NCBI GenBank assembly: GCA_019323355.1
Contig: JAHWHI010000014.1
Coordinates: 1-41,643 of the forward strand
Source: Candidatus Woesearchaeota archaeon
GTDB taxonomy: Archaea > Nanobdellota > Nanobdellia > Woesearchaeales > WJKV01
Length of the DNA stretch: 41,643 nucleotides
Direction: 5' to 3'
Part shown: in pieces, positions 1-41,643 of the stretch
Position numbering within the stretch: position 1 is the first letter of the stretch
Layout of the letters: each line of letters opens with the position of its first letter
Program-made: the position numbers and the translations under genes
The notes under the pieces: model-generated
What the model saw: only the letters and a program-made list of their open reading frames with translations
What the model was told of the DNA's origin: nothing
Database searches by the model: none

Positions 1-337
1 CTGTGAACTTTGCAAGCTTAGGGTTTGTCAGAATTCCTGGCTGGTACCTGCCTGGAAAAACTTTGCAGCCTGTATATTTCCCGAACAGTTTCAGAGGTTT
101 CCAACCATTCTCCCTACGGCATACAATAATTACATCCTCTGGTGCGTACTGTGCCAGGAATTTTGCTGCAATACGTAATCTCTTGTCAATCTGAGATACA
201 TTCAACACTGCAAGCCCATCTGTCCTAATCTTGTAGATGAAAGGCTGCATGTACTTTGTCCTGAATTTTGTTCCAATATGTACTCCTGCTTTGAAGTAGA
301 CATCTGTTGGTACTAAAAATGATTCTTCTTCTGCCAT
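1..337 (-). CDS. rps2: 30S ribosomal protein uS2, N-terminal part (gene runs off the left edge)
   Basis: Not in the ORF track. The reverse complement from ATG 337 reads MAEEESFLVPTDVYFKAGVHIGTKFRTKYMQPFIYKIRTDGLAVLNVSQIDKRLRIAAKFL..., which is the archaeal uS2 N-terminal signature. GGAGG lies 5 nt upstream (343-347). Confidence 0.85.
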   Translation of the reverse strand, partial: MAEEESFLVPTDVYFKAGVHIGTKFRTKYMQPFIYKIRTDGLAVLNVSQIDKRLRIAAKFLAQYAPEDVIIVCRRENGWKPLKLFGKYTGCKVFPGRYQPGILTNPKLAKFT

Positions 338-479
338 TTTTTCCTCCGATATAAGCAGGGTAATATATGCAGAATATTTCTGAGCTGCATCTTTATTACC
401 TCAGCAGTCAATGCTCATGGCCAGTCTCTATGGCTGACATCCATGAACTTTGGTTATGTATATGAGAACTTGAGAGTGC

Positions 480-493
480 TTTATAAAGGTTTC
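480..493 (-). promoter_or_regulatory. BRE/TATA-like element (minus strand GAAACCTTTATAAA), about 145 nt upstream of the uS2 ATG
   Basis: Same AACCTTTAWAWA pattern as at 5340-5353 and 6524-6537. It overlaps the thpR stop codon. Orientation is uncertain because the TATA core is palindromic. Confidence 0.3.
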
Positions 494-1008
494 GCAGGGA
501 ACTCTCCCATATCTTCGTATATCGGGCCTGTGCCTGTGAGGGTGCTTTTGATGAGGTAGAAGGCATTGATATTAAATTCAAGAGGCTTGACATTGATCTT
601 ATCCACCTTGTCCAGGAAAGCTTTCCTATCTTCTAAGAATTTTACTCTTGCGATTGTGATATGTGCTGTGAATGGATGATCGATAGGGATTTCATCTGTC
701 GCTTTGTGGATCTTTTCAAACAGTTCTGTGACTTGTTCTGGCGGCTTGACAGAGATATGGACAACCCGGATACGTTTTGGAGTGAACACGTCGAGACCAT
801 AAAGAGTAAGCTTGAAGCTGTTGAATGAGATGTTTGTTAATTTAGTTTTTAGAGAGTCTATATCTTTTTCATCTATCTCTCCAAGAAACTTGAGTGTGAT
901 ATGAAATTCTTTTGGTAATTTTAGACCTTCTTGGTTTAGTCCATCCTGGATGCGTCTCAGCTCTTCTTCAATTTCCCCTGGCACTTTCACAGCAATGAAG
1001 AGTCTCAT
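481..1008 (-). CDS. thpR: RNA 2',3'-cyclic phosphodiesterase / 2'-5' RNA ligase family (2H phosphoesterase)
   Basis: Two HxT/S motifs, HITLKF and HITIAR, in a ~175-aa protein beginning MRLFIAVKVP. The ATG at 1008 is preferred over the TTG at 1086, whose extra 26 aa are an F/L/Y-rich artefact. Confidence 0.8.
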   Translation of the reverse strand: MRLFIAVKVPGEIEEELRRIQDGLNQEGLKLPKEFHITLKFLGEIDEKDIDSLKTKLTNISFNSFKLTLYGLDVFTPKRIRVVHISVKPPEQVTELFEKIHKATDEIPIDHPFTAHITIARVKFLEDRKAFLDKVDKINVKPLEFNINAFYLIKSTLTGTGPIYEDMGEFPAKPL

Positions 1009-1097
1009 AAATTGATGAATGGGATATTCTTTTATTAATATTTTGGAAAGAAAGAGTAAAAAAAAGAAATAATACTTAATATGCAAGATTAGTCTGA

Positions 1098-1484
1098 TTA
1101 ATCCTCTTCGGAATAATCCTCTTCAGAGTATTCTTCTTCTGGAGGAGGAAGTTCTTCTTCTGGTTCTTCTCCAAAGTCTTCTGTATCCTCTGGCTCATCT
1201 GGCTCTGGGATTGGCGCAGATTCCAGTGCTGATACTTCTCTTGTCACTGATTGCTTGACACCAGGCTCTTCTGGGCCTGCTTCGCCGATCTTCTCTGCAA
1301 AACCTACTTTTTTCAAGACTTTGGTTACTTTTACTTTGCACCGCTCCCCTTCCTTGACATTAGGTATGAACAGTACAAAACCTTGTACTTTCGCAACACC
1401 GTCGCCTTTTGCGCCGACAGCCTCTATTGTCACGTCAACTTCGTCGCCAACATCTACAGGCGGCCTCATACTTCTTCTTTGCAT
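1098..1484 (-). CDS. TRAM-domain RNA-binding protein with an acidic C-terminal tail
   Basis: GDEVDVTIEAVGAKGDGVAKVQGFVLFIPNVKEGERCKVKVTKV is a TRAM beta-barrel pattern. It is followed by ~60 aa of E/D/P-rich tail. GAGGT SD upstream. Confidence 0.75.
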   Translation of the reverse strand: MQRRSMRPPVDVGDEVDVTIEAVGAKGDGVAKVQGFVLFIPNVKEGERCKVKVTKVLKKVGFAEKIGEAGPEEPGVKQSVTREVSALESAPIPEPDEPEDTEDFGEEPEEELPPPEEEYSEEDYSEED

Positions 1485-1572
1485 ATTTAATACCTCACTT
1501 GATATTTTTGGCCTTAAATATCGAGATGTAGTATTTAAAGGTATTGTCTACGCCTAAAGAAAAGCTATATAA

Positions 1573-2220
1573 ATGCTGGTTTCATTGCAATCTGATATGG
1601 CAAAGAAAGCTGCAAAAAAGAAAACAACAAAGAAAGCAAAGGAAATCAAGAAGGAAAAAGAAGCAAAGAGTGAACCAAAGACCAAGAGCAAGAGAAAACC
1701 AGAGCTAAAAGCAAAGCTCATCTCTGAACGTGTTCTTGTCGAAGCCTCTGATCAAGCCAGAGAGTTGTATAATCAAGGAAGGTACGGAATCATCCTTGAC
1801 AATGGAGAGCTTCAGCTTAACCTGATAGAAGCCTTATTCTTGCTAGAGAAAGGAAAGATCAAGATCATGTCTGGCAGAAAGAAAATGACTGCGCAGACAC
1901 TGATAAAATCTCATGAGGAGCAGGATCCGAATTTCTGGGTAAGATATGTTGTATACAGAGATTTCAGGAATCGCGGATATATCATCAGCACTGCTCTCAA
2001 GTTTGGCGCTGATTTCAGAGTATATGACAGAGGGATGAAGCCTGGCAATGGGCATGCGAAATGGCTTGTCTTTCCAGTATCAGAAGACAAAGTCCTTTCA
2101 TGGTATGAATTTGCTGCAAAGAACCGTGTGGCAACAAGCACAAAAAAAAGACTGCTGATTGGGATTGTCGACAAAGAAAATGATGTCACATATTATGAGA
2201 TAAGATGGATGCGGCCGTAA
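1573..2220 (+). CDS. endA: tRNA-splicing (intron) endonuclease with a Lys-rich N-terminal extension
   Basis: YVVYRDFRNRGYI...LKFGADFRVYD...HAKWLV...KKRLLIGIV matches the EndA catalytic domain (Y/H/K triad context). The alternative ATG at 1597 lies ~26 nt after the TATATAAA at 1566-1573, so a leaderless start is possible. Confidence 0.85.
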   Translation: MLVSLQSDMAKKAAKKKTTKKAKEIKKEKEAKSEPKTKSKRKPELKAKLISERVLVEASDQARELYNQGRYGIILDNGELQLNLIEALFLLEKGKIKIMSGRKKMTAQTLIKSHEEQDPNFWVRYVVYRDFRNRGYIISTALKFGADFRVYDRGMKPGNGHAKWLVFPVSEDKVLSWYEFAAKNRVATSTKKRLLIGIVDKENDVTYYEIRWMRP

Positions 2221-3209
2221 AGATGATGAATAAAAATTCTGTGAATGTGCCTGATAGAATAATCCAAATGATCAGACTTAGAGGGTATGTTCTTCCAACA
2301 GACATCAGCAGGGAACTGAAGATAAACTCGATATTTGCCGGCGCGCATCTATCAGAGATGGTAGACTCTGGAAAGCTGAAGATCTCAAACACTAAAGTCG
2401 GGAGCAGCCCAGCATACTATCTTCCTGAGACTGCATCAAGCTTACAGAACCTGGAGAAATACCTTAATGAGAAGGACCAGAAAACTTTCCAGATATTGAA
2501 AGAGAAAAAAATACTGAGGGAGAAAGATCTTGGTCCGTTGATACAGGTATCATTAAGAAATCTTAAGGATTTCGCTGTTCCGTTGCGGGTGAACAAGGAG
2601 GAGATATTCTGGAAATATTATCTTGTCTCTGATGATGAAGCAGCTGCATTGATAAAAAGTATGATCGAGAATGACAAAGAGATATCTGCTCCAGAGCCAG
2701 TGGTCAAAAAAGAGGAAGTGCCTGAGGCAATAGAAAAAGAAGCGCCTAAGGTTGTGGTGCCAGAACCTATTGTCGCTGCTGAGAAGCCAAAAGCTAAAAA
2801 GAAAGAGAAGAAGGCAGAGCCGAAAAAAGAAAAAGAGATCCAGACAACGATCCCTGATGAGAAAATAGAGCCAAAAGAGAAAATCGAGAAGCCGCAGATC
2901 AAGAATGAATTTTATGACAAGATATCCTCCTACTGCGAGCGGAAAAAAATAAAGATCCTTGATGCTGAGCTTATTAAAAAAGGAGATATCGAGCTAGTGC
3001 TCGAAGTCCCGACTGTCATTGGGAATGTCAAATACTTTGCAAAGGCACGGGACAAAAAACGAAACAATGATGGAGACTTATCTTCAGCATATGTCCGAGG
3101 CCAGACAAAAAATCTTCCTACTGTTTTCCTAACAACAGGAAAAGTCACAAAGAAAGCGCTGGAGATGGTAGGGCAGGATTTCAAGCAAATGATTGTAAAA
3201 GAGATCTAA
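2205..3209 (+). CDS. Uncharacterised protein: two N-terminal winged-helix-like modules, a K/E/P-rich linker and a C-terminal Mrr/PD-(D/E)xK-like fold (degenerate)
   Basis: Long ORF packed tightly between endA (16-nt overlap; alternative ATG at 2223) and fen. Helix-turn-helix-like segments: RIIQMIRLRGYVLPTDISRELKI... and KTFQILKEKKILREKDL... The function is not recognised. Confidence 0.6.
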   Translation: MDAAVKMMNKNSVNVPDRIIQMIRLRGYVLPTDISRELKINSIFAGAHLSEMVDSGKLKISNTKVGSSPAYYLPETASSLQNLEKYLNEKDQKTFQILKEKKILREKDLGPLIQVSLRNLKDFAVPLRVNKEEIFWKYYLVSDDEAAALIKSMIENDKEISAPEPVVKKEEVPEAIEKEAPKVVVPEPIVAAEKPKAKKKEKKAEPKKEKEIQTTIPDEKIEPKEKIEKPQIKNEFYDKISSYCERKKIKILDAELIKKGDIELVLEVPTVIGNVKYFAKARDKKRNNDGDLSSAYVRGQTKNLPTVFLTTGKVTKKALEMVGQDFKQMIVKEI

Positions 3210-3210
3210 G

Positions 3211-4239
3211 ATGGGTTGTGCGATTACTGAATTATTGAAAGGCGATGAAATAGAACTAGAAGACCTGAAAGGAAAGATTCTTGTTGTTGATTCCTACAAT
3301 ATGCTTTACCAATTCTTAACAACCATAAGACAGAGAGACGGTGCTCCTCTGATGGACTCTAAAGGAAGGATCACTTCACATCTTACTGGATTGTTCAACA
3401 GGGTCACCAAATTTATGGAGATCGGTATGAAGCTTGCGTTTGTTTTTGACGGAGAGGTACCTGAACTAAAGGCTGCTGAACTCAGGAAAAGAAAGACTGT
3501 GAAAGAGGCTGCAAAAAAATTGCATCAAGAAGCAATAGAACGGGAAGATGTCGAAGCAATGAGCAAGTATGCTGGCAGATTTTCAAGACTGACAAGAGAT
3601 ATGGTTGATGAAAGCAAAGAACTGCTGAAAGCTCTAGGTCTACCTGTGATACAGGCGCCAAGTGAGGGAGAAGCGCAGGCTGCGTTCATAGTAAAAGACA
3701 AGGATGCTTGGGCTGTTGTCAGCCAGGATGCTGATGCTTTCTTGTTCGGGGCTGATAAAGTCGTAAAAAATCTTAGTGTTGCTGGGAAAAGAAAACTTCC
3801 TTCAAAATTTGCATTCACAACAGTCAGACCGCAGGTCTTTGACCTTAAAGAGAATCTTAAAGAGCTGGAGATTAACCAGGATCAGTTGATTGCTTTGGGA
3901 GTTCTTGTCGGAACTGATTTCAATCCTGGGGGGATAAAAGGCATCGGGCCTAAAAAAGGACTGAAACTTGTCAAAGAGCATGGAGATGATTTTGAAAAAT
4001 TATTTTCCTCTGTTGACTGGCCTTTTGATTTTTCCTGGAAAGAGCCTTTCAACCTAATCAAGAAGATGAAGGTCACAAAAAAATACAAACTCGAGTGGGG
4101 AAAGATAGATAGTGACAAGGTTGTTGAGATATTATGCAAACGCTACGATTTTTCAGAAGAGCGGATCCTGAAGAAATTAAAGGATGGCTCTAAAAAGCAA
4201 GAAAAACAGAAACAAAAAGGGCTATCGCAATGGTGCTGA
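3211..4239 (+). CDS. fen: Flap endonuclease 1
   Basis: N and I nuclease regions (VVDSYNMLYQFL, FVFDGEVPELK, APSEGEAQAA, SQDADAFLFG, H3TH GTDFNPGGIKGIGPKK). The C-terminal QKGLSQWC is a PIP-box-like motif. Confidence 0.93.
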   Translation: MGCAITELLKGDEIELEDLKGKILVVDSYNMLYQFLTTIRQRDGAPLMDSKGRITSHLTGLFNRVTKFMEIGMKLAFVFDGEVPELKAAELRKRKTVKEAAKKLHQEAIEREDVEAMSKYAGRFSRLTRDMVDESKELLKALGLPVIQAPSEGEAQAAFIVKDKDAWAVVSQDADAFLFGADKVVKNLSVAGKRKLPSKFAFTTVRPQVFDLKENLKELEINQDQLIALGVLVGTDFNPGGIKGIGPKKGLKLVKEHGDDFEKLFSSVDWPFDFSWKEPFNLIKKMKVTKKYKLEWGKIDSDKVVEILCKRYDFSEERILKKLKDGSKKQEKQKQKGLSQWC

Positions 4240-5240
4240 CTGTAAAAGTTAAGTCAAAGGATACGCAGAAGATAAAGAAAGTTCTAATTGACAAAGGGAT
4301 ATTCAACCAGGGATATAAAGTGAAACGGGAGAAAGGCTTTGTATATCTTCCTGTTCTGAAAAGGATTACAAAACCAAAGCTTGAATTCGCAGATAAAAAA
4401 CTAGATCTGATAGAAAGGAAAGGCTCACTGCAGAGTATCCTGGCAAAGGATTTGACAAGTAAAGAGTTAGAGGCAGTGCCTTCTGCATTTGACATTGTGG
4501 GAGATATCGCTATCCTCGAGATCAAAGACGAGATAAAAAAGCACGAGAAACTTGTTGCACAGACCTTGCTTAAGCTCCATAAGAATATCAAGACTGTTGT
4601 GAAGAAAGCCTCAATTCATGGCGGAGAGTTCCGAACACAGAAGATGAAGCATCTTGCAGGCGAACAGAAGAAAATTGCTGTCCATCGAGAGAGCGGTGTT
4701 TTGATAAAACTAGATGTTGAGAAAGTCTATTTCAGCGCAAGGCTGTCTAATGAAAGGCTCAGGATTGCGAATCTGGTGACGAAAAGAGAAGACGTCCTTG
4801 TCATGTTCAGCGGATGCGCACCTTACCCGCTGGTGATCGCTAAAAACAGTCCTGCAAGACACATCGTAGGAATAGAGAAGAATCCTACAGGCCATAAATA
4901 CGCTCTTGAGAATCTCAAGCTGAACAAAGGGATTGCAAACAAGATAGAACTATTCAAAGGTGATGTTAGGAAAATCATCCCAAAGCTGAATAGAAAATTC
5001 GACCGAATCGTGATGCCGCTTCCAAAATCTGCTGAAGATTTCCTTCCAGACGCTCTTAAAGCTGCAAAAAAAGGCGCAGTAATCCATCTCTATGATTTCT
5101 TAGATGAGAAAAATATTCCTGATGCTGCGATCGAAAAGATAAGAAAACATGTTCATAAATTTAAAGTTCTGAAAATTGTGAAATGCGGACAGTTCTCTCC
5201 TTCTGTATACCGGATCTGTGTTGATTTCAGGCTAGAATAA
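4230..5240 (+). CDS. trm5: tRNA (guanine37-N1)-methyltransferase, Trm5/Taw22 (Met-10+) family
   Basis: FDIVGDIAILEI, YFSARLSNER, VLVMFSGCAPYPL (SAM motif I), FDRIVMPLP. This is the typical archaeal Trm5b architecture. Confidence 0.8.
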   Translation: MVLTVKVKSKDTQKIKKVLIDKGIFNQGYKVKREKGFVYLPVLKRITKPKLEFADKKLDLIERKGSLQSILAKDLTSKELEAVPSAFDIVGDIAILEIKDEIKKHEKLVAQTLLKLHKNIKTVVKKASIHGGEFRTQKMKHLAGEQKKIAVHRESGVLIKLDVEKVYFSARLSNERLRIANLVTKREDVLVMFSGCAPYPLVIAKNSPARHIVGIEKNPTGHKYALENLKLNKGIANKIELFKGDVRKIIPKLNRKFDRIVMPLPKSAEDFLPDALKAAKKGAVIHLYDFLDEKNIPDAAIEKIRKHVHKFKVLKIVKCGQFSPSVYRICVDFRLE

Positions 5241-5246
5241 AAAGTG

Positions 5247-5316
5247 TGTGCTCAGCAGTTACTCCGTCCATTCATCTCCGTTAGGATCAGACGGTGTTCA
5301 CCTTCGTCATCGCACA
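5247..5316 (-). ncRNA. Candidate box C/D-like small RNA
   Basis: The minus strand reads UGUGC-GAUGA-N16-CUGA-N8-GAGAUGA-N16-CUGA-GCACA. It has a 5-bp terminal stem (UGUGC/GCACA), near-consensus C and C' boxes (1 mismatch each) and exact D' and D boxes. It sits in the only GC-richer spacer of the window, ~24 nt downstream of a BRE/TATA-like element. The spacers are longer than the canonical ~12 nt. Confidence 0.3.
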
Positions 5317-5339
5317 ATAATGTGATATGTAGAAAGACG

Positions 5340-5353
5340 TTTATAAAGGTTAT
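5340..5353 (-). promoter_or_regulatory. BRE/TATA-like element (minus strand ATAACCTTTATAAA) upstream of the sRNA candidate
   Basis: The TATA centre is ~26-27 nt upstream of position 5316. The core is palindromic, so the orientation is inferred only from the A-rich BRE-like flank and the spacing. Confidence 0.3.
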
Positions 5354-5358
5354 GGCCT

Positions 5359-6498
5359 CTAGCCAAACATATTTACATAATCTGTGATTTCTTCTGTTGT
5401 CTTGTTGCGGACTTTTTCTATTGCATTGATAAAATCATCATGCAGTACATGAGCCCGATCTTCTCTGATTGCAAAATAACCTGCTTCTGTACAAACCGCA
5501 CGGACTTCAGCTCCAGACATGCCATCTAATTCTTCTGCAATCTTATTCTTATTGACTTTCTTAAGCGTCATATCCTTGCTGTGTATCTTAAGGATCTGTT
5601 TCAATCCTTCAACATCTGGAAGATCAACATGTATCTGGCGATCCAGTCTTCCTGGTCTTGTGACTGCTGGGTCGAGGATATCCCTCCTGTTTGTCGCGCC
5701 AATCACTTTTACATTGCCAAGCTCCTTGAAGCCGTCAAGCTCTGCTAGAAGCTGCATAAAAGTTCTCTGCACTTCCCGCTCTCCAGAAGTGCCAATATCC
5801 ATTCGTTGCGATGCAAGTGCGTCAAGTTCATCAATGAAAACTATAGATGGAGCTTTTTCTCTTGCAAGCTCGAAGATCTCACGCACTAATTTTGCACCTT
5901 CTCCAATAAATTTCTGTACCAATTCAGAACCAACAATCTCGATGAAAGTCGAGTTTGTGCTTTCTGCAACTGCTTTTGCGAGCAGGGTCTTTCCAGTACC
6001 AGGCGGACCGTGAAGAAGAATGCCTTTCGGAGGTTTGATACCGACTTTTTCAAACAGTTCTGGTTTCATCAACGGAAGCTCTATAACTTCCTTGATCTCT
6101 TCTATGATGCTTGAAAGACCTCCTATATTCTTCCAGGAAACTGTAGGTTTCTCTATGATCACAAATTTTTCAACATTAAATTTTTTCATGGAATGTATTT
6201 TATCCACAACAACCAGATTTTTCTGGTGGGCCAGGACAAAATCACCTGGCTTCAAATCCTTGACATTGCTTGAGATATTAACATAAAACTCGTTTCCATT
6301 CTTCAGGCTGAGGATTGCTTTCTCTTTCAATATGTCTCTTACCTCGCAGATCAAGAACGGTGGTGTGTGAAATTTCGCCATCTCATTCTTAAGATGCTCA
6401 ATAGTGTTACGCAGAATTCTATTCTCCTCTTCTAATGAACTTATATTTGTTGTATAACCATACATTGCCTTTTCAAGTTCGTCTGTTTTAGTCCCCAT
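5359..6498 (-). CDS. pan: Proteasome-activating nucleotidase (AAA+ ATPase)
   Basis: N-terminal coiled coil and OB domain, Walker A GPPGTGKTLLAKAVA, Walker B IVFIDELD, second region of homology, C-terminal hydrophobic-Tyr-X-like end. The ATG at 6498 is preferred (TTG at 6513 is possible). Confidence 0.93.
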   Translation of the reverse strand: MGTKTDELEKAMYGYTTNISSLEEENRILRNTIEHLKNEMAKFHTPPFLICEVRDILKEKAILSLKNGNEFYVNISSNVKDLKPGDFVLAHQKNLVVVDKIHSMKKFNVEKFVIIEKPTVSWKNIGGLSSIIEEIKEVIELPLMKPELFEKVGIKPPKGILLHGPPGTGKTLLAKAVAESTNSTFIEIVGSELVQKFIGEGAKLVREIFELAREKAPSIVFIDELDALASQRMDIGTSGEREVQRTFMQLLAELDGFKELGNVKVIGATNRRDILDPAVTRPGRLDRQIHVDLPDVEGLKQILKIHSKDMTLKKVNKNKIAEELDGMSGAEVRAVCTEAGYFAIREDRAHVLHDDFINAIEKVRNKTTEEITDYVNMFG

Positions 6499-6523
6499 CC
6501 CAATCACGAACAACCCGCGTGAG

Positions 6524-6537
6524 TATTTAAAGGTTTT
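6524..6537 (-). promoter_or_regulatory. BRE/TATA-like element (minus strand AAAACCTTTAAATA) for pan
   Basis: Centred ~29 nt upstream of ATG 6498, implying a leaderless or very short-leader mRNA. Confidence 0.4.
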
Positions 6538-6570
6538 GTTTCTTTGAGAAATAACAACACGTAAACTTTT

Positions 6571-7902
6571 TTAACCAGTACTCTCAGTGATATTCACATT
6601 TTTAACTTTTGCGCTTCCTGATACAACCGGACCCTGGACTTCCCATCCTGACTGCTGAAATCTTTCTTTTGAACATTCTGCAATATTTGATAGAATCCGT
6701 AACATGTTATCTGTTATTCGGATTCCCTTCACTGGTTGGACAACCTCTCCATTCTTGTAGAGAAAGATCGCATCTCTCGGAATTGTCGAGAAATCTCCAG
6801 TAAGATAATTCTGGAATCTTGTATACCAAGTGTTTGTAATTCTCAATCCTGAAAAATCCTTGTACATACTCTCGGTCTTATTTTTTCCAGGAGCGATCAC
6901 AATGTTCGTGTTTGTCGGATAAATCAATCCTGCGTTCGCTGTTGTCTTAGTTTTGTATCTTCTTGCTGTGCTCGTATTGTGCAGAAAAGTCTTGAGAATT
7001 CCTTTCTCTATGACCAAAGTTTTTCTTTTTGGAACTCCTTCTGCATCGAACTTCGAGGTCTCAATGCCTCCAGGATAGGTTCCGTCATCATAAACTGTGA
7101 CTGCTTCTGATGCTACTTTCTTGCCCAATTTGTCAATAAAAAAAGAATAGCCTGATTCTGCTGCACTGATCCTAGAAGAATAACCTACATTATCTAGTAT
7201 GTCCCCAAAAGGATATGGGTCCATGATAACATCATATTTTTTAGCAGGAATCCTTTTCGGAGCTTTTGCTTTTACAGCATCTTCTGCAGATTTTCTTCCG
7301 CTTTTTTCAGGATCAAAATCAGATAGTACTCTGCAGACCTGGTTATAATAGCCGGACTCGTCCTTTTTGACATGGCTCCGGAATGAAAGATAAAGGGCTG
7401 TCCCTTTGTCTTTTGCCTCTACATTGCTCGAAGTAAGTAAATTCTCTTCTGAACATGCAAATTCGAAAACACCATTGCAACGCTTTGCACCGAGCGAGAG
7501 CGCAGTGTTTATCGCTGATTCGACAATGTCAATGCTCTTGTCGTGAAGGTCCAATATTTTTTTATCATAAGTCTTCTCAGTCTTTTTGTACTTGAACGGG
7601 CCTTCTGCAATTCCTTGATATTTCTTGTTTGGCTCCATTGCCTTTGCAAAGGAAATGGCCTTCTTGACAAAGTTGTTGATTGCGGTATTGTCAAACCGTT
7701 CTAGTGATGAAGAGATCATCCTTTGATTATATGCGAACATTATCGCAACATATTTATGATCCCAGGTTTTTGTGGCTGCGATCTCATTGTTCGAGAATTT
7801 GATCTGTGTCTTTGTTTCATCCCTCAATTCGAGCACAATATCATCTGCGCCTTTCTTTTTGAGTTCTCTCATCAATGTCTTCAAAAAATTACTATCTTCC
7901 AT
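6571..7902 (-). CDS. pmbA: TldE/PmbA-family metalloprotease subunit
   Basis: TldD/PmbA fold length and C-terminal conserved blocks (GLRITNTWYTRF, VKGIRITDNML), with no HExxxH motif. Its start lies 2 nt downstream of the tldD stop. Confidence 0.85.
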   Translation of the reverse strand: MEDSNFLKTLMRELKKKGADDIVLELRDETKTQIKFSNNEIAATKTWDHKYVAIMFAYNQRMISSSLERFDNTAINNFVKKAISFAKAMEPNKKYQGIAEGPFKYKKTEKTYDKKILDLHDKSIDIVESAINTALSLGAKRCNGVFEFACSEENLLTSSNVEAKDKGTALYLSFRSHVKKDESGYYNQVCRVLSDFDPEKSGRKSAEDAVKAKAPKRIPAKKYDVIMDPYPFGDILDNVGYSSRISAAESGYSFFIDKLGKKVASEAVTVYDDGTYPGGIETSKFDAEGVPKRKTLVIEKGILKTFLHNTSTARRYKTKTTANAGLIYPTNTNIVIAPGKNKTESMYKDFSGLRITNTWYTRFQNYLTGDFSTIPRDAIFLYKNGEVVQPVKGIRITDNMLRILSNIAECSKERFQQSGWEVQGPVVSGSAKVKNVNITESTG

Positions 7903-7903
7903 T

Positions 7904-9310
7904 TTATCTGATCTTAATATTTTTCAAACGTATCGAAGGACCTCCAGTTGTTACTGGGACTCCCTGGGAAGGCTCTCCCTTTCCGCATGTTGCTGCCCTT
8001 AATTCGATTTTTTTTCCGATCGCGTCGACAGCTGACCAGAACTTTGGAGTTGTTATCTCAAGCACAGGAGCGACCAGAGGATACATTATCTTTCCATTCT
8101 TTACATAGTATGCCTCTGAACCAACATATTTCTGGTTGAAACGTTTGTCGTCAATGTTCCATTCCTGGAAACCTTCCATGTAGATCCCTTCTTTTGTATC
8201 AGCAATTATCTCGTCGTGTGTCCAGTCACCGGGTTCAGTATATGTGTTAGACATCCTGACAATAGGCTCGTTTGCAAATACCTGTGCTCTGGCACATCCA
8301 TTGCTCTTCAAACCCATCTTTGCTGCTGTTTCTCTGTTATGAAGAAATTCATTGACCTTTCCGTTTTTCAACAAGTAGCGCTTTCTTGCTTTTACGCCTT
8401 CACAATCATACAAAAAGTAGCCTGCAGTTCCTTCAAGTAGAGGATTGTCAACAACATTCACAATCTCTGCACCGATCTGCTCTCCCACCATATCCCGCTT
8501 GATAAAGGATTCTCCGGCCTGTGCACTCTCTCTTCCAAGAATCCTGTCAGCCTCATAGGGATGGCCGACGCTCTCGTGGGAAGCTATGCCTGTAACTTCT
8601 GGACCGCAGATTATGCTATAATTGCCTGATTTAATTTTCTTACCTTTTTGGATATTTTCTTTTAGTTTTAATGCTATTTCAAGAGCGTGATCTGATACTT
8701 TCCATTTCTTGAAGACCTCCAGACCTCCGAGAGAATTATACTGATAAAATCTCTGCCTCATATCCTTTTTTTCCTTGACTGTCATGAACCAATAAAGCTC
8801 GACTCTTGGTATTATAGAAGTTATCTTTGTCCCTTCTGTATTTGCAATGATCTGCTTCCTGTGATCGTGTTCAAGATAAAAATGCCTTGCTGGAACTTGA
8901 ACTTTTGATTTTGTCAGAGTAGAATCAATATCGTAGAGTAGCTTAAGCTTCTCTGCAGGATCAATATCTCTTGGATCAGTCTTCATCTTGACTTCCACTT
9001 TCTTTTTATGGGATTTTTCTTCTGAGAAGACTATCGGCTCTTTCATCAATCTAGAACCTATCTTTGTTATCTTTTTCGCCCTAAGTACCATCTGTTTTAT
9101 GCTTGTTTTGTCAAGCTTGTTTGTCGAAGCAAAACCTAACGTGCCATTTATCAGGAGACGTACACCAATCCCGTTTTGAGTCGAGAAACCTCCCAGCTCG
9201 GGATTTCCATTCTTCAAGAAATAAGCGTCATCCTCAATCTCCTCAAGACGTACCTCTGCATATTTTGCATCTTTACATAAACCTAGTACGTAATCAACTA
9301 TCTCCTCCAT
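7904..9310 (-). CDS. tldD: TldD-family zinc metalloprotease
   Basis: HESVGHPYEADR (HExxxH), GNYSIICGP, RMSNTYTEPG and the C-terminal GKGEPSQGVPV block. Confidence 0.9.
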   Translation of the reverse strand: MEEIVDYVLGLCKDAKYAEVRLEEIEDDAYFLKNGNPELGGFSTQNGIGVRLLINGTLGFASTNKLDKTSIKQMVLRAKKITKIGSRLMKEPIVFSEEKSHKKKVEVKMKTDPRDIDPAEKLKLLYDIDSTLTKSKVQVPARHFYLEHDHRKQIIANTEGTKITSIIPRVELYWFMTVKEKKDMRQRFYQYNSLGGLEVFKKWKVSDHALEIALKLKENIQKGKKIKSGNYSIICGPEVTGIASHESVGHPYEADRILGRESAQAGESFIKRDMVGEQIGAEIVNVVDNPLLEGTAGYFLYDCEGVKARKRYLLKNGKVNEFLHNRETAAKMGLKSNGCARAQVFANEPIVRMSNTYTEPGDWTHDEIIADTKEGIYMEGFQEWNIDDKRFNQKYVGSEAYYVKNGKIMYPLVAPVLEITTPKFWSAVDAIGKKIELRAATCGKGEPSQGVPVTTGGPSIRLKNIKIR

Positions 9311-9323
9311 TTTTTAAATTCCT

Positions 9324-10346
9324 TTACTCTTTGTACGCTGCTGCTGAAAGCTTTTCCAGCTCTTTACTGGCTTTGCGCATAGGCTCTAGAAGAATATTGA
9401 TTTCTTTTGCAAGAGCGTTCTTTAAATCTAATGGATGCAGTTCTTTTTTCCTGTAAGCTTGCTCAAGATCTGCATAATTTGTAAATTCCAGGTTGCCGCC
9501 GAATTTTTCAGGGCGTTCGATTATGAATGGTTTTCCTTTATCTCCTTTGAGAACCATTATGACATGCTGGATGAATGCAAGGACACCGTTTTCTTCAACA
9601 ATCCCCGGCTCGCAGTAAGCGCTCTTTATCTTGTCTATGACTGTCTTCTCGTCGTCGAGAAGATCGATCTTTGACTTTGGATCTGAGGCGCTCATCTTCT
9701 TTCCGATAAGGCCCGGAATCATCGGTGTCATGAGTTCAATCCGGGATTTATACCCGATTTTAGGTAGTGATTCTCTAGCAAACATCAATATTTTTCTTTG
9801 GTCAACACCACCATATTGTACATCAACTTTCAGGTATTCTTCATCCAAGGTCTGGACAAGAGGATAGATCAGACCAGATAACTTTGGATTGTCTGATTGC
9901 TTTACCACATCAGAAGCTGCTTTCCGTGCGTCATGCACAGAAGTAAAAGTGCTTAATTTTAGTAAGTCAAAGAAATATTTCTTATCCAGATTTATGTCTG
10001 AGGCTTTAACAATCTCAAATTCTTTTATATCAGCTCCAAGAGACTTGAACATCAAAGGGATAGCTTTCTGATAATATTTATATCTCTTATCAAGGATATC
10101 CCAAGGAGTGTTGTCCAGAGCCCCTGTGATGTCTGACAGCAGAAGCTTGACATGAAATCCAGCTTTAAGAAAATCAGCAAGCTTTAGCACCCAGATGAAA
10201 TATGCTATATGCGGTTTTCCAGTTATAGCTGTGCCAATATATACTACAGGTTTTTTCTTTGTCTTGAGGAGTTTCTTCAGTTCCTCCTCTGTCACAATCT
10301 CTGCAGTATTTCTCTTAATTAGATTAAACTTTTCTTCGACATTCAT
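9324..10346 (-). CDS. tyrS: Tyrosine--tRNA ligase (archaeal type)
   Basis: Collinear with archaeal TyrRS: IKRNTAEIVTEEEL, a HIGH-like GKPHIAY, KMSASDPKSKI (KMSKS), RPEKFGGNLEF, ELHPLDLKNA. ATG at 10346 (GTG at 10355 is possible). Confidence 0.93.
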   Translation of the reverse strand: MNVEEKFNLIKRNTAEIVTEEELKKLLKTKKKPVVYIGTAITGKPHIAYFIWVLKLADFLKAGFHVKLLLSDITGALDNTPWDILDKRYKYYQKAIPLMFKSLGADIKEFEIVKASDINLDKKYFFDLLKLSTFTSVHDARKAASDVVKQSDNPKLSGLIYPLVQTLDEEYLKVDVQYGGVDQRKILMFARESLPKIGYKSRIELMTPMIPGLIGKKMSASDPKSKIDLLDDEKTVIDKIKSAYCEPGIVEENGVLAFIQHVIMVLKGDKGKPFIIERPEKFGGNLEFTNYADLEQAYRKKELHPLDLKNALAKEINILLEPMRKASKELEKLSAAAYKE

Positions 10347-10369
10347 AAGAATCACGTTTCTTATCTTTC

Positions 10370-10570
10370 TTATCCCTGGTGGGACATGACTCCGATAATC
10401 CGCGATCTCTTCCGGATCATAGGCTGCACTTTGACTTTCATTCCAGTCTTCAGTCTCTTTTTCAGAGGCGCCTCAACATCAACCTCGATTGGGGCTGCTC
10501 TTCCGATCTGGACCATTGTGCTTGGAGCTACACGGACAACAGTGCCTGTCTTGTATGCGTATTTTGCCAT
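10370..10570 (-). CDS. Small basic protein of unknown function (66 aa)
   Basis: Strong GAGGTGAT SD 7 nt upstream of the ATG, a TATA-like box further upstream, and tight packing ahead of tyrS. No family recognised. Confidence 0.5.
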   Translation of the reverse strand: MAKYAYKTGTVVRVAPSTMVQIGRAAPIEVDVEAPLKKRLKTGMKVKVQPMIRKRSRIIGVMSHQG

Positions 10571-10672
10571 AAATAATCACCTCGATAAACTAAAGAACAA
10601 GCATTCTTTATATAATTTTCTTTTATAAAGGGCTAGAAAACCTTTTTATAATCATTCCCAGAGTAAAAGGAT

Positions 10673-11491
10673 ATGGCGCAGATGATAAGTGTGACTGCAC
10701 TCTCAGCATATCTCTACTGCAGGAGAAAACTATATCTGGAACAGGTATTAGGGTTGAAGGAGGTTCCAAAAGAGACCGTGATCGTAGGTAAGATCAGGCA
10801 CAATGTATATGATCTTGTGAACAGGCAGGAGAAAGGTATTGTGCTTTCAATCCATGAGAACAATATCGACCAGATCGAAGAGAAATATAAGACAAATTAT
10901 TCAAATAATCTCAAGAATTCAATAAAACTGAACAAGACACTTCTGCATAACCTGAAGTTTAATCTTAGTGATGTCTACAGACAGTTATGGCCCACATTCC
11001 TGGAGGAAGCAAGAATAAGGGCAGCTGCTCTCAGAGGCTTTGTCGAAAAGAACAAAATATTTGGACCTAAATTATGGGAGAGACTAACGCCAAAGATAGA
11101 ATCCGAGGTATTTGTATCTTCAAAAGAACTCGAGCTTAAAGGAAAGATAGACCGGATTGAAAAACACGATGATAAGATAGTGCCAATCGAGCTGAAGACA
11201 GGAAAAGCTCCAAGAGAGAGTGTATGGGAGGGGCATCTGATCCAGATAGGGGCTTATATGATGCTTCTTGAAGAACAGTTCCAGAAGCCTGTCAATGACG
11301 GCATGGTTGAATATCTGACTGAAAAAATAAAAAGGCCTGTGAAAATGAACCCGTTTCTCAAGAATGACATAATGAAGCTCAAGGAGGAAGTCAAAGAATT
11401 GCTTGCCTCAGATAAACTGCCTGAGATCACTGAAAACAAGAACAAATGTAAGATCTGCGGGCTCAGGGATGAGTGTTATAGGCTCAATTAA
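10673..11491 (+). CDS. Cas4-like PD-(D/E)xK exonuclease with a 4-Cys Fe-S cluster motif (stand-alone)
   Basis: N-terminal Cys in YLYCRRKLY. Nuclease motifs IDRIE / PIELKTGK (D...ExK) and QIGAYMMLLE (QxxxY). C-terminal CKICGLRDEC (CX2CX5C). Confidence 0.8.
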   Translation: MAQMISVTALSAYLYCRRKLYLEQVLGLKEVPKETVIVGKIRHNVYDLVNRQEKGIVLSIHENNIDQIEEKYKTNYSNNLKNSIKLNKTLLHNLKFNLSDVYRQLWPTFLEEARIRAAALRGFVEKNKIFGPKLWERLTPKIESEVFVSSKELELKGKIDRIEKHDDKIVPIELKTGKAPRESVWEGHLIQIGAYMMLLEEQFQKPVNDGMVEYLTEKIKRPVKMNPFLKNDIMKLKEEVKELLASDKLPEITENKNKCKICGLRDECYRLN

Positions 11492-11591
11492 AAAGGTTAA
11501 AAAGGCCCATATCACTAATGGGGATATTTCTGATACTGACACAGAAAGATTTAAATATTAAGATGAATCTTTCTTGACCAGAGGGATTGTT

Positions 11592-11855
11592 ATGCCAGAA
11601 GCTGATAAACGAATAAGCAAGGAAATTGTTGGTCGGACAGTAGTCAGTAAAACAGGAAAAAGATTCGGCGAAGTTTCAGATGTTATCTTTGAAACAAGAA
11701 GCGGAGAACTTATCCATATTCTTCTAAAGAATCCTACAAGTTATGCTGATAAATTAGATCTTGAAAAAGACAAGAACGGCAATATCCTAATCCCATTCTC
11801 AGCAGTTATCGCAATGGGAGATTTCATGGTCATTGCTGAAGAAGATATTATATAG
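11592..11855 (+). CDS. PRC-barrel domain protein
   Basis: GRTVVSKTGKRFGEVSDVIFETRSGELIHILL...IPFSAVIAMGDFMVI is the PRC-barrel pattern. GAGGGAT SD precedes ATG 11592 (the ORF-track TTG is at 11574). Confidence 0.75.
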   Translation: MPEADKRISKEIVGRTVVSKTGKRFGEVSDVIFETRSGELIHILLKNPTSYADKLDLEKDKNGNILIPFSAVIAMGDFMVIAEEDII

Positions 11856-11915
11856 TTTATTCTTATAGATTTAGCATCAGAAACTTTAATAAATAGAACG
11901 GAATCTTTGTCTAAC

Positions 11916-12866
11916 ATGGAGAATATCTGGACTGAAAAATACAGGCCTTCTAAATTTGAAGAGGTAAAAGGACAGAAGGAAATAGTTTCCAGAGTGAAAG
12001 CTTTTGTCGAGAATAAAAATATGCCTCACCTTCTTTTTTCTGGCCCTGCAGGGGTAGGGAAGACAACATTGGCATTGGTCATTGCAAAACAGATGTTCGG
12101 TGACAACTGGAAAGCTAATGTTCTTGAACTGAATGCTTCTGACGAGCGTGGAATTGATGTGATCCGTGTTAATGTGAAGAATTTTGCGCGGATGCGTGCG
12201 ATTGATGACGTGCCATTCAAGATAATCTATCTGGATGAATGTGACGCTCTCACAAAAGAAGCACAGCAGGCATTGAGAAGGACAATGGAGAACTATACAA
12301 AAACATGTAGATTTGTGCTCTCCTGCAACTATGCTTCTAAGATCATTGATCCGATAAAAAGCAGATGTGCTGTGTTCAAGTTCCTTCCATTGGATAAAGA
12401 GGATATTTTTGAAGTCATTGATAAAATCGCAAAAGAGGAAAAGATATCAGTGGATGAAAAGACAAAACTAGCTTTGTTTGAAGCAAGCAACGGAGACTGC
12501 CGAAAAGTTGAGAACATCATGCAGAGCTGTGCTGCGATCTCGAATACAATAAATGAAGACACTGTCTTTGCCATTGCATCGACTGCAAAACCAAAAGAGA
12601 TCGCAGAGATAATAACACTTGCTGTGAACGGCAAATTTACCAATGCTAGAGACAAGCTATTGAAGACCATGCAAGATTATGGCCTTTCTGGAATTGACAT
12701 CATAAAACAGATAACCAAAGAAGTATGGGGCTTGAATGTGGATGACCGGAAAAAGATCCATATGATCGATACTTGCGGAGAGTGCGAGTTCAGAATAGTA
12801 GAAGGCAGCGATGAATTCATCCAATTAGAGGCTCTTCTTGCAAAGTTTGGGATGAAATTAAATTAA
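11916..12866 (+). CDS. rfcS: Replication factor C small subunit
   Basis: WTEKYRP (RFC box II), GPAGVGKTT (Walker A), IIYLDECD (DEAD-like Walker B), SCNYASKIIDPIKSRC (SRC motif). The TTG at 11907 is an alternative start. Confidence 0.93.
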   Translation: MENIWTEKYRPSKFEEVKGQKEIVSRVKAFVENKNMPHLLFSGPAGVGKTTLALVIAKQMFGDNWKANVLELNASDERGIDVIRVNVKNFARMRAIDDVPFKIIYLDECDALTKEAQQALRRTMENYTKTCRFVLSCNYASKIIDPIKSRCAVFKFLPLDKEDIFEVIDKIAKEEKISVDEKTKLALFEASNGDCRKVENIMQSCAAISNTINEDTVFAIASTAKPKEIAEIITLAVNGKFTNARDKLLKTMQDYGLSGIDIIKQITKEVWGLNVDDRKKIHMIDTCGECEFRIVEGSDEFIQLEALLAKFGMKLN

Positions 12867-12893
12867 GAGAAAAAGAAAATAAAAAAGAAATGC

Positions 12894-13853
12894 TTATTCT
12901 TCTGGAAGCACTGCAATGCTTGTGCTTATTGTTTCTTTGTAGTCATACTGCAGCTTGATATTGATTGACTTTACAAAGTCATTCTGGACAGCAATATCCT
13001 GCTTGCACCTGATGATTGCCTCTCCAGCCCGCAGATCTGCGTAACCAGTATTGTCAGAACCTTCTCTCAGACCAGAACATACAAGGCCTGGAAGTCCAGT
13101 ATCAATCTCTACAAAGACACGGTTCTCGTCAACCCTCTGCGGATTGCAATCACTAGCAAGCCTGTATACCTTTCCGTTTCCTTTTTTCTGGATCCTGAAT
13201 GTGAAAGCCAGTGCTGTTGAGCTTGCTGCATTCTCTGTCAGCTCTACGACCTGTACTGGAGATGCACTGTTCTGGACAACCCGAGAACCATCTACAGCAC
13301 ATACACCTTCTTCCCTGGATCGAAGATCCTTTCGGATACATAATGAGCTTATTGCTTTTGTGCCGTATTTGTAGCAGATGTCAGCCCGTACTGGATAAGT
13401 TGTATCTCCTAAGACCGGCTGTTCCCGATTCAAACTTTCGTAGATAATGTAAACTGCGTTTGACGGAATTACAGTGCCTTGCGGATCCCGATATTTTGCA
13501 AGAAGGTCTTCGTCTGGGTTCTTCCGAGCTTCTGTGTAACCAAATTCTGCAGGATCAAGACCGCTAAGAGTTACTGTGACATCGTCTTTCATAACTTCCC
13601 ATTCACCGTCATTGATCAGCTGGATCTCAACATCAAACGGATCTGCTCCGCCGCTGAAGACCTTATCTCTTGGCCTGTCTGGCGAGAATTCCAATAAAAG
13701 TCCATTTGTTCCGCCAATAAAAGCTCTTGTCTCGACAGTTCCTTTGTCTCCGCCAAAGATCCCACGTTCCTCTCCAACATCTCTTTGTGCGCAGCCTACT
13801 GCTAGAACTGTTATAGCAAGTAAAATCATTGCAATAATATGTAGTTTTCTCAT
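12894..13853 (-). CDS. Putative secreted lipoprotein, paralog 1 of a local family
   Basis: Signal peptide with lipobox (ILLAITVLAVGC), GGAGG SD, beta-rich sequence. Shares CYxYxT...CI, APVxV and C-terminal Y-x-Y blocks with the two neighbouring genes. Confidence 0.7.
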   Translation of the reverse strand: MRKLHIIAMILLAITVLAVGCAQRDVGEERGIFGGDKGTVETRAFIGGTNGLLLEFSPDRPRDKVFSGGADPFDVEIQLINDGEWEVMKDDVTVTLSGLDPAEFGYTEARKNPDEDLLAKYRDPQGTVIPSNAVYIIYESLNREQPVLGDTTYPVRADICYKYGTKAISSLCIRKDLRSREEGVCAVDGSRVVQNSASPVQVVELTENAASSTALAFTFRIQKKGNGKVYRLASDCNPQRVDENRVFVEIDTGLPGLVCSGLREGSDNTGYADLRAGEAIIRCKQDIAVQNDFVKSINIKLQYDYKETISTSIAVLPEE

Positions 13854-13866
13854 GATAAATTCCTCC

Positions 13867-14901
13867 TTAACCGAAGCCTAAATTTTCGATCAAAATTGGC
13901 TGGACAATGCTTTGTGTGACACGGTATTCTGTTTTTATTGTCAAAGGCGTGTTAAGCACGTCAGGTCCAACATCAAGTGTTGCAAAACATGAAAGAACAG
14001 GATTCTCGCGATAGATATTGAACTTATTGTCAGTATTCTTTAACAGCGGACATTCTAGATCTGTTGTTGCAAGTATTGTCGGAGCAACAACTGTGCCTTC
14101 TTCTGTGAACTGGATCCATCCATAATTCTGCCTCTCTAATGGGGCATCTGGATCGCATGCATCGACATCGTCTCCAGTCCTCAAGGATGTTGCCTGTATA
14201 TCGTATATCTTGAGATTCTGGGATTCATCCACTTGGTTAAAATAAATGTCAAACCTTACACGCACCTGGTCAGGACTTATCTTGTCTGTACGGTAATCAA
14301 CCTTTGTGACAGACACTGGTGCTGCCTGGCCTGCTGACAATGTCACAGAAGCCTCTTTTGGACAGCCAGAACCATCTTTCTGGCCACTGCCATCCCTGTC
14401 AATACATATAGGGAAGCTTGCCTGTGTCGCATAATCATAACATGCTGTGATAATCGTATCCTGCTTTAATCTTGGAGTTCCAAGTTCGAGTACATTTTCT
14501 TCGTTCACATCCCCGCTGAATGTGATCAACTGCTCTCCACCTGGACCGTATCTTGTTTTTCCTGGCAGGTCAGATCCCTCTATTTCTTTTTCTTCTTCCT
14601 CATATTCAAGATAACTTGGGTCATAACCATAGATGATCAGTTTCATCGGCCTGTAGGAAGCAAGATCACGTGGAGGCCATCTTCCTAGATTCTTAAGATT
14701 TACAAGGTAAGAAAAACTTTGGCCTGGTGTCAGCTTCATCTCTTCTGGACTCTCCAGAGTGATATCGATTCCGCGCAATCCTTCCAGGTACTGCCCTTCT
14801 TCAAATGCAGGACCCTCATTCTGCTGGTCTCTTGCGCAGGAAACTGAAAAGATTAGCATAGAAATCAGGATAATTGCAAATATTACGTATTTAACCTTCA
14901 T
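13867..14901 (-). CDS. Putative secreted lipoprotein, paralog 2
   Basis: Signal peptide with lipobox (ISMLIFSVSC). Conserved blocks ACYDYATQASFPICI, GQAAPVSVTKVD and IKTEYRVTQSIV. Confidence 0.7.
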   Translation of the reverse strand: MKVKYVIFAIILISMLIFSVSCARDQQNEGPAFEEGQYLEGLRGIDITLESPEEMKLTPGQSFSYLVNLKNLGRWPPRDLASYRPMKLIIYGYDPSYLEYEEEEKEIEGSDLPGKTRYGPGGEQLITFSGDVNEENVLELGTPRLKQDTIITACYDYATQASFPICIDRDGSGQKDGSGCPKEASVTLSAGQAAPVSVTKVDYRTDKISPDQVRVRFDIYFNQVDESQNLKIYDIQATSLRTGDDVDACDPDAPLERQNYGWIQFTEEGTVVAPTILATTDLECPLLKNTDNKFNIYRENPVLSCFATLDVGPDVLNTPLTIKTEYRVTQSIVQPILIENLGFG

Positions 14902-14988
14902 TTTTCATCCATCACTTTTATACTGTTCTTAATAGGGATTCTATATATAAACCTTTTGATTGGTTCCATATATGGATTATATATGATT

Positions 14989-15963
14989 TTATCTATTGAC
15001 AACTATCTTTTTTATTGTCAGTTGCTTTGATTCACCGATTTTATAGGCATATCTCAAACTTATCTGCAGGGGCGAGCGGGTTGCTGGCTTTCGCGGAAGG
15101 TCTACCACTTCACATTTGATCTTTGCCATGTTGTTGTCAAGATGAGTGTCTCTGCTGCAAGTCATAGCATCTCCGCCTGTCTGGGAATCAAAACTGTAAT
15201 CTGTTGAAAGCTGGACTGCAAAATCAAAATTGTTCAAAGTATCTTTTGGATATCCGCCAGGACCGCAGACCAAATCCAATGTTGATTTATCTCCAGGATA
15301 TTTCCTGTGGCGAAAGACCTGACCTTCTCCTTTATTTTCTACTGTGATGACAAAGGTAAGCTTGACTTTATCCTCAGGAACGTTTGTTATTATCTCTTCG
15401 ACATCTGTGACTGCAAGAGGTGCTCCCTGACCTTCAGAAAGATTAAGTTTCTTATTAGCTTCCTCGAACTCGCAGGTGAATGCTCCTACTCTCGCTCCGA
15501 TGCATCCGATCATATCTGCGATTGTCTCATAAGAATAACATAAGTTTACAGGAACTTCGACCTGAAGATCTTCTGTTGCAAAATCTATTGGTCCGGCCTT
15601 GAAAGTGAATATCTCTGGAGCTGGGACATAACCTCCGCTTGGATTATAGGAAGACCGCCCCTCGATCTTGTCCAGTTTTCTTGATGCTGTTGATTCATTG
15701 ATCAATGGAGGAGAAGATCCTAGGACAAGGATGCTTTCCTCTGCAGTATAAGCGCCTTTATTGTGGAGATCAACCTGCACCATGAAGATGTCATTCACAT
15801 ATACGTCTGTCTTTGGGAAGTCTGTAAAAGAGTACTCAAGACCACTATATCCTATCCTGTAAAGTTCTTTTTCATAAGTGTCATACATACCTAAATCACA
15901 TGCTGCTGCCAGAACTAAAACTGTAAGCAAACTAAATGCTAGTAATATTTGTTTGTGGTTCAT
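14989..15963 (-). CDS. Putative secreted lipoprotein, paralog 3
   Basis: Signal peptide with lipobox (LTVLVLAAAC). Conserved blocks LCYSYETIADMIGCI, GQGAPLAVTDVE and ISLRYAYKIGES. The start overlaps the end of the upstream gene by 32 nt. Confidence 0.7.
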   Translation of the reverse strand: MNHKQILLAFSLLTVLVLAAACDLGMYDTYEKELYRIGYSGLEYSFTDFPKTDVYVNDIFMVQVDLHNKGAYTAEESILVLGSSPPLINESTASRKLDKIEGRSSYNPSGGYVPAPEIFTFKAGPIDFATEDLQVEVPVNLCYSYETIADMIGCIGARVGAFTCEFEEANKKLNLSEGQGAPLAVTDVEEIITNVPEDKVKLTFVITVENKGEGQVFRHRKYPGDKSTLDLVCGPGGYPKDTLNNFDFAVQLSTDYSFDSQTGGDAMTCSRDTHLDNNMAKIKCEVVDLPRKPATRSPLQISLRYAYKIGESKQLTIKKIVVNR

Positions 15964-18900
15964 TTTTCTTCAAACAATCTGGATCCCTTATGATAAGCTG
16001 CTCCTTTTTATTAGTGTTTTGATATAATGTTTTTAAATCCAGACTCTTGCCGTCTTTTGTTATCTTGAATGTTAAATCCTTGCCAGCATAACCGACAAGT
16101 TCTCCTTTTGCAATGTTCCCTGCTTTTCTTGCTCTTCTGATGCCTTCAAAGGTTGTAGTATATCCATTTGGATGTTTGATCTCCAGACCAGAATCTCCCT
16201 TCACTGAAACTTCCCCGCTTTCAGGAGAAACAATCTTTTGATTTTCTGCACTGATCTTGACTTCTTTCAAACCATCTATGCATTTGCTGATGGCTTTTGT
16301 GTCAGCTGGCCAAATAAACATATCCTCGACTGGAAAGCCACGGCACATGCTGAACTCGTCATCCCAATCACAATTGATATTGCACGGGTCCAACAGGCAT
16401 TGCTCTTTGTTTGGATATTCTGAGCAACTCATGCTAGATCCACAGGATTCACAAGAATCCCCGACAACCCATTCTGCGACTGTCCGTGAAGCTGAGATTC
16501 CCAGTGCAGGACTTATCAGGTATGTGCCAGCTTCTGATATTGCTGTTGCAGTAGGTTTTCTTGATGCATACTGCCAATAACAATTGTTTCCGCACGCATC
16601 AATATCACAATATTTTCTATCCGGATAGTCACAACCAGAAACATCTGTCAGGCAGGTGTCATACAAAGATCCTTTCGGGTTGATACCGGGTGCAAGAGTT
16701 TTATCATAATCTTTTATACGAACCACTGTCTTTGCTGATAAAGTATAACGATATCGTGCAACTGATTTTATGTAGTATGGAGTGACATCAACACCAGTAA
16801 GGATTGCATTTGGGTTTACAGCTTCTATACGGCAGTTGAATGTCCTGAAATTTTCAATGTTAGTATCCAGAGGTTTTTTCAGTCCGTACTCAACTTCGTT
16901 TGTCTTTGGAAGGTCAGCCACTTTTACAAATTCTGGAGTGCATCCTTCTGCCATCTTGAAAACATTCGGCATTATGACACTGATATTATGGATGGCTGTT
17001 ATCTTTCCGTTCCTCCACTGATTCTTCAGTGTGACACCCATTGCAGCGCCCCTGTCCTGGGCAATGATTGCTCCGGTTATTCCTTCAAAACCGAGTGTTG
17101 CTGCTGCTGTCGGCATTTCCTCCTCATATCCAGCACCAATTGCTCCTGACTGGACAGCTATAACAGAACCCTCTGAAAAACCAACTCCAACCATCACTGG
17201 TCCTGGAGTGTACTGGGCTTCTGGTTCTGGAATCCCTTTTGCTTGCAGGACGGTCTCTCCCTGTCTCTGGAATTCAAGTTTTAGTTCCCGGTCAACAAAA
17301 TATGCTTTGTAGTATCCGACTGTTATGAAATCAAAGTCTGCTTTGAACTCTACTTTTTTAGCTCCTGGCTCTAACGGAGTGAAGTCACAATCAACACGCT
17401 CTCCTCCAAATACCAAGTCAGAGAAATTCGCACGCTGAGGATAGACCCTGCCGACACCTTCTCCTTCTATCTCACAGGACAGGTCAATGACGCATTCTGC
17501 AAGATTCTCCTTTCCAGAGCAGATATCTGAAGCCAATGAGTTTCCGCTCAACTCTGCTGTGACTGATGCAGGAATCCCACGTTCGAATGTAATATCTCCC
17601 ACTTTGCTTGGAGCTAACTTGACACCGTAATTCTTATCTTTAGAGGCGTCGACTGTTGCTGTGAAAGCGTCTCCTGTTGCCAGCGCGACCTGCTCACCCC
17701 ACCAGTCTTTTGCCCATTGCATTGGACGTATATCTTCTGCCCAGATCTCAACTTTTTTCTGCTGGAAAGCAACGTCAATGATTCCAGTCTCGTATAGATT
17801 ATTAGCATATTTTCCGACTGGAACCTGGAAGTAAACCATCCCAGCGACAACCAGGATTATCATTATCATTGCATAAGCAATATTGTGGAGCTCGAGGCCT
17901 TCGCCTTTTTTCAGCTCGCGCAATTCTCTTCTCTTTGGGTTGAAAATGTAATCCAGAATGTAAATTATCGGTACGCAGATCACATACGTTGGAATCAAAT
18001 CTGCGCCTGGAATAAACTCTATAACAACAGGGATGAAAGCAAAAAGGTAAGTGTAGGGAGTTCCGCCCATAGATCTTCCAATCAAATACCCTGTGATTGG
18101 TTCTGCGATATCTCCGATTCCAGGAACTGCAAGACCGACATAATCTAAAGCGTCACTGATGATCGCGATTATCATCGCAAGCCAGAAATGCACTGGAAGC
18201 TCTTTTGTCAGCTGGCCGATACGCTGCCTTTTAGAGATTGCCTCTGCTCTTCTCGAGGCTGAGACTGCCTCTCTTCTTTCTTCTCGAGCTTCTTCAGCTT
18301 CTCTTTCTGCAATTTTCAATTCTCCTTTCTGGATCTGGGCTGCCTCTTTCACAGCCTCTGTCTTTGCAGCCTCTTTTGCTGCTGTCTCTTTTGCAGCCAC
18401 TGTCCCGGCTTTCTCGCTTGCAAATATTTTTGCAAAATCTCCAAGCTTGCTTCCTACTGTAGAGACGCGTTCTCCGAATGTGGGGCCTGGTGCGCCTGCA
18501 TAAGCAGGTTCATAATATTCATACGCAGAAACTTCTGATGCTGCATATCTTCCCCTTCCAAACGGCTTGAACTTTGCAAAGAATGGAAGCACTAGATGAT
18601 ATATCAGATAGATGTGCAATGCTCCGAAACCAAAGAACATCAGGACCAAAACAAATGTAATAATATTCTGCTTGAAAACTTCTCTGAAAGATTCACTGTC
18701 CATCGACCTGTAGCTGACAAATACAAATACGAACAGGCCGAATATCCAGAATACTTTGTTATCATGAAGAATATCCAAAGGAAAGTATTGTGAAAGATAA
18801 GCCTGCGCTCTAGGAAACTGCGCAAAGACAACTGCGAAAAGCGCAGCAACAAAGAAGACAGCAACATCTTTTGCATCCCCTTGTTTTTCTGGAATCATGC

Positions 18901-19177
18901 CGAAAGGATCTCCTTCTCCACGCGCGAGCCTGTGCTCGTGGAACTCGACCTTTACCCAGTGAAGCGGAATTATTGCGAGAAGAGCCCAGGGCGAGATAAA
19001 AACCGCAACCATCACATAGACCATCCAGTTGCCTGGCTGTTTAAGCGGATTCTTATGGCCTGGATCTGCAGCGAGAATAAACAAAACAAGACGGATAATT
19101 ACTAATACACCTATAAGAGAAGTTGCAACACCTGGTATTGGAAGGTATAGATTGATAAATTCATCGACAGTCCCCAT
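15932..19177 (-). CDS. 1081-aa polytopic membrane protein with a cytoplasmic coiled-coil loop, a large Cys-rich ectodomain and a C-terminal degenerate LytM/M23-like domain
   Basis: ATG with GGGGAT SD. About 9 hydrophobic helices in the first ~450 aa are interrupted by an A/E/K/R coiled-coil (~18225-18425). The remaining ~600 aa are beta-rich with many Cys. No confident family assignment. Confidence 0.75.
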   Translation of the reverse strand: MGTVDEFINLYLPIPGVATSLIGVLVIIRLVLFILAADPGHKNPLKQPGNWMVYVMVAVFISPWALLAIIPLHWVKVEFHEHRLARGEGDPFGMIPEKQGDAKDVAVFFVAALFAVVFAQFPRAQAYLSQYFPLDILHDNKVFWIFGLFVFVFVSYRSMDSESFREVFKQNIITFVLVLMFFGFGALHIYLIYHLVLPFFAKFKPFGRGRYAASEVSAYEYYEPAYAGAPGPTFGERVSTVGSKLGDFAKIFASEKAGTVAAKETAAKEAAKTEAVKEAAQIQKGELKIAEREAEEAREERREAVSASRRAEAISKRQRIGQLTKELPVHFWLAMIIAIISDALDYVGLAVPGIGDIAEPITGYLIGRSMGGTPYTYLFAFIPVVIEFIPGADLIPTYVICVPIIYILDYIFNPKRRELRELKKGEGLELHNIAYAMIMIILVVAGMVYFQVPVGKYANNLYETGIIDVAFQQKKVEIWAEDIRPMQWAKDWWGEQVALATGDAFTATVDASKDKNYGVKLAPSKVGDITFERGIPASVTAELSGNSLASDICSGKENLAECVIDLSCEIEGEGVGRVYPQRANFSDLVFGGERVDCDFTPLEPGAKKVEFKADFDFITVGYYKAYFVDRELKLEFQRQGETVLQAKGIPEPEAQYTPGPVMVGVGFSEGSVIAVQSGAIGAGYEEEMPTAAATLGFEGITGAIIAQDRGAAMGVTLKNQWRNGKITAIHNISVIMPNVFKMAEGCTPEFVKVADLPKTNEVEYGLKKPLDTNIENFRTFNCRIEAVNPNAILTGVDVTPYYIKSVARYRYTLSAKTVVRIKDYDKTLAPGINPKGSLYDTCLTDVSGCDYPDRKYCDIDACGNNCYWQYASRKPTATAISEAGTYLISPALGISASRTVAEWVVGDSCESCGSSMSCSEYPNKEQCLLDPCNINCDWDDEFSMCRGFPVEDMFIWPADTKAISKCIDGLKEVKISAENQKIVSPESGEVSVKGDSGLEIKHPNGYTTTFEGIRRARKAGNIAKGELVGYAGKDLTFKITKDGKSLDLKTLYQNTNKKEQLIIRDPDCLKKNEPQTNITSI

Positions 19178-19208
19178 AATCTAAGATCCCCTTTTTTGAT
19201 AGAGCTGT

Positions 19209-20417
19209 TCAGCTCTCGATTTCTATTGTGATTTCAAGACCTGTTACATCAATCCCACTGCTACGAGGGACAAGCTTGATTGCATTGGTTCCATCAATCA
19301 AGTAATCGTCAATCTCCTGTGAGAACACCTCTCCGCGCTCTCCAATGTGGATTGTCCTACCGTTAATGTAAACATCAAGATTCTTGAACTCTGGGCTTAC
19401 AAAACTTAAATAGAGCATTGCAAGCACATCATCCTCTTCCTGGATCTCATAAAGATCCTCCTCTTCAAGCTCAAAGTAGTAAGTAGGAGCAATTGGTTCT
19501 TTGAAACTTTGTATTATCTGGATATTATCAACAATGTAATTTCCCGTTGTTGTCTTGAAAGTAAGGTCATTCTCGCCAGTCATCAGCTTATCTGGCAGGA
19601 AGTCGATCACTACAGGAGATCCGCATAACGGAATTGTTTTTGAAAGCAATTGGTTGTTCACCAATATCTCAAGCGGACCGACATTTCCAGGGCTACACTC
19701 TGGAAGATATTTTAAAGTTAATTTCTTGGTATTCAAAAGATCGTCAGTAGTGATGATGAACTTGTTTGTGCTTGACAATTTAGATATGTCGCGGACATCA
19801 CCAGTTATCTGGATAGTTTCCAGGAGATAGCTGTTTGTCGCCCAGAATCTTATTCCTGGACTGCTCACCCTAAACTCAAGAACATTCTCTCTCTGCAACA
19901 GTTGCCTTGGTATCTCGACCGGCGGATTTGTAGGCTGGGATAGCTCACTGTTGAAGATCTGCTTTCCGTTCATGAAAATTATCAATCTGCCAGAATACTT
20001 TTTTGCATTGAATGACAACAAGATACTGTCAGTATTATCTGGATCAGCAAGTATAAAATGGAAAGTGTCTGGCTCTGCACTGAACAGACTGCGTTCAGTA
20101 TAGATAGAAGCTGCTCTTGCAAGCTGTTTGCTCTTAACTTCTGAAGACAGGAATGAAGCAGGAAGGTACAGCCTGTTCTGGGTTGCTGTAAGAGTGTCAA
20201 GCCTTCCAGGTGTTTTTGATAGTAAGATGTATCCGCCCATTGAAGGGATTGTAGGAGTTGTAGGCTGAAAACCTGAAGGTCCTTCTGTGCCTTCCAACAG
20301 CTCTGTCCGATGTTCTGGCGGGACAAGCAAGATATAAAGAATTATTACAACTGCAATCAAAGCAACTAGTGCTGCTGCTCCGCTTCCAGCATCACCTCTT
20401 CTATTCTTTCTAACCAT
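19209..20417 (-). CDS. N-terminally anchored protein with three ~95-aa internal repeats (beta-sandwich-like)
   Basis: ATG 20417 is preceded by GGTGA (the ORF-track GTG is at 20426). It has a basic N-terminus plus a hydrophobic helix (AAALVALIAVVIILYILLV), then three repeats sharing L-x-L-x-[FY]...L-x-[IV]-x-[VM]-N-[GN]...G-x-N-x-[LI]...I-x-I. Confidence 0.7.
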   Translation of the reverse strand: MVRKNRRGDAGSGAAALVALIAVVIILYILLVPPEHRTELLEGTEGPSGFQPTTPTIPSMGGYILLSKTPGRLDTLTATQNRLYLPASFLSSEVKSKQLARAASIYTERSLFSAEPDTFHFILADPDNTDSILLSFNAKKYSGRLIIFMNGKQIFNSELSQPTNPPVEIPRQLLQRENVLEFRVSSPGIRFWATNSYLLETIQITGDVRDISKLSSTNKFIITTDDLLNTKKLTLKYLPECSPGNVGPLEILVNNQLLSKTIPLCGSPVVIDFLPDKLMTGENDLTFKTTTGNYIVDNIQIIQSFKEPIAPTYYFELEEEDLYEIQEEDDVLAMLYLSFVSPEFKNLDVYINGRTIHIGERGEVFSQEIDDYLIDGTNAIKLVPRSSGIDVTGLEITIEIES

Positions 20418-20442
20418 AACGCTCACCTGCTGACAAATAATA

Positions 20443-20512
20443 CCTATTTATATATAAAACCATCTATTTTATAAAGGGACGGTTAAAAAACCAGGGCAAA
20501 TATATATAAACA
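20443..20512. promoter_or_regulatory. Divergent promoter region between the envelope operon and pelota
   Basis: Three TATA-like boxes: TATTTATATATAAAA (20445-20459), TTTATAAAGGG (20468-20478) and AAATATATATAAAC (20498-20511). The outer two lie ~25-35 nt from the respective ATGs. Confidence 0.4.
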
Positions 20513-20532
20513 GCCCGGGATTCTGGTTCTTT

Positions 20533-21570
20533 ATGAAAATCATACGCAAAGACCTAAAAAATGGCGAAATCAAATTCAGGATCACTAATCTAGATGACTT
20601 GTGGTTCCTGAGCCATATGATTGAATCTGGAGATTTGATTAAAGGCAAGACTACCCGGAAGATCAAGGTCGGAGCAGACCAGAAGGATGTTGCGAAAAAA
20701 ACATTTTTCCTGGCAATAGAAGTTGAGAAGATAGATTTCCAGCCGAATGTTCTCAGAGTATCTGGTATCATCAAATCCGGACCAGATGAAATCACCCTAG
20801 GTTCGCATCAAAGTTTCAGCCTGGAGCTGAATTCAGAAGCAACACTTGTAAAAGAAAAATGGATGAAACACCAGCTGCAAAAACTTGACGATGCTGTGAA
20901 AGAAAGAGCAGAAATACTTATCTGTGCACTTGACCGGGAGAGTGCAGGTTTTGCTTTGATGAAACCACAAGGATATTCCATGATATCAGAAATAGAGGGA
21001 CAGGTCGAGAAGAAAGGATATGAACAGACTTCTGTTGACTTCTATGCAGAGATTGTGAAAAAACTTCAAGAATATTCTGAGAGATACAAGCCGACCAAGA
21101 TCATTGTTGCAAGCCCTGCTGTCTGGCGAGAGAACATAAGTGCAAAGATCCCTGCTGACATGAAAAAGAAAGTCCTGTTCGCGACATGCGCCAGCGGCGG
21201 AAAGAGGGGCATTGATGAAGTCCTGAAAAGCGACGAACTCAAGTCTGCACTAAAAGAGGATAGAACAACAAAAGAAGTCTCGCTTGTCGAGGACCTGCTT
21301 TCAGAGATATCAAAGAATGGAAAAGCAAGCTATGGTTTTGATGCAATCAAAGGTTGTGTTGAAGCAGGAGCTGTTGAGACATTGCTTATTGTAGACAAGT
21401 TTCTTTTTGAGAGCAAAGAAAAAGGAAATTATACAAAGATAGACAAGCTAATGCAGAAGACAGAACAGATGCAGGGAAATGTCTTTATCATAAGCTATGA
21501 GCACGAAGCAGGAAAAAAATTATACGGATTAGGCGGGATGGGAGCCTTGCTCAGATATAAAATAGATTAA
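20533..21570 (+). CDS. pelA: Pelota (mRNA surveillance / ribosome rescue factor)
   Basis: N-terminal Sm-like DLWFLSHMIESGDLI plus central and eRF1-like C-terminal domains (ATCASGGKRG, VETLLI, GGMGALLRY). Confidence 0.9.
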   Translation: MKIIRKDLKNGEIKFRITNLDDLWFLSHMIESGDLIKGKTTRKIKVGADQKDVAKKTFFLAIEVEKIDFQPNVLRVSGIIKSGPDEITLGSHQSFSLELNSEATLVKEKWMKHQLQKLDDAVKERAEILICALDRESAGFALMKPQGYSMISEIEGQVEKKGYEQTSVDFYAEIVKKLQEYSERYKPTKIIVASPAVWRENISAKIPADMKKKVLFATCASGGKRGIDEVLKSDELKSALKEDRTTKEVSLVEDLLSEISKNGKASYGFDAIKGCVEAGAVETLLIVDKFLFESKEKGNYTKIDKLMQKTEQMQGNVFIISYEHEAGKKLYGLGGMGALLRYKID

Positions 21571-21759
21571 ATCCCTCGACGACATAAAAATTTGTTATCA
21601 CTTGAAATCTAAACATTTATATATAAGGAAGGTTTTCTTTGACTACTATTAAGAGGGGATTGGGTGACGTATTTTTGCGTATTTTTTGTCCACTCTTAAG
21701 AAGTGAACGTTTTTGGTTTTATGTTCACAGAAAAAAAACGAGGGGGTTGATTGGGTAAA

Positions 21760-22578
21760 ATGATTGTGAAAGATGACTTTTTAAGCAAATTGCGACGTTA
21801 TTTCTGTTTGAATTTATACGAAGTGAAGATATGGACTGCATTGTTATCTCGTGGAGTGAGCACTGCTGGCGAGCTATCAGATATTGCTAACGTTCCTAGA
21901 TCCAGAAGCTATGATGTTCTGGAGAGCCTAGAGAAAAAAGGATTTGTCGTTAATAAACTTGGAAAACCAATCAAGTATATTGCAATCCCTCCAAAAGAAG
22001 TTGTTGAGCGGGTCAAGAAAAATCTTCAGTCTGATGCTGATGATAAAGTCAAACGACTAAATGACCTTAAAGGTTCAGAAGTATTGAACGAGCTTAATGT
22101 ATTGCATACCCAAGGTATCGAGCTTGTGGAACCTACTGATCTTTCTGGAAATCTTAGAGGAAGGCATAACTTATACGACCACCTTGAACTGACAATCAAG
22201 AACGCAGAGAAGTCAGTCACATTGATGACAACATCAGAAGGATTGATCAGAAAAGTAGATGCTTTGAAATCAGTCTTTGAGAAGCTGAAGAAACGCGGTG
22301 TCACAATCAGAATAGCAGCACCATTGACAAAAGAATGCAAGGATGCTATCAAAGACATCAAGAATTTCGCAGAAGTCAGAAACGTGAAAAAGCTGAATGC
22401 TAGATTCTGTGTTGTGGATGGAAAAGAGCTGACATTCATGGTGATGAATGATACAGAAGTTCATCCAACATACGATATAGGTATCTGGGTCAACACACCT
22501 TTCTTTGCAAATGCTCTTGACAGCATGTTCGATATGGCATGGAAAGACATGACTCCTGCTGCAAAAGTTCTGAAATAG
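21760..22578 (+). CDS. TrmB-family transcriptional regulator
   Basis: N-terminal wHTH LNLYEVKIWTALLSRGVSTAGELSDIANVPRSRSYDVLESLEKKGFV plus a C-terminal TrmB-type effector-like domain. ATG at 21760 (TTG at 21751 in the ORF track). Confidence 0.85.
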   Translation: MIVKDDFLSKLRRYFCLNLYEVKIWTALLSRGVSTAGELSDIANVPRSRSYDVLESLEKKGFVVNKLGKPIKYIAIPPKEVVERVKKNLQSDADDKVKRLNDLKGSEVLNELNVLHTQGIELVEPTDLSGNLRGRHNLYDHLELTIKNAEKSVTLMTTSEGLIRKVDALKSVFEKLKKRGVTIRIAAPLTKECKDAIKDIKNFAEVRNVKKLNARFCVVDGKELTFMVMNDTEVHPTYDIGIWVNTPFFANALDSMFDMAWKDMTPAAKVLK

Positions 22579-22581
22579 AGC

Positions 22582-22599
22582 TTTTTCTTTTTATTTTTT
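22582..22599 (+). terminator. Oligo-T tract terminator candidate after the TrmB-family gene
   Basis: T5-C-T5-A-T6 begins 4 nt after the stop codon. Archaeal RNAP terminates at oligo-T runs. Confidence 0.35.
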
Positions 22600-22665
22600 C
22601 TGATATTCTCCTAATAAATATCGACCAAAAGCCTTAAATACAAATATCCTTTCAAATGAGGTATA

Positions 22666-24201
22666 ATGGAAGCTAAAAAGCTCGCTGAAATACTACATCC
22701 ATTAGAGAGGAAAGTACTGCCTCTTCTATCTAAGACTAGCTCTTTTTCTGATCTGGTTGCAAAATCTGGGTTAAAGGATGTAGAAGTGATGCGGGCACTG
22801 CAGTGGATGCAGAACAAAAAGATAATCAATCTTAAAGAGGATGTAAAACAGGTTGTCTCTCTTGACAAGAATGGCAAGGAATACCTTTCCAAGGGCCTGC
22901 CTGAGATGAGGTTCCTCAAAGCTTTGAAAAAAGATGCGCAGGACATTGACGCTGTCAGCAAGAAAGCAGGCATAGACAAAGGTGAGCTAAATATCTGCCT
23001 GGGCATGTTAAAGAAGAAGGCTGCGATCAGCATTGCCAAAGAAGGCAAAAACCTGAAAGTCGCGATAACAGCTCCAGGAGAGAAACTGCTCCAGAAACCA
23101 ACATTCGAAGAACAATTCCTGTCTACATTAAAGGCAGCAAGAGAAGTCTCTTCATTAAGCCCAGAAGAGAAGTTCGCGTTTGACAATCTTAAATCTAGAA
23201 AAGAGATAATCAAAGTCGAGACCATGAAGATAAAATCAGCAGAGCTGACAGAGCTTGGAAAGGATGTCGCGAAACAGAAGATGGATACAACAGTTATCGA
23301 CAGGCTCACGCCAAAACTTCTGGCAGGGAATGCCTGGAAAGGCAAATCTTTCAGACGGTATGATGTAAAGATCAATGTTCCGCAGATATCTGGCGGAAGA
23401 AGACATTTCACAAATGTTGCACGTGATTATGCTAAACATATCTGGATGAACATGGGTTTCAAGGAGATGACTGGCGGCCTTGTCGCTACAAGCTTCTGGA
23501 ATTTCGATGCATTGTTCACTGCACAGGATCATCCTGTCAGAGATCTCCAGGATACTTTTTTCATCAAGAATCCAAAATCAGGCAAACTACCAGATAAGAA
23601 ATTGATTGATAAAATAAAAAAAGCGCACGAATCTGGTACAAAAGGAAGCATTGGCTGGCGTTATAGCTGGAATCCAGAAGAAGCCAAGAAAAATGTGCTT
23701 AGGACGCATACAACTGTACTTAGTGCACAGACAATTGCACAACTAAAAGAATCTGACCTGCCTGCGAAATATTTCGCGCTCGGCAGATGCTTCAGGAACG
23801 AGACAATGGATTGGTCACACTTATTCGAGCTGAACCAGACAGAGGGAATTGTCATTGACCCTGATGCGAATTTCAGGCATCTCCTGGGTTATCTGAAACA
23901 ATTCTTCAAACAGATGGGTTTTGCAGACGCAAGATTCAGACCTGCACATTTCCCGTACACTGAGCCTTCTGTTGAGATAGATGTACTGCATCCTGTCCGC
24001 AAAGAATGGTACGAGCTAGGTGGTGCTGGCATCTTCAGGCCAGAGGTTGTAGAGCCATTGCTTGGAAAGTTTGTCCCGATACTAGCGTGGGGTCCTGGTT
24101 TTGACCGAATAATCCTAGAATATTTCAAGATAAATGATATCAGAGAGCTTTACAAGAATGATATCAAACAATTAAGAGAGATAAAATACTGGATGAAATA
24201 A
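22666..24201 (+). CDS. pheS: Phenylalanine--tRNA ligase alpha subunit
   Basis: Archaeal/eukaryotic-type long N-terminus with wHTH repeats. Class II motifs: FRNETMDWSHLFELNQTEG, GAGIFRPEV, WGPGFDRI. Confidence 0.93.
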   Translation: MEAKKLAEILHPLERKVLPLLSKTSSFSDLVAKSGLKDVEVMRALQWMQNKKIINLKEDVKQVVSLDKNGKEYLSKGLPEMRFLKALKKDAQDIDAVSKKAGIDKGELNICLGMLKKKAAISIAKEGKNLKVAITAPGEKLLQKPTFEEQFLSTLKAAREVSSLSPEEKFAFDNLKSRKEIIKVETMKIKSAELTELGKDVAKQKMDTTVIDRLTPKLLAGNAWKGKSFRRYDVKINVPQISGGRRHFTNVARDYAKHIWMNMGFKEMTGGLVATSFWNFDALFTAQDHPVRDLQDTFFIKNPKSGKLPDKKLIDKIKKAHESGTKGSIGWRYSWNPEEAKKNVLRTHTTVLSAQTIAQLKESDLPAKYFALGRCFRNETMDWSHLFELNQTEGIVIDPDANFRHLLGYLKQFFKQMGFADARFRPAHFPYTEPSVEIDVLHPVRKEWYELGGAGIFRPEVVEPLLGKFVPILAWGPGFDRIILEYFKINDIRELYKNDIKQLREIKYWMK

Positions 24202-24209
24202 AAAAGAAA

Positions 24210-25880
24210 ATGCCAACTGTAACATTAAACAAAAACGTGTTCGAGAAGCTTGTCGGAAAAAAGCTGGCCTTAGATAAACTCAAGGACAGAATTAGCATGC
24301 TCGGCACTGATCTAGAAAAGATAGAAGGCAACGAGATAATTGTAGAAGTATTCCCTAACCGTCCGGACATGCTCTCTGAGCAAGGTTTTGCGCGGGCATT
24401 CTCAAGTTTTATCGGAGTTAAGACAGGGTTGAGAAAATATAATGTCAAAAAAGGAAATTATGAGGTTATTATTGATAAATCTGCAAAGAGCATTCGCCCT
24501 TATACTGTCTGCGCTGTTGTTAAAAATCTTAAGTTTGACGACGAGAAGATACGAGAAATAATTCAGATCCAGGAGAAACTGCATGTTACACTTTGCAGGA
24601 AACGGAAGAAAGGTGCTATAGGGATATATCCGATGGAAGCAATCAAATTCCCGATAAGGTATATGGCAAAAACCCCAAAAGATATCAAATTCCAGCCACT
24701 TGAGTTCAACCGTGAGATGACAGGACTTCAGATTCTTTCCCAGCATCCAGCTGGAAGAGAGTATGCTTATCTTCTAGAGGGATTGAGTAAATTTCCAATA
24801 TTTATTGACGCTAATAATGAGATACTTTCGATGCCTCCGATCATAAATTCTCACAAAACCGGAAAGGTGAGTGAAAAGACAAAAGAAGTCTTTATCGAAT
24901 GTTCTGGGTTTGATCTGGAGATGCTGAAAATATGCCTCAATATAATTGTCACTGCTATGGCAGATATGGGCGGGGAGATTTATGCAACCAATGTGAAATA
25001 CCCACAAGGGTATGACTGCAAGACAATCGCAACTCCCACACTAGAGCCAAAAAAGTGGGATATTGACCTTAAGTTTGTCAACAAGCTCCTAGGGCTGGAT
25101 ATGAAAGAGAGCGATATGAAAAAGCTGCTGGAAAAAATGGGTTTCGGCTATGAAAAAGGAAAGGTTCTTGTCCCTGCATACCGGGCAGATATCATGCACC
25201 AGGTAGATTTTGCAGAAGATATTGCTATTGCCTACGGATATGAGAATTTTGAACCTATGATCCCAAATGTCTCCACGATCGGTGAAGAGGACCGGTTCGA
25301 GAAGTTCAAACGGTACGTCTCAGAGATAATCGCAGGCTTGGGCCTGCTCGAGTGCGAGACCTATAATCTTACGAATGCTGATAATCTAAATAAGAAGATG
25401 AATATGAAACTTCCTTTTGTCGAACTACAGAACGCAGTCAACATTGACTTTAATGTGCTGCGATCGTGGGTACTTCCATCTTTGCTGCAGATATTAAAAG
25501 AAAATAAGCATTATGAATATCCACAGAATATATTCGGAACAGGGACAGTGTTCAAAGAGAACAAGAAGATGGAGACAAATGTCGAAGAATTTTCAAGGAT
25601 CGCTGCCGTACTTTGCAGTCTAGATGTTGATTATACAAAAATAAGGCAAGTATTTGATTATCTGATGAAGTGCCTTGATCTTGAGGCAACGTTTGATGAT
25701 AAGGACCATCCCTCTTTTATTCCAGGAAGATGCGCACGTGTCAGTGTTGGTGGAAAAGATGTTGCTTACATTGGAGAAATACATCCAGAGGTACTGCAGA
25801 ACTGGGACCTGCAGATTCCGGTTGCCGCCTTTGAACTAAATCTAACCGAACTATTCAATATCCTGCAGCGCAAAGCTTAA
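24210..25880 (+). CDS. pheT: Phenylalanine--tRNA ligase beta subunit
   Basis: B3/4 and B5 domains (FPNRPDMLSEQGFARA, PAYRADIMHQVDFAEDIAIAYGY) and a C-terminal class-II-like fold. Starts 8 nt after pheS. Confidence 0.93.
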   Translation: MPTVTLNKNVFEKLVGKKLALDKLKDRISMLGTDLEKIEGNEIIVEVFPNRPDMLSEQGFARAFSSFIGVKTGLRKYNVKKGNYEVIIDKSAKSIRPYTVCAVVKNLKFDDEKIREIIQIQEKLHVTLCRKRKKGAIGIYPMEAIKFPIRYMAKTPKDIKFQPLEFNREMTGLQILSQHPAGREYAYLLEGLSKFPIFIDANNEILSMPPIINSHKTGKVSEKTKEVFIECSGFDLEMLKICLNIIVTAMADMGGEIYATNVKYPQGYDCKTIATPTLEPKKWDIDLKFVNKLLGLDMKESDMKKLLEKMGFGYEKGKVLVPAYRADIMHQVDFAEDIAIAYGYENFEPMIPNVSTIGEEDRFEKFKRYVSEIIAGLGLLECETYNLTNADNLNKKMNMKLPFVELQNAVNIDFNVLRSWVLPSLLQILKENKHYEYPQNIFGTGTVFKENKKMETNVEEFSRIAAVLCSLDVDYTKIRQVFDYLMKCLDLEATFDDKDHPSFIPGRCARVSVGGKDVAYIGEIHPEVLQNWDLQIPVAAFELNLTELFNILQRKA

Positions 25881-25905
25881 ATACTATCTTTCTCTAGAAT
25901 TCATC

Positions 25906-27480
25906 ATGTTGAGGAAAGGGTTATTGCTGGGAATCGTATTCTTGTTCTTACTAATTCCAGTTGTTTATGCTGACAATCCTGTGATCTTTGATGATTTTGT
26001 AAATGTGGATGAGACCGCAAAGACAAGCATCGGAGAATTTTCAGTAAGATATTATGATAAGGGGGATAGGCAGGACACAATGGTCCTGGAGAAAACTGAC
26101 GAAAGCGATTTCCGTCTGCTTATCGATGATGGTGAGTGCGAATATGACCAGCAGTATAAGTTCTGTTTCCAGGGAAGCCAGCTCGGAAAACATGATTATG
26201 AAAAGGATATTGACATCATGGCTGTGAAACTTCGTATCGAAGAGATGGTTCCGTCCATAGAGCGTACTATAGCTAAAAAAAGCTTGGTTCCTGGCGAAGA
26301 GACAGAAGCAACTGTTACAATCACAATCCCAGAAGGAAGAAGAGCAATTATTTCGTATTCTGAAACTTTTCCTCAAGAGATTAGAATCGATTCTGGAAAA
26401 GGATATGTCCAAGGGAATACACTTAAATTTGAAGGAAAAGTAGACGGGGTTTTCACCTTAACATATACACTAAAACTCATGGCGCAGGAGATGGCGCCAT
26501 TCGATGCTAAAGGTTTGTTGAGCTATGATTTCGAGGGTAAAACAGGAAAACTCACAACATCTGAGATCACACTTACAAAACTTAATGATATGGAGATAGA
26601 GATAGAATTTGACCCAGAAGAAGCTGAGCTCGGAGAAGAAGTTGAATTAGAGATTAATTTAGATAAAAAAGTTGATGACAGCCTGGATATAAAGAGACTT
26701 GAAATTATATTTCCAAAAGGGACCCAGTATCTCCAGACAGATACAGAGTTTGAACAGGAGGGGGATACGCATTACTGGACACAGACTAGACTTACTGAAG
26801 ACAAAGAATATGTCTATAAGATAGTACAGAACACTGCTGGAAATTATTCTGTAAAGATTATAGCTAAAACTGACAGAAATGGAAACGAGCAATACCAGGA
26901 AAAAGTTGCTGTCCTCAAGTCTGCGATAAAAGACCTTTACTTGGGCCTGACATTTCCATCGACAATAACCTATCCTAAAAATGTCAAGCTAAAAGCATAT
27001 TTTGAAAATAAGAATGCAAATACAAAGTTTGAGGAGATTAAATGCACCATTACCGGAGATCTGTACAACAAAGAGGATTTTTCATTTGGAAATTCTTTTC
27101 CTGGAAAAAGAACTAATATCGTTGACGAATACCTAAAGCTTGCTGATACTTCTCCAAGAAAACTTACGCATACTTTTGCATGCACGTACAAACTTCCTAC
27201 CGGCGAGATACGTGCGGTCCAGATAACTAAAGAGAGCCAGGTCAATGTCACTGAAGCTGAACTTGGTGATGAAGAAGAAGAAGGCGAAGAGCTGGAAGAA
27301 GGAATTGATAGGAAGCTTGGATTCAAGGACAGTGAAGAAGAGCCTGAGGAAACAACTGAAGAGAAAGAAGATCAAGAGGAAAAAGAGGGCGGGTTCTTCA
27401 AAAAGATAATCAACTGGTTCAAGAACTTATTCTCTGGTGAAGATGCTGAAGAAATAGATGAAGATGAAATAAAAGAATGA
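25906..27480 (+). CDS. Secreted beta-rich protein with an acidic C-terminal tail and a terminal amphipathic segment
   Basis: Signal peptide LLLGIVFLFLLIPVVYA/DNP, Ig-like-fold-style stretches (LVPGEETEATVTITIPEG), an E/D-rich tail and then GFFKKIINWFKNLFSG. No family recognised. Confidence 0.7.
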   Translation: MLRKGLLLGIVFLFLLIPVVYADNPVIFDDFVNVDETAKTSIGEFSVRYYDKGDRQDTMVLEKTDESDFRLLIDDGECEYDQQYKFCFQGSQLGKHDYEKDIDIMAVKLRIEEMVPSIERTIAKKSLVPGEETEATVTITIPEGRRAIISYSETFPQEIRIDSGKGYVQGNTLKFEGKVDGVFTLTYTLKLMAQEMAPFDAKGLLSYDFEGKTGKLTTSEITLTKLNDMEIEIEFDPEEAELGEEVELEINLDKKVDDSLDIKRLEIIFPKGTQYLQTDTEFEQEGDTHYWTQTRLTEDKEYVYKIVQNTAGNYSVKIIAKTDRNGNEQYQEKVAVLKSAIKDLYLGLTFPSTITYPKNVKLKAYFENKNANTKFEEIKCTITGDLYNKEDFSFGNSFPGKRTNIVDEYLKLADTSPRKLTHTFACTYKLPTGEIRAVQITKESQVNVTEAELGDEEEEGEELEEGIDRKLGFKDSEEEPEETTEEKEDQEEKEGGFFKKIINWFKNLFSGEDAEEIDEDEIKE

Positions 27481-27864
27481 TTATTTGGTTTCTTTCTTCT
27501 TAGTCTCTTTTTTCTTTGCAGGTTTCTGCGATTTTGCTGCTTTCTTAGGCTTGGCTTCTGCTTCTGGAACAGCAGTTCTCTTTTTGCCTTTTCTTTTCTT
27601 GACTGGTTTCTGTGTCTTTGGCTTGCTCTTCTTTTCTTTTATCTCGATTCCCAGCTTTTTGAATGCAGAAACAACATCAGAATGAGATGCGTTTTCTTTC
27701 AATGCAAGAACCTGTTTCAATGGTTGAAGGTGCTTGATATTACACTTTTTTCTTCTGGTCTCGCCATCTATCAAAACAAGGTTGTTTTCAGGTGAAGAAA
27801 TAACTACGCATTTCAGGCCTGCGTCCCTGCCTGCTATCTTCATGCATAATGTGCCGATCTTCAT
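27481..27864 (-). CDS. rpl14e: 50S ribosomal protein eL14 with a Lys-rich C-terminal extension
   Basis: KOW-type N-terminus IGTLCMKIAGRDAGLKCVVI...NIKHLQPL as in archaeal L14e. The stop abuts the stop of the convergent gene at 27480. Confidence 0.8.
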   Translation of the reverse strand: MKIGTLCMKIAGRDAGLKCVVISSPENNLVLIDGETRRKKCNIKHLQPLKQVLALKENASHSDVVSAFKKLGIEIKEKKSKPKTQKPVKKRKGKKRTAVPEAEAKPKKAAKSQKPAKKKETKKKETK

Positions 27865-28139
27865 TTGGTCTCACCTGTTCGTGCTTTTGCCTTCAGCTTT
27901 AATCTGGTACACTTGGTGCAAAGAACACCTCCATACGTACGTGTAGGCCTTTTTGCTGTCTTTGGCATATTCTTGATCTTATGAATACGCTGGCAGGCAA
28001 CACCTTTAAGATATTGGCCGCAAGAACCACATTTAGCTCTCTTAGGCTTTCTTCTTACAAAAGCTGAGACTGTCTTGCTTCCAGGGGTCTTTCTCTTAAC
28101 CCTCCGATATGTCCTTGACCTATATTTTCCTTCTACCAT
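27861..28139 (-). CDS. rpl34e: 50S ribosomal protein eL34
   Basis: RSRTYRRVKRKTPG...CGSCGQYLKGV...RTYGGVLCTKC, a 4-Cys zinc ribbon typical of L34e. Confidence 0.85.
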   Translation of the reverse strand: MVEGKYRSRTYRRVKRKTPGSKTVSAFVRRKPKRAKCGSCGQYLKGVACQRIHKIKNMPKTAKRPTRTYGGVLCTKCTRLKLKAKARTGETK

Positions 28140-28195
28140 TGTGATAATTAATGTTTTTTTGAACTGTATTTAAAGCTTTTGGTGCTCTATGGCCA

Positions 28196-28966
28196 CTAAT
28201 AAAGCTTCATCAGCTTACGTATCAGCAGGCTCGCTGCAACAGAGATTATAAAATATAAACCAAACCATCCTGGTCTCCAGCCAAAAATCGTGAAATCTCC
28301 AAGAGGTTTAAGGGGCTTGTTGCCAATCTCTATCTTTTTCAGGCTTGAGTCCTTCTTCCTTATCTCAAGAGGATTCTCAAAACTCTGCTCTTCTGTAATC
28401 AGGATCTTTTTCTCGTACACTTTGCCATCGTGCTGGAACTCCAAAATATAACGTCCGGCTTCTCCCTGGAGCGTCCACATCAGTTCTGGTGTATCGAGTG
28501 CAAGTGTTTTTGATGATAAAAGCTCAAGACCATCTGCATTAAGCGTGACATTTCCTCTTGCTTCAGGTGCGAACTGCAGTGTGACATCAAAAGGGACTCC
28601 GGGCATCAACGGCATAAAAGCAAGATTTGTCGCCAGCCATCCAAAAAAAAGCAGGATAGGGATCATTGTGAACAAAGTCGGTTTCATTGAGTGCTTTGTC
28701 ATCTCCATGCTTTTTGCCATCATCTTTTTCTGGAGTGATGCAAATTCTTCTGGCTTATCCTTCAACTGCTTGAGTTCTTTCTGCATCCGTTTGACTTCCT
28801 GCTTCAGATGTTTCATCAAAGTCTGGTTAGTCAGGAACTTGTAAGCAAGATTAGAAGCAAAAGATATTGCAATAGAAATTATAAAAATTGTCCAGAACGC
28901 TCCAAGAGCTAACAGCGGTCTCAATAATGGATCAAGGATAGGATTTAGAGATTCTAAAAATACCAT
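28196..28966 (-). CDS. DUF106 / EMC3-Oxa1-like membrane insertase homolog with an inserted ~100-aa beta-rich segment
   Basis: TM1, coiled-coil (LMKHLKQEVKRMQKELKQLKDKPEEFASLQKKMM) and TM2 layout, in the conserved position after secY. An extra segment lies between TM2 and the last TM. Confidence 0.75.
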   Translation of the reverse strand: MVFLESLNPILDPLLRPLLALGAFWTIFIISIAISFASNLAYKFLTNQTLMKHLKQEVKRMQKELKQLKDKPEEFASLQKKMMAKSMEMTKHSMKPTLFTMIPILLFFGWLATNLAFMPLMPGVPFDVTLQFAPEARGNVTLNADGLELLSSKTLALDTPELMWTLQGEAGRYILEFQHDGKVYEKKILITEEQSFENPLEIRKKDSSLKKIEIGNKPLKPLGDFTIFGWRPGWFGLYFIISVAASLLIRKLMKLY

Positions 28967-28967
28967 G

Positions 28968-30407
28968 CTAGCGCTCCATAAACTTACGCATCGCAGGATG
29001 CATATCCATCATGTGATGCCGGGCGATTTCTTCGTATAACTGGTATATAATCATGACTGCTAGAAGGATACCTGTTCCTCTGCTCAATGCGCCTGTCAGG
29101 TCTGCTACTGCTGCAAGAATCCCGACTGCAAGACCTCCCATTATTGTCAATGGTGTGATATATCTGTTAAGGATTCTCTCAAGGATCCGTATGTCCTTCC
29201 TGAACCCAGGAATCTGCAAACCAGAAGACATTATCTGCTTTGAGACTGAATGCGCGTCCTGGCCAGAAGTCTGCATCCAGAAATAACTGAATATGATTGC
29301 ACCAATAACCATCAGGATGATATAACCTAGTGCGAATTTTAACTGCGCGAACGCGAAGTTTCCTGCGAGCAGGTTCTGTATCAGGCTTGGGGCGTGCGCA
29401 TAAGGAATGATCCCATGCCCTGCTGCTGGCGTGCTGACCTGTCCTACGATATAGACAGAGATCCAATTGACGACTGCGTTACCTGAATTGACTGCCCAGT
29501 TCTCCATCAACTGACCCCACAACTGGATGTTTGCAAGCAGTGCTGCAACAAGGATGACTGGAATGTTTGAAGTATACATGAAACGAAGAGGCCATCTCAT
29601 ACCATAACCTCTGACTCTACCAAAAGATAACGGGATCTCAACTTTCATTGACTGGAAATATACCGCCATGATGAAGACTACAACTGTAAAAACCAGTGCA
29701 GAACCTGCCAGTAATGCAGCATCTCCCTGATTTCTTGCCAAGTGTACAAACAATGCAAAAACCTTCCCGACTGGGGGCTGGCCACTTCCAAAAGCAAAAT
29801 TTCCGCCTGAATCCAACGGCGAGAATGATTGGATTAGTATTTCCTGGGCAACATTTGCCACGATAAATAATGAGATTCCTGAACCAAAGCCCCATTTCTG
29901 CACAACCTCGTCCATGAACAAGATAATCATACCTCCGAGGAATAATTGTCCTATCAATACTAACTGCAGTGAAAAGAATGAAGCTCCTGCAATAGCTGGG
30001 TTAGGGCTGAAACCTCCCATGAATACATATACACAGGCTTCGAACACTACAAAGAATATTGCAAGCAATTTCTGTGTTCCCTGGAACATCTTTTTTCCTT
30101 CTGCAGTTGTCAGGTCGAATTTGATAATGCCTGATCCGTTAAGCAGCTGCAATACAATAGATGCAGTAACAATAGGACCGATTCCCAGAGAAGTTATTGT
30201 TCCGAAACTAGCTCCAAGGATGATTCCCAGCTGTTCAAACCGGAACTGGTATGCTGGATCCAATCCAAAAAGCGAGATTGTTCCTAGAACAAAAAATAAT
30301 ACTAGAATAATCAAGGTCCATTTCAGTTTCTCCTTAAAAGAAAGTCGCTTCTGTGTTGGTCCTCGGACTTCTGGTAAATGAGTAATTATTGCTTTGTATA
30401 AAGACAT
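28968..30407 (-). CDS. secY: Preprotein translocase subunit SecY
   Basis: 10-TM SecY/Sec61alpha pattern (LKWTLIILVLFFVL, GIGPIVTASIVLQLL, RGYGMRWPLRFMYTSNIPVIL), in the conserved position after uL15. Confidence 0.95.
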   Translation of the reverse strand: MSLYKAIITHLPEVRGPTQKRLSFKEKLKWTLIILVLFFVLGTISLFGLDPAYQFRFEQLGIILGASFGTITSLGIGPIVTASIVLQLLNGSGIIKFDLTTAEGKKMFQGTQKLLAIFFVVFEACVYVFMGGFSPNPAIAGASFFSLQLVLIGQLFLGGMIILFMDEVVQKWGFGSGISLFIVANVAQEILIQSFSPLDSGGNFAFGSGQPPVGKVFALFVHLARNQGDAALLAGSALVFTVVVFIMAVYFQSMKVEIPLSFGRVRGYGMRWPLRFMYTSNIPVILVAALLANIQLWGQLMENWAVNSGNAVVNWISVYIVGQVSTPAAGHGIIPYAHAPSLIQNLLAGNFAFAQLKFALGYIILMVIGAIIFSYFWMQTSGQDAHSVSKQIMSSGLQIPGFRKDIRILERILNRYITPLTIMGGLAVGILAAVADLTGALSRGTGILLAVMIIYQLYEEIARHHMMDMHPAMRKFMER

Positions 30408-30440
30408 GGTCCCCTAATACCTTCTGGTTTTTGGGCAGGC

Positions 30441-30983
30441 TTACTCGTTCTGTTCTTCTGGTTGTTCTTCTGGTAATACTGTCGCTTCTGTCTTTTTCTT
30501 TACGTTCTTTGTTTCTTTTGCTTGCTTCACTTTCTTTGCTTCTGTCTCTACTTTTCCGCCTGCTTGTTCTATTTTTGTAATCGCGCTCTTGCTTGCAGAA
30601 GATATCTTCAGAATGTATTTGTTCTTTGTATCTCCTGTTCCAAGAAGTTTAATATATCCCAGCTTCCCCAGATTGATGGAGTACATGCCGGATTTCTCTT
30701 CTGCAGCCTTATTCTTGATAAGATTTGCCAGTTTTTTATCAAGATCAGAAATATTGATAGAATCTTTATTGCCTTTGCTTATTTTTTTGATTGATTTGAA
30801 ACCATGCTTTCCAAAATAAGTGCCAACATCAATACTTGGCTTCTTTGCATCCCCACGCTTTCCAGTGCCAGCCATACCTCTACCTCCACGGTTTCCAGCA
30901 CCACGATGCTTCTTCATCGAACCCCAGCCATGAGTTGTCTGGCCTCGGTATTTGACACATTTCTTTCTTTTTCTTTTTGCCAT
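30441..30983 (-). CDS. rpl15: 50S ribosomal protein uL15 with a C-terminal K/E extension
   Basis: RGQTTHGWGSMKKHRGAGNRGGRGMAGTGKR signature. Confidence 0.9.
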   Translation of the reverse strand: MAKRKRKKCVKYRGQTTHGWGSMKKHRGAGNRGGRGMAGTGKRGDAKKPSIDVGTYFGKHGFKSIKKISKGNKDSINISDLDKKLANLIKNKAAEEKSGMYSINLGKLGYIKLLGTGDTKNKYILKISSASKSAITKIEQAGGKVETEAKKVKQAKETKNVKKKTEATVLPEEQPEEQNE

Positions 30984-30984
30984 T

Positions 30985-31302
30985 TTACTTCAATTTTGTC
31001 TGACTTATTATGTATACCTGGAACACTGCAAACGCAAGATATATTGCGTACACCCAGGTGATATTCATGACCAGCAGCACCAATGCATGGACACCTATTA
31101 TCGCTGACCAGATAAAGACCAGCAAAAATACTGTCCGGTTTTTCAGCAGACTGCCGACCAATAATGCCAATACAATTATTGGCAGTACGATTGTGACCCA
31201 GCCAAGATCGCTAATGAATCTCGGCAACATCAAAAGCAATGCCAATACCTGTATTCCTAAGAGGATATTGACAATTATCCATTTGATATCGTTTTTCATC
31301 AT
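30985..31302 (-). CDS. Small 4-TM membrane protein of unknown function inserted between uL30 and uL15
   Basis: ATGATG start directly after the uL30 TAG, and its stop lies 1 nt before the uL15 ATG. Four hydrophobic helices fill 105 aa. Confidence 0.65.
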   Translation of the reverse strand: MMKNDIKWIIVNILLGIQVLALLLMLPRFISDLGWVTIVLPIIVLALLVGSLLKNRTVFLLVFIWSAIIGVHALVLLVMNITWVYAIYLAFAVFQVYIISQTKLK

Positions 31303-31680
31303 CTATAACATCTTTTTGATCAAAGCATCCATGCTTGGACGTCTGCCTAGAGCCCCGCCCCTTCCAAAAGATGTCTTGATCCCTTTTCTCTCAAATCCGC
31401 CTCGAGGAGGATTCAATCTATATGTCTTGCCTTTGACCTTCTTCTTGCTTTTTTCAAGCTCTGCGATCACTTCGTCGCTCACAGGGCCGTAGGCAATGAA
31501 ATCTTTTACTTTTCTGAGCATGCCTAAATTGATTGAAGTGTTCTCGAGGATGATACAGTTATGCTGATTGTACAGATTCAGGTGCTGCAGTGTTTTTTTA
31601 AAGTCGTGCCTGACATGAATCAGACCTCTGATTAATACTGCCGCAACTTTCTTGCCTTTTGCTGTATTTTCCTCTGCCAT
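31303..31680 (-). CDS. rpl30: 50S ribosomal protein uL30
   Basis: VAAVLIRGLIHVRHDFKKTLQHLNL...GMLRKVKDFIAYG pattern and conserved operon position. Confidence 0.9.
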   Translation of the reverse strand: MAEENTAKGKKVAAVLIRGLIHVRHDFKKTLQHLNLYNQHNCIILENTSINLGMLRKVKDFIAYGPVSDEVIAELEKSKKKVKGKTYRLNPPRGGFERKGIKTSFGRGGALGRRPSMDALIKKML

Positions 31681-31682
31681 CT

Positions 31683-32528
31683 TTACTTAGTCCCCTTTTT
31701 AGCTTCTTTAGCCTCTTGTTTCGGCTCCTCTTGAGGAAGGATCTCTTCGATCTCTTCAGGCTTTACTGTTTCTGCAGCCTTGATCGCGCCCTCCACTGCT
31801 CCCTGAAGCTCGATATGCTTTGGCTGAATCTTTGTTGTCATCAGATTCTTAAGAGCTTCAAAGCATGCTATGACAAGATTAGACTTAACAACTGTTCTTC
31901 CTCTTGTCATTGACCAGACATCCTTGATGCCTGCTAAACGTAATATCTTCTGGCATTCCTTCTCTACACAAAGACCAGTACCTTTCGGTGCGGGAATCAA
32001 AGTTATCTCGCAGGAACCGCATTTTCCAGTGACCTGGTACGGAATCGAGTGCGGGCTCTTGCAACCGCATTCCCAGCTTCCACAGCCACGTCTGACCTTG
32101 ATAAGATTCAGTTTTGCTTTTCTGAAAGCCTTCTCTCTTGCAGGAATTGTTTCCTTGCTCTTTCCGTTGCCAATTCCAACATAACCGTCCTTGTTTCCTA
32201 CAACTGCGAATGTCGCGAATGAAAGTACATTTCCTTCTTTTGTTTTCTTCTGGGTCTGCCTGAAAGCTCTTCTTTTACCGCCTCCAAACTTTCCTTTTGC
32301 CTGGCCGATTAACAAAAGATCCGACTCAAGGTTCGGCAATAGCGCGTCGACTACCTCTTGTTCGATAATAGGCTTTCCTTCGTCCAGGACCTGGCCGATA
32401 TTGACAATCTCGCCAGCCTTGACTCTTTTTCCTAGTAGTGTGCGAGGCTTCCATTCACTGATCTCAAAGCCCGGCTTTTGCCTTTGCCCTTGCGGCCTTC
32501 TTGAATTATTATTCTTTCTTCTTTCCAT
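31683..32528 (-). CDS. rps5: 30S ribosomal protein uS5 (with terminal extensions)
   Basis: dsRBD and S5 C-terminal domain: FATFAVVGNKDGYVGIGNGKSKE, IPAPKGTGL, LRLAGIKDVW. Confidence 0.92.
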   Translation of the reverse strand: MERRKNNNSRRPQGQRQKPGFEISEWKPRTLLGKRVKAGEIVNIGQVLDEGKPIIEQEVVDALLPNLESDLLLIGQAKGKFGGGKRRAFRQTQKKTKEGNVLSFATFAVVGNKDGYVGIGNGKSKETIPAREKAFRKAKLNLIKVRRGCGSWECGCKSPHSIPYQVTGKCGSCEITLIPAPKGTGLCVEKECQKILRLAGIKDVWSMTRGRTVVKSNLVIACFEALKNLMTTKIQPKHIELQGAVEGAIKAAETVKPEEIEEILPQEEPKQEAKEAKKGTK

Positions 32529-32529
32529 T

Positions 32530-33102
32530 TTAGACTTTCTCGATTTTTTGCTTTATTTCTTCGAAATGTTTTGTAAATTCTTCTGGCGCAAAACCCTGCT
32601 TCAGGTATGCACTGAATTGTTTTTTGTAAGCATCACTATCTTTGATCTTCTTTGCATAATCCTCAATATGCTTGCCTGACAATCTTTCTGGCTGGGGAAC
32701 AATGTCCTCTGAGTGCAGAACGTTCAAGCCGGCATCAAGCAATCCTTTCAATGCAGCGTAGATTTTGTTTCCTTTTGAAAGATTGCTTTTGTTCAGGTCG
32801 AGGATAAACTCTCCCTTTGTATCTTTTGCTTTCTTGCCGCACAGATATCCTGTCAGATACGCTGTTGGCAGGTTTGATCTATGGGCTTTCCAGCCAAGTT
32901 TCTGCAACTGCTTTGAATGCGCTGAAAAAAGGATCTTGTCTCCGTCTGGGGCGTATTCAACTCCCTGGATTATTACGTCGTTCAATGAGATTCTTATGAC
33001 TATTCTAGGCAGACTTGATTTCAGCAAATCCAATCTTTTCTTATAATTAGTCTTAGCTTGCCTTTTTCTTCTATATTTCATTACAGGTTTTGTCTTTCTC
33101 AT
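32530..33102 (-). CDS. rpl18: 50S ribosomal protein uL18
   Basis: YRRKRQAKTNYKKRL...PRIVIRISLNDVIIQ...NLPTAYLTGYLCG. Confidence 0.92.
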   Translation of the reverse strand: MRKTKPVMKYRRKRQAKTNYKKRLDLLKSSLPRIVIRISLNDVIIQGVEYAPDGDKILFSAHSKQLQKLGWKAHRSNLPTAYLTGYLCGKKAKDTKGEFILDLNKSNLSKGNKIYAALKGLLDAGLNVLHSEDIVPQPERLSGKHIEDYAKKIKDSDAYKKQFSAYLKQGFAPEEFTKHFEEIKQKIEKV

Positions 33103-33551
33103 TTTTTCTGGATGTACCCTTTCTCTGTTATGAACAGTTTGATGTGTCTCTTATTCCTGAAAAAGCCACCTTTGCTTTTCCGAACAAGGACTCTATAATC
33201 CTGAGGAGAGATCAATTTTTTCTCTCGAAGCTCTTTCAAAAAAGTTCTCTGGACACGCATACGTGTTATCCATTGCCGTTTTGGCGAGGTTCTTGCATTC
33301 TTTGTCCCTTTTCTTGAACCTTTGCCACGCCTTCTGCTTCTCTTCTTTTGCTCCTGATTTTTTCTTGCGCGGACACGTGAAGAACCTCGTATCTGTTTCT
33401 TCACGATCAAACCATTATTAATCATATTGCGAATGTCCTGTTTAGTGATAGCTTCCTTGATCTCTTCCAATCTTTCGGGATCAACCCATACGTGGTCTGG
33501 CGAACACTTGAGCAATTGGGACGCCAACCTTTTTTGTACTGTTAGTCTCAT
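33099..33551 (-). CDS. rpl19e: 50S ribosomal protein eL19
   Basis: QKRLASQLLKCSPDHVWVDP...GKGSRKGTKNAR...WITRMRVQR. Confidence 0.92.
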   Translation of the reverse strand: MRLTVQKRLASQLLKCSPDHVWVDPERLEEIKEAITKQDIRNMINNGLIVKKQIRGSSRVRARKNQEQKKRSRRRGKGSRKGTKNARTSPKRQWITRMRVQRTFLKELREKKLISPQDYRVLVRKSKGGFFRNKRHIKLFITEKGYIQKK

Positions 33552-33553
33552 TT

Positions 33554-34159
33554 TTATTGACCTGTGATCAGGATTTTATCCTTTTCTTTCTTCTCTGCCT
33601 TGATTTTTTCTTGTGTAGCATACTCTGGAGCCACTACTGGTGCAGTTTCCTTTACCTTTTCCTTGCTCTTTTTCTTTTCTTCAAGTTTCTTCTTCTTTGC
33701 TTTCTTTTCTTCTGCTTTCTTTTTCTTTTGCCCTTTCTTATCTTCGAACTTTTTCTTCTGATCCTCTAGATATTTCTTTGGATCCTTGATATTTAGGATT
33801 GTGATGCCTTTCTTGCCTGCTTCCTCAATAACCTGGGCTTTTTTCTTTGCTCCAAGAGTAGAGCTCAATATGATTCCATGCTGATTCTTGTCCAGCAAAG
33901 CCACGTCGGAAACATTGGAAATTAATACTGGGGCGTATCCAGATGGATGCAGTCCTCGTACCAAAACTGGAGATTTCCAACCAATTTGTATCTTTCTCCG
34001 ATAGCCTCTCTTGTTAAGGCGGATCTTTGAGTGCAATCCGCGAGGTCTTCTCCACTTCTTTGGGAGTGCGATCTTTTTATGAGCATCCTGATAGATAAAA
34101 CTAGGTTTCTTTGCCTTTGTCTTTTTTCTCTGTTCCAATAATGCTTTCTTATCTGCCAT
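33554..34159 (-). CDS. rpl32e: 50S ribosomal protein eL32 with a long K/E-rich C-terminal extension
   Basis: KKWRRPRGLHSKIRLNKRGY...VRGLHPSGY...ILSSTLGAKKK. Confidence 0.9.
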   Translation of the reverse strand: MADKKALLEQRKKTKAKKPSFIYQDAHKKIALPKKWRRPRGLHSKIRLNKRGYRRKIQIGWKSPVLVRGLHPSGYAPVLISNVSDVALLDKNQHGIILSSTLGAKKKAQVIEEAGKKGITILNIKDPKKYLEDQKKKFEDKKGQKKKKAEEKKAKKKKLEEKKKSKEKVKETAPVVAPEYATQEKIKAEKKEKDKILITGQ

Positions 34160-34161
34160 TT

Positions 34162-34743
34162 TTATGCTATTTTCTTTCCGTCTTTCTCAACAATATATAT
34201 CCCATCCTGGAATATCCTTGAATCACGGCCGCTAATCTTTGTCAGCTGTTCAATATTTCCAGCTGTCTGGCCTGCAGATTCCTTGTTTATGCTTTCGACT
34301 GTAATTTCTGTGCCCTGCACAGTGACTTTAACATCTTCTGGGAGGACAAGCCTACGAGGAACAGCCTCTCCAAGGAAATTCTTGATCACGAATTCTTTTG
34401 GAGTGCATGAAACATTCATAGGGAAGTGGCCAGAGCAGATCTTTAATTTATAGATGTGGCCTTTTGTGACTCCTTTGAACATAGTCTTAAGATGGGCCTC
34501 AAGAGTTCCGCCAACCTTTCCTTCTCTACGGGTTGCCCTCTCTGCTGTGATCAGTGCTTTATTCCCTTCGACTGAAATCTTCAAGTTAGGGGTTAAAAAC
34601 CTCCGGGTCAACGATTTTCCGCCAGCAGTGGCAGTAACATCAAAGCCAGCAACCTCTAGCTTGATCCCTTCCGGAATCTCAACTTCAACACGAAGCCCTT
34701 CCTTTAAGTTGCTCTTTGATTTCTTCTTTTTTGCCATCTTCAA
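34162..34743 (-). CDS. rpl6: 50S ribosomal protein uL6
   Basis: GVTKGHIYKLKICSGHFPMNV...IKNFLGEAVPR...AGQTAGNIEQLT...RIFQDGIYI. Confidence 0.92.
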   Translation of the reverse strand: MKMAKKKKSKSNLKEGLRVEVEIPEGIKLEVAGFDVTATAGGKSLTRRFLTPNLKISVEGNKALITAERATRREGKVGGTLEAHLKTMFKGVTKGHIYKLKICSGHFPMNVSCTPKEFVIKNFLGEAVPRRLVLPEDVKVTVQGTEITVESINKESAGQTAGNIEQLTKISGRDSRIFQDGIYIVEKDGKKIA

Positions 34744-35129
34744 TAACAGTAAGCTATCAGTATTCCTCCAGTCTTTTTCTCGATCGCGTCCTTGTGGGTC
34801 ATGATCCCGAACGGAGTTGACAGGATAATTACACCAAAATCCTTTGCTGGAAGATACTGCTTCTCGCTTTTCTCCATCTCAGTAACTTTTACTGAAAATC
34901 TTGGTTTGATAACACCGCAATCATTAATCTTACCTAAAAGGCTAACTTTCAAGTATCCGCCTTTTCCTTTTCCTTCTTCGTAAGTTCCAATATAACCTTC
35001 CTTATGCAAGATATCAAATATCAGTTTGATTGTATTGCTGACTGGTTTGATAATTACCTCGGTCCTTCCGATTTTTTCGTGTTGCGCCAACATTGAAAGC
35101 GCGTTTGCCAATGGGTCATTCAAAACCAT
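34740..35129 (-). CDS. rps8: 30S ribosomal protein uS8
   Basis: NDPLANALSMLAQHEK...ILHKEGYIG...GGILIAYCY. Confidence 0.92.
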   Translation of the reverse strand: MVLNDPLANALSMLAQHEKIGRTEVIIKPVSNTIKLIFDILHKEGYIGTYEEGKGKGGYLKVSLLGKINDCGVIKPRFSVKVTEMEKSEKQYLPAKDFGVIILSTPFGIMTHKDAIEKKTGGILIAYCY

Positions 35130-35138
35130 TTTACCTCG

Positions 35139-35381
35139 CTATGAATATTGTTTGAATCCTATTTTTGTTGCAATCTGCCTGAAGCATCTCCTGCACAGGT
35201 TTAACCCGAAACGGGAAACAAAACCGTGGGTGGTGCCGCATCGGACACACTTGTGTCTTGCACGACCGCAAGTCCTCTTTTTAGGAGTGCTGTGCTTCAT
35301 GAACTTCTTCAATTTAACAGGATTATTATTCAATTGTTTCAATATTTTTGTCCAGTTTGCAGTTGTCATTTTAAGCCTCAA
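35139..35381 (-). CDS. rps14: 30S ribosomal protein uS14 (zinc-binding type)
   Basis: CVRCGTTHGFVSRFGLNLCRRCFRQIATKIGFKQYS. The start is uncertain (ATG at 35381, 35369 or 35300). 35369 lies just after the uL5 stop. Confidence 0.85.
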   Translation of the reverse strand: MRLKMTTANWTKILKQLNNNPVKLKKFMKHSTPKKRTCGRARHKCVRCGTTHGFVSRFGLNLCRRCFRQIATKIGFKQYS

Positions 35382-35889
35382 CTATTGTTACATCGAAATT
35401 AGTCTTTATGAATTCCATTGCGTCCTCTTTTGATATCCTGTGACGGGATGGAATCTTTTTCTTCTGATATTTCCTATTCTTTATCCGGAAACCCGGTCGT
35501 GTGAGTGTGATTGCAGCCTCGAAACCCAGGATTCCGATGTCAGCATCGTATTTTATGTCTGGCAGGTCGATATATTCGTGAATGCCAAATGAAAAGTTTC
35601 CTTGATCGTCAAACATTCTGCTCTTCAATTTGTTTTCCTTAGCTCGGAGCAGTCTCTTAAGCAAGACTCCTGCCTCAGCACCTCGGATAGTCAGCTTGCA
35701 GCCGATAGGTAGATTCTTTCTAAGACCCCATGCTGCAATCCTTTCCTTAGATAAGGTCTTCACTGGCTGACGGCCAGCAAGAGTCTTGATCAGTTTTATT
35801 CCTTTATCTAGTCTGGACTGGTCCTTGCCTGCACCGAAGTTCAGGGTCAGTTTCTCTATCCGGATCTCTCTCATATTGCTCATTTTCAA
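35371..35889 (-). CDS. rpl5: 50S ribosomal protein uL5
   Basis: REIRIEKLTLNFGAG...IGCKLTIRG...FSFGIHEYIDLP...DADIGILGFE. Confidence 0.92.
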   Translation of the reverse strand: MKMSNMREIRIEKLTLNFGAGKDQSRLDKGIKLIKTLAGRQPVKTLSKERIAAWGLRKNLPIGCKLTIRGAEAGVLLKRLLRAKENKLKSRMFDDQGNFSFGIHEYIDLPDIKYDADIGILGFEAAITLTRPGFRIKNRKYQKKKIPSRHRISKEDAMEFIKTNFDVTIVEA

Positions 35890-36584
35890 ACCGTAATCAA
35901 TGGTTCTTTTTCTCCAATTACGTATGCAAATTTCTTCAAGGTTGTGAATTGTTCGCTTTTTGTCTTGACAATTATCTGATCAGCGTACTGTTTCCGTTTG
36001 ATTATCTCGACAACTTTTCCGACAGAACCGATGTGCTTTCCGCCTGTCAATAACACTGCAGCATCTTTCTTGAATTCAAGTCTTTTTGAAATCTTTCCTG
36101 TTGAATTGTCGATAACAACTGAATCTCCAGTCTTGTAATCTTCCTTGGTAAAAATATTTGTTCCATCATGAAGATGGACTGCTGCCTTCCCCCCTTTCAT
36201 AGAGGATTTATTGTTTATCTTTGCAATCCGTTTTGTTGCATCATTTTCGTCAATCTCAACAAATGTCAGCTTGTTCTTGTTATTTAACAGAACCCGGAAG
36301 TTCATCTTGACACGCGGCAAGGAGATCACATCCATAAGGCCGACAATTCTTCGTGGATCCTTTACAATTTTTCCATTCAACATCAGATCTCTATTATTCA
36401 GTATAAACTTGACCTCTTTTGAGGTATCAGCAATCTGAAGGACATCCCTAAGCACGACTATCAACGGCATTCCGTAAGCAAAGCTATGCGCGCCAGGTTT
36501 TGGTTTTGCGATATAAGGGGTATTTTTCCTCTGGATGCGCCAGGTTCTTGGTGCTGCCAATCTCATTAAGTGATTTCTTACCAT
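35886..36584 (-). CDS. rps4e: 30S ribosomal protein eS4
   Basis: HLMRLAAPRTWRIQRK...GAHS...PLIVVLRD...VGLMDVISL and a KOW region. Confidence 0.92.
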   Translation of the reverse strand: MVRNHLMRLAAPRTWRIQRKNTPYIAKPKPGAHSFAYGMPLIVVLRDVLQIADTSKEVKFILNNRDLMLNGKIVKDPRRIVGLMDVISLPRVKMNFRVLLNNKNKLTFVEIDENDATKRIAKINNKSSMKGGKAAVHLHDGTNIFTKEDYKTGDSVVIDNSTGKISKRLEFKKDAAVLLTGGKHIGSVGKVVEIIKRKQYADQIIVKTKSEQFTTLKKFAYVIGEKEPLITV

Positions 36585-36593
36585 TTTATCTCC

Positions 36594-37019
36594 TTATTTT
36601 TGTTTCTCTTTAGCTTTTGTTTCAGCTTTTTTCTTTTTCTGCGGAGTCTTTTTCTCCTTGAAGCGGAATTTATCGTCAGTAACCAGAGAGGTTATCTGAA
36701 GATTGGAAGGATGGACAGGATATGCTGCCTCTGAACCGTCCTTTTTTGTGACCCTGATCTTTTCCAGGTAAATCTTAGCTCTCTTGACATTTACTCTGTC
36801 AACCTTAGCTTCCTGGCCCTTGAACTGTCCTCTTAGTATCTTAACGCGATCACCAACTCTGATCGGTGATGAACGAACCTTATATTTCTCACGCAGAGGC
36901 TTTATCAGGTTGGCGGACATAAACTTCCGTTGGATATGTATTGGAGCTTTCGCTCGATATTTCCTCTGCTTTCCCGGATTCTTACTTGAATTCCATTTCT
37001 TTGAAAATTCTTTTTTCAT
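36594..37019 (-). CDS. rpl24: 50S ribosomal protein uL24
   Basis: KOW motif RVGDRVKILRGQFKGQEAKVDRV and VHPSNLQIT. Confidence 0.9.
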   Translation of the reverse strand: MKKEFSKKWNSSKNPGKQRKYRAKAPIHIQRKFMSANLIKPLREKYKVRSSPIRVGDRVKILRGQFKGQEAKVDRVNVKRAKIYLEKIRVTKKDGSEAAYPVHPSNLQITSLVTDDKFRFKEKKTPQKKKKAETKAKEKQK

Positions 37020-37023
37020 TTTC

Positions 37024-37425
37024 CTACACTATGATCTTTGAGAGTTTTGCAACTCCAGGCCATCTTTCTGCTGCTTCTTTTGCAACTGGGCCTTTCAGCA
37101 ATGTCCCTTTCGGGTTCCCTTTATCGTCTTTAAGGATGACAACTGCATTATCTTCAAATTTGATGCGCATGCCGTTAGGCCGCCTGTACTCTCTCTTTTG
37201 CCTTACTGGCACTGCAAAAACAACCTGCTTCCGCATCTCCTTGGTTCCTTTTTTTACTGAAACTAGTATCAAGTCGCCAATACCTGCCGAGCTTATCCTT
37301 CTCTTTACTGTTTTTGCCAGCTTCACACTGACTACTCGGACTAATTTTGCCCCGCTATTATCGCATGTCGCGACAAACGAGCCTTGGTTCAAACCTTTTG
37401 TGATGCTGCTTCTTGATGCTTTCAT
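37024..37425 (-). CDS. rpl14: 50S ribosomal protein uL14
   Basis: VATCDNSGAK...IGDLILVSVKKG...IKFEDNAVVIL...GPVAKE. Confidence 0.93.
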   Translation of the reverse strand: MKASRSSITKGLNQGSFVATCDNSGAKLVRVVSVKLAKTVKRRISSAGIGDLILVSVKKGTKEMRKQVVFAVPVRQKREYRRPNGMRIKFEDNAVVILKDDKGNPKGTLLKGPVAKEAAERWPGVAKLSKIIV

Positions 37426-37766
37426 TCTTCTTCACTCATGTTTTCAATTATGACAAATCTTTTTGTCTTACTGATTGGACGCGATTCCATCAGTTTTACG
37501 ACATCTCCTTCTTTTGCATTTATACATAAAGGATTATGAACTCTTATCTTGCTGGTCCGTTTCTCGAATCGATTGTATTTTGGAAGATAGTGCCTTCTAT
37601 CTCGTTCTACTGTCGCAGTTTTCAAGATTTTTGCTGCTTTGACAGTTCCGGTCAAGATTTTGCCGCGAATTTTCAGCCTGCCGTGAAACGGACAATGCTT
37701 GTCCTCACAGACATTCTTTGGCGGTTGAACCTCAACACCAATGTTGTTCACTTTTTGTTCTTTCAA
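37422..37766 (-). CDS. rps17: 30S ribosomal protein uS17
   Basis: CEDKHCPFHGRLKIRGKILTGTV...HNPLCINAKEGDVVKLMESRPISKTKRF. The TTG at 37766 is preceded by GGTGA (7-nt spacer) and follows the rnp1 stop, giving a homolog-like length. The ORF track extends to the TTG at 37823, which overlaps rnp1. Confidence 0.85.
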   Translation of the reverse strand: MKEQKVNNIGVEVQPPKNVCEDKHCPFHGRLKIRGKILTGTVKAAKILKTATVERDRRHYLPKYNRFEKRTSKIRVHNPLCINAKEGDVVKLMESRPISKTKRFVIIENMSEEE

Positions 37767-37773
37767 TTTAATT

Positions 37774-38034
37774 TCACCTTTTGATACGTTCTTCTGGCCG
37801 GCCGCTGATGATCTGGCCAGCAAGTCTTATGCCAAGCTCAAGAACTTCAAGCTTGACCACCTGATCTTTTAGTATCGTGATCTCACGGCCGTTATCGTCG
37901 ATAACGATCGTATTCGCAGTCTCATCAACAACCTTTCCTGTGAGACCGTGAATGTCTTTGTTTTTTGCCTCCACAATCCTGATTGTGAAGCCTATGATCT
38001 CTCCCCGAAAACGAGGATTTTCATTTGTTTTCAT
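37774..38034 (-). CDS. rnp1: RNase P protein component 1 (Rpp29/Pop4)
   Basis: Sm-like barrel GFTIRIVEAKNKDIHGLTGKVVDETANTIVI, in the conserved archaeal position between SUI1 and uS17. Confidence 0.8.
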   Translation of the reverse strand: MKTNENPRFRGEIIGFTIRIVEAKNKDIHGLTGKVVDETANTIVIDDNGREITILKDQVVKLEVLELGIRLAGQIISGRPEERIKR

Positions 38035-38040
38035 TGGCCT

Positions 38041-38349
38041 TTATTTGACTTCGATTGTTTCTGGGGCAAATCCCTGTGCTGTCAGTATCTGTTTGACCTG
38101 TCTTTTATGGTCGCCCTGAAGTTCGATCTGGTTGCCCTTGTGAGTGCCACCGCACGCAAGCTTCAGTTTGAGTTTTTTGGTCAATTCTTCGATATTAATG
38201 TCAGTCACGTTTATCCCTGTGATTATGGTGTATATCTTTCCGAATTTTCTTTTTTCGGACCTGACAACTATCTTTTGACTTTCCTTTGCGATTGTCTCGC
38301 AAACGCAAAGTTCTTTTGGGAGCCCACACTTGGAGCATATATTACTCAT
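38041..38349 (-). CDS. Translation initiation factor aSUI1/eIF1
   Basis: N-terminal CxxC...CxC knuckle (CSKCGLPKELCVC) and SUI1 domain (RKFGKIYTIITGI...LKLACGGT...IELQGDHR-like). Confidence 0.88.
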   Translation of the reverse strand: MSNICSKCGLPKELCVCETIAKESQKIVVRSEKRKFGKIYTIITGINVTDINIEELTKKLKLKLACGGTHKGNQIELQGDHKRQVKQILTAQGFAPETIEVK

Positions 38350-38534
38350 TTTTTCGTTTTTTTGGTTGTTTTTATTCTTGCCAGGATTCTTTTTATCTGT
38401 TTGATCCTACCGGAATTTTCTGGCGAGGTTCCAGTAGCGACTTTAGCGTAAAGTTTCATCAGCTCTTTCTTTAATTCAGCTTCCTTGTTCTTCAGGTCTT
38501 CCTGACCAAGTTGCGCAATCTCTCTGAATTTCAT
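38346..38534 (-). CDS. rpl29: 50S ribosomal protein uL29
   Basis: EIAQLGQEDLKNKEAELKKELMKL...IKQIKRILARI. Confidence 0.88.
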   Translation of the reverse strand: MKFREIAQLGQEDLKNKEAELKKELMKLYAKVATGTSPENSGRIKQIKRILARIKTTKKTKK

Positions 38535-38536
38535 TT

Positions 38537-39421
38537 TTATTCTTCTTTTCCGGAATCTTCGGATTCTTCAGCTTTTTCAGATTCTTCATTCTGTTTCTTT
38601 TTTGGAGCAGCGGTCTTCTTTTTTGCTGCTTTTTCATCTTTAACATCCTTCTGATCTTTCTCTTCAGGCTTCTCTGCTGCTTCCTCTACGGACTCTTCAA
38701 TTAGTTCTTCTGTAGGCTCTTCAAAAAACTCAACAGCCTCTTCTTCATCTTTGTCCTCAACCTTTGGAAGTGCAGCGCCTCCAGCCTTTGCAGCTTCGAC
38801 ACGCATCTGTGCTTCAGATACTTCTGCGCCGTACAGCTCAATATTATCTGGCAGCTGGATTGTCGGCGGCATAATCTTGACCTGGACTCCGACAACGCCG
38901 GTCTTTAGATTGGCGATCTGGTGCGCCTTGTCAACATCATATTGTGAAGTGCTTCCGGATTTCTTGATGTACCCCTGGAAAAAACGCCAGGATTTTGCAC
39001 GAGCGCCCGGAATACGTCCAGACATGTGAATCTCGATACCCAGAGCGCCTGCACTCATTACATTCTCGAGTGTGCTGTGGCCTATCCTCTTGAAACGTGC
39101 GATGCCGAATCGTTCCAAAGCACGGACAATACGTTCGCAAACAACACGTGCATCAAGCATCGGCTCGTCGATCTCGCTGATCTCCACCTGTGGATTCTCT
39201 AATTTGAAATTTGATTTCAATGAACTTGATAACTCTCTGATATTCTCTCCTTTTTTTCCGACAACAAGGCCTGGTTTTGCAGCGAAAACAATAACCTTGT
39301 CACCTAACGGAGTCTTTTTTATCTGGGTTCTGCTATGCCCTGCGCCAGGAACTAGCCCATGGATGAACTCCTGTACTTTGAATTCTCTCAATTTATCCTT
39401 TACAAATTTTCTTTCAATCAT
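38537..39421 (-). CDS. rps3: 30S ribosomal protein uS3 with a long E/K-rich C-terminal extension
   Basis: KH domain PGLVVGKKGENIREL and the C-terminal domain GALGIEIHMSGRIPGARAKSWRF. Confidence 0.92.
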   Translation of the reverse strand: MIERKFVKDKLREFKVQEFIHGLVPGAGHSRTQIKKTPLGDKVIVFAAKPGLVVGKKGENIRELSSSLKSNFKLENPQVEISEIDEPMLDARVVCERIVRALERFGIARFKRIGHSTLENVMSAGALGIEIHMSGRIPGARAKSWRFFQGYIKKSGSTSQYDVDKAHQIANLKTGVVGVQVKIMPPTIQLPDNIELYGAEVSEAQMRVEAAKAGGAALPKVEDKDEEEAVEFFEEPTEELIEESVEEAAEKPEEKDQKDVKDEKAAKKKTAAPKKKQNEESEKAEESEDSGKEE

Positions 39422-39981
39422 TGTGATATTTTCTCCTCTTGCTTGACTTCTGGTTTTGGCGCTGGTTTCTCAGCAGCCTTTGGTTTTTCTTCTACTTTCT
39501 GAACATTCTTCGCAACTGGTGCCTTTTTCTGTTTCTCTCTTTCTTTCTTCACGCTTTCCCTTAATACTATCTCGACATGAGTACGTTTCATTGACCTGTT
39601 TCCCTGCCTTCCTCTTCTCATAGGGGCTGATGCCTTATGTGCGCATGTATGGCAGATCTCAAGACGTCCTGTTGCCAGGCCTTTGCTCTGCGCGTTTGCC
39701 TGCGCATTCTCGACAATACCAAGTATTGCCTTGGCTGCCTTGATAGGATAACGGCCAGGCCCAATCTTTTTTTTATGGCCTACATTATCATTGAATCTCC
39801 GGAATGGCACTGCTTCCTTCAAGATAATTACATTGTTAAGGTAAGTCAAGATTTTCTCTACAGACTTACCCCGGATCTTGCTGCAAATCTCGATAGCATG
39901 CTTTGTTGAGATAGGAAGATCTCTACCAACGGCACATGCCATATTCTCTTCGATTTTGCAACTGTAGTTGTATTTTGCCAT
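39418..39981 (-). CDS. rpl22: 50S ribosomal protein uL22
   Basis: LPISTKHAIEICSKIRGK...GRYPIKAAKAIL..NAQANA...RTHVEIVL. Confidence 0.92.
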   Translation of the reverse strand: MAKYNYSCKIEENMACAVGRDLPISTKHAIEICSKIRGKSVEKILTYLNNVIILKEAVPFRRFNDNVGHKKKIGPGRYPIKAAKAILGIVENAQANAQSKGLATGRLEICHTCAHKASAPMRRGRQGNRSMKRTHVEIVLRESVKKEREKQKKAPVAKNVQKVEEKPKAAEKPAPKPEVKQEEKISQ

Positions 39982-39983
39982 TT

Positions 39984-40364
39984 TTATCTTACTGAAATGG
40001 ATGAAGTCGACTTAGTAGCTCCGATACCCGGCGCACTATGCGCGACTTTCTTTCTTGACAATGATATTTCTCCTAGACGATGGCCGACCATCTCTGGAAG
40101 GATGTAAATCTCTTCAAAGGCATTGCCTCTGTGGATTCCTATTGTTAAACCTACCATCTCTGGAAGCACAACCATCTGACGAGCATGAGTCTTCAGCTTC
40201 TTCTTTCCTGCACGGATCTTCTCGAGCAAGCTTTTCTCTTCTACTGTCAACCCCCTCTTCAGTGAACGTCTGTTCCTGCTGTTGGTCAAGTCAGCGAACT
40301 CTGTGATGCTAAGCTTCTTCAGCTCTTCAATGGTTTTTCCCTTGTATGTAAATTCTTTTGCCAT
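39984..40364 (-). CDS. rps19: 30S ribosomal protein uS19
   Basis: RRSLKRGL...PEMVGLTIGIHRGNAF...PEMVGHRLGE. Confidence 0.92.
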   Translation of the reverse strand: MAKEFTYKGKTIEELKKLSITEFADLTNSRNRRSLKRGLTVEEKSLLEKIRAGKKKLKTHARQMVVLPEMVGLTIGIHRGNAFEEIYILPEMVGHRLGEISLSRKKVAHSAPGIGATKSTSSISVR

Positions 40365-40383
40365 TTTGATTATCCTTGTTTAC

Positions 40384-41100
40384 CTATTTACCTTTTTTTC
40401 TACCTGTCCGTTTCGGAGCAATCTTTCCAACTTTTCTTCCTCTAGGCGCACGACGTGCTGTCTGTGTAGGCTTTCCTTTATGATGCGAAGATTTTCCACC
40501 GAACGGGTGGTCGACTGCGTTCATTGAAACACCACAGACCTGAGGGTAGAGTTTGCTTCTTGCTCTGTGAGCGTGAAATCTTTTTCCTGCTTTTAGCATC
40601 GGCTTCTCCAATCTTCCGCCGCCAGCGACAGTCCCGATGCTTGCTCTGCATTTTGGATCTATTGTCTTTCTCTTTTTTGATGGAAGCTGGATGACAACCC
40701 CTTCTGGAGTTTTCATGATTATCCTTGCTGAAACACCAGATGAACGTACCAACTTTCCTCCGTCTCCTGGAGAAAGTTCAATATTATGCACCAAAGTTCC
40801 TTCTGGCAGTGATTCCAAGGGTCCTGTGCATCCCGGATCATAACTTATCGTGTCACCGTACTGGATGGATGAACCAACATGAATATTTTCTGGCGCGACA
40901 ATGTGTGCTATCTGGCCGTCCTCAAACTCTAGCTTTGCCAGAGGCGCTGAATGGCCTGGACAATGGATAAGGTCAATGACCTTTGCTTTCTTTACTTCTG
41001 TTGAAATAGGAATATGTCTAGATGGGGCTTTGAACTTAAAGCCGTGCGCTTTGTATTTTGGACTTCGTCCTCTTTGCCTGATTATTGGTCGCTTTCCCAT
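40384..41100 (-). CDS. rpl2: 50S ribosomal protein uL2
   Basis: GTLVHNIELSPGDGGKLVRSSG...GVSMNAVDHPFGGKSSHHKGKP. Confidence 0.95.
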   Translation of the reverse strand: MGKRPIIRQRGRSPKYKAHGFKFKAPSRHIPISTEVKKAKVIDLIHCPGHSAPLAKLEFEDGQIAHIVAPENIHVGSSIQYGDTISYDPGCTGPLESLPEGTLVHNIELSPGDGGKLVRSSGVSARIIMKTPEGVVIQLPSKKRKTIDPKCRASIGTVAGGGRLEKPMLKAGKRFHAHRARSKLYPQVCGVSMNAVDHPFGGKSSHHKGKPTQTARRAPRGRKVGKIAPKRTGRKKGK

Positions 41101-41101
41101 C

Positions 41102-41563
41102 TTATATCATCCCCAAGTCTGTCGCGATATCAATCGCAGGGGTCTCGAATGAAAACTTGATGTAGGCGCGCTTCTGTCCCTTAACTGTGTTCAGCATATT
41201 GACAGATGCAACCTTGACTTTGAAGATTGTCTCGATCGCCTTTTTAACTTCCTGCTTGTTTGCCCGTTTGTCAACGACGAACAGCAGTTTGTTTTCGCCT
41301 TCCATCAACCTAACACCTTTTTCTGTTGATAGCGGAAATAAGATAACGTCATACGGATCAAGGGATTCTTTTGCTTTTGCAAACTTTCTTTTCTTTTTCC
41401 CTCTTAATTCTCCTTTCTTTTTTGTCCTGGTTTCCTTGCTTTTTACCATACCAACCTTCTTGCTAGGCAGATTCGCTTTCTTTTTTGGAACTATGACTTT
41501 CTTTTTTCTTACTTTCGTCTTTTTTTCTTTTTTCTCTGTTCCTTTTTTCTTTGCTTCTGCCAT
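41102..41563 (-). CDS. rpl23: 50S ribosomal protein uL23 with a ~70-aa Lys-rich N-terminal extension
   Basis: Core DPYDVILFPLSTEKGVRLMEGENKLLFVVDKRANKQEVKKAIE. ATG at 41563 (TTG at 41569 in the ORF track). Confidence 0.9.
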   Translation of the reverse strand: MAEAKKKGTEKKEKKTKVRKKKVIVPKKKANLPSKKVGMVKSKETRTKKKGELRGKKKRKFAKAKESLDPYDVILFPLSTEKGVRLMEGENKLLFVVDKRANKQEVKKAIETIFKVKVASVNMLNTVKGQKRAYIKFSFETPAIDIATDLGMI

Positions 41564-41565
41564 TT

Positions 41566-41643
41566 TCAAGTGTATAGCTTTTCTTTTTCTAACAGGTCAA
41601 GTGCTGATGCACTCCATAGTGTCAATCTTCCTGGAACTCCGCC
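41566..41643 (-). CDS. rpl4: 50S ribosomal protein uL4, C-terminal end (gene runs off the right edge)
   Basis: Not in the ORF track. The reverse complement reads GGVPGRLTLWSASALDLLEKEKLYT*, with TGA at 41566-41568. This is a uL4-like C-terminus in the expected position upstream of uL23. Confidence 0.7.
   Translation of the reverse strand, partial: GGVPGRLTLWSASALDLLEKEKLYT

Follow-up and report, generated by a model that had tools for sequence, protein, structure and literature searches.

A conserved five-gene cassette of exported and membrane proteins in Woesearchaeota with exchangeable murein-hydrolase heads on its polytopic member

Introduction

A contig of Candidatus Woesearchaeota archaeon (GCA_019323355.1, JAHWHI010000014.1), of which the 41,643 nucleotides analysed are called the window below, carries five adjacent genes between two conserved informational genes, the small subunit of RFC and pelota. 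Which role does such a block play in a tiny, probably host-dependent archaeon? Many biosynthetic pathways are missing from DPANN Archaea, and the large extracellular SLT proteins known in Woese- and Pacearchaeota have been proposed to attach to bacterial walls and degrade them (PMC8204110). Murein hydrolases are regarded as normally absent from Archaea, and these ones are interpreted as bacteria-directed (PMC8204110; PMC9723730). In addition, co-variation with bacteria that have peptidoglycan was observed for Woesearchaeota MAGs encoding a lytic murein transglycosylase (PMC9723730), and killing of bacteria by archaeal PG hydrolases has been shown experimentally (PMC12352652).

Gene order and expression signals

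All five genes are located on the minus strand: A (19209-20426, 405 aa from a GTG start), B (15932-19177, 1081 aa), C (14989-15963, 324 aa), D (13867-14901, 344 aa) and E (12894-13853, 319 aa). The ORF listing agrees exactly with the co-directional arrangement described in the initial annotation, with 31 nt between A and B, a 32-nt overlap of B and C, 87 nt between C and D and 13 nt between D and E. The flanking genes named there were recovered as well, the RFC small subunit at 11907-12866 (plus strand; Rep_fac_C/AAA) and pelota at 20533-21570 (plus strand; eRF1_1/eRF1_3), and the SD sites GGTGA, GGGGAT and GGAGG are all present. GGGGAT precedes the start of B by 14 nt and GGAGG that of E by 13 nt. 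GGTGA (20427-20423) overlaps the GTG of A; an in-frame ATG at 20417, 5 nt downstream, is preceded by the SD sequence AGGTGA (20428-20423). This ATG is more likely the true start of A than GTG 20426, because the resulting 402 aa match the ortholog.

Two TATA-like boxes on the minus strand, TTTATAAAA (20475-20467) and TTTTATATATAAATA (20459-20445), can be read 5' of A in the 106-nt divergent intergenic region common to A and pelota. The second one is centred about 26 nt upstream of GTG 20426, and the two may form the promoter of gene A. At the other end of the cassette the T-rich tract TTTCTTTTTTATTTTCTTTTTCTC (12867..12890, minus strand) directly follows the stop codon of E, within the 27 nt that separate E from the convergent RFC gene; it is a candidate archaeal oligo-T terminator.

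Conservation and synteny

The order A-B-C-D-E recurs in about 40 Woesearchaeota/Nanoarchaeota loci from MAGs and metagenomes (31 metagenomic loci were recovered with E as probe), so that both the gene set and its linkage are kept in related genomes. All homologs with a named source belong to Woesearchaeota, Nanoarchaeota or Nanobdellota. The neighbours are nearly constant across these loci, TrmB-pelota on one side and RFCs-PRC-Cas4-like on the other, and the gene order persists even where identity has fallen to 35 % in E and to about 26 % in B. All five genes are under purifying selection, with dN/dS values of 0.055-0.106 in comparison to the L001 orthologs, for which synonymous sites are close to saturation; the value for pelota is 0.052. 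The low dN/dS and the block order kept in about 40 independent loci argue that the ORFs are real and more than chance ORFs.

The same synteny effectively refutes the idea that the block is a viral or other mobile module which sits here by chance, for instance a cluster of prophage tail lysins or of conjugation hydrolases. Swappable PG-hydrolase heads (see below) are typical of phage tail proteins and T4SS hydrolases, and phage M23 lysins are among the BFVD matches, but such an origin is hardly credible for a cassette with an identical pelota-RFC position across deeply diverged genomes. Neither an integrase, ATPase, capsid or tail gene nor flanking repeats nor a meaningful PHROGs match was found, the GC content of the cassette (41-46 %) lies within the window background (38-46 %), and the viral structure matches are confined to the M23 fold.

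The single-pass protein A and the lipoproteins C, D and E

A is the first cassette gene in every locus. Its product contains one hydrophobic segment, an N-terminal anchor at residues 11-41, and is predicted to be a single-pass surface protein. An alignment of 24 family sequences shows a conserved N-terminus ([KR][KR][GA]..AATLIGIIT..FYILFLPPEER), two invariant Cys and repeated NG..I......L..G.N motifs. The three repeats look jelly-roll-like by eye, and a CBM-like structure in the PDB is matched without significance (E 0.41). Sequence searches of Pfam, NCBIfam, PHROGs and the PDB returned no hit for A.

The lipobox proteins C, D and E are paralogs and consist of tandem Ig-like beta-sandwiches. 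Their lipoboxes (LAAC|D in C, SVSC|A in D, AVGC|A in E) follow an n-region and an h-region, and this arrangement with [LVI]-x-[GAS]-C is found in 80 of 81 family members from 27 loci, including all 27 orthologs of C. The paralogy is evident from BLASTP (C-D 4e-10, C-E 6e-7) and from hhalign probabilities of 100 % (C-D), 99.5 % (C-E) and 99.6 % (D-E). For D, an AF2 model from 7 sequences (mean pLDDT 70.6, pTM 0.68) shows two beta-sandwich domains at about residues 45-167 and 183-339; the mature chain has six conserved Cys. The Foldseek matches of D are all generic and comprise integrin alpha legs, Fabs, MG domains of complement/alpha-2-macroglobulin and an adhesin Ig-like region. The mature part of C has no Pfam or PDB match, and E is the most conserved member of the cassette with 35-56 % identity over all loci (alignment A4).

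It had been suggested that four of the five products share one domain. Homology is detectable for C, D and E alone, whereas comparisons of B with C/D/E and of A with each other product stay below 1 % probability in hhalign, even with profiles of 21-28 sequences. The tandem beta-sandwiches modelled by AF2 in both D and the core of B are a generic likeness only.

Architecture of protein B

The initial annotation regarded every product as exported or anchored. This applies to the lipobox proteins and to the anchored A, but B opens with a multi-pass membrane domain: about 9 hydrophobic helices precede residue 456, and an N-terminal signal peptide is missing. The block is nevertheless a genuine, tightly packed set of exported and membrane proteins. 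The AF2 model of B (12 sequences, mean pLDDT 66.6) is, like that of D, of moderate quality as the alignments are shallow, and the structural matches of both are generic beta-sandwiches except for the LytM domain.

The N-terminal membrane domain (residues 1-203; 18569..19177, minus strand) has about 5 helices by hydrophobicity and a pLDDT of 55-78. It is restricted to long B proteins, among which it is conserved (alignment A2); short B proteins of about 500 aa do not possess it as such. A charged, low-complexity/coiled-coil linker follows (residues 204-330; 18188..18568, minus strand), poorly conserved in A2 and presumably cytoplasmic, with a pLDDT below 50 at residues 204-293 and then a long helix at 286-326. 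Matches of this linker to CHMP1B and bL17 are spurious. The second membrane block (residues 331-456; 17810..18187, minus strand), delimited by hydrophobic segments and conservation in A2, contains the motifs ISDALDY...PGIGD...EFIPGADLIP and ends with a helix that runs into the ectodomain. D342 is invariant, and D345 and P352 occur in at least 90 % of the A2 sequences. One homolog of B matches DUF4112 (E 3.5e-9); the block of the window protein itself has no Pfam match.

The ectodomain is rich in Cys (20 residues) and starts with the B-core (residues ~470-830; 16688..17770, minus strand), two beta-sandwich subdomains with a pLDDT of 75-90 which are the part common to the whole B family. At E<1e-3 an exhaustive HMMER search with B found 430 representatives, of which 135 also pass E<1e-10; most match only residues ~485-830. 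Cys553, 562, 568, 597 and 782 are invariant and Cys746 nearly so. The core has no Pfam match, and Foldseek returned generic beta-rich structures (AglB/STT3 soluble domain, integrin legs, MG domains). The C-terminal soluble domain of AglB/STT3 (2zag, 2zai, 3vu1) gave the top Foldseek E-value of the B model (7e-6 over about 350 columns), and both proteins combine a polytopic membrane part with a following extracellular beta-rich domain. However, TM-scores are 0.17-0.19, the rmsd 12-13 A and the identity 9 %. There is no Pfam STT3 match, and WWDYG is absent, with just a non-conserved WWGEQ present; the likeness is treated as a generic resemblance of beta-domains.

Behind the core lie two Cys-knot repeats (residues ~830-950; 16328..16690, minus strand) with the pattern C..V..C.YP....CD.DPC..NC.W, also without a Pfam match. 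They are modelled with a pLDDT of about 80 and separated by a low-confidence linker (below 50 at residues 873-905); the Cys between 842 and 945 are conserved in at least 90 % of the A2 sequences.

The degenerate LytM head

B ends in a degenerate LytM domain (dLytM) of the M23 fold (residues ~950-1070; 15968..16330, minus strand); its NCBI product name already reads M23 family metallopeptidase. The match to Pfam Peptidase_M23 (E 5.7e-5, 23.7 bits) remains under the cut-off of 28.7. AF2 models the domain with a pLDDT of 80-90, and Foldseek retrieves Csd1/Csd2, LasA, a Neisseria M23 protein and the LytM of PrgK with a probability of 1.0 (TM 0.45-0.50, rmsd 3.4-4.5 A). Profile matches comprise Pgp3 (6jmx, E 1.7e-4) and SpoIIQ (3tuf, E 4.7e-4), in whose alignments the catalytic His positions are gapped or substituted. 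The zinc/catalytic residues HxxxD and HxH are missing, and none of 14 family members has His/Asp there; judged by these residues, the head of the window protein is catalytically dead. A peptidoglycan-binding domain (LysM, SPOR, PG_binding) was not found in Pfam searches. The earlier view that no product can be assigned to a family thus applies to the four other proteins, which lack Pfam, NCBIfam and PHROGs matches, and is not quite right for B because of its M23/LytM-like end.

SpoIIQ is the degenerate-LytM half of an intercellular channel, and its match could hint at a conduit, in which the polytopic part of B makes up or gates a channel that moves metabolites or lipids beyond mere attachment and the ectodomains of A, C, D and E with the dLytM bridge to the partner cell like the SpoIIQ-SpoIIIAH feeding tube. 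A multi-pass membrane domain always precedes the core in B, and the pathways missing from DPANN Archaea (PMC8204110) would fit such an exchange. However, the SpoIIQ match is at the level of a fold common to all M23 proteins, the membrane domain is poorly conserved between long and short forms, and neither an ATPase nor a recognisable transporter family nor a ring-forming domain was found, which makes a conduit unlikely.

Bacterial dLytM proteins such as EnvC and NlpD typically regulate hydrolases of the cell's own wall, and the closest structural matches of the head include the cell-shape peptidases Csd1-Csd2 and Pgp3. An autolysin or morphogenesis complex which remodels a wall polymer of the archaeon itself, in the style of FtsEX-EnvC-amidase or Csd1/Csd2, is nonetheless very improbable: no murein-synthesis gene occurs in the 41-kb window or in about 40 inspected flanks, the cassette encodes no partner amidase, and the literature interprets archaeal murein hydrolases as directed against bacteria (PMC8204110; PMC9723730).

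Hydrolase heads across the B family

What is new here is that one B scaffold carries interchangeable murein-cleaving heads across homologs. Among 104 scanned homologs, recruited via the core (query residues ~485-830) and not via the head, there are 46 in which the core is followed by a recognised peptidoglycan hydrolase domain. SLT prevails with 33 cases; Amidase_2, NlpC/P60, 3D, Glucosaminidase and M23 were counted twice each and M15_4, Lysozyme_like and SLT_2 once each. About 12 further homologs carry a sub-threshold dLytM. Headed proteins also occur within the same kind of cassette, namely a 3D-headed B between pelota and RFC (L041) and two SLT-headed ones (L039, L042). Most cassettes sampled, about 27 of about 40, encode a short B of 490-630 aa without any head; the core function of the complex therefore needs no murein-directed domain.

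The headless majority suits a general envelope structure of the archaeon's own, e.g. an S-layer anchor, a pseudo-periplasm scaffold or a coat, which is unrelated to bacterial walls and to whose abundant surface-exposed carrier hydrolase heads were added secondarily in some lineages. The universal cassette in synteny with core informational genes, the generic Ig-like tandem sandwiches of C/D/E and the B-core, typical of archaeal surface proteins, the inactive head of the window protein and the identity of E, fitting a structural core, point the same way. On the other hand, at least eight murein-cleaving families fused independently at one scaffold position are hard to understand for a scaffold that does not lie at a murein interface, and S-layer proteins are usually single, very abundant and fast-evolving and not encoded by five genes with a polytopic membrane subunit. 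We consider this explanation possible, although doubtful.

A proposed apparatus at bacterial contact sites

With moderate confidence we propose a lineage-wide, vertically inherited surface apparatus which acts on murein at the sites of contact with bacteria. The variable murein-cleaving heads on B make bacterial contact sites the most likely place of action, and the host-contact module suggested initially, a functional guess at that time, gains real though indirect support from these heads. The five proteins probably form one complex exposed on the cell surface, with murein as its presumable target and a bacterium as the likely host. B would serve as the scaffold embedded in the membrane, its extracellular two-sandwich core following a polytopic anchor. 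A, C, D and E would be its fixed extracellular partners and probably build an adhesive platform or stalk on the external side of the membrane. At its distal C-terminus, B has a modular slot for diverse peptidoglycan-cleaving heads, left empty in many lineages. Such an apparatus would most likely grip bacterial partners or prey and open their murein locally at the contact site. The head of the window clade, two Cys knots and a dead LytM, should bind, or serve for docking or regulation as EnvC, NlpD and SpoIIQ do, and not cut. The cassette is thus a good candidate for the means by which these Archaea hold on to bacterial partners or break into them.

Comparison with known systems

The closest known counterparts are the SLT proteins of Woese- and Pacearchaeota (fam00969, PMC8204110; Vigneron et al. 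2022, PMC9723730), which stem from the same organisms as the B family, are likewise extracellular and membrane-anchored and were proposed to act on bacterial walls. The fam00969 proteins are likened to the B family by description and annotation; the B-family members P0044, P0067 and P0087 are annotated like them and have the B-core in common with the window protein, which bears a dead LytM in place of the SLT domain. Both studies treat the SLT proteins alone, without a conserved scaffold, a fixed locus, four obligatory partners or interchangeable heads.

PrgK of the E. faecalis pCF10 T4SS (LytM + SLT + CHAP), VirB1, FlgJ, phage tail-tip lysins and tape-measure proteins resemble B as membrane- or machine-anchored proteins with variable murein hydrolase domains, and the PrgK LytM (8s0u) and phage M23 lysins are among the structural matches of B. 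In contrast to these machines, the cassette is archaeal and chromosomal, and genes for a secretion ATPase, a coupling protein, a pilin or a tail are absent from it and its surroundings. Nor do the machines contain homologs of the B scaffold, A or C/D/E.

In the dLytM factors EnvC, NlpD, Csd2 and SpoIIQ, the domain is a binding or activating module or, in SpoIIQ, half of an intercellular bridge. The B head shares with them the M23 fold with lost zinc/catalytic residues, but the sequence similarity is marginal (E 1e-4 to 1e-3), and the coiled-coil architecture of EnvC, LysM and a known amidase or SpoIIIAH-like partner are missing. Unlike in these factors, the LytM of B follows two Cys knots and forms the tip of an archaeal polytopic protein of 1081 aa.

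Polymorphic effectors (evolved VgrG/PAAR, Rhs, CdiA, LXG) combine a constant delivery scaffold with a variable C-terminal effector. The B family resembles them in its constant TM part and core with variable C-terminal heads from unrelated murein-hydrolase families, but has no immunity genes, secretion system or sequence relationship in common with them. Its heads are all wall hydrolases and not assorted toxins, and in contrast to the variable islands of polymorphic effectors the cassette locus is vertically inherited.

Organisation and conservation of the gene cassette

The five genes A to E lie on the minus strand between the gene for the RFC small subunit (11907–12866, convergent to the cassette) and pelota (20533–21570, divergent from it), both of which are the flanking genes named in the initial annotation. 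The open reading frames are A (19209–20426, 405 aa), B (15932–19177, 1081 aa), C (14989–15963, 324 aa), D (13867–14901, 344 aa) and E (12894–13853, 319 aa), and the ORF listing confirms intervals of 31 nt (A–B), 87 nt (C–D) and 13 nt (D–E) and an overlap of 32 nt between B and C. Genes for a PRC-barrel protein and a Cas4-like protein follow beyond one flank, those for TrmB and PheRS beyond the other. All three Shine-Dalgarno-like motifs described before are present: GGGGAT is found upstream of B, GGAGG upstream of E, and GGTGA at 20427–20423 (AGGTGA 20428–20423). Since the latter is located 5 nt upstream of an in-frame ATG at 20417, and translation from this codon gives 402 aa, the same length as the ortholog at the compared locus L001, the start of A is probably ATG 20417 and not the GTG at 20426 of the longest ORF. 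The promoter may be represented by two TATA-like boxes upstream of A, and the terminator by the T-rich tract 3′ of E. A scan for bacterial promoters and terminators carries no information for an archaeon, its counts being the same as in shuffled controls; nothing relevant came from scans for repeats, tRNAs and Rfam families in the region or the window.

In comparison to their L001 orthologs, A to E show 67–82 % amino acid identity and dN/dS values of 0.055–0.106, similar to pelota (0.052), with synonymous sites near saturation. Judged by their sequences, all five are real genes. Elsewhere in the window, an ORF of 524 aa (25906–27480, plus strand) downstream of PheRS-beta has no Pfam match, and an unannotated gene of 527 aa at the same position in L001 has none either. 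Two further ORFs without a Pfam match (2205–3209, plus strand, 334 aa; 27481–27864, minus strand, 127 aa) are found next to genes for a tRNA-splicing endonuclease, FEN1/XPG, Trm5/TYW2 and the ribosomal/SecY cluster.

Distribution among related genomes

An exhaustive HMMER search with B yielded 430 representatives at E<1e-3, of which 135 reach E<1e-10. Full-length look-alikes with 24–33 % identity number about a dozen; all others match in the core alone (residues ~485–830). A word-indexed homolog search found near-identical relatives only, and the concatenated profile of all five proteins retrieved there just three proteins, all of the A family. Related loci were collected by pattern searches of species-representative genomes (6, with a five-sequence B alignment) and of metagenomic sequences (31) and via contig look-ups (5); their ORFs were called and assigned to families by jackhmmer. 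On every contig of sufficient length the genes stand in the order A-B-C-D-E on a single strand, and the linkage of the five genes is thereby established for related genomes as well. The flanks are almost always TrmB and pelota on one side and the RFC small subunit, PRC-barrel and Cas4-like genes on the other, occasionally with one to three small genes inserted. Because order and flanks are kept even where identity falls to 35 % for E and ~26 % for B, the cassette and its position are, on this comparison, ancestral to a large Woesearchaeal clade. Every homolog with a named source belongs to Woesearchaeota, Nanoarchaeota or Nanobdellota. A long B (836–1470 aa) occurs in the clade of the window and some others, and a short B (490–630 aa), consisting of the polytopic N-terminus and the core only, in most loci.

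One contig labelled as an uncultured Methanosarcinales archaeon (CAZXEZ010000051.1, locus L007:1–7764) carries B-C-D-E and the RFC, PRC-barrel and Cas4-like genes arranged as at L006 and L031 of Woesearchaeota, and the N-termini of the proteins are nearly identical to those encoded there; the contig is thus probably of Woesearchaeal origin and was mis-binned into a MAG of Methanosarcinales. Many short-B loci contain two or three small ORFs (130–220 aa) between pelota and A which are missing in the window, e.g. L005:5277–5930 and L005:5936–6328 (minus strand), both with signal peptides and rich in Tyr and Asp; similar ones exist in L009, L011, L012, L014, L020, L022, L028 and L030. These may be additional components. 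In one subclade a gene of ~309 aa is inserted between E and the RFC gene (L006:11960–12886, also L018, L031 and L036). Extra ORFs near the cassette in some loci were considered as hydrolases and rejected, their N-termini being housekeeping-like by eye (NUDIX-like, PolD-like).

The membrane-anchored protein A and the lipobox proteins C, D and E

Apart from a sub-threshold M23 match, neither whole-protein scans of A to E against Pfam, NCBIfam and PHROGs nor searches of Pfam with ten domain slices gave a match. Searches of the PDB with A, B, the joint profile of C, D and E, a deep A profile and a profile of the B core returned only signal-peptide, low-complexity or transmembrane noise. The lack of PHROGs matches, the fixed synteny and the unremarkable composition all speak against a mobile or viral origin of the cassette, which we consider hardly credible. 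Genes for ATPases, pilins, tail proteins or integrases, as expected for T4SS, T6SS, T7SS or a prophage, are absent from the flanks in the window and from about 40 related loci.

The export signals proposed in the initial annotation are borne out by prediction: C, D and E have a lipobox, A an N-terminal anchor, and B is polytopic. The predicted lipobox signals (C LAAC|D, D SVSC|A, E AVGC|A) combine a positively charged n-region, a hydrophobic h-region and the motif [LVI][ASTVIG][GAS]C, which is present in 80 of 81 C, D and E homologs; in the PDB the N-terminus of the joint profile matches bacterial lipoprotein signal peptides with E 0.2 only. The mature chains have a common set of conserved cysteines. 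With pairwise BLASTP values of 1e-5 to 5e-11 (21–25 % identity) and hhalign probabilities of 99.5–100 % for 27-sequence profiles, C, D and E are, at the level of sequence, mutual paralogs. The claim that four of the five products share one domain has to be narrowed to these three: hhalign finds no relationship of the B core to C, D or E (B against C, D and E <1 %) or of A to any of the others. An AF2 model of D from a shallow alignment of 7 sequences (pLDDT 70.6, pTM 0.68) consists of two beta-sandwich domains, and its Foldseek neighbours in the PDB are integrin legs, Fabs, macroglobulin domains and the Ig-like region of an adhesin; as modelled, the fold is a generic tandem Ig-like architecture.

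In protein A, a single hydrophobic anchor at the N-terminus bears the strongly conserved motif K/R-rich...FYILFLPPEER and is followed by three repeats of the pattern NG..I....L..G.N, which by eye (and with one non-significant match) are reminiscent of jelly-roll/CBM domains. Variants of ~570–585 aa (P0158–P0160; L039:2092–3843; L042:311–2029) contain a Cys/Asp-rich insertion of ~170 aa between repeats 2 and 3, composed of repeats of CGDxDxxCPxGC...DxDCC; in L039 and L042 the insertion co-occurs with an SLT-headed B.

Domain architecture of protein B

Protein B starts with about five transmembrane helices (residues 1–203) and a disordered, charged coiled-coil linker (204–330). A second membrane block (331–456, window 17810–18187) contains conserved acidic and PG.GD motifs. 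It is followed by a beta-rich core of two subdomains with conserved cysteines (~470–830, pLDDT 75–90), two Cys-knot repeats (~830–950) and a C-terminal domain (~950–1070); the AF2 model was built from a shallow alignment of 12 sequences. The motifs ISDALDY..PGIGD..EFIPGADLIP of the second membrane block resemble DUF4112; PF13430 is matched by one B homolog (E 3.5e-9), and the window segment 331–456 is without a Pfam match. Foldseek aligns the core with the soluble domain of AglB/STT3 at E 7e-6, but with a TM score of 0.18 and an rmsd of 13 Å; B has no Pfam STT3 match, and WWDYG is absent, only a non-conserved WWGEQ being present. On the model, this AglB-like match is a lead only. The core and D are both tandem beta-sandwiches with generic Foldseek neighbours in common (9fh8, 7akk, integrin legs), which is not evidence of homology.

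The statement that none of the products can be assigned to a family no longer applies to B, the C-terminal domain of which adopts a LytM (M23) beta-fold (~950–1065, pLDDT 80–90). Taken alone, the domain matches Peptidase_M23 (PF01551) with E 5.7e-5 and 23.7 bits, under the gathering score of 28.7; full-length B has no PF01551 match, and as a single sequence the domain finds no significant match in the PDB. Foldseek returns Csd1/Csd2, LasA, 6muk, 6ik4 and the LytM domain of the T4SS hydrolase PrgK (probability 1.0, TM 0.45–0.50, rmsd 3.4–4.5 Å), and a viral fold library gives M23-fold matches only. In the PDB, a 14-sequence profile of the domain matches Pgp3 (6jmx, E 1.7e-4) and SpoIIQ (3tuf, E 4.7e-4). 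As a role for the cassette, a SpoIIQ-style intercellular conduit is improbable.

In the window protein and its 13 aligned homologs all catalytic signatures are missing. The stretch corresponding to the HxxxD zinc ligands reads ..GLKEVKISAENQKIV.., with no conserved His or Asp in this column in 14/14 members; the YyHL of Pgp3 with the catalytic His of the YxHL motif aligns to TFEGI; and the sGpHLHF containing the HxH motif is gapped or replaced (KDLTFKI), without a His in any of the 14. Conserved instead are R1017, G1020, N1021 and the pair Cys966–Cys1068. The C-terminal domain is therefore a degenerate LytM fold, kept as such across orthologs. From its residues the head of the window protein cannot be a peptidase, and since the domain is non-catalytic, ‘M23 family metallopeptidase’, the name given by NCBI to the identical protein, probably misleads about its function. 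A homolog of 370 aa (P0023) carries the twin Cys-knot and degenerate LytM head on an unrelated N-terminus, with neither the B core nor an obvious hydrophobic segment, and the head is thus a portable module.

Exchangeable heads in the B family

Pfam scans of 104 homologs of the B core, taken from two alignments (40 and 64 members), reveal a variety of heads C-terminal to the core. An SLT domain is found in 33 of them; Amidase_2, NlpC/P60, 3D, Glucosaminidase and Peptidase_M23 occur twice each, and Peptidase_M15_4, Lysozyme_like and SLT_2 once each. Ig-like additions (fn3, PKD) exist as well. The head-bearing homologs were retrieved via the core they have in common with the query and not via the head, in which the query differs; B of the window has no Pfam match to SLT. 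Its core (~485–830) matches P0022, P0031, P0034, P0044, P0067 and others with E values of 1e-14 to 1e-29, and these proteins have a Pfam SLT domain and are named SLT proteins by NCBI. P0022 and P0043, whose SLT heads were read completely, keep the canonical E-S...G[LI]MQ signature. At L041 a 3D-headed B is located between pelota and RFC, surrounded by A, C, D and E, and at L039 and L042 an SLT-headed B has A-like and C/D/E-like neighbours. With such diverse hydrolase heads on one core, and hydrolase-headed B proteins in the same slot of the cassette, the C-terminal position after the core is a modular site, filled repeatedly by cutters of different murein bonds or by a dead LytM domain, or left empty.

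A possible surface apparatus directed at murein

Most parsimoniously, the cassette may encode a vertically inherited surface apparatus in which B would form the scaffold in the membrane, the three lipobox proteins and A would be its fixed extracellular partners, and the head on B would be aimed at murein. For this mechanism as a whole we see about even chances; the statements on structure and conservation stand on much firmer ground than those on function. To our knowledge, Archaea do not make murein, and no murein-synthesis genes are present in any flank inspected, which would make the wall of bacterial partners or prey the most likely target; remodelling of the cell's own wall is very unlikely. 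Most cassettes are head-less and Ig-like folds are generic, both of which would suit an envelope structure serving the cell itself, onto which heads were grafted secondarily. This explanation is possible, though we doubt it.

A large part of the diversity of Archaea belongs to Woesearchaeota and their relatives, and we know of no host or attachment mechanism that has been established for them. The host-contact idea of the initial annotation gains indirect strength from the peptidoglycan-hydrolase heads of B homologs. In a bolder and speculative version, A-B-C-D-E would be an organelle for host interaction that is shared by the whole order and has not been described before in Woesearchaeota: a five-protein surface spike whose scaffold exchanges murein-cutting or -binding heads in the manner of a polymorphic effector, matched to the wall chemistry of bacterial hosts. 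If so, bacteria and not Archaea would be the principal partners of a very large uncultured archaeal group, and the head sequence would be a genomic predictor of host type. The five proteins are concrete targets for testing, with head type as a possible sequence marker of bacterial host range.

Comparison with known systems

Earlier genomics described scattered ‘large SLT proteins’, the patchy distribution of which was taken as horizontal transfer. By homology, these proteins appear to fall into one family (possibly the published fam00969), whose membrane scaffold is conserved, whose place in the chromosome is fixed and which is always accompanied by four partner genes. Since they belong to the scaffold family of a fixed five-gene cassette, their patchy occurrence could be explained by exchange or loss of heads on a universal platform and not by wholesale gene gain. 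In type IV pilin-like proteins the [KR]-[GA] cleavage site of the class III signal peptide directly precedes the hydrophobic helix; in protein A, considered as such a protein, 4–8 polar or small residues stand between the conserved K/R-K/R-R-G/A-Q/D and the helix, which is atypical. EnvC, NlpD, Csd2 and SpoIIQ are degenerate LytM factors with binding, docking or regulatory roles, and by likeness to them a role of this kind is expected for the head of the window protein.

What the first reader, a model, noticed from the sequence alone, without database searches (positions are those of the whole stretch)
15932..19177. Giant polytopic protein joining a membrane core, a cytoplasmic coiled coil and a ~600-aa Cys-rich ectodomain
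About five hydrophobic helices come first. They are followed by a ~130-aa loop containing an A/E/K/R heptad-like stretch (AAKETAAKEAAKTEAVKEAAQIQKGELKIAEREAEEAREERREAVSASRRAEAISKRQ, ~18225-18425). Then come four more helices with conserved-looking acidic/Gly-Pro turns (SDALDYVGLAVPGIGDIAEP, EFIPGADLIP). The remaining part (15935-17825) is beta-rich. This architecture of a membrane channel-like core plus an outward-reaching adhesin or enzyme-like head matches no family I recognise. It could be the organising subunit of the operon.
Basis: partly seen in the sequence, partly recalled or inferred. Interest (0 to 1): 0.65.

Follow-up and report, generated by a model that had tools for sequence, protein, structure and literature searches.

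The report
Woesearchaeal surface anchor, inactive LytM head
This is a real 1081-residue membrane protein of a Woesearchaeota archaeon: the membrane-embedded subunit of an apparently undescribed five-gene cell-surface cassette conserved across that lineage, tipped here with a catalytically dead LytM domain of the kind that in bacteria acts on the cell wall, which suggests a device for contacting bacteria.

Summary
The ORF (15932-19177, minus strand, 1081 aa) is real and is not a chimera. A 73%-identical collinear ortholog sits in an independent 300-kb contig, and about ten more full-length orthologs exist at 23-31% identity. The loop is variable and has no heptad pattern, so it is not a demonstrable coiled coil.

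New findings:
- Residues 485-830 form a strongly conserved two-beta-sandwich domain shared by at least 460 cluster representatives. All 80 genome loci recovered come from Woesearchaeota/Nanoarchaeota.
- The C-terminus has an M23/LytM fold but lacks HxxxD, the catalytic His and HxH, so NCBI's "M23 metallopeptidase" name overstates it.
- The gene is subunit "E" of a fixed cassette P-E-L1-L2-L3: a prepilin-like protein, E, and three anciently diverged lipoproteins. The cassette lies between Pelota and RFC in about 80 species.
- E's C-terminus is a swappable socket carrying SLT, M23, glucosaminidase, NlpC/P60, amidase or nothing.
- Membrane anchors differ between clades, which argues against a channel as the family's core function.

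Best reading: a surface scaffold that displays a cell-wall-binding head. The function is inferred, not shown.

The parts
15932..19177 (-). Whole ORF, 1081 aa: subunit 'E' of the P-E-L1-L2-L3 cassette
   Evidence: The ORF is listed. The close ortholog P0002 is 73% identical over 99% of the length. Eleven further orthologs, nine of them full length, are 23-31% identical. The same cassette is found in L001 and L082.
18578..19177 (-). N-terminal five-TM module (residues 1-200), specific to a small clade
   Evidence: Hydropathy is. The module is 81.5% identical to P0002. It is found only in the close ortholog set and in 3 of 82 loci. It has no Pfam match and is unrelated to the other E anchors.
18203..18577 (-). 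Cytoplasmic charged loop (residues 201-325) with a long A/E/K/R helix at 262-325. A variable linker, not a demonstrable coiled coil
   Evidence: The loop has 24 K+R. The AF2 helix 262-325 has pLDDT about 70-87. There is no heptad pattern. Length and sequence vary between orthologs.
17813..18202 (-). Second TM module (residues 326-455): two helix-turn-helix hairpins plus a final TM, with conserved D342, D345, D/E359, E387, P390, D393 and P396
   Evidence: The AF2 helices are. Conservation in 26 copies is. The module recurs in a subset of the wider family. Its D-x-L-D-x-x-G-x-x-x-P-x-x-G-D motif resembles the DUF4112 repeat of family member P0106.
16688..17725 (-). Conserved family-defining ectodomain (residues 485-830): N-terminal helices plus two beta-sandwiches. 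Motifs are ATGDYYTGxVD-like, AxF[ND]FxTxxYxKxYF, YT[NP]GPVxIG, LG[IV]TLxNxWxxGxI and a terminal YxY
   Evidence: pLDDT is mostly above 90. Nearly invariant columns across 111 and 150 sequences are. Eighty genome loci were recovered with two of these motifs. No PDB or Pfam relative was found. Foldseek gives only generic tandem Ig-like matches.
16328..16687 (-). Cys-rich spacer (residues 831-950): two copies of a C..Y...C..[DA]xC...CxW mini-module separated by a low-confidence linker
   Evidence: The regex matches both copies here and in the ortholog. Related modules precede the heads of 12 of 57 family C-terminal extensions.
15935..16327 (-). Degenerate LytM (M23-fold) head (residues 951-1081) lacking all metal-binding and catalytic residues
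   Evidence: Pfam Peptidase_M23 scores E=5.1e-5 and 23.8 bits, below the 28.7 cut-off. Foldseek probability is 1.0 to LasA, NGO1686, ShyA, the PrgK LytM domain and the DipM LytM domain, and to phage M23 proteins. Aligned to an in-family canonical M23 (HVGVD...FHL...HVHLE), the HxxxD motif, the catalytic His and the HxH motif are all absent in the target and its orthologs.
19209..20426 (-). Cassette gene P (405 aa): a prepilin-like (class III-type) N-terminus followed by tandem ~100-aa beta repeats
   Evidence: The N-terminal consensus is [KR][GA]Q, then a hydrophobic helix, then LPPEER, in 45 homologs listed. P is present in 66 of 82 loci, directly upstream of E. Internal repeat a versus b gives hhalign probability 95%. 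There is no Pfam or PDB match.
14989..15963 (-). Cassette gene L1 (324 aa lipoprotein). Its start overlaps the end of E by 32 nt
   Evidence: It has a signal peptide and the lipobox LAAAC. It is paralogous to L2 and L3. It belongs to an orthologous group defined by operon position.
13867..14901 (-). Cassette gene L2 (344 aa lipoprotein)
   Evidence: Lipobox VSC.
12894..13853 (-). Cassette gene L3 (319 aa lipoprotein)
   Evidence: Lipobox VGC.
20427..20532 (.). Divergent intergenic region between P and Pelota, with TATA-like A/T boxes. Putative cassette promoter (inference only)
   Evidence: The sequence read shows TTTATATATAAATA at about 20445-20458, upstream of the GTG at 20426 and the ATG at 20417. 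No transcription data are available.

Best explanation
The ORF encodes the polytopic subunit ('E') of a five-protein, membrane-anchored surface complex. The complex is encoded by one vertically inherited cassette, P-E-L1-L2-L3, in Woesearchaeota.

All five products have their bulk outside the cell:
- P is held by a prepilin-like N-terminal helix.
- E is held by its TM domain.
- L1-L3 are held by a lipid on the lipobox Cys.

E contributes a conserved two-beta-sandwich ectodomain that is probably a distant paralog of the L proteins. Its C-terminus acts as a socket on which different clades carry different heads, most often peptidoglycan hydrolases.

In this genome the head is two Cys-rich spacer modules plus a LytM domain that has lost every catalytic and zinc ligand. 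It therefore cannot cleave peptidoglycan. It most likely binds bacterial peptidoglycan or its peptide stems as an adhesin, or it activates a separate hydrolase as bacterial dLytM factors do. The complex would then serve contact with the walls of bacterial partners or prey.

The extra N-terminal 5-TM module and the charged cytoplasmic helix are clade-specific additions of unknown role.

Shown: the ORF, the domain architecture, the family, the cassette, the loss of catalytic residues and the head swapping. Inferred: complex formation, topology, peptidoglycan binding and the role in host contact.
For: The ORF and its orthologs:
- The ORF is real and has collinear orthologs in independent assemblies.

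The cassette:
- P-E-L-L-L lies on one strand and is complete in 44 of 82 loci. Most of the rest are cut by contig ends or lack a detected P. P occurs in 66 loci and L in 73.
- The flanks are also conserved: Pelota in 55 loci, RFC in 50 and TrmB in 41. This points to a largely single-copy, vertically inherited core block.
- L1, L2 and L3 are positional orthologous groups. The best cross-genome hit lies at the same operon position in 93-96% of comparisons, so the three are old and non-redundant.

Anchors and topology:
- 159 of 187 L proteins carry a lipobox Cys at about residue 22.
- P carries a prepilin-like [KR][GA]Q-plus-hydrophobic N-terminus.
- The charge distribution puts the loops at 196-325 and 413-435 on the inside.

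E ectodomain versus L proteins:
- Two hhalign runs gave collinear alignments: 165 columns at E=3.5e-4 (probability 37%) and 233 columns at E=1.4e-3 (probability 17%). Motifs correspond in both.

Swappable heads:
- Of 56 C-terminal extensions, 14 carry SLT, 3 M23, 3 glucosaminidase, 2 NlpC/P60 and 1 Amidase_2. About 22 complete E proteins have no extension.
- In an independent sample of 58 family members, 19 carry SLT.

The head in this protein:
- It has the M23 fold but lacks HxxxD, the catalytic His and HxH.

Literature:
- Large extracellular SLT-domain proteins in Woesearchaeota and Pacearchaeota have already been proposed to bind or degrade bacterial walls (PMC8204110; PMC9723730).
- Archaeal peptidoglycan hydrolases that kill bacteria have been demonstrated in other archaea (PMC12352652).
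Against: - No experiment or expression data exist for any family member.
- About 22 of 82 E proteins carry no head at all. The conserved core function of the cassette therefore cannot be peptidoglycan targeting.
- Physical association of P, E and L1-L3 is inferred only from operon conservation.
- The E/L paralogy rests on low hhalign probabilities of 17-37%.
- The role of a dead LytM domain in an organism without peptidoglycan is extrapolated from bacterial dLytM proteins (EnvC, NlpD, DipM; my own knowledge). Those act on the cell's own wall.
- The membrane part of the model is low-confidence, with pLDDT 55-70.
Confidence: 0.5

Rival explanations
1. The cassette is a purely structural envelope unit, S-layer-like or a pseudo-periplasm scaffold. 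P, E and L1-L3 would build the basic surface layer of Woesearchaeota, and the heads on E would be secondary decorations. The target's job would then be envelope architecture, not host contact.
For: - The cassette is largely single-copy and sits in a housekeeping block between Pelota and RFC in nearly all loci.
- About 22 E proteins have no head.
- All five proteins are membrane-anchored, beta-rich and Ig-like.
- Three anciently fixed paralogs suggest a heteromeric lattice unit.
Against: - Heads are strongly biased toward enzymes that act on bacterial peptidoglycan, which the archaeon itself lacks.
- No similarity to any known S-layer protein was found.
- This rival is partly compatible with the best explanation, as a scaffold that also displays heads.
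Confidence: 0.25
2. The membrane core is a channel or transporter. The conserved acidic and Pro residues in the second TM module would line a pore or ion site for uptake of host-derived molecules, and the ectodomain would dock onto the host.
For: - There are ten predicted membrane helices.
- D342 is invariant, and D345, D/E359, E387, D393, P390 and P396 are conserved within or next to the membrane.
- The N-terminal TM module and the second TM module are among the best conserved regions between close orthologs, at 81.5% and 75.4%.
- The DUF4112-like repeat is a widespread membrane module of unknown function.
Against: - Anchors of E proteins vary from 2 to 9 TM segments. The minimal anchor, the N-terminal module and the second TM module show no homology to each other (hhalign probability <4%), while the ectodomain is conserved.
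- No ATPase, permease partner or transporter-family match was found.
- No transporter fold appeared in Foldseek, although the model is weak in this region.
Confidence: 0.1
3. It is an active M23 family metallopeptidase, as named in the NCBI record, which cleaves peptidoglycan cross-links of bacteria.
For: - NCBI names the 99.8%-identical record 'M23 family metallopeptidase'.
- The M23 fold is confirmed.
- One related locus (L050) carries a canonical M23 with HVGVD and HVHLE motifs.
Against: - The Pfam score is below the gathering threshold, 23.8 against 28.7 bits.
- The HxxxD motif, the third catalytic His and the HxH motif are all missing in the target and in all 11 orthologs aligned. The HxH loop is deleted.
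- The domain covers only about 12% of the protein.
Confidence: 0.04
4. It is a conjugation or type IV secretion component, a VirB6/TrbL-like polytopic protein fused to a VirB1/PrgK-like wall hydrolase.
For: - The architecture resembles Gram-positive T4SS wall hydrolases.
- Foldseek hits the LytM domain of PrgK (8s0u, probability 1.0).
Against: - No VirB4, VirD4, relaxase or other T4SS gene lies in any of 82 loci. The flanks are housekeeping genes.
- No VirB6/TrbL Pfam or fold match was found.
- The cassette is chromosomal, largely single-copy and vertically inherited, and it is absent from viral contigs.
Confidence: 0.02
5. It is a highly divergent STT3/AglB-type oligosaccharyltransferase.
For: - The top Foldseek PDB hits for the ectodomain are the soluble domains of Pyrococcus AglB (2zai, 2zag, 3vu1; probability 0.95-0.98).
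- A DWWGE motif lies about 40 residues after the last TM.
Against: - TM-score is 0.17-0.18 and rmsd 14 A, alongside equally scored unrelated tandem Ig-like proteins.
- There is no STT3 Pfam hit and no profile hit to AglB sequences in the PDB.
- The WW pair is not conserved in the wider family.
- E anchors have 2-9 TM segments, not 13.
Confidence: 0.02
6. It is an assembly chimera or a frameshifted fusion of separate genes.
For: The length is unusual and three very different parts are joined.
Against: - The same end-to-end architecture occurs in an independent 300-kb contig at 73% identity.
- About ten more distant orthologs share it.
- GC is 0.41-0.46 across the ORF, within the window's range.
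Confidence: 0.01

Closest known systems
[quoted passage not shown] 2021, PMC8204110; Vigneron et al. 2022, PMC9723730)
   Same: They come from the same lineage and follow the same idea of a surface protein carrying a domain that acts on bacterial peptidoglycan. Of the E-family members found here, 14 of 56 C-terminal extensions and 19 of 58 wider members carry an SLT domain. Part of the family described here is therefore very likely what those papers saw.
   Different: - Those reports describe only the SLT domain.
- They do not describe the conserved ectodomain, the membrane anchors, the head-swapping or the P-E-L1-L2-L3 cassette, as far as my searches show.
- The target has no SLT domain. Its head is a dead LytM.
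- I did not verify identity with their 'fam00969'.
Degenerate LytM (dLytM) factors of bacteria: EnvC, NlpD, DipM and the LytM domain of PrgK
   Same: The head has the M23 fold with loss of zinc ligands. Foldseek probability is 1.0 to the DipM LytM domain (7qrl) and the PrgK LytM domain (8s0u). In bacteria such domains bind or regulate other hydrolases rather than cleaving (my own knowledge).
   Different: - Here the domain is the tip of a 1081-aa polytopic archaeal protein, in an organism with no peptidoglycan of its own.
- No cognate amidase was identified.
- Sequence similarity is below Pfam's threshold.
Cell-wall hydrolases of Gram-positive conjugation systems (PrgK, TcpG, CwlT)
   Same: They are membrane-anchored and modular, with interchangeable SLT, LytM and NlpC/P60 heads for locally opening peptidoglycan.
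   Different: There is no T4SS context. The target has a different, conserved ectodomain, and its cassette partners are lipoproteins and a pilin-like protein.
Pfam DUF4112 (PF13430) membrane domain
   Same: One E-family member (P0106) has a bona fide DUF4112 anchor (E=3.5e-9, 37.2 bits against a 23.3 cut-off). Its repeated D..LLGL.P..GD motif resembles the target's D-A-L-D-Y-V-G-L-A-V-P-G-I-G-D.
   Different: The target's module does not hit DUF4112 even at E<=10. The hhalign similarity is 23 columns at probability 58%. DUF4112 itself has no known function.
Archaeal S-layer and anchor systems (e.g. SlaA/SlaB, lipid-anchored halobacterial glycoprotein; my own knowledge)
   Same: They are membrane-anchored, Ig-like and beta-rich surface proteins that are chromosomally fixed and lineage-wide.
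   Different: There is no sequence or specific fold similarity. This system has five distinct subunits, with three lipoprotein paralogs and a polytopic subunit.

Membership tests
Peptidase M23 (active metallopeptidase) | Pfam PF01551 match at or above the gathering score | tested here: not met
   23.8 bits against a 28.7 cut-off, E=5.1e-5, profile positions 9-93 of 96. On the 252-aa C-terminal piece the score is 21.7 bits.
Peptidase M23 (active metallopeptidase) | M23/LytM beta-fold | tested here: met
   Foldseek probability 1.0 to LasA 3it5, 6muk, 6ik4, 8af1, ShyA 6ue4 and Csd1-Csd2 5j1l, and to phage M23 proteins. The region's pLDDT is 85-94.
Peptidase M23 (active metallopeptidase) | Zinc ligands and catalytic residues: the HxxxD motif, the catalytic His in the 'xYxHL' strand and the HxH motif | tested here: not met
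   The target was aligned to the in-family canonical M23 of L050 (HVGVD / FFHLS / HVHLE). It has KEVKI / FEGIR, and the HxH loop is deleted (DL-TFKI). The same holds in 11 orthologs.
Degenerate LytM (dLytM) regulators | M23 fold retained with catalytic and zinc residues lost | tested here: met
   Structural hits include DipM (7qrl) and the PrgK LytM domain (8s0u).
Degenerate LytM (dLytM) regulators | Binds or activates a partner cell-wall hydrolase, or binds peptidoglycan | not testable with these tools
   This needs biochemistry. No hydrolase gene lies in the 41.6-kb window.
Woesearchaeal 'E' family (defined here) | Conserved ~330-aa ectodomain with the motifs GDYYTGxVD-like, AxF[ND]FxTxxYxKxYF, YTxGPVxIG, LGxTLxNxWxGxI and a terminal YxY, placed after an N-terminal TM anchor | tested here: met
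   The target has ATGDAFTATVD, ADFDFITVGYYKAYF, YTPGPVMVGVG, MGVTLKNQWRNGKI and RYRYTL. The profile search found 150 hits at E<=1e-10.
Woesearchaeal 'E' family (defined here) | Encoded between a prepilin-like P gene and three lipoprotein L genes on one strand | tested here: met
   In the window the order is P 19209-20426, E, then L1, L2 and L3 at 14989-15963, 13867-14901 and 12894-13853. The PELLL order is complete in 44 of 82 loci.
DUF4112 (PF13430) | Pfam match at or above the gathering score | tested here: not met
   No hit for residues 319-462 even at E<=10. Family member P0106 does match.
DUF4112 (PF13430) | Twice-repeated D..xxG.xP..GD helix-turn motif | tested here: inconclusive
   The first copy is present (DALDYVGLAVPGIGD). 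The second is weaker (EFIPGADLIP). hhalign gives probability 58% over 23 columns.
STT3/AglB oligosaccharyltransferase | 13-TM domain with DxD, a WWDYG motif and a Pfam STT3 match | tested here: not met
   No Pfam hit and no PDB profile hit. There are about 10 TM segments here and 2-9 across the family. The Foldseek hits are to the soluble domain only, with TM-score 0.17.
VirB6/TrbL (T4SS) | T4SS gene neighbourhood (VirB4/VirD4 ATPases) and a VirB6/TrbL domain | tested here: not met
   The flanks are Pelota, RFC, TrmB, TyrRS and PheRS. There is no Pfam match.
Coiled coil | Heptad repeat with hydrophobic a/d positions, conserved in orthologs | tested here: not met
   3 of 18 a/d positions are hydrophobic in the best register. 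The segment is variable in length and sequence. No dedicated coiled-coil predictor was available.

The most novel reading that the evidence does not exclude
P-E-L1-L2-L3 is a previously unrecognised envelope machine that defines the Woesearchaeota lineage. It would be a heteromeric, membrane-anchored platform built from one prepilin-like subunit, one polytopic subunit and three lipoprotein subunits. The platform would mediate physical docking onto, and local breaching of, bacterial host cell walls, and possibly uptake of host material through E's acidic membrane module. E's C-terminal socket would be exchanged between clades to match different host walls. If so, head type would be a genomic predictor of host type for an entire uncultured phylum.
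Probability: 0.3. Interest if true: 0.8.

Novelty: new variant of a known kind. Interest (0 to 1): 0.6.

Why it matters
Woesearchaeota are among the most widespread uncultured archaea. Their hosts and their mode of cell-cell interaction are unknown. Earlier genomics noticed only that some of them carry large SLT-domain proteins.

This analysis adds four things:
- Those proteins, and this one, are variants of a single core gene with a conserved ectodomain.
- That gene sits in a fixed five-gene cassette present in essentially every genome sampled.
- Its tip is exchanged among peptidoglycan-directed domains.
- This gives concrete targets for multimer modelling, metaproteomics, cryo-ET and binding assays, and a testable link between head type and bacterial partners.

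It also corrects a database name. The protein is not an M23 metallopeptidase in any functional sense.

Tried and rejected
- **Curated libraries.** Pfam and NCBIfam on the whole protein and on four segments gave nothing except a sub-threshold M23 match.
- **Sequence search of the PDB.** phmmer with the protein and with its C-terminal domain gave only noise.
- **First AF2 run.** A 2-sequence alignment gave pLDDT 29.5 and was unusable, so one job was wasted.
- **Word-indexed homolog searches.** Three runs returned only 2, 4 and 10 proteins and were of little use. The exhaustive HMMER search was what opened up the family.
- **Locus search with large alignments.** The search for related loci with the 111- and 13-sequence alignments failed for lack of a conserved stretch. 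A 10-sequence ectodomain alignment worked.
- **Internal duplication of the TM region.** An iterated HMM of the second TM module also hit the N-terminal 5-TM region. hhalign gives probability 2.3% between the two. I rejected this as a hydrophobic-bias artefact.
- **Minimal 5-TM anchor versus the target's anchors.** No relation was found.
- **DUF4112 membership.** Kept only as a motif-level lead. The literature on DUF4112 is uninformative.
- **STT3/AglB, VirB6 and Oxa-like folds.** Not supported.
- **P versus L homology.** None found, probability 2%.
- **Viral origin.** No relative in IMG/VR.
- **Profile searches of P, L and the E ectodomain against PDB sequences.** Nothing found.
- **Literature.** I found no description of the cassette.

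Full report
**1. The observation**

The window holds one uninterrupted ORF at 15932..19177 on the minus strand, ATG to stop, 1081 aa.

Kyte-Doolittle analysis gives the following layout:
- Five hydrophobic segments at about residues 17-35, 52-70, 104-122, 140-158 and 172-195.
- A 130-residue loop at 196-325 with 24 K+R. It contains the quoted A/E/K/R stretch at residues 261-318.
- A second hydrophobic block at 326-455 with SDALDYVGLAVPGIGDIAEP and EFIPGADLIP.
- A short K/R-rich loop at 413-435 and a last TM segment at 436-454.
- A 627-residue tail with 20 Cys.

GC across the ORF is 0.41-0.46, within the window's range of 0.38-0.46.

**2. Not a chimera**

The NCBI record P0001 is 99.8% identical to the window protein. 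It differs at two residues and is named 'M23 family metallopeptidase [Candidatus Woesearchaeota archaeon]'.

P0002 is 73% identical and collinear over 99% of the length. It lies in an independent 300-kb contig.

An exhaustive HMMER search of 1.84 billion cluster representatives found 460 proteins at E<=1e-3, 150 at E<=1e-10 and 14 at E<=1e-30. Eleven more orthologs at 23-31% identity, nine of them full length, share the same end-to-end order: 5 TM, a variable charged loop, the second TM module, the ectodomain, the Cys modules and a C-terminal domain.

**3. Organism and neighbourhood**

The window is archaeal housekeeping DNA. It carries tRNA-intron endonuclease, FEN1, Trm5, PAN, a PmbA/TldD pair, TyrRS, a Cas4-like nuclease, the RFC small subunit, Pelota, TrmB, PheRS alpha and beta, SecY, an EMC3/TMCO1-like insertase and ribosomal proteins. 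It has no tRNA genes and no Rfam hits.

**4. Structure**

The first AF2 run, on a 2-sequence alignment, was useless (pLDDT 29.5). A 111-sequence alignment gave mean pLDDT 70:

| Region | Residues | pLDDT |
|---|---|---|
| Ectodomain | ~500-830 | mostly >90 |
| C-terminal domain | ~910-1060 | 85-94 |
| Helix in the loop | 262-325 | ~70-87 |
| Membrane parts | | 55-70 |

The ectodomain has two N-terminal helices (485-511) and two beta-sandwiches (about 518-629 and 711-822).

Foldseek against the PDB and BFVD gave two kinds of result.
- **C-terminal domain.** Probability-1.0 matches to M23/LytM domains: LasA, 6muk, ShyA, Csd1-Csd2, the PrgK LytM domain, the DipM LytM domain and phage M23 proteins.
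- **Ectodomain.** Only generic tandem Ig-like hits: the AglB soluble domain, transglutaminase 2, complement MG domains and AgI/II. Their rmsd is 14-26 A and TM-scores are at most 0.2.

Profile searches of PDB sequences with the ectodomain found nothing.

**5. The head is a dead LytM**

Pfam M23 matches below threshold, at 23.8 against 28.7 bits.

One related locus (L050) carries a canonical M23 with HVGVD, FFHLS and HVHLE. Aligned to it, the target and all 11 orthologs lack the HxxxD motif and the catalytic His, and the HxH loop is deleted. The NCBI name is therefore misleading. This is a degenerate LytM domain covering about 12% of the protein.

**6. The loop is not a demonstrable coiled coil**

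In helix 262-325 only 8 of 64 residues are strongly hydrophobic. At best 3 of 18 a/d positions are hydrophobic. The segment carries a 13-residue deletion in the 73% ortholog and is the least conserved region: 60% identity to the close ortholog and 18% to distant ones. I describe it as a variable, charged, Ala-rich helical linker. It is cytoplasmic by the positive-inside rule (inference).

**7. The family and its modular logic**

Most of the 150 best hits share only residues about 485-830, preceded by a TM anchor. Nearly invariant columns define the motifs GDYYTGxVD, AxF[ND]FxTxxYxKxYF, YTxGPVxIG, LGxTLxNxWxGxI and a terminal YxY.

Two of these motifs recovered 80 loci from GTDB species representatives. 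All are titled Woesearchaeota, Nanoarchaeota, Nanoarchaeia, unclassified 'archaeon' or 'uncultured Methanosarcinales'. The last label is a placeholder. Pelota proteins of the two label groups intermix, with median identity of 51% across labels against 50-53% within them, and a maximum of 96%. No relative exists in IMG/VR viral contigs.

Three features vary or hold across the family:
- **Anchors vary.** They have 2-9 TM segments, mostly 4-5. The minimal ~190-aa anchor, the target's N-terminal module and its second TM module show no homology to each other, with hhalign probability <4%.
- **The target's second TM module recurs in a subset**. D342 is kept in 26/26 copies, D345 in 23/26, E387 in 20/26, P390 in 20/26 and P396 in 21/26. 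Its first motif resembles the DUF4112 repeat that Pfam detects in family member P0106. I keep this as a lead only.
- **C-terminal extensions vary even more.** About 22 complete proteins end right after the ectodomain. Of 56 extensions, 14 carry SLT, 3 M23, 3 glucosaminidase, 2 NlpC/P60 and 1 Amidase_2, and a few carry fn3, PKD or Ig domains. In an independent sample of 58 members, 19 carry SLT.

Cys-rich C..Y..C..DxC..CxW modules like the two in the target precede the heads in 12 of 57 extensions.

**8. The cassette**

In 82 loci the E gene is preceded on the same strand by a ~395-aa gene (P, in 66 loci). It is followed by ~310-aa genes (L, 190 ORFs in 73 loci). The full order P-E-L-L-L is present in 44 loci, and most of the rest are cut by contig ends or lack a detected P. 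L082, a 25%-identical relative, shows the same order.

The flanks are conserved as well: Pelota in 55 loci, RFC in 50, TrmB in 41, a PRC-barrel gene in 39 and TyrRS in 30. The cassette is therefore a largely single-copy, vertically inherited part of the core genome.

The partner proteins:
- **P** has a prepilin-like N-terminus of [KR][GA]Q, a hydrophobic helix and LPPEER. It also has tandem internal repeats, with hhalign probability 95% between repeats a and b.
- **L proteins** carry a signal peptide and a lipobox Cys at about residue 22 in 159 of 187 cases.
- **The three L genes in the window** are mutual paralogs, with E-values from 5e-10 to 1.5e-5.
- **Each L operon position is its own orthologous group across genomes.** The best hit falls at the same position in 93-96% of comparisons. 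The triplication is therefore ancient and the copies are non-redundant.

Two hhalign runs align the E ectodomain collinearly with L, with matching motifs. One gave 165 columns at E=3.5e-4 and probability 37%. The other gave 233 columns at E=1.4e-3 and probability 17%. Paralogy is plausible but not established.

None of P, L or the E ectodomain has a Pfam, NCBIfam or PDB relative.

In the window the start of L1 overlaps the end of E by 32 nt. A GGGGAT motif precedes E's ATG, and TATA-like boxes lie in the P-Pelota intergenic region. These features are consistent with one operon (inference).

**9. Mechanism**

*Shown:*
- The architecture and the family.
- The fixed cassette.
- The swappable heads directed at peptidoglycan.
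- The loss of catalytic residues in this head.

*Inferred:*
- The five membrane-anchored products assemble into one surface complex.
- E's ectodomain is part of the scaffold, and its C-terminus presents the head away from the membrane.
- In this genome the head binds bacterial peptidoglycan, or regulates another hydrolase, rather than cleaving.

This fits published proposals that Woesearchaeota and Pacearchaeota use large SLT proteins to bind or degrade bacterial walls (PMC8204110, PMC9723730). It also fits the demonstration that other archaea deploy peptidoglycan hydrolases against bacteria (PMC12352652).

The main caveat is that about 22 of 82 E proteins have no head. The cassette's core role must therefore be something more basic, either envelope scaffolding or host contact as such. 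The structural-envelope rival remains live.

A channel function for the membrane core is disfavoured at the family level because the anchors are not conserved. It cannot be excluded for this clade, whose TM modules are well conserved (81.5% and 75.4% identity to the close ortholog).

**10. Comparison and novelty**

- **Closest known.** The DPANN 'large extracellular SLT proteins' are probably the same family, but were seen only at the level of the head. Bacterial dLytM factors share the fold and the loss of ligands, but sit in a different context.
- **Membership tested and not met.** The protein fails the tests for active M23, DUF4112 by Pfam, STT3/AglB, VirB6/TrbL and coiled coil.
- **New, as far as my searches show**: the conserved ectodomain, the head-swapping socket and the five-gene cassette.
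- **Rating.** I rate the protein a new variant of a known kind, namely DPANN surface proteins bearing cell-wall-directed domains. Interest is 0.6. The cassette as a whole could prove to be a new kind of envelope or host-contact machine (probability about 0.3).

Noticed in passing
window 19209-20426 (-): The gene upstream of the target (P, 405 aa) has a prepilin-like N-terminus (RRGD/AGSG followed by a hydrophobic helix and LVPPEH). It also has tandem ~100-aa internal repeats. The listed GTG start at 20426 may really be the ATG at 20417, because the ortholog starts MIKNRRGD.
   Followed up: partly
window 12894-15963 (-): Three lipobox lipoprotein paralogs (L1-L3) keep a fixed order across about 50 genomes, and each position forms its own orthologous group. 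The NCBI record for L1 (P0166, 299 aa) starts 25 residues later than the ORF. That start removes the conserved signal peptide and lipobox, so it is probably mis-annotated.
   Followed up: yes
window 25906-27480 (+): A 524-aa protein with a signal peptide and a strongly acidic C-terminal tail has no Pfam match. A syntenic 527-aa gene sits next to PheRS-beta in L001.
   Followed up: no
window 28196-28966 (-): An EMC3/TMCO1-like (Oxa1-superfamily) membrane insertase is encoded immediately downstream of SecY (28968-30407), at the end of the ribosomal-protein operon.
   Followed up: no
window 2205-3209 (+): A 334-aa protein with a long K/E/P-rich low-complexity centre has no Pfam or NCBIfam match. 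It is present in 5 related loci.
   Followed up: no
window 10673-11491 (+): A Cas4 / PD-(D/E)XK nuclease gene has no CRISPR array or other cas genes nearby. It is conserved near the cassette in 22 related loci, so it is likely a housekeeping nuclease.
   Followed up: no
L004, L006, L008, L010 and about 29 other loci: About 33 of the 80 genome loci are titled 'uncultured Methanosarcinales archaeon'. They share synteny with Woesearchaeota-labelled MAGs, and their Pelota sequences intermix with them at up to 96% identity. The taxonomic label is wrong or a placeholder.
   Followed up: yes
L050 1-2783: The E gene appears split into two ORFs of 647 and 456 aa. The second carries a canonical, apparently active M23 domain (HVGVD...HVHLE). 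The split could be a frameshift, an assembly error or a real break.
   Followed up: partly
L038 and L066: Two cassette loci come from the same MAG (CAZBGH01, contigs 22 and 83). This is the only apparent case of two copies in one genome bin. It could be a true duplication or a mixed bin.
   Followed up: no
window 6571-9310 (-): Adjacent PmbA/TldD-type metallopeptidase paralogs (443 and 468 aa) are conserved in the same position in L001.
   Followed up: no
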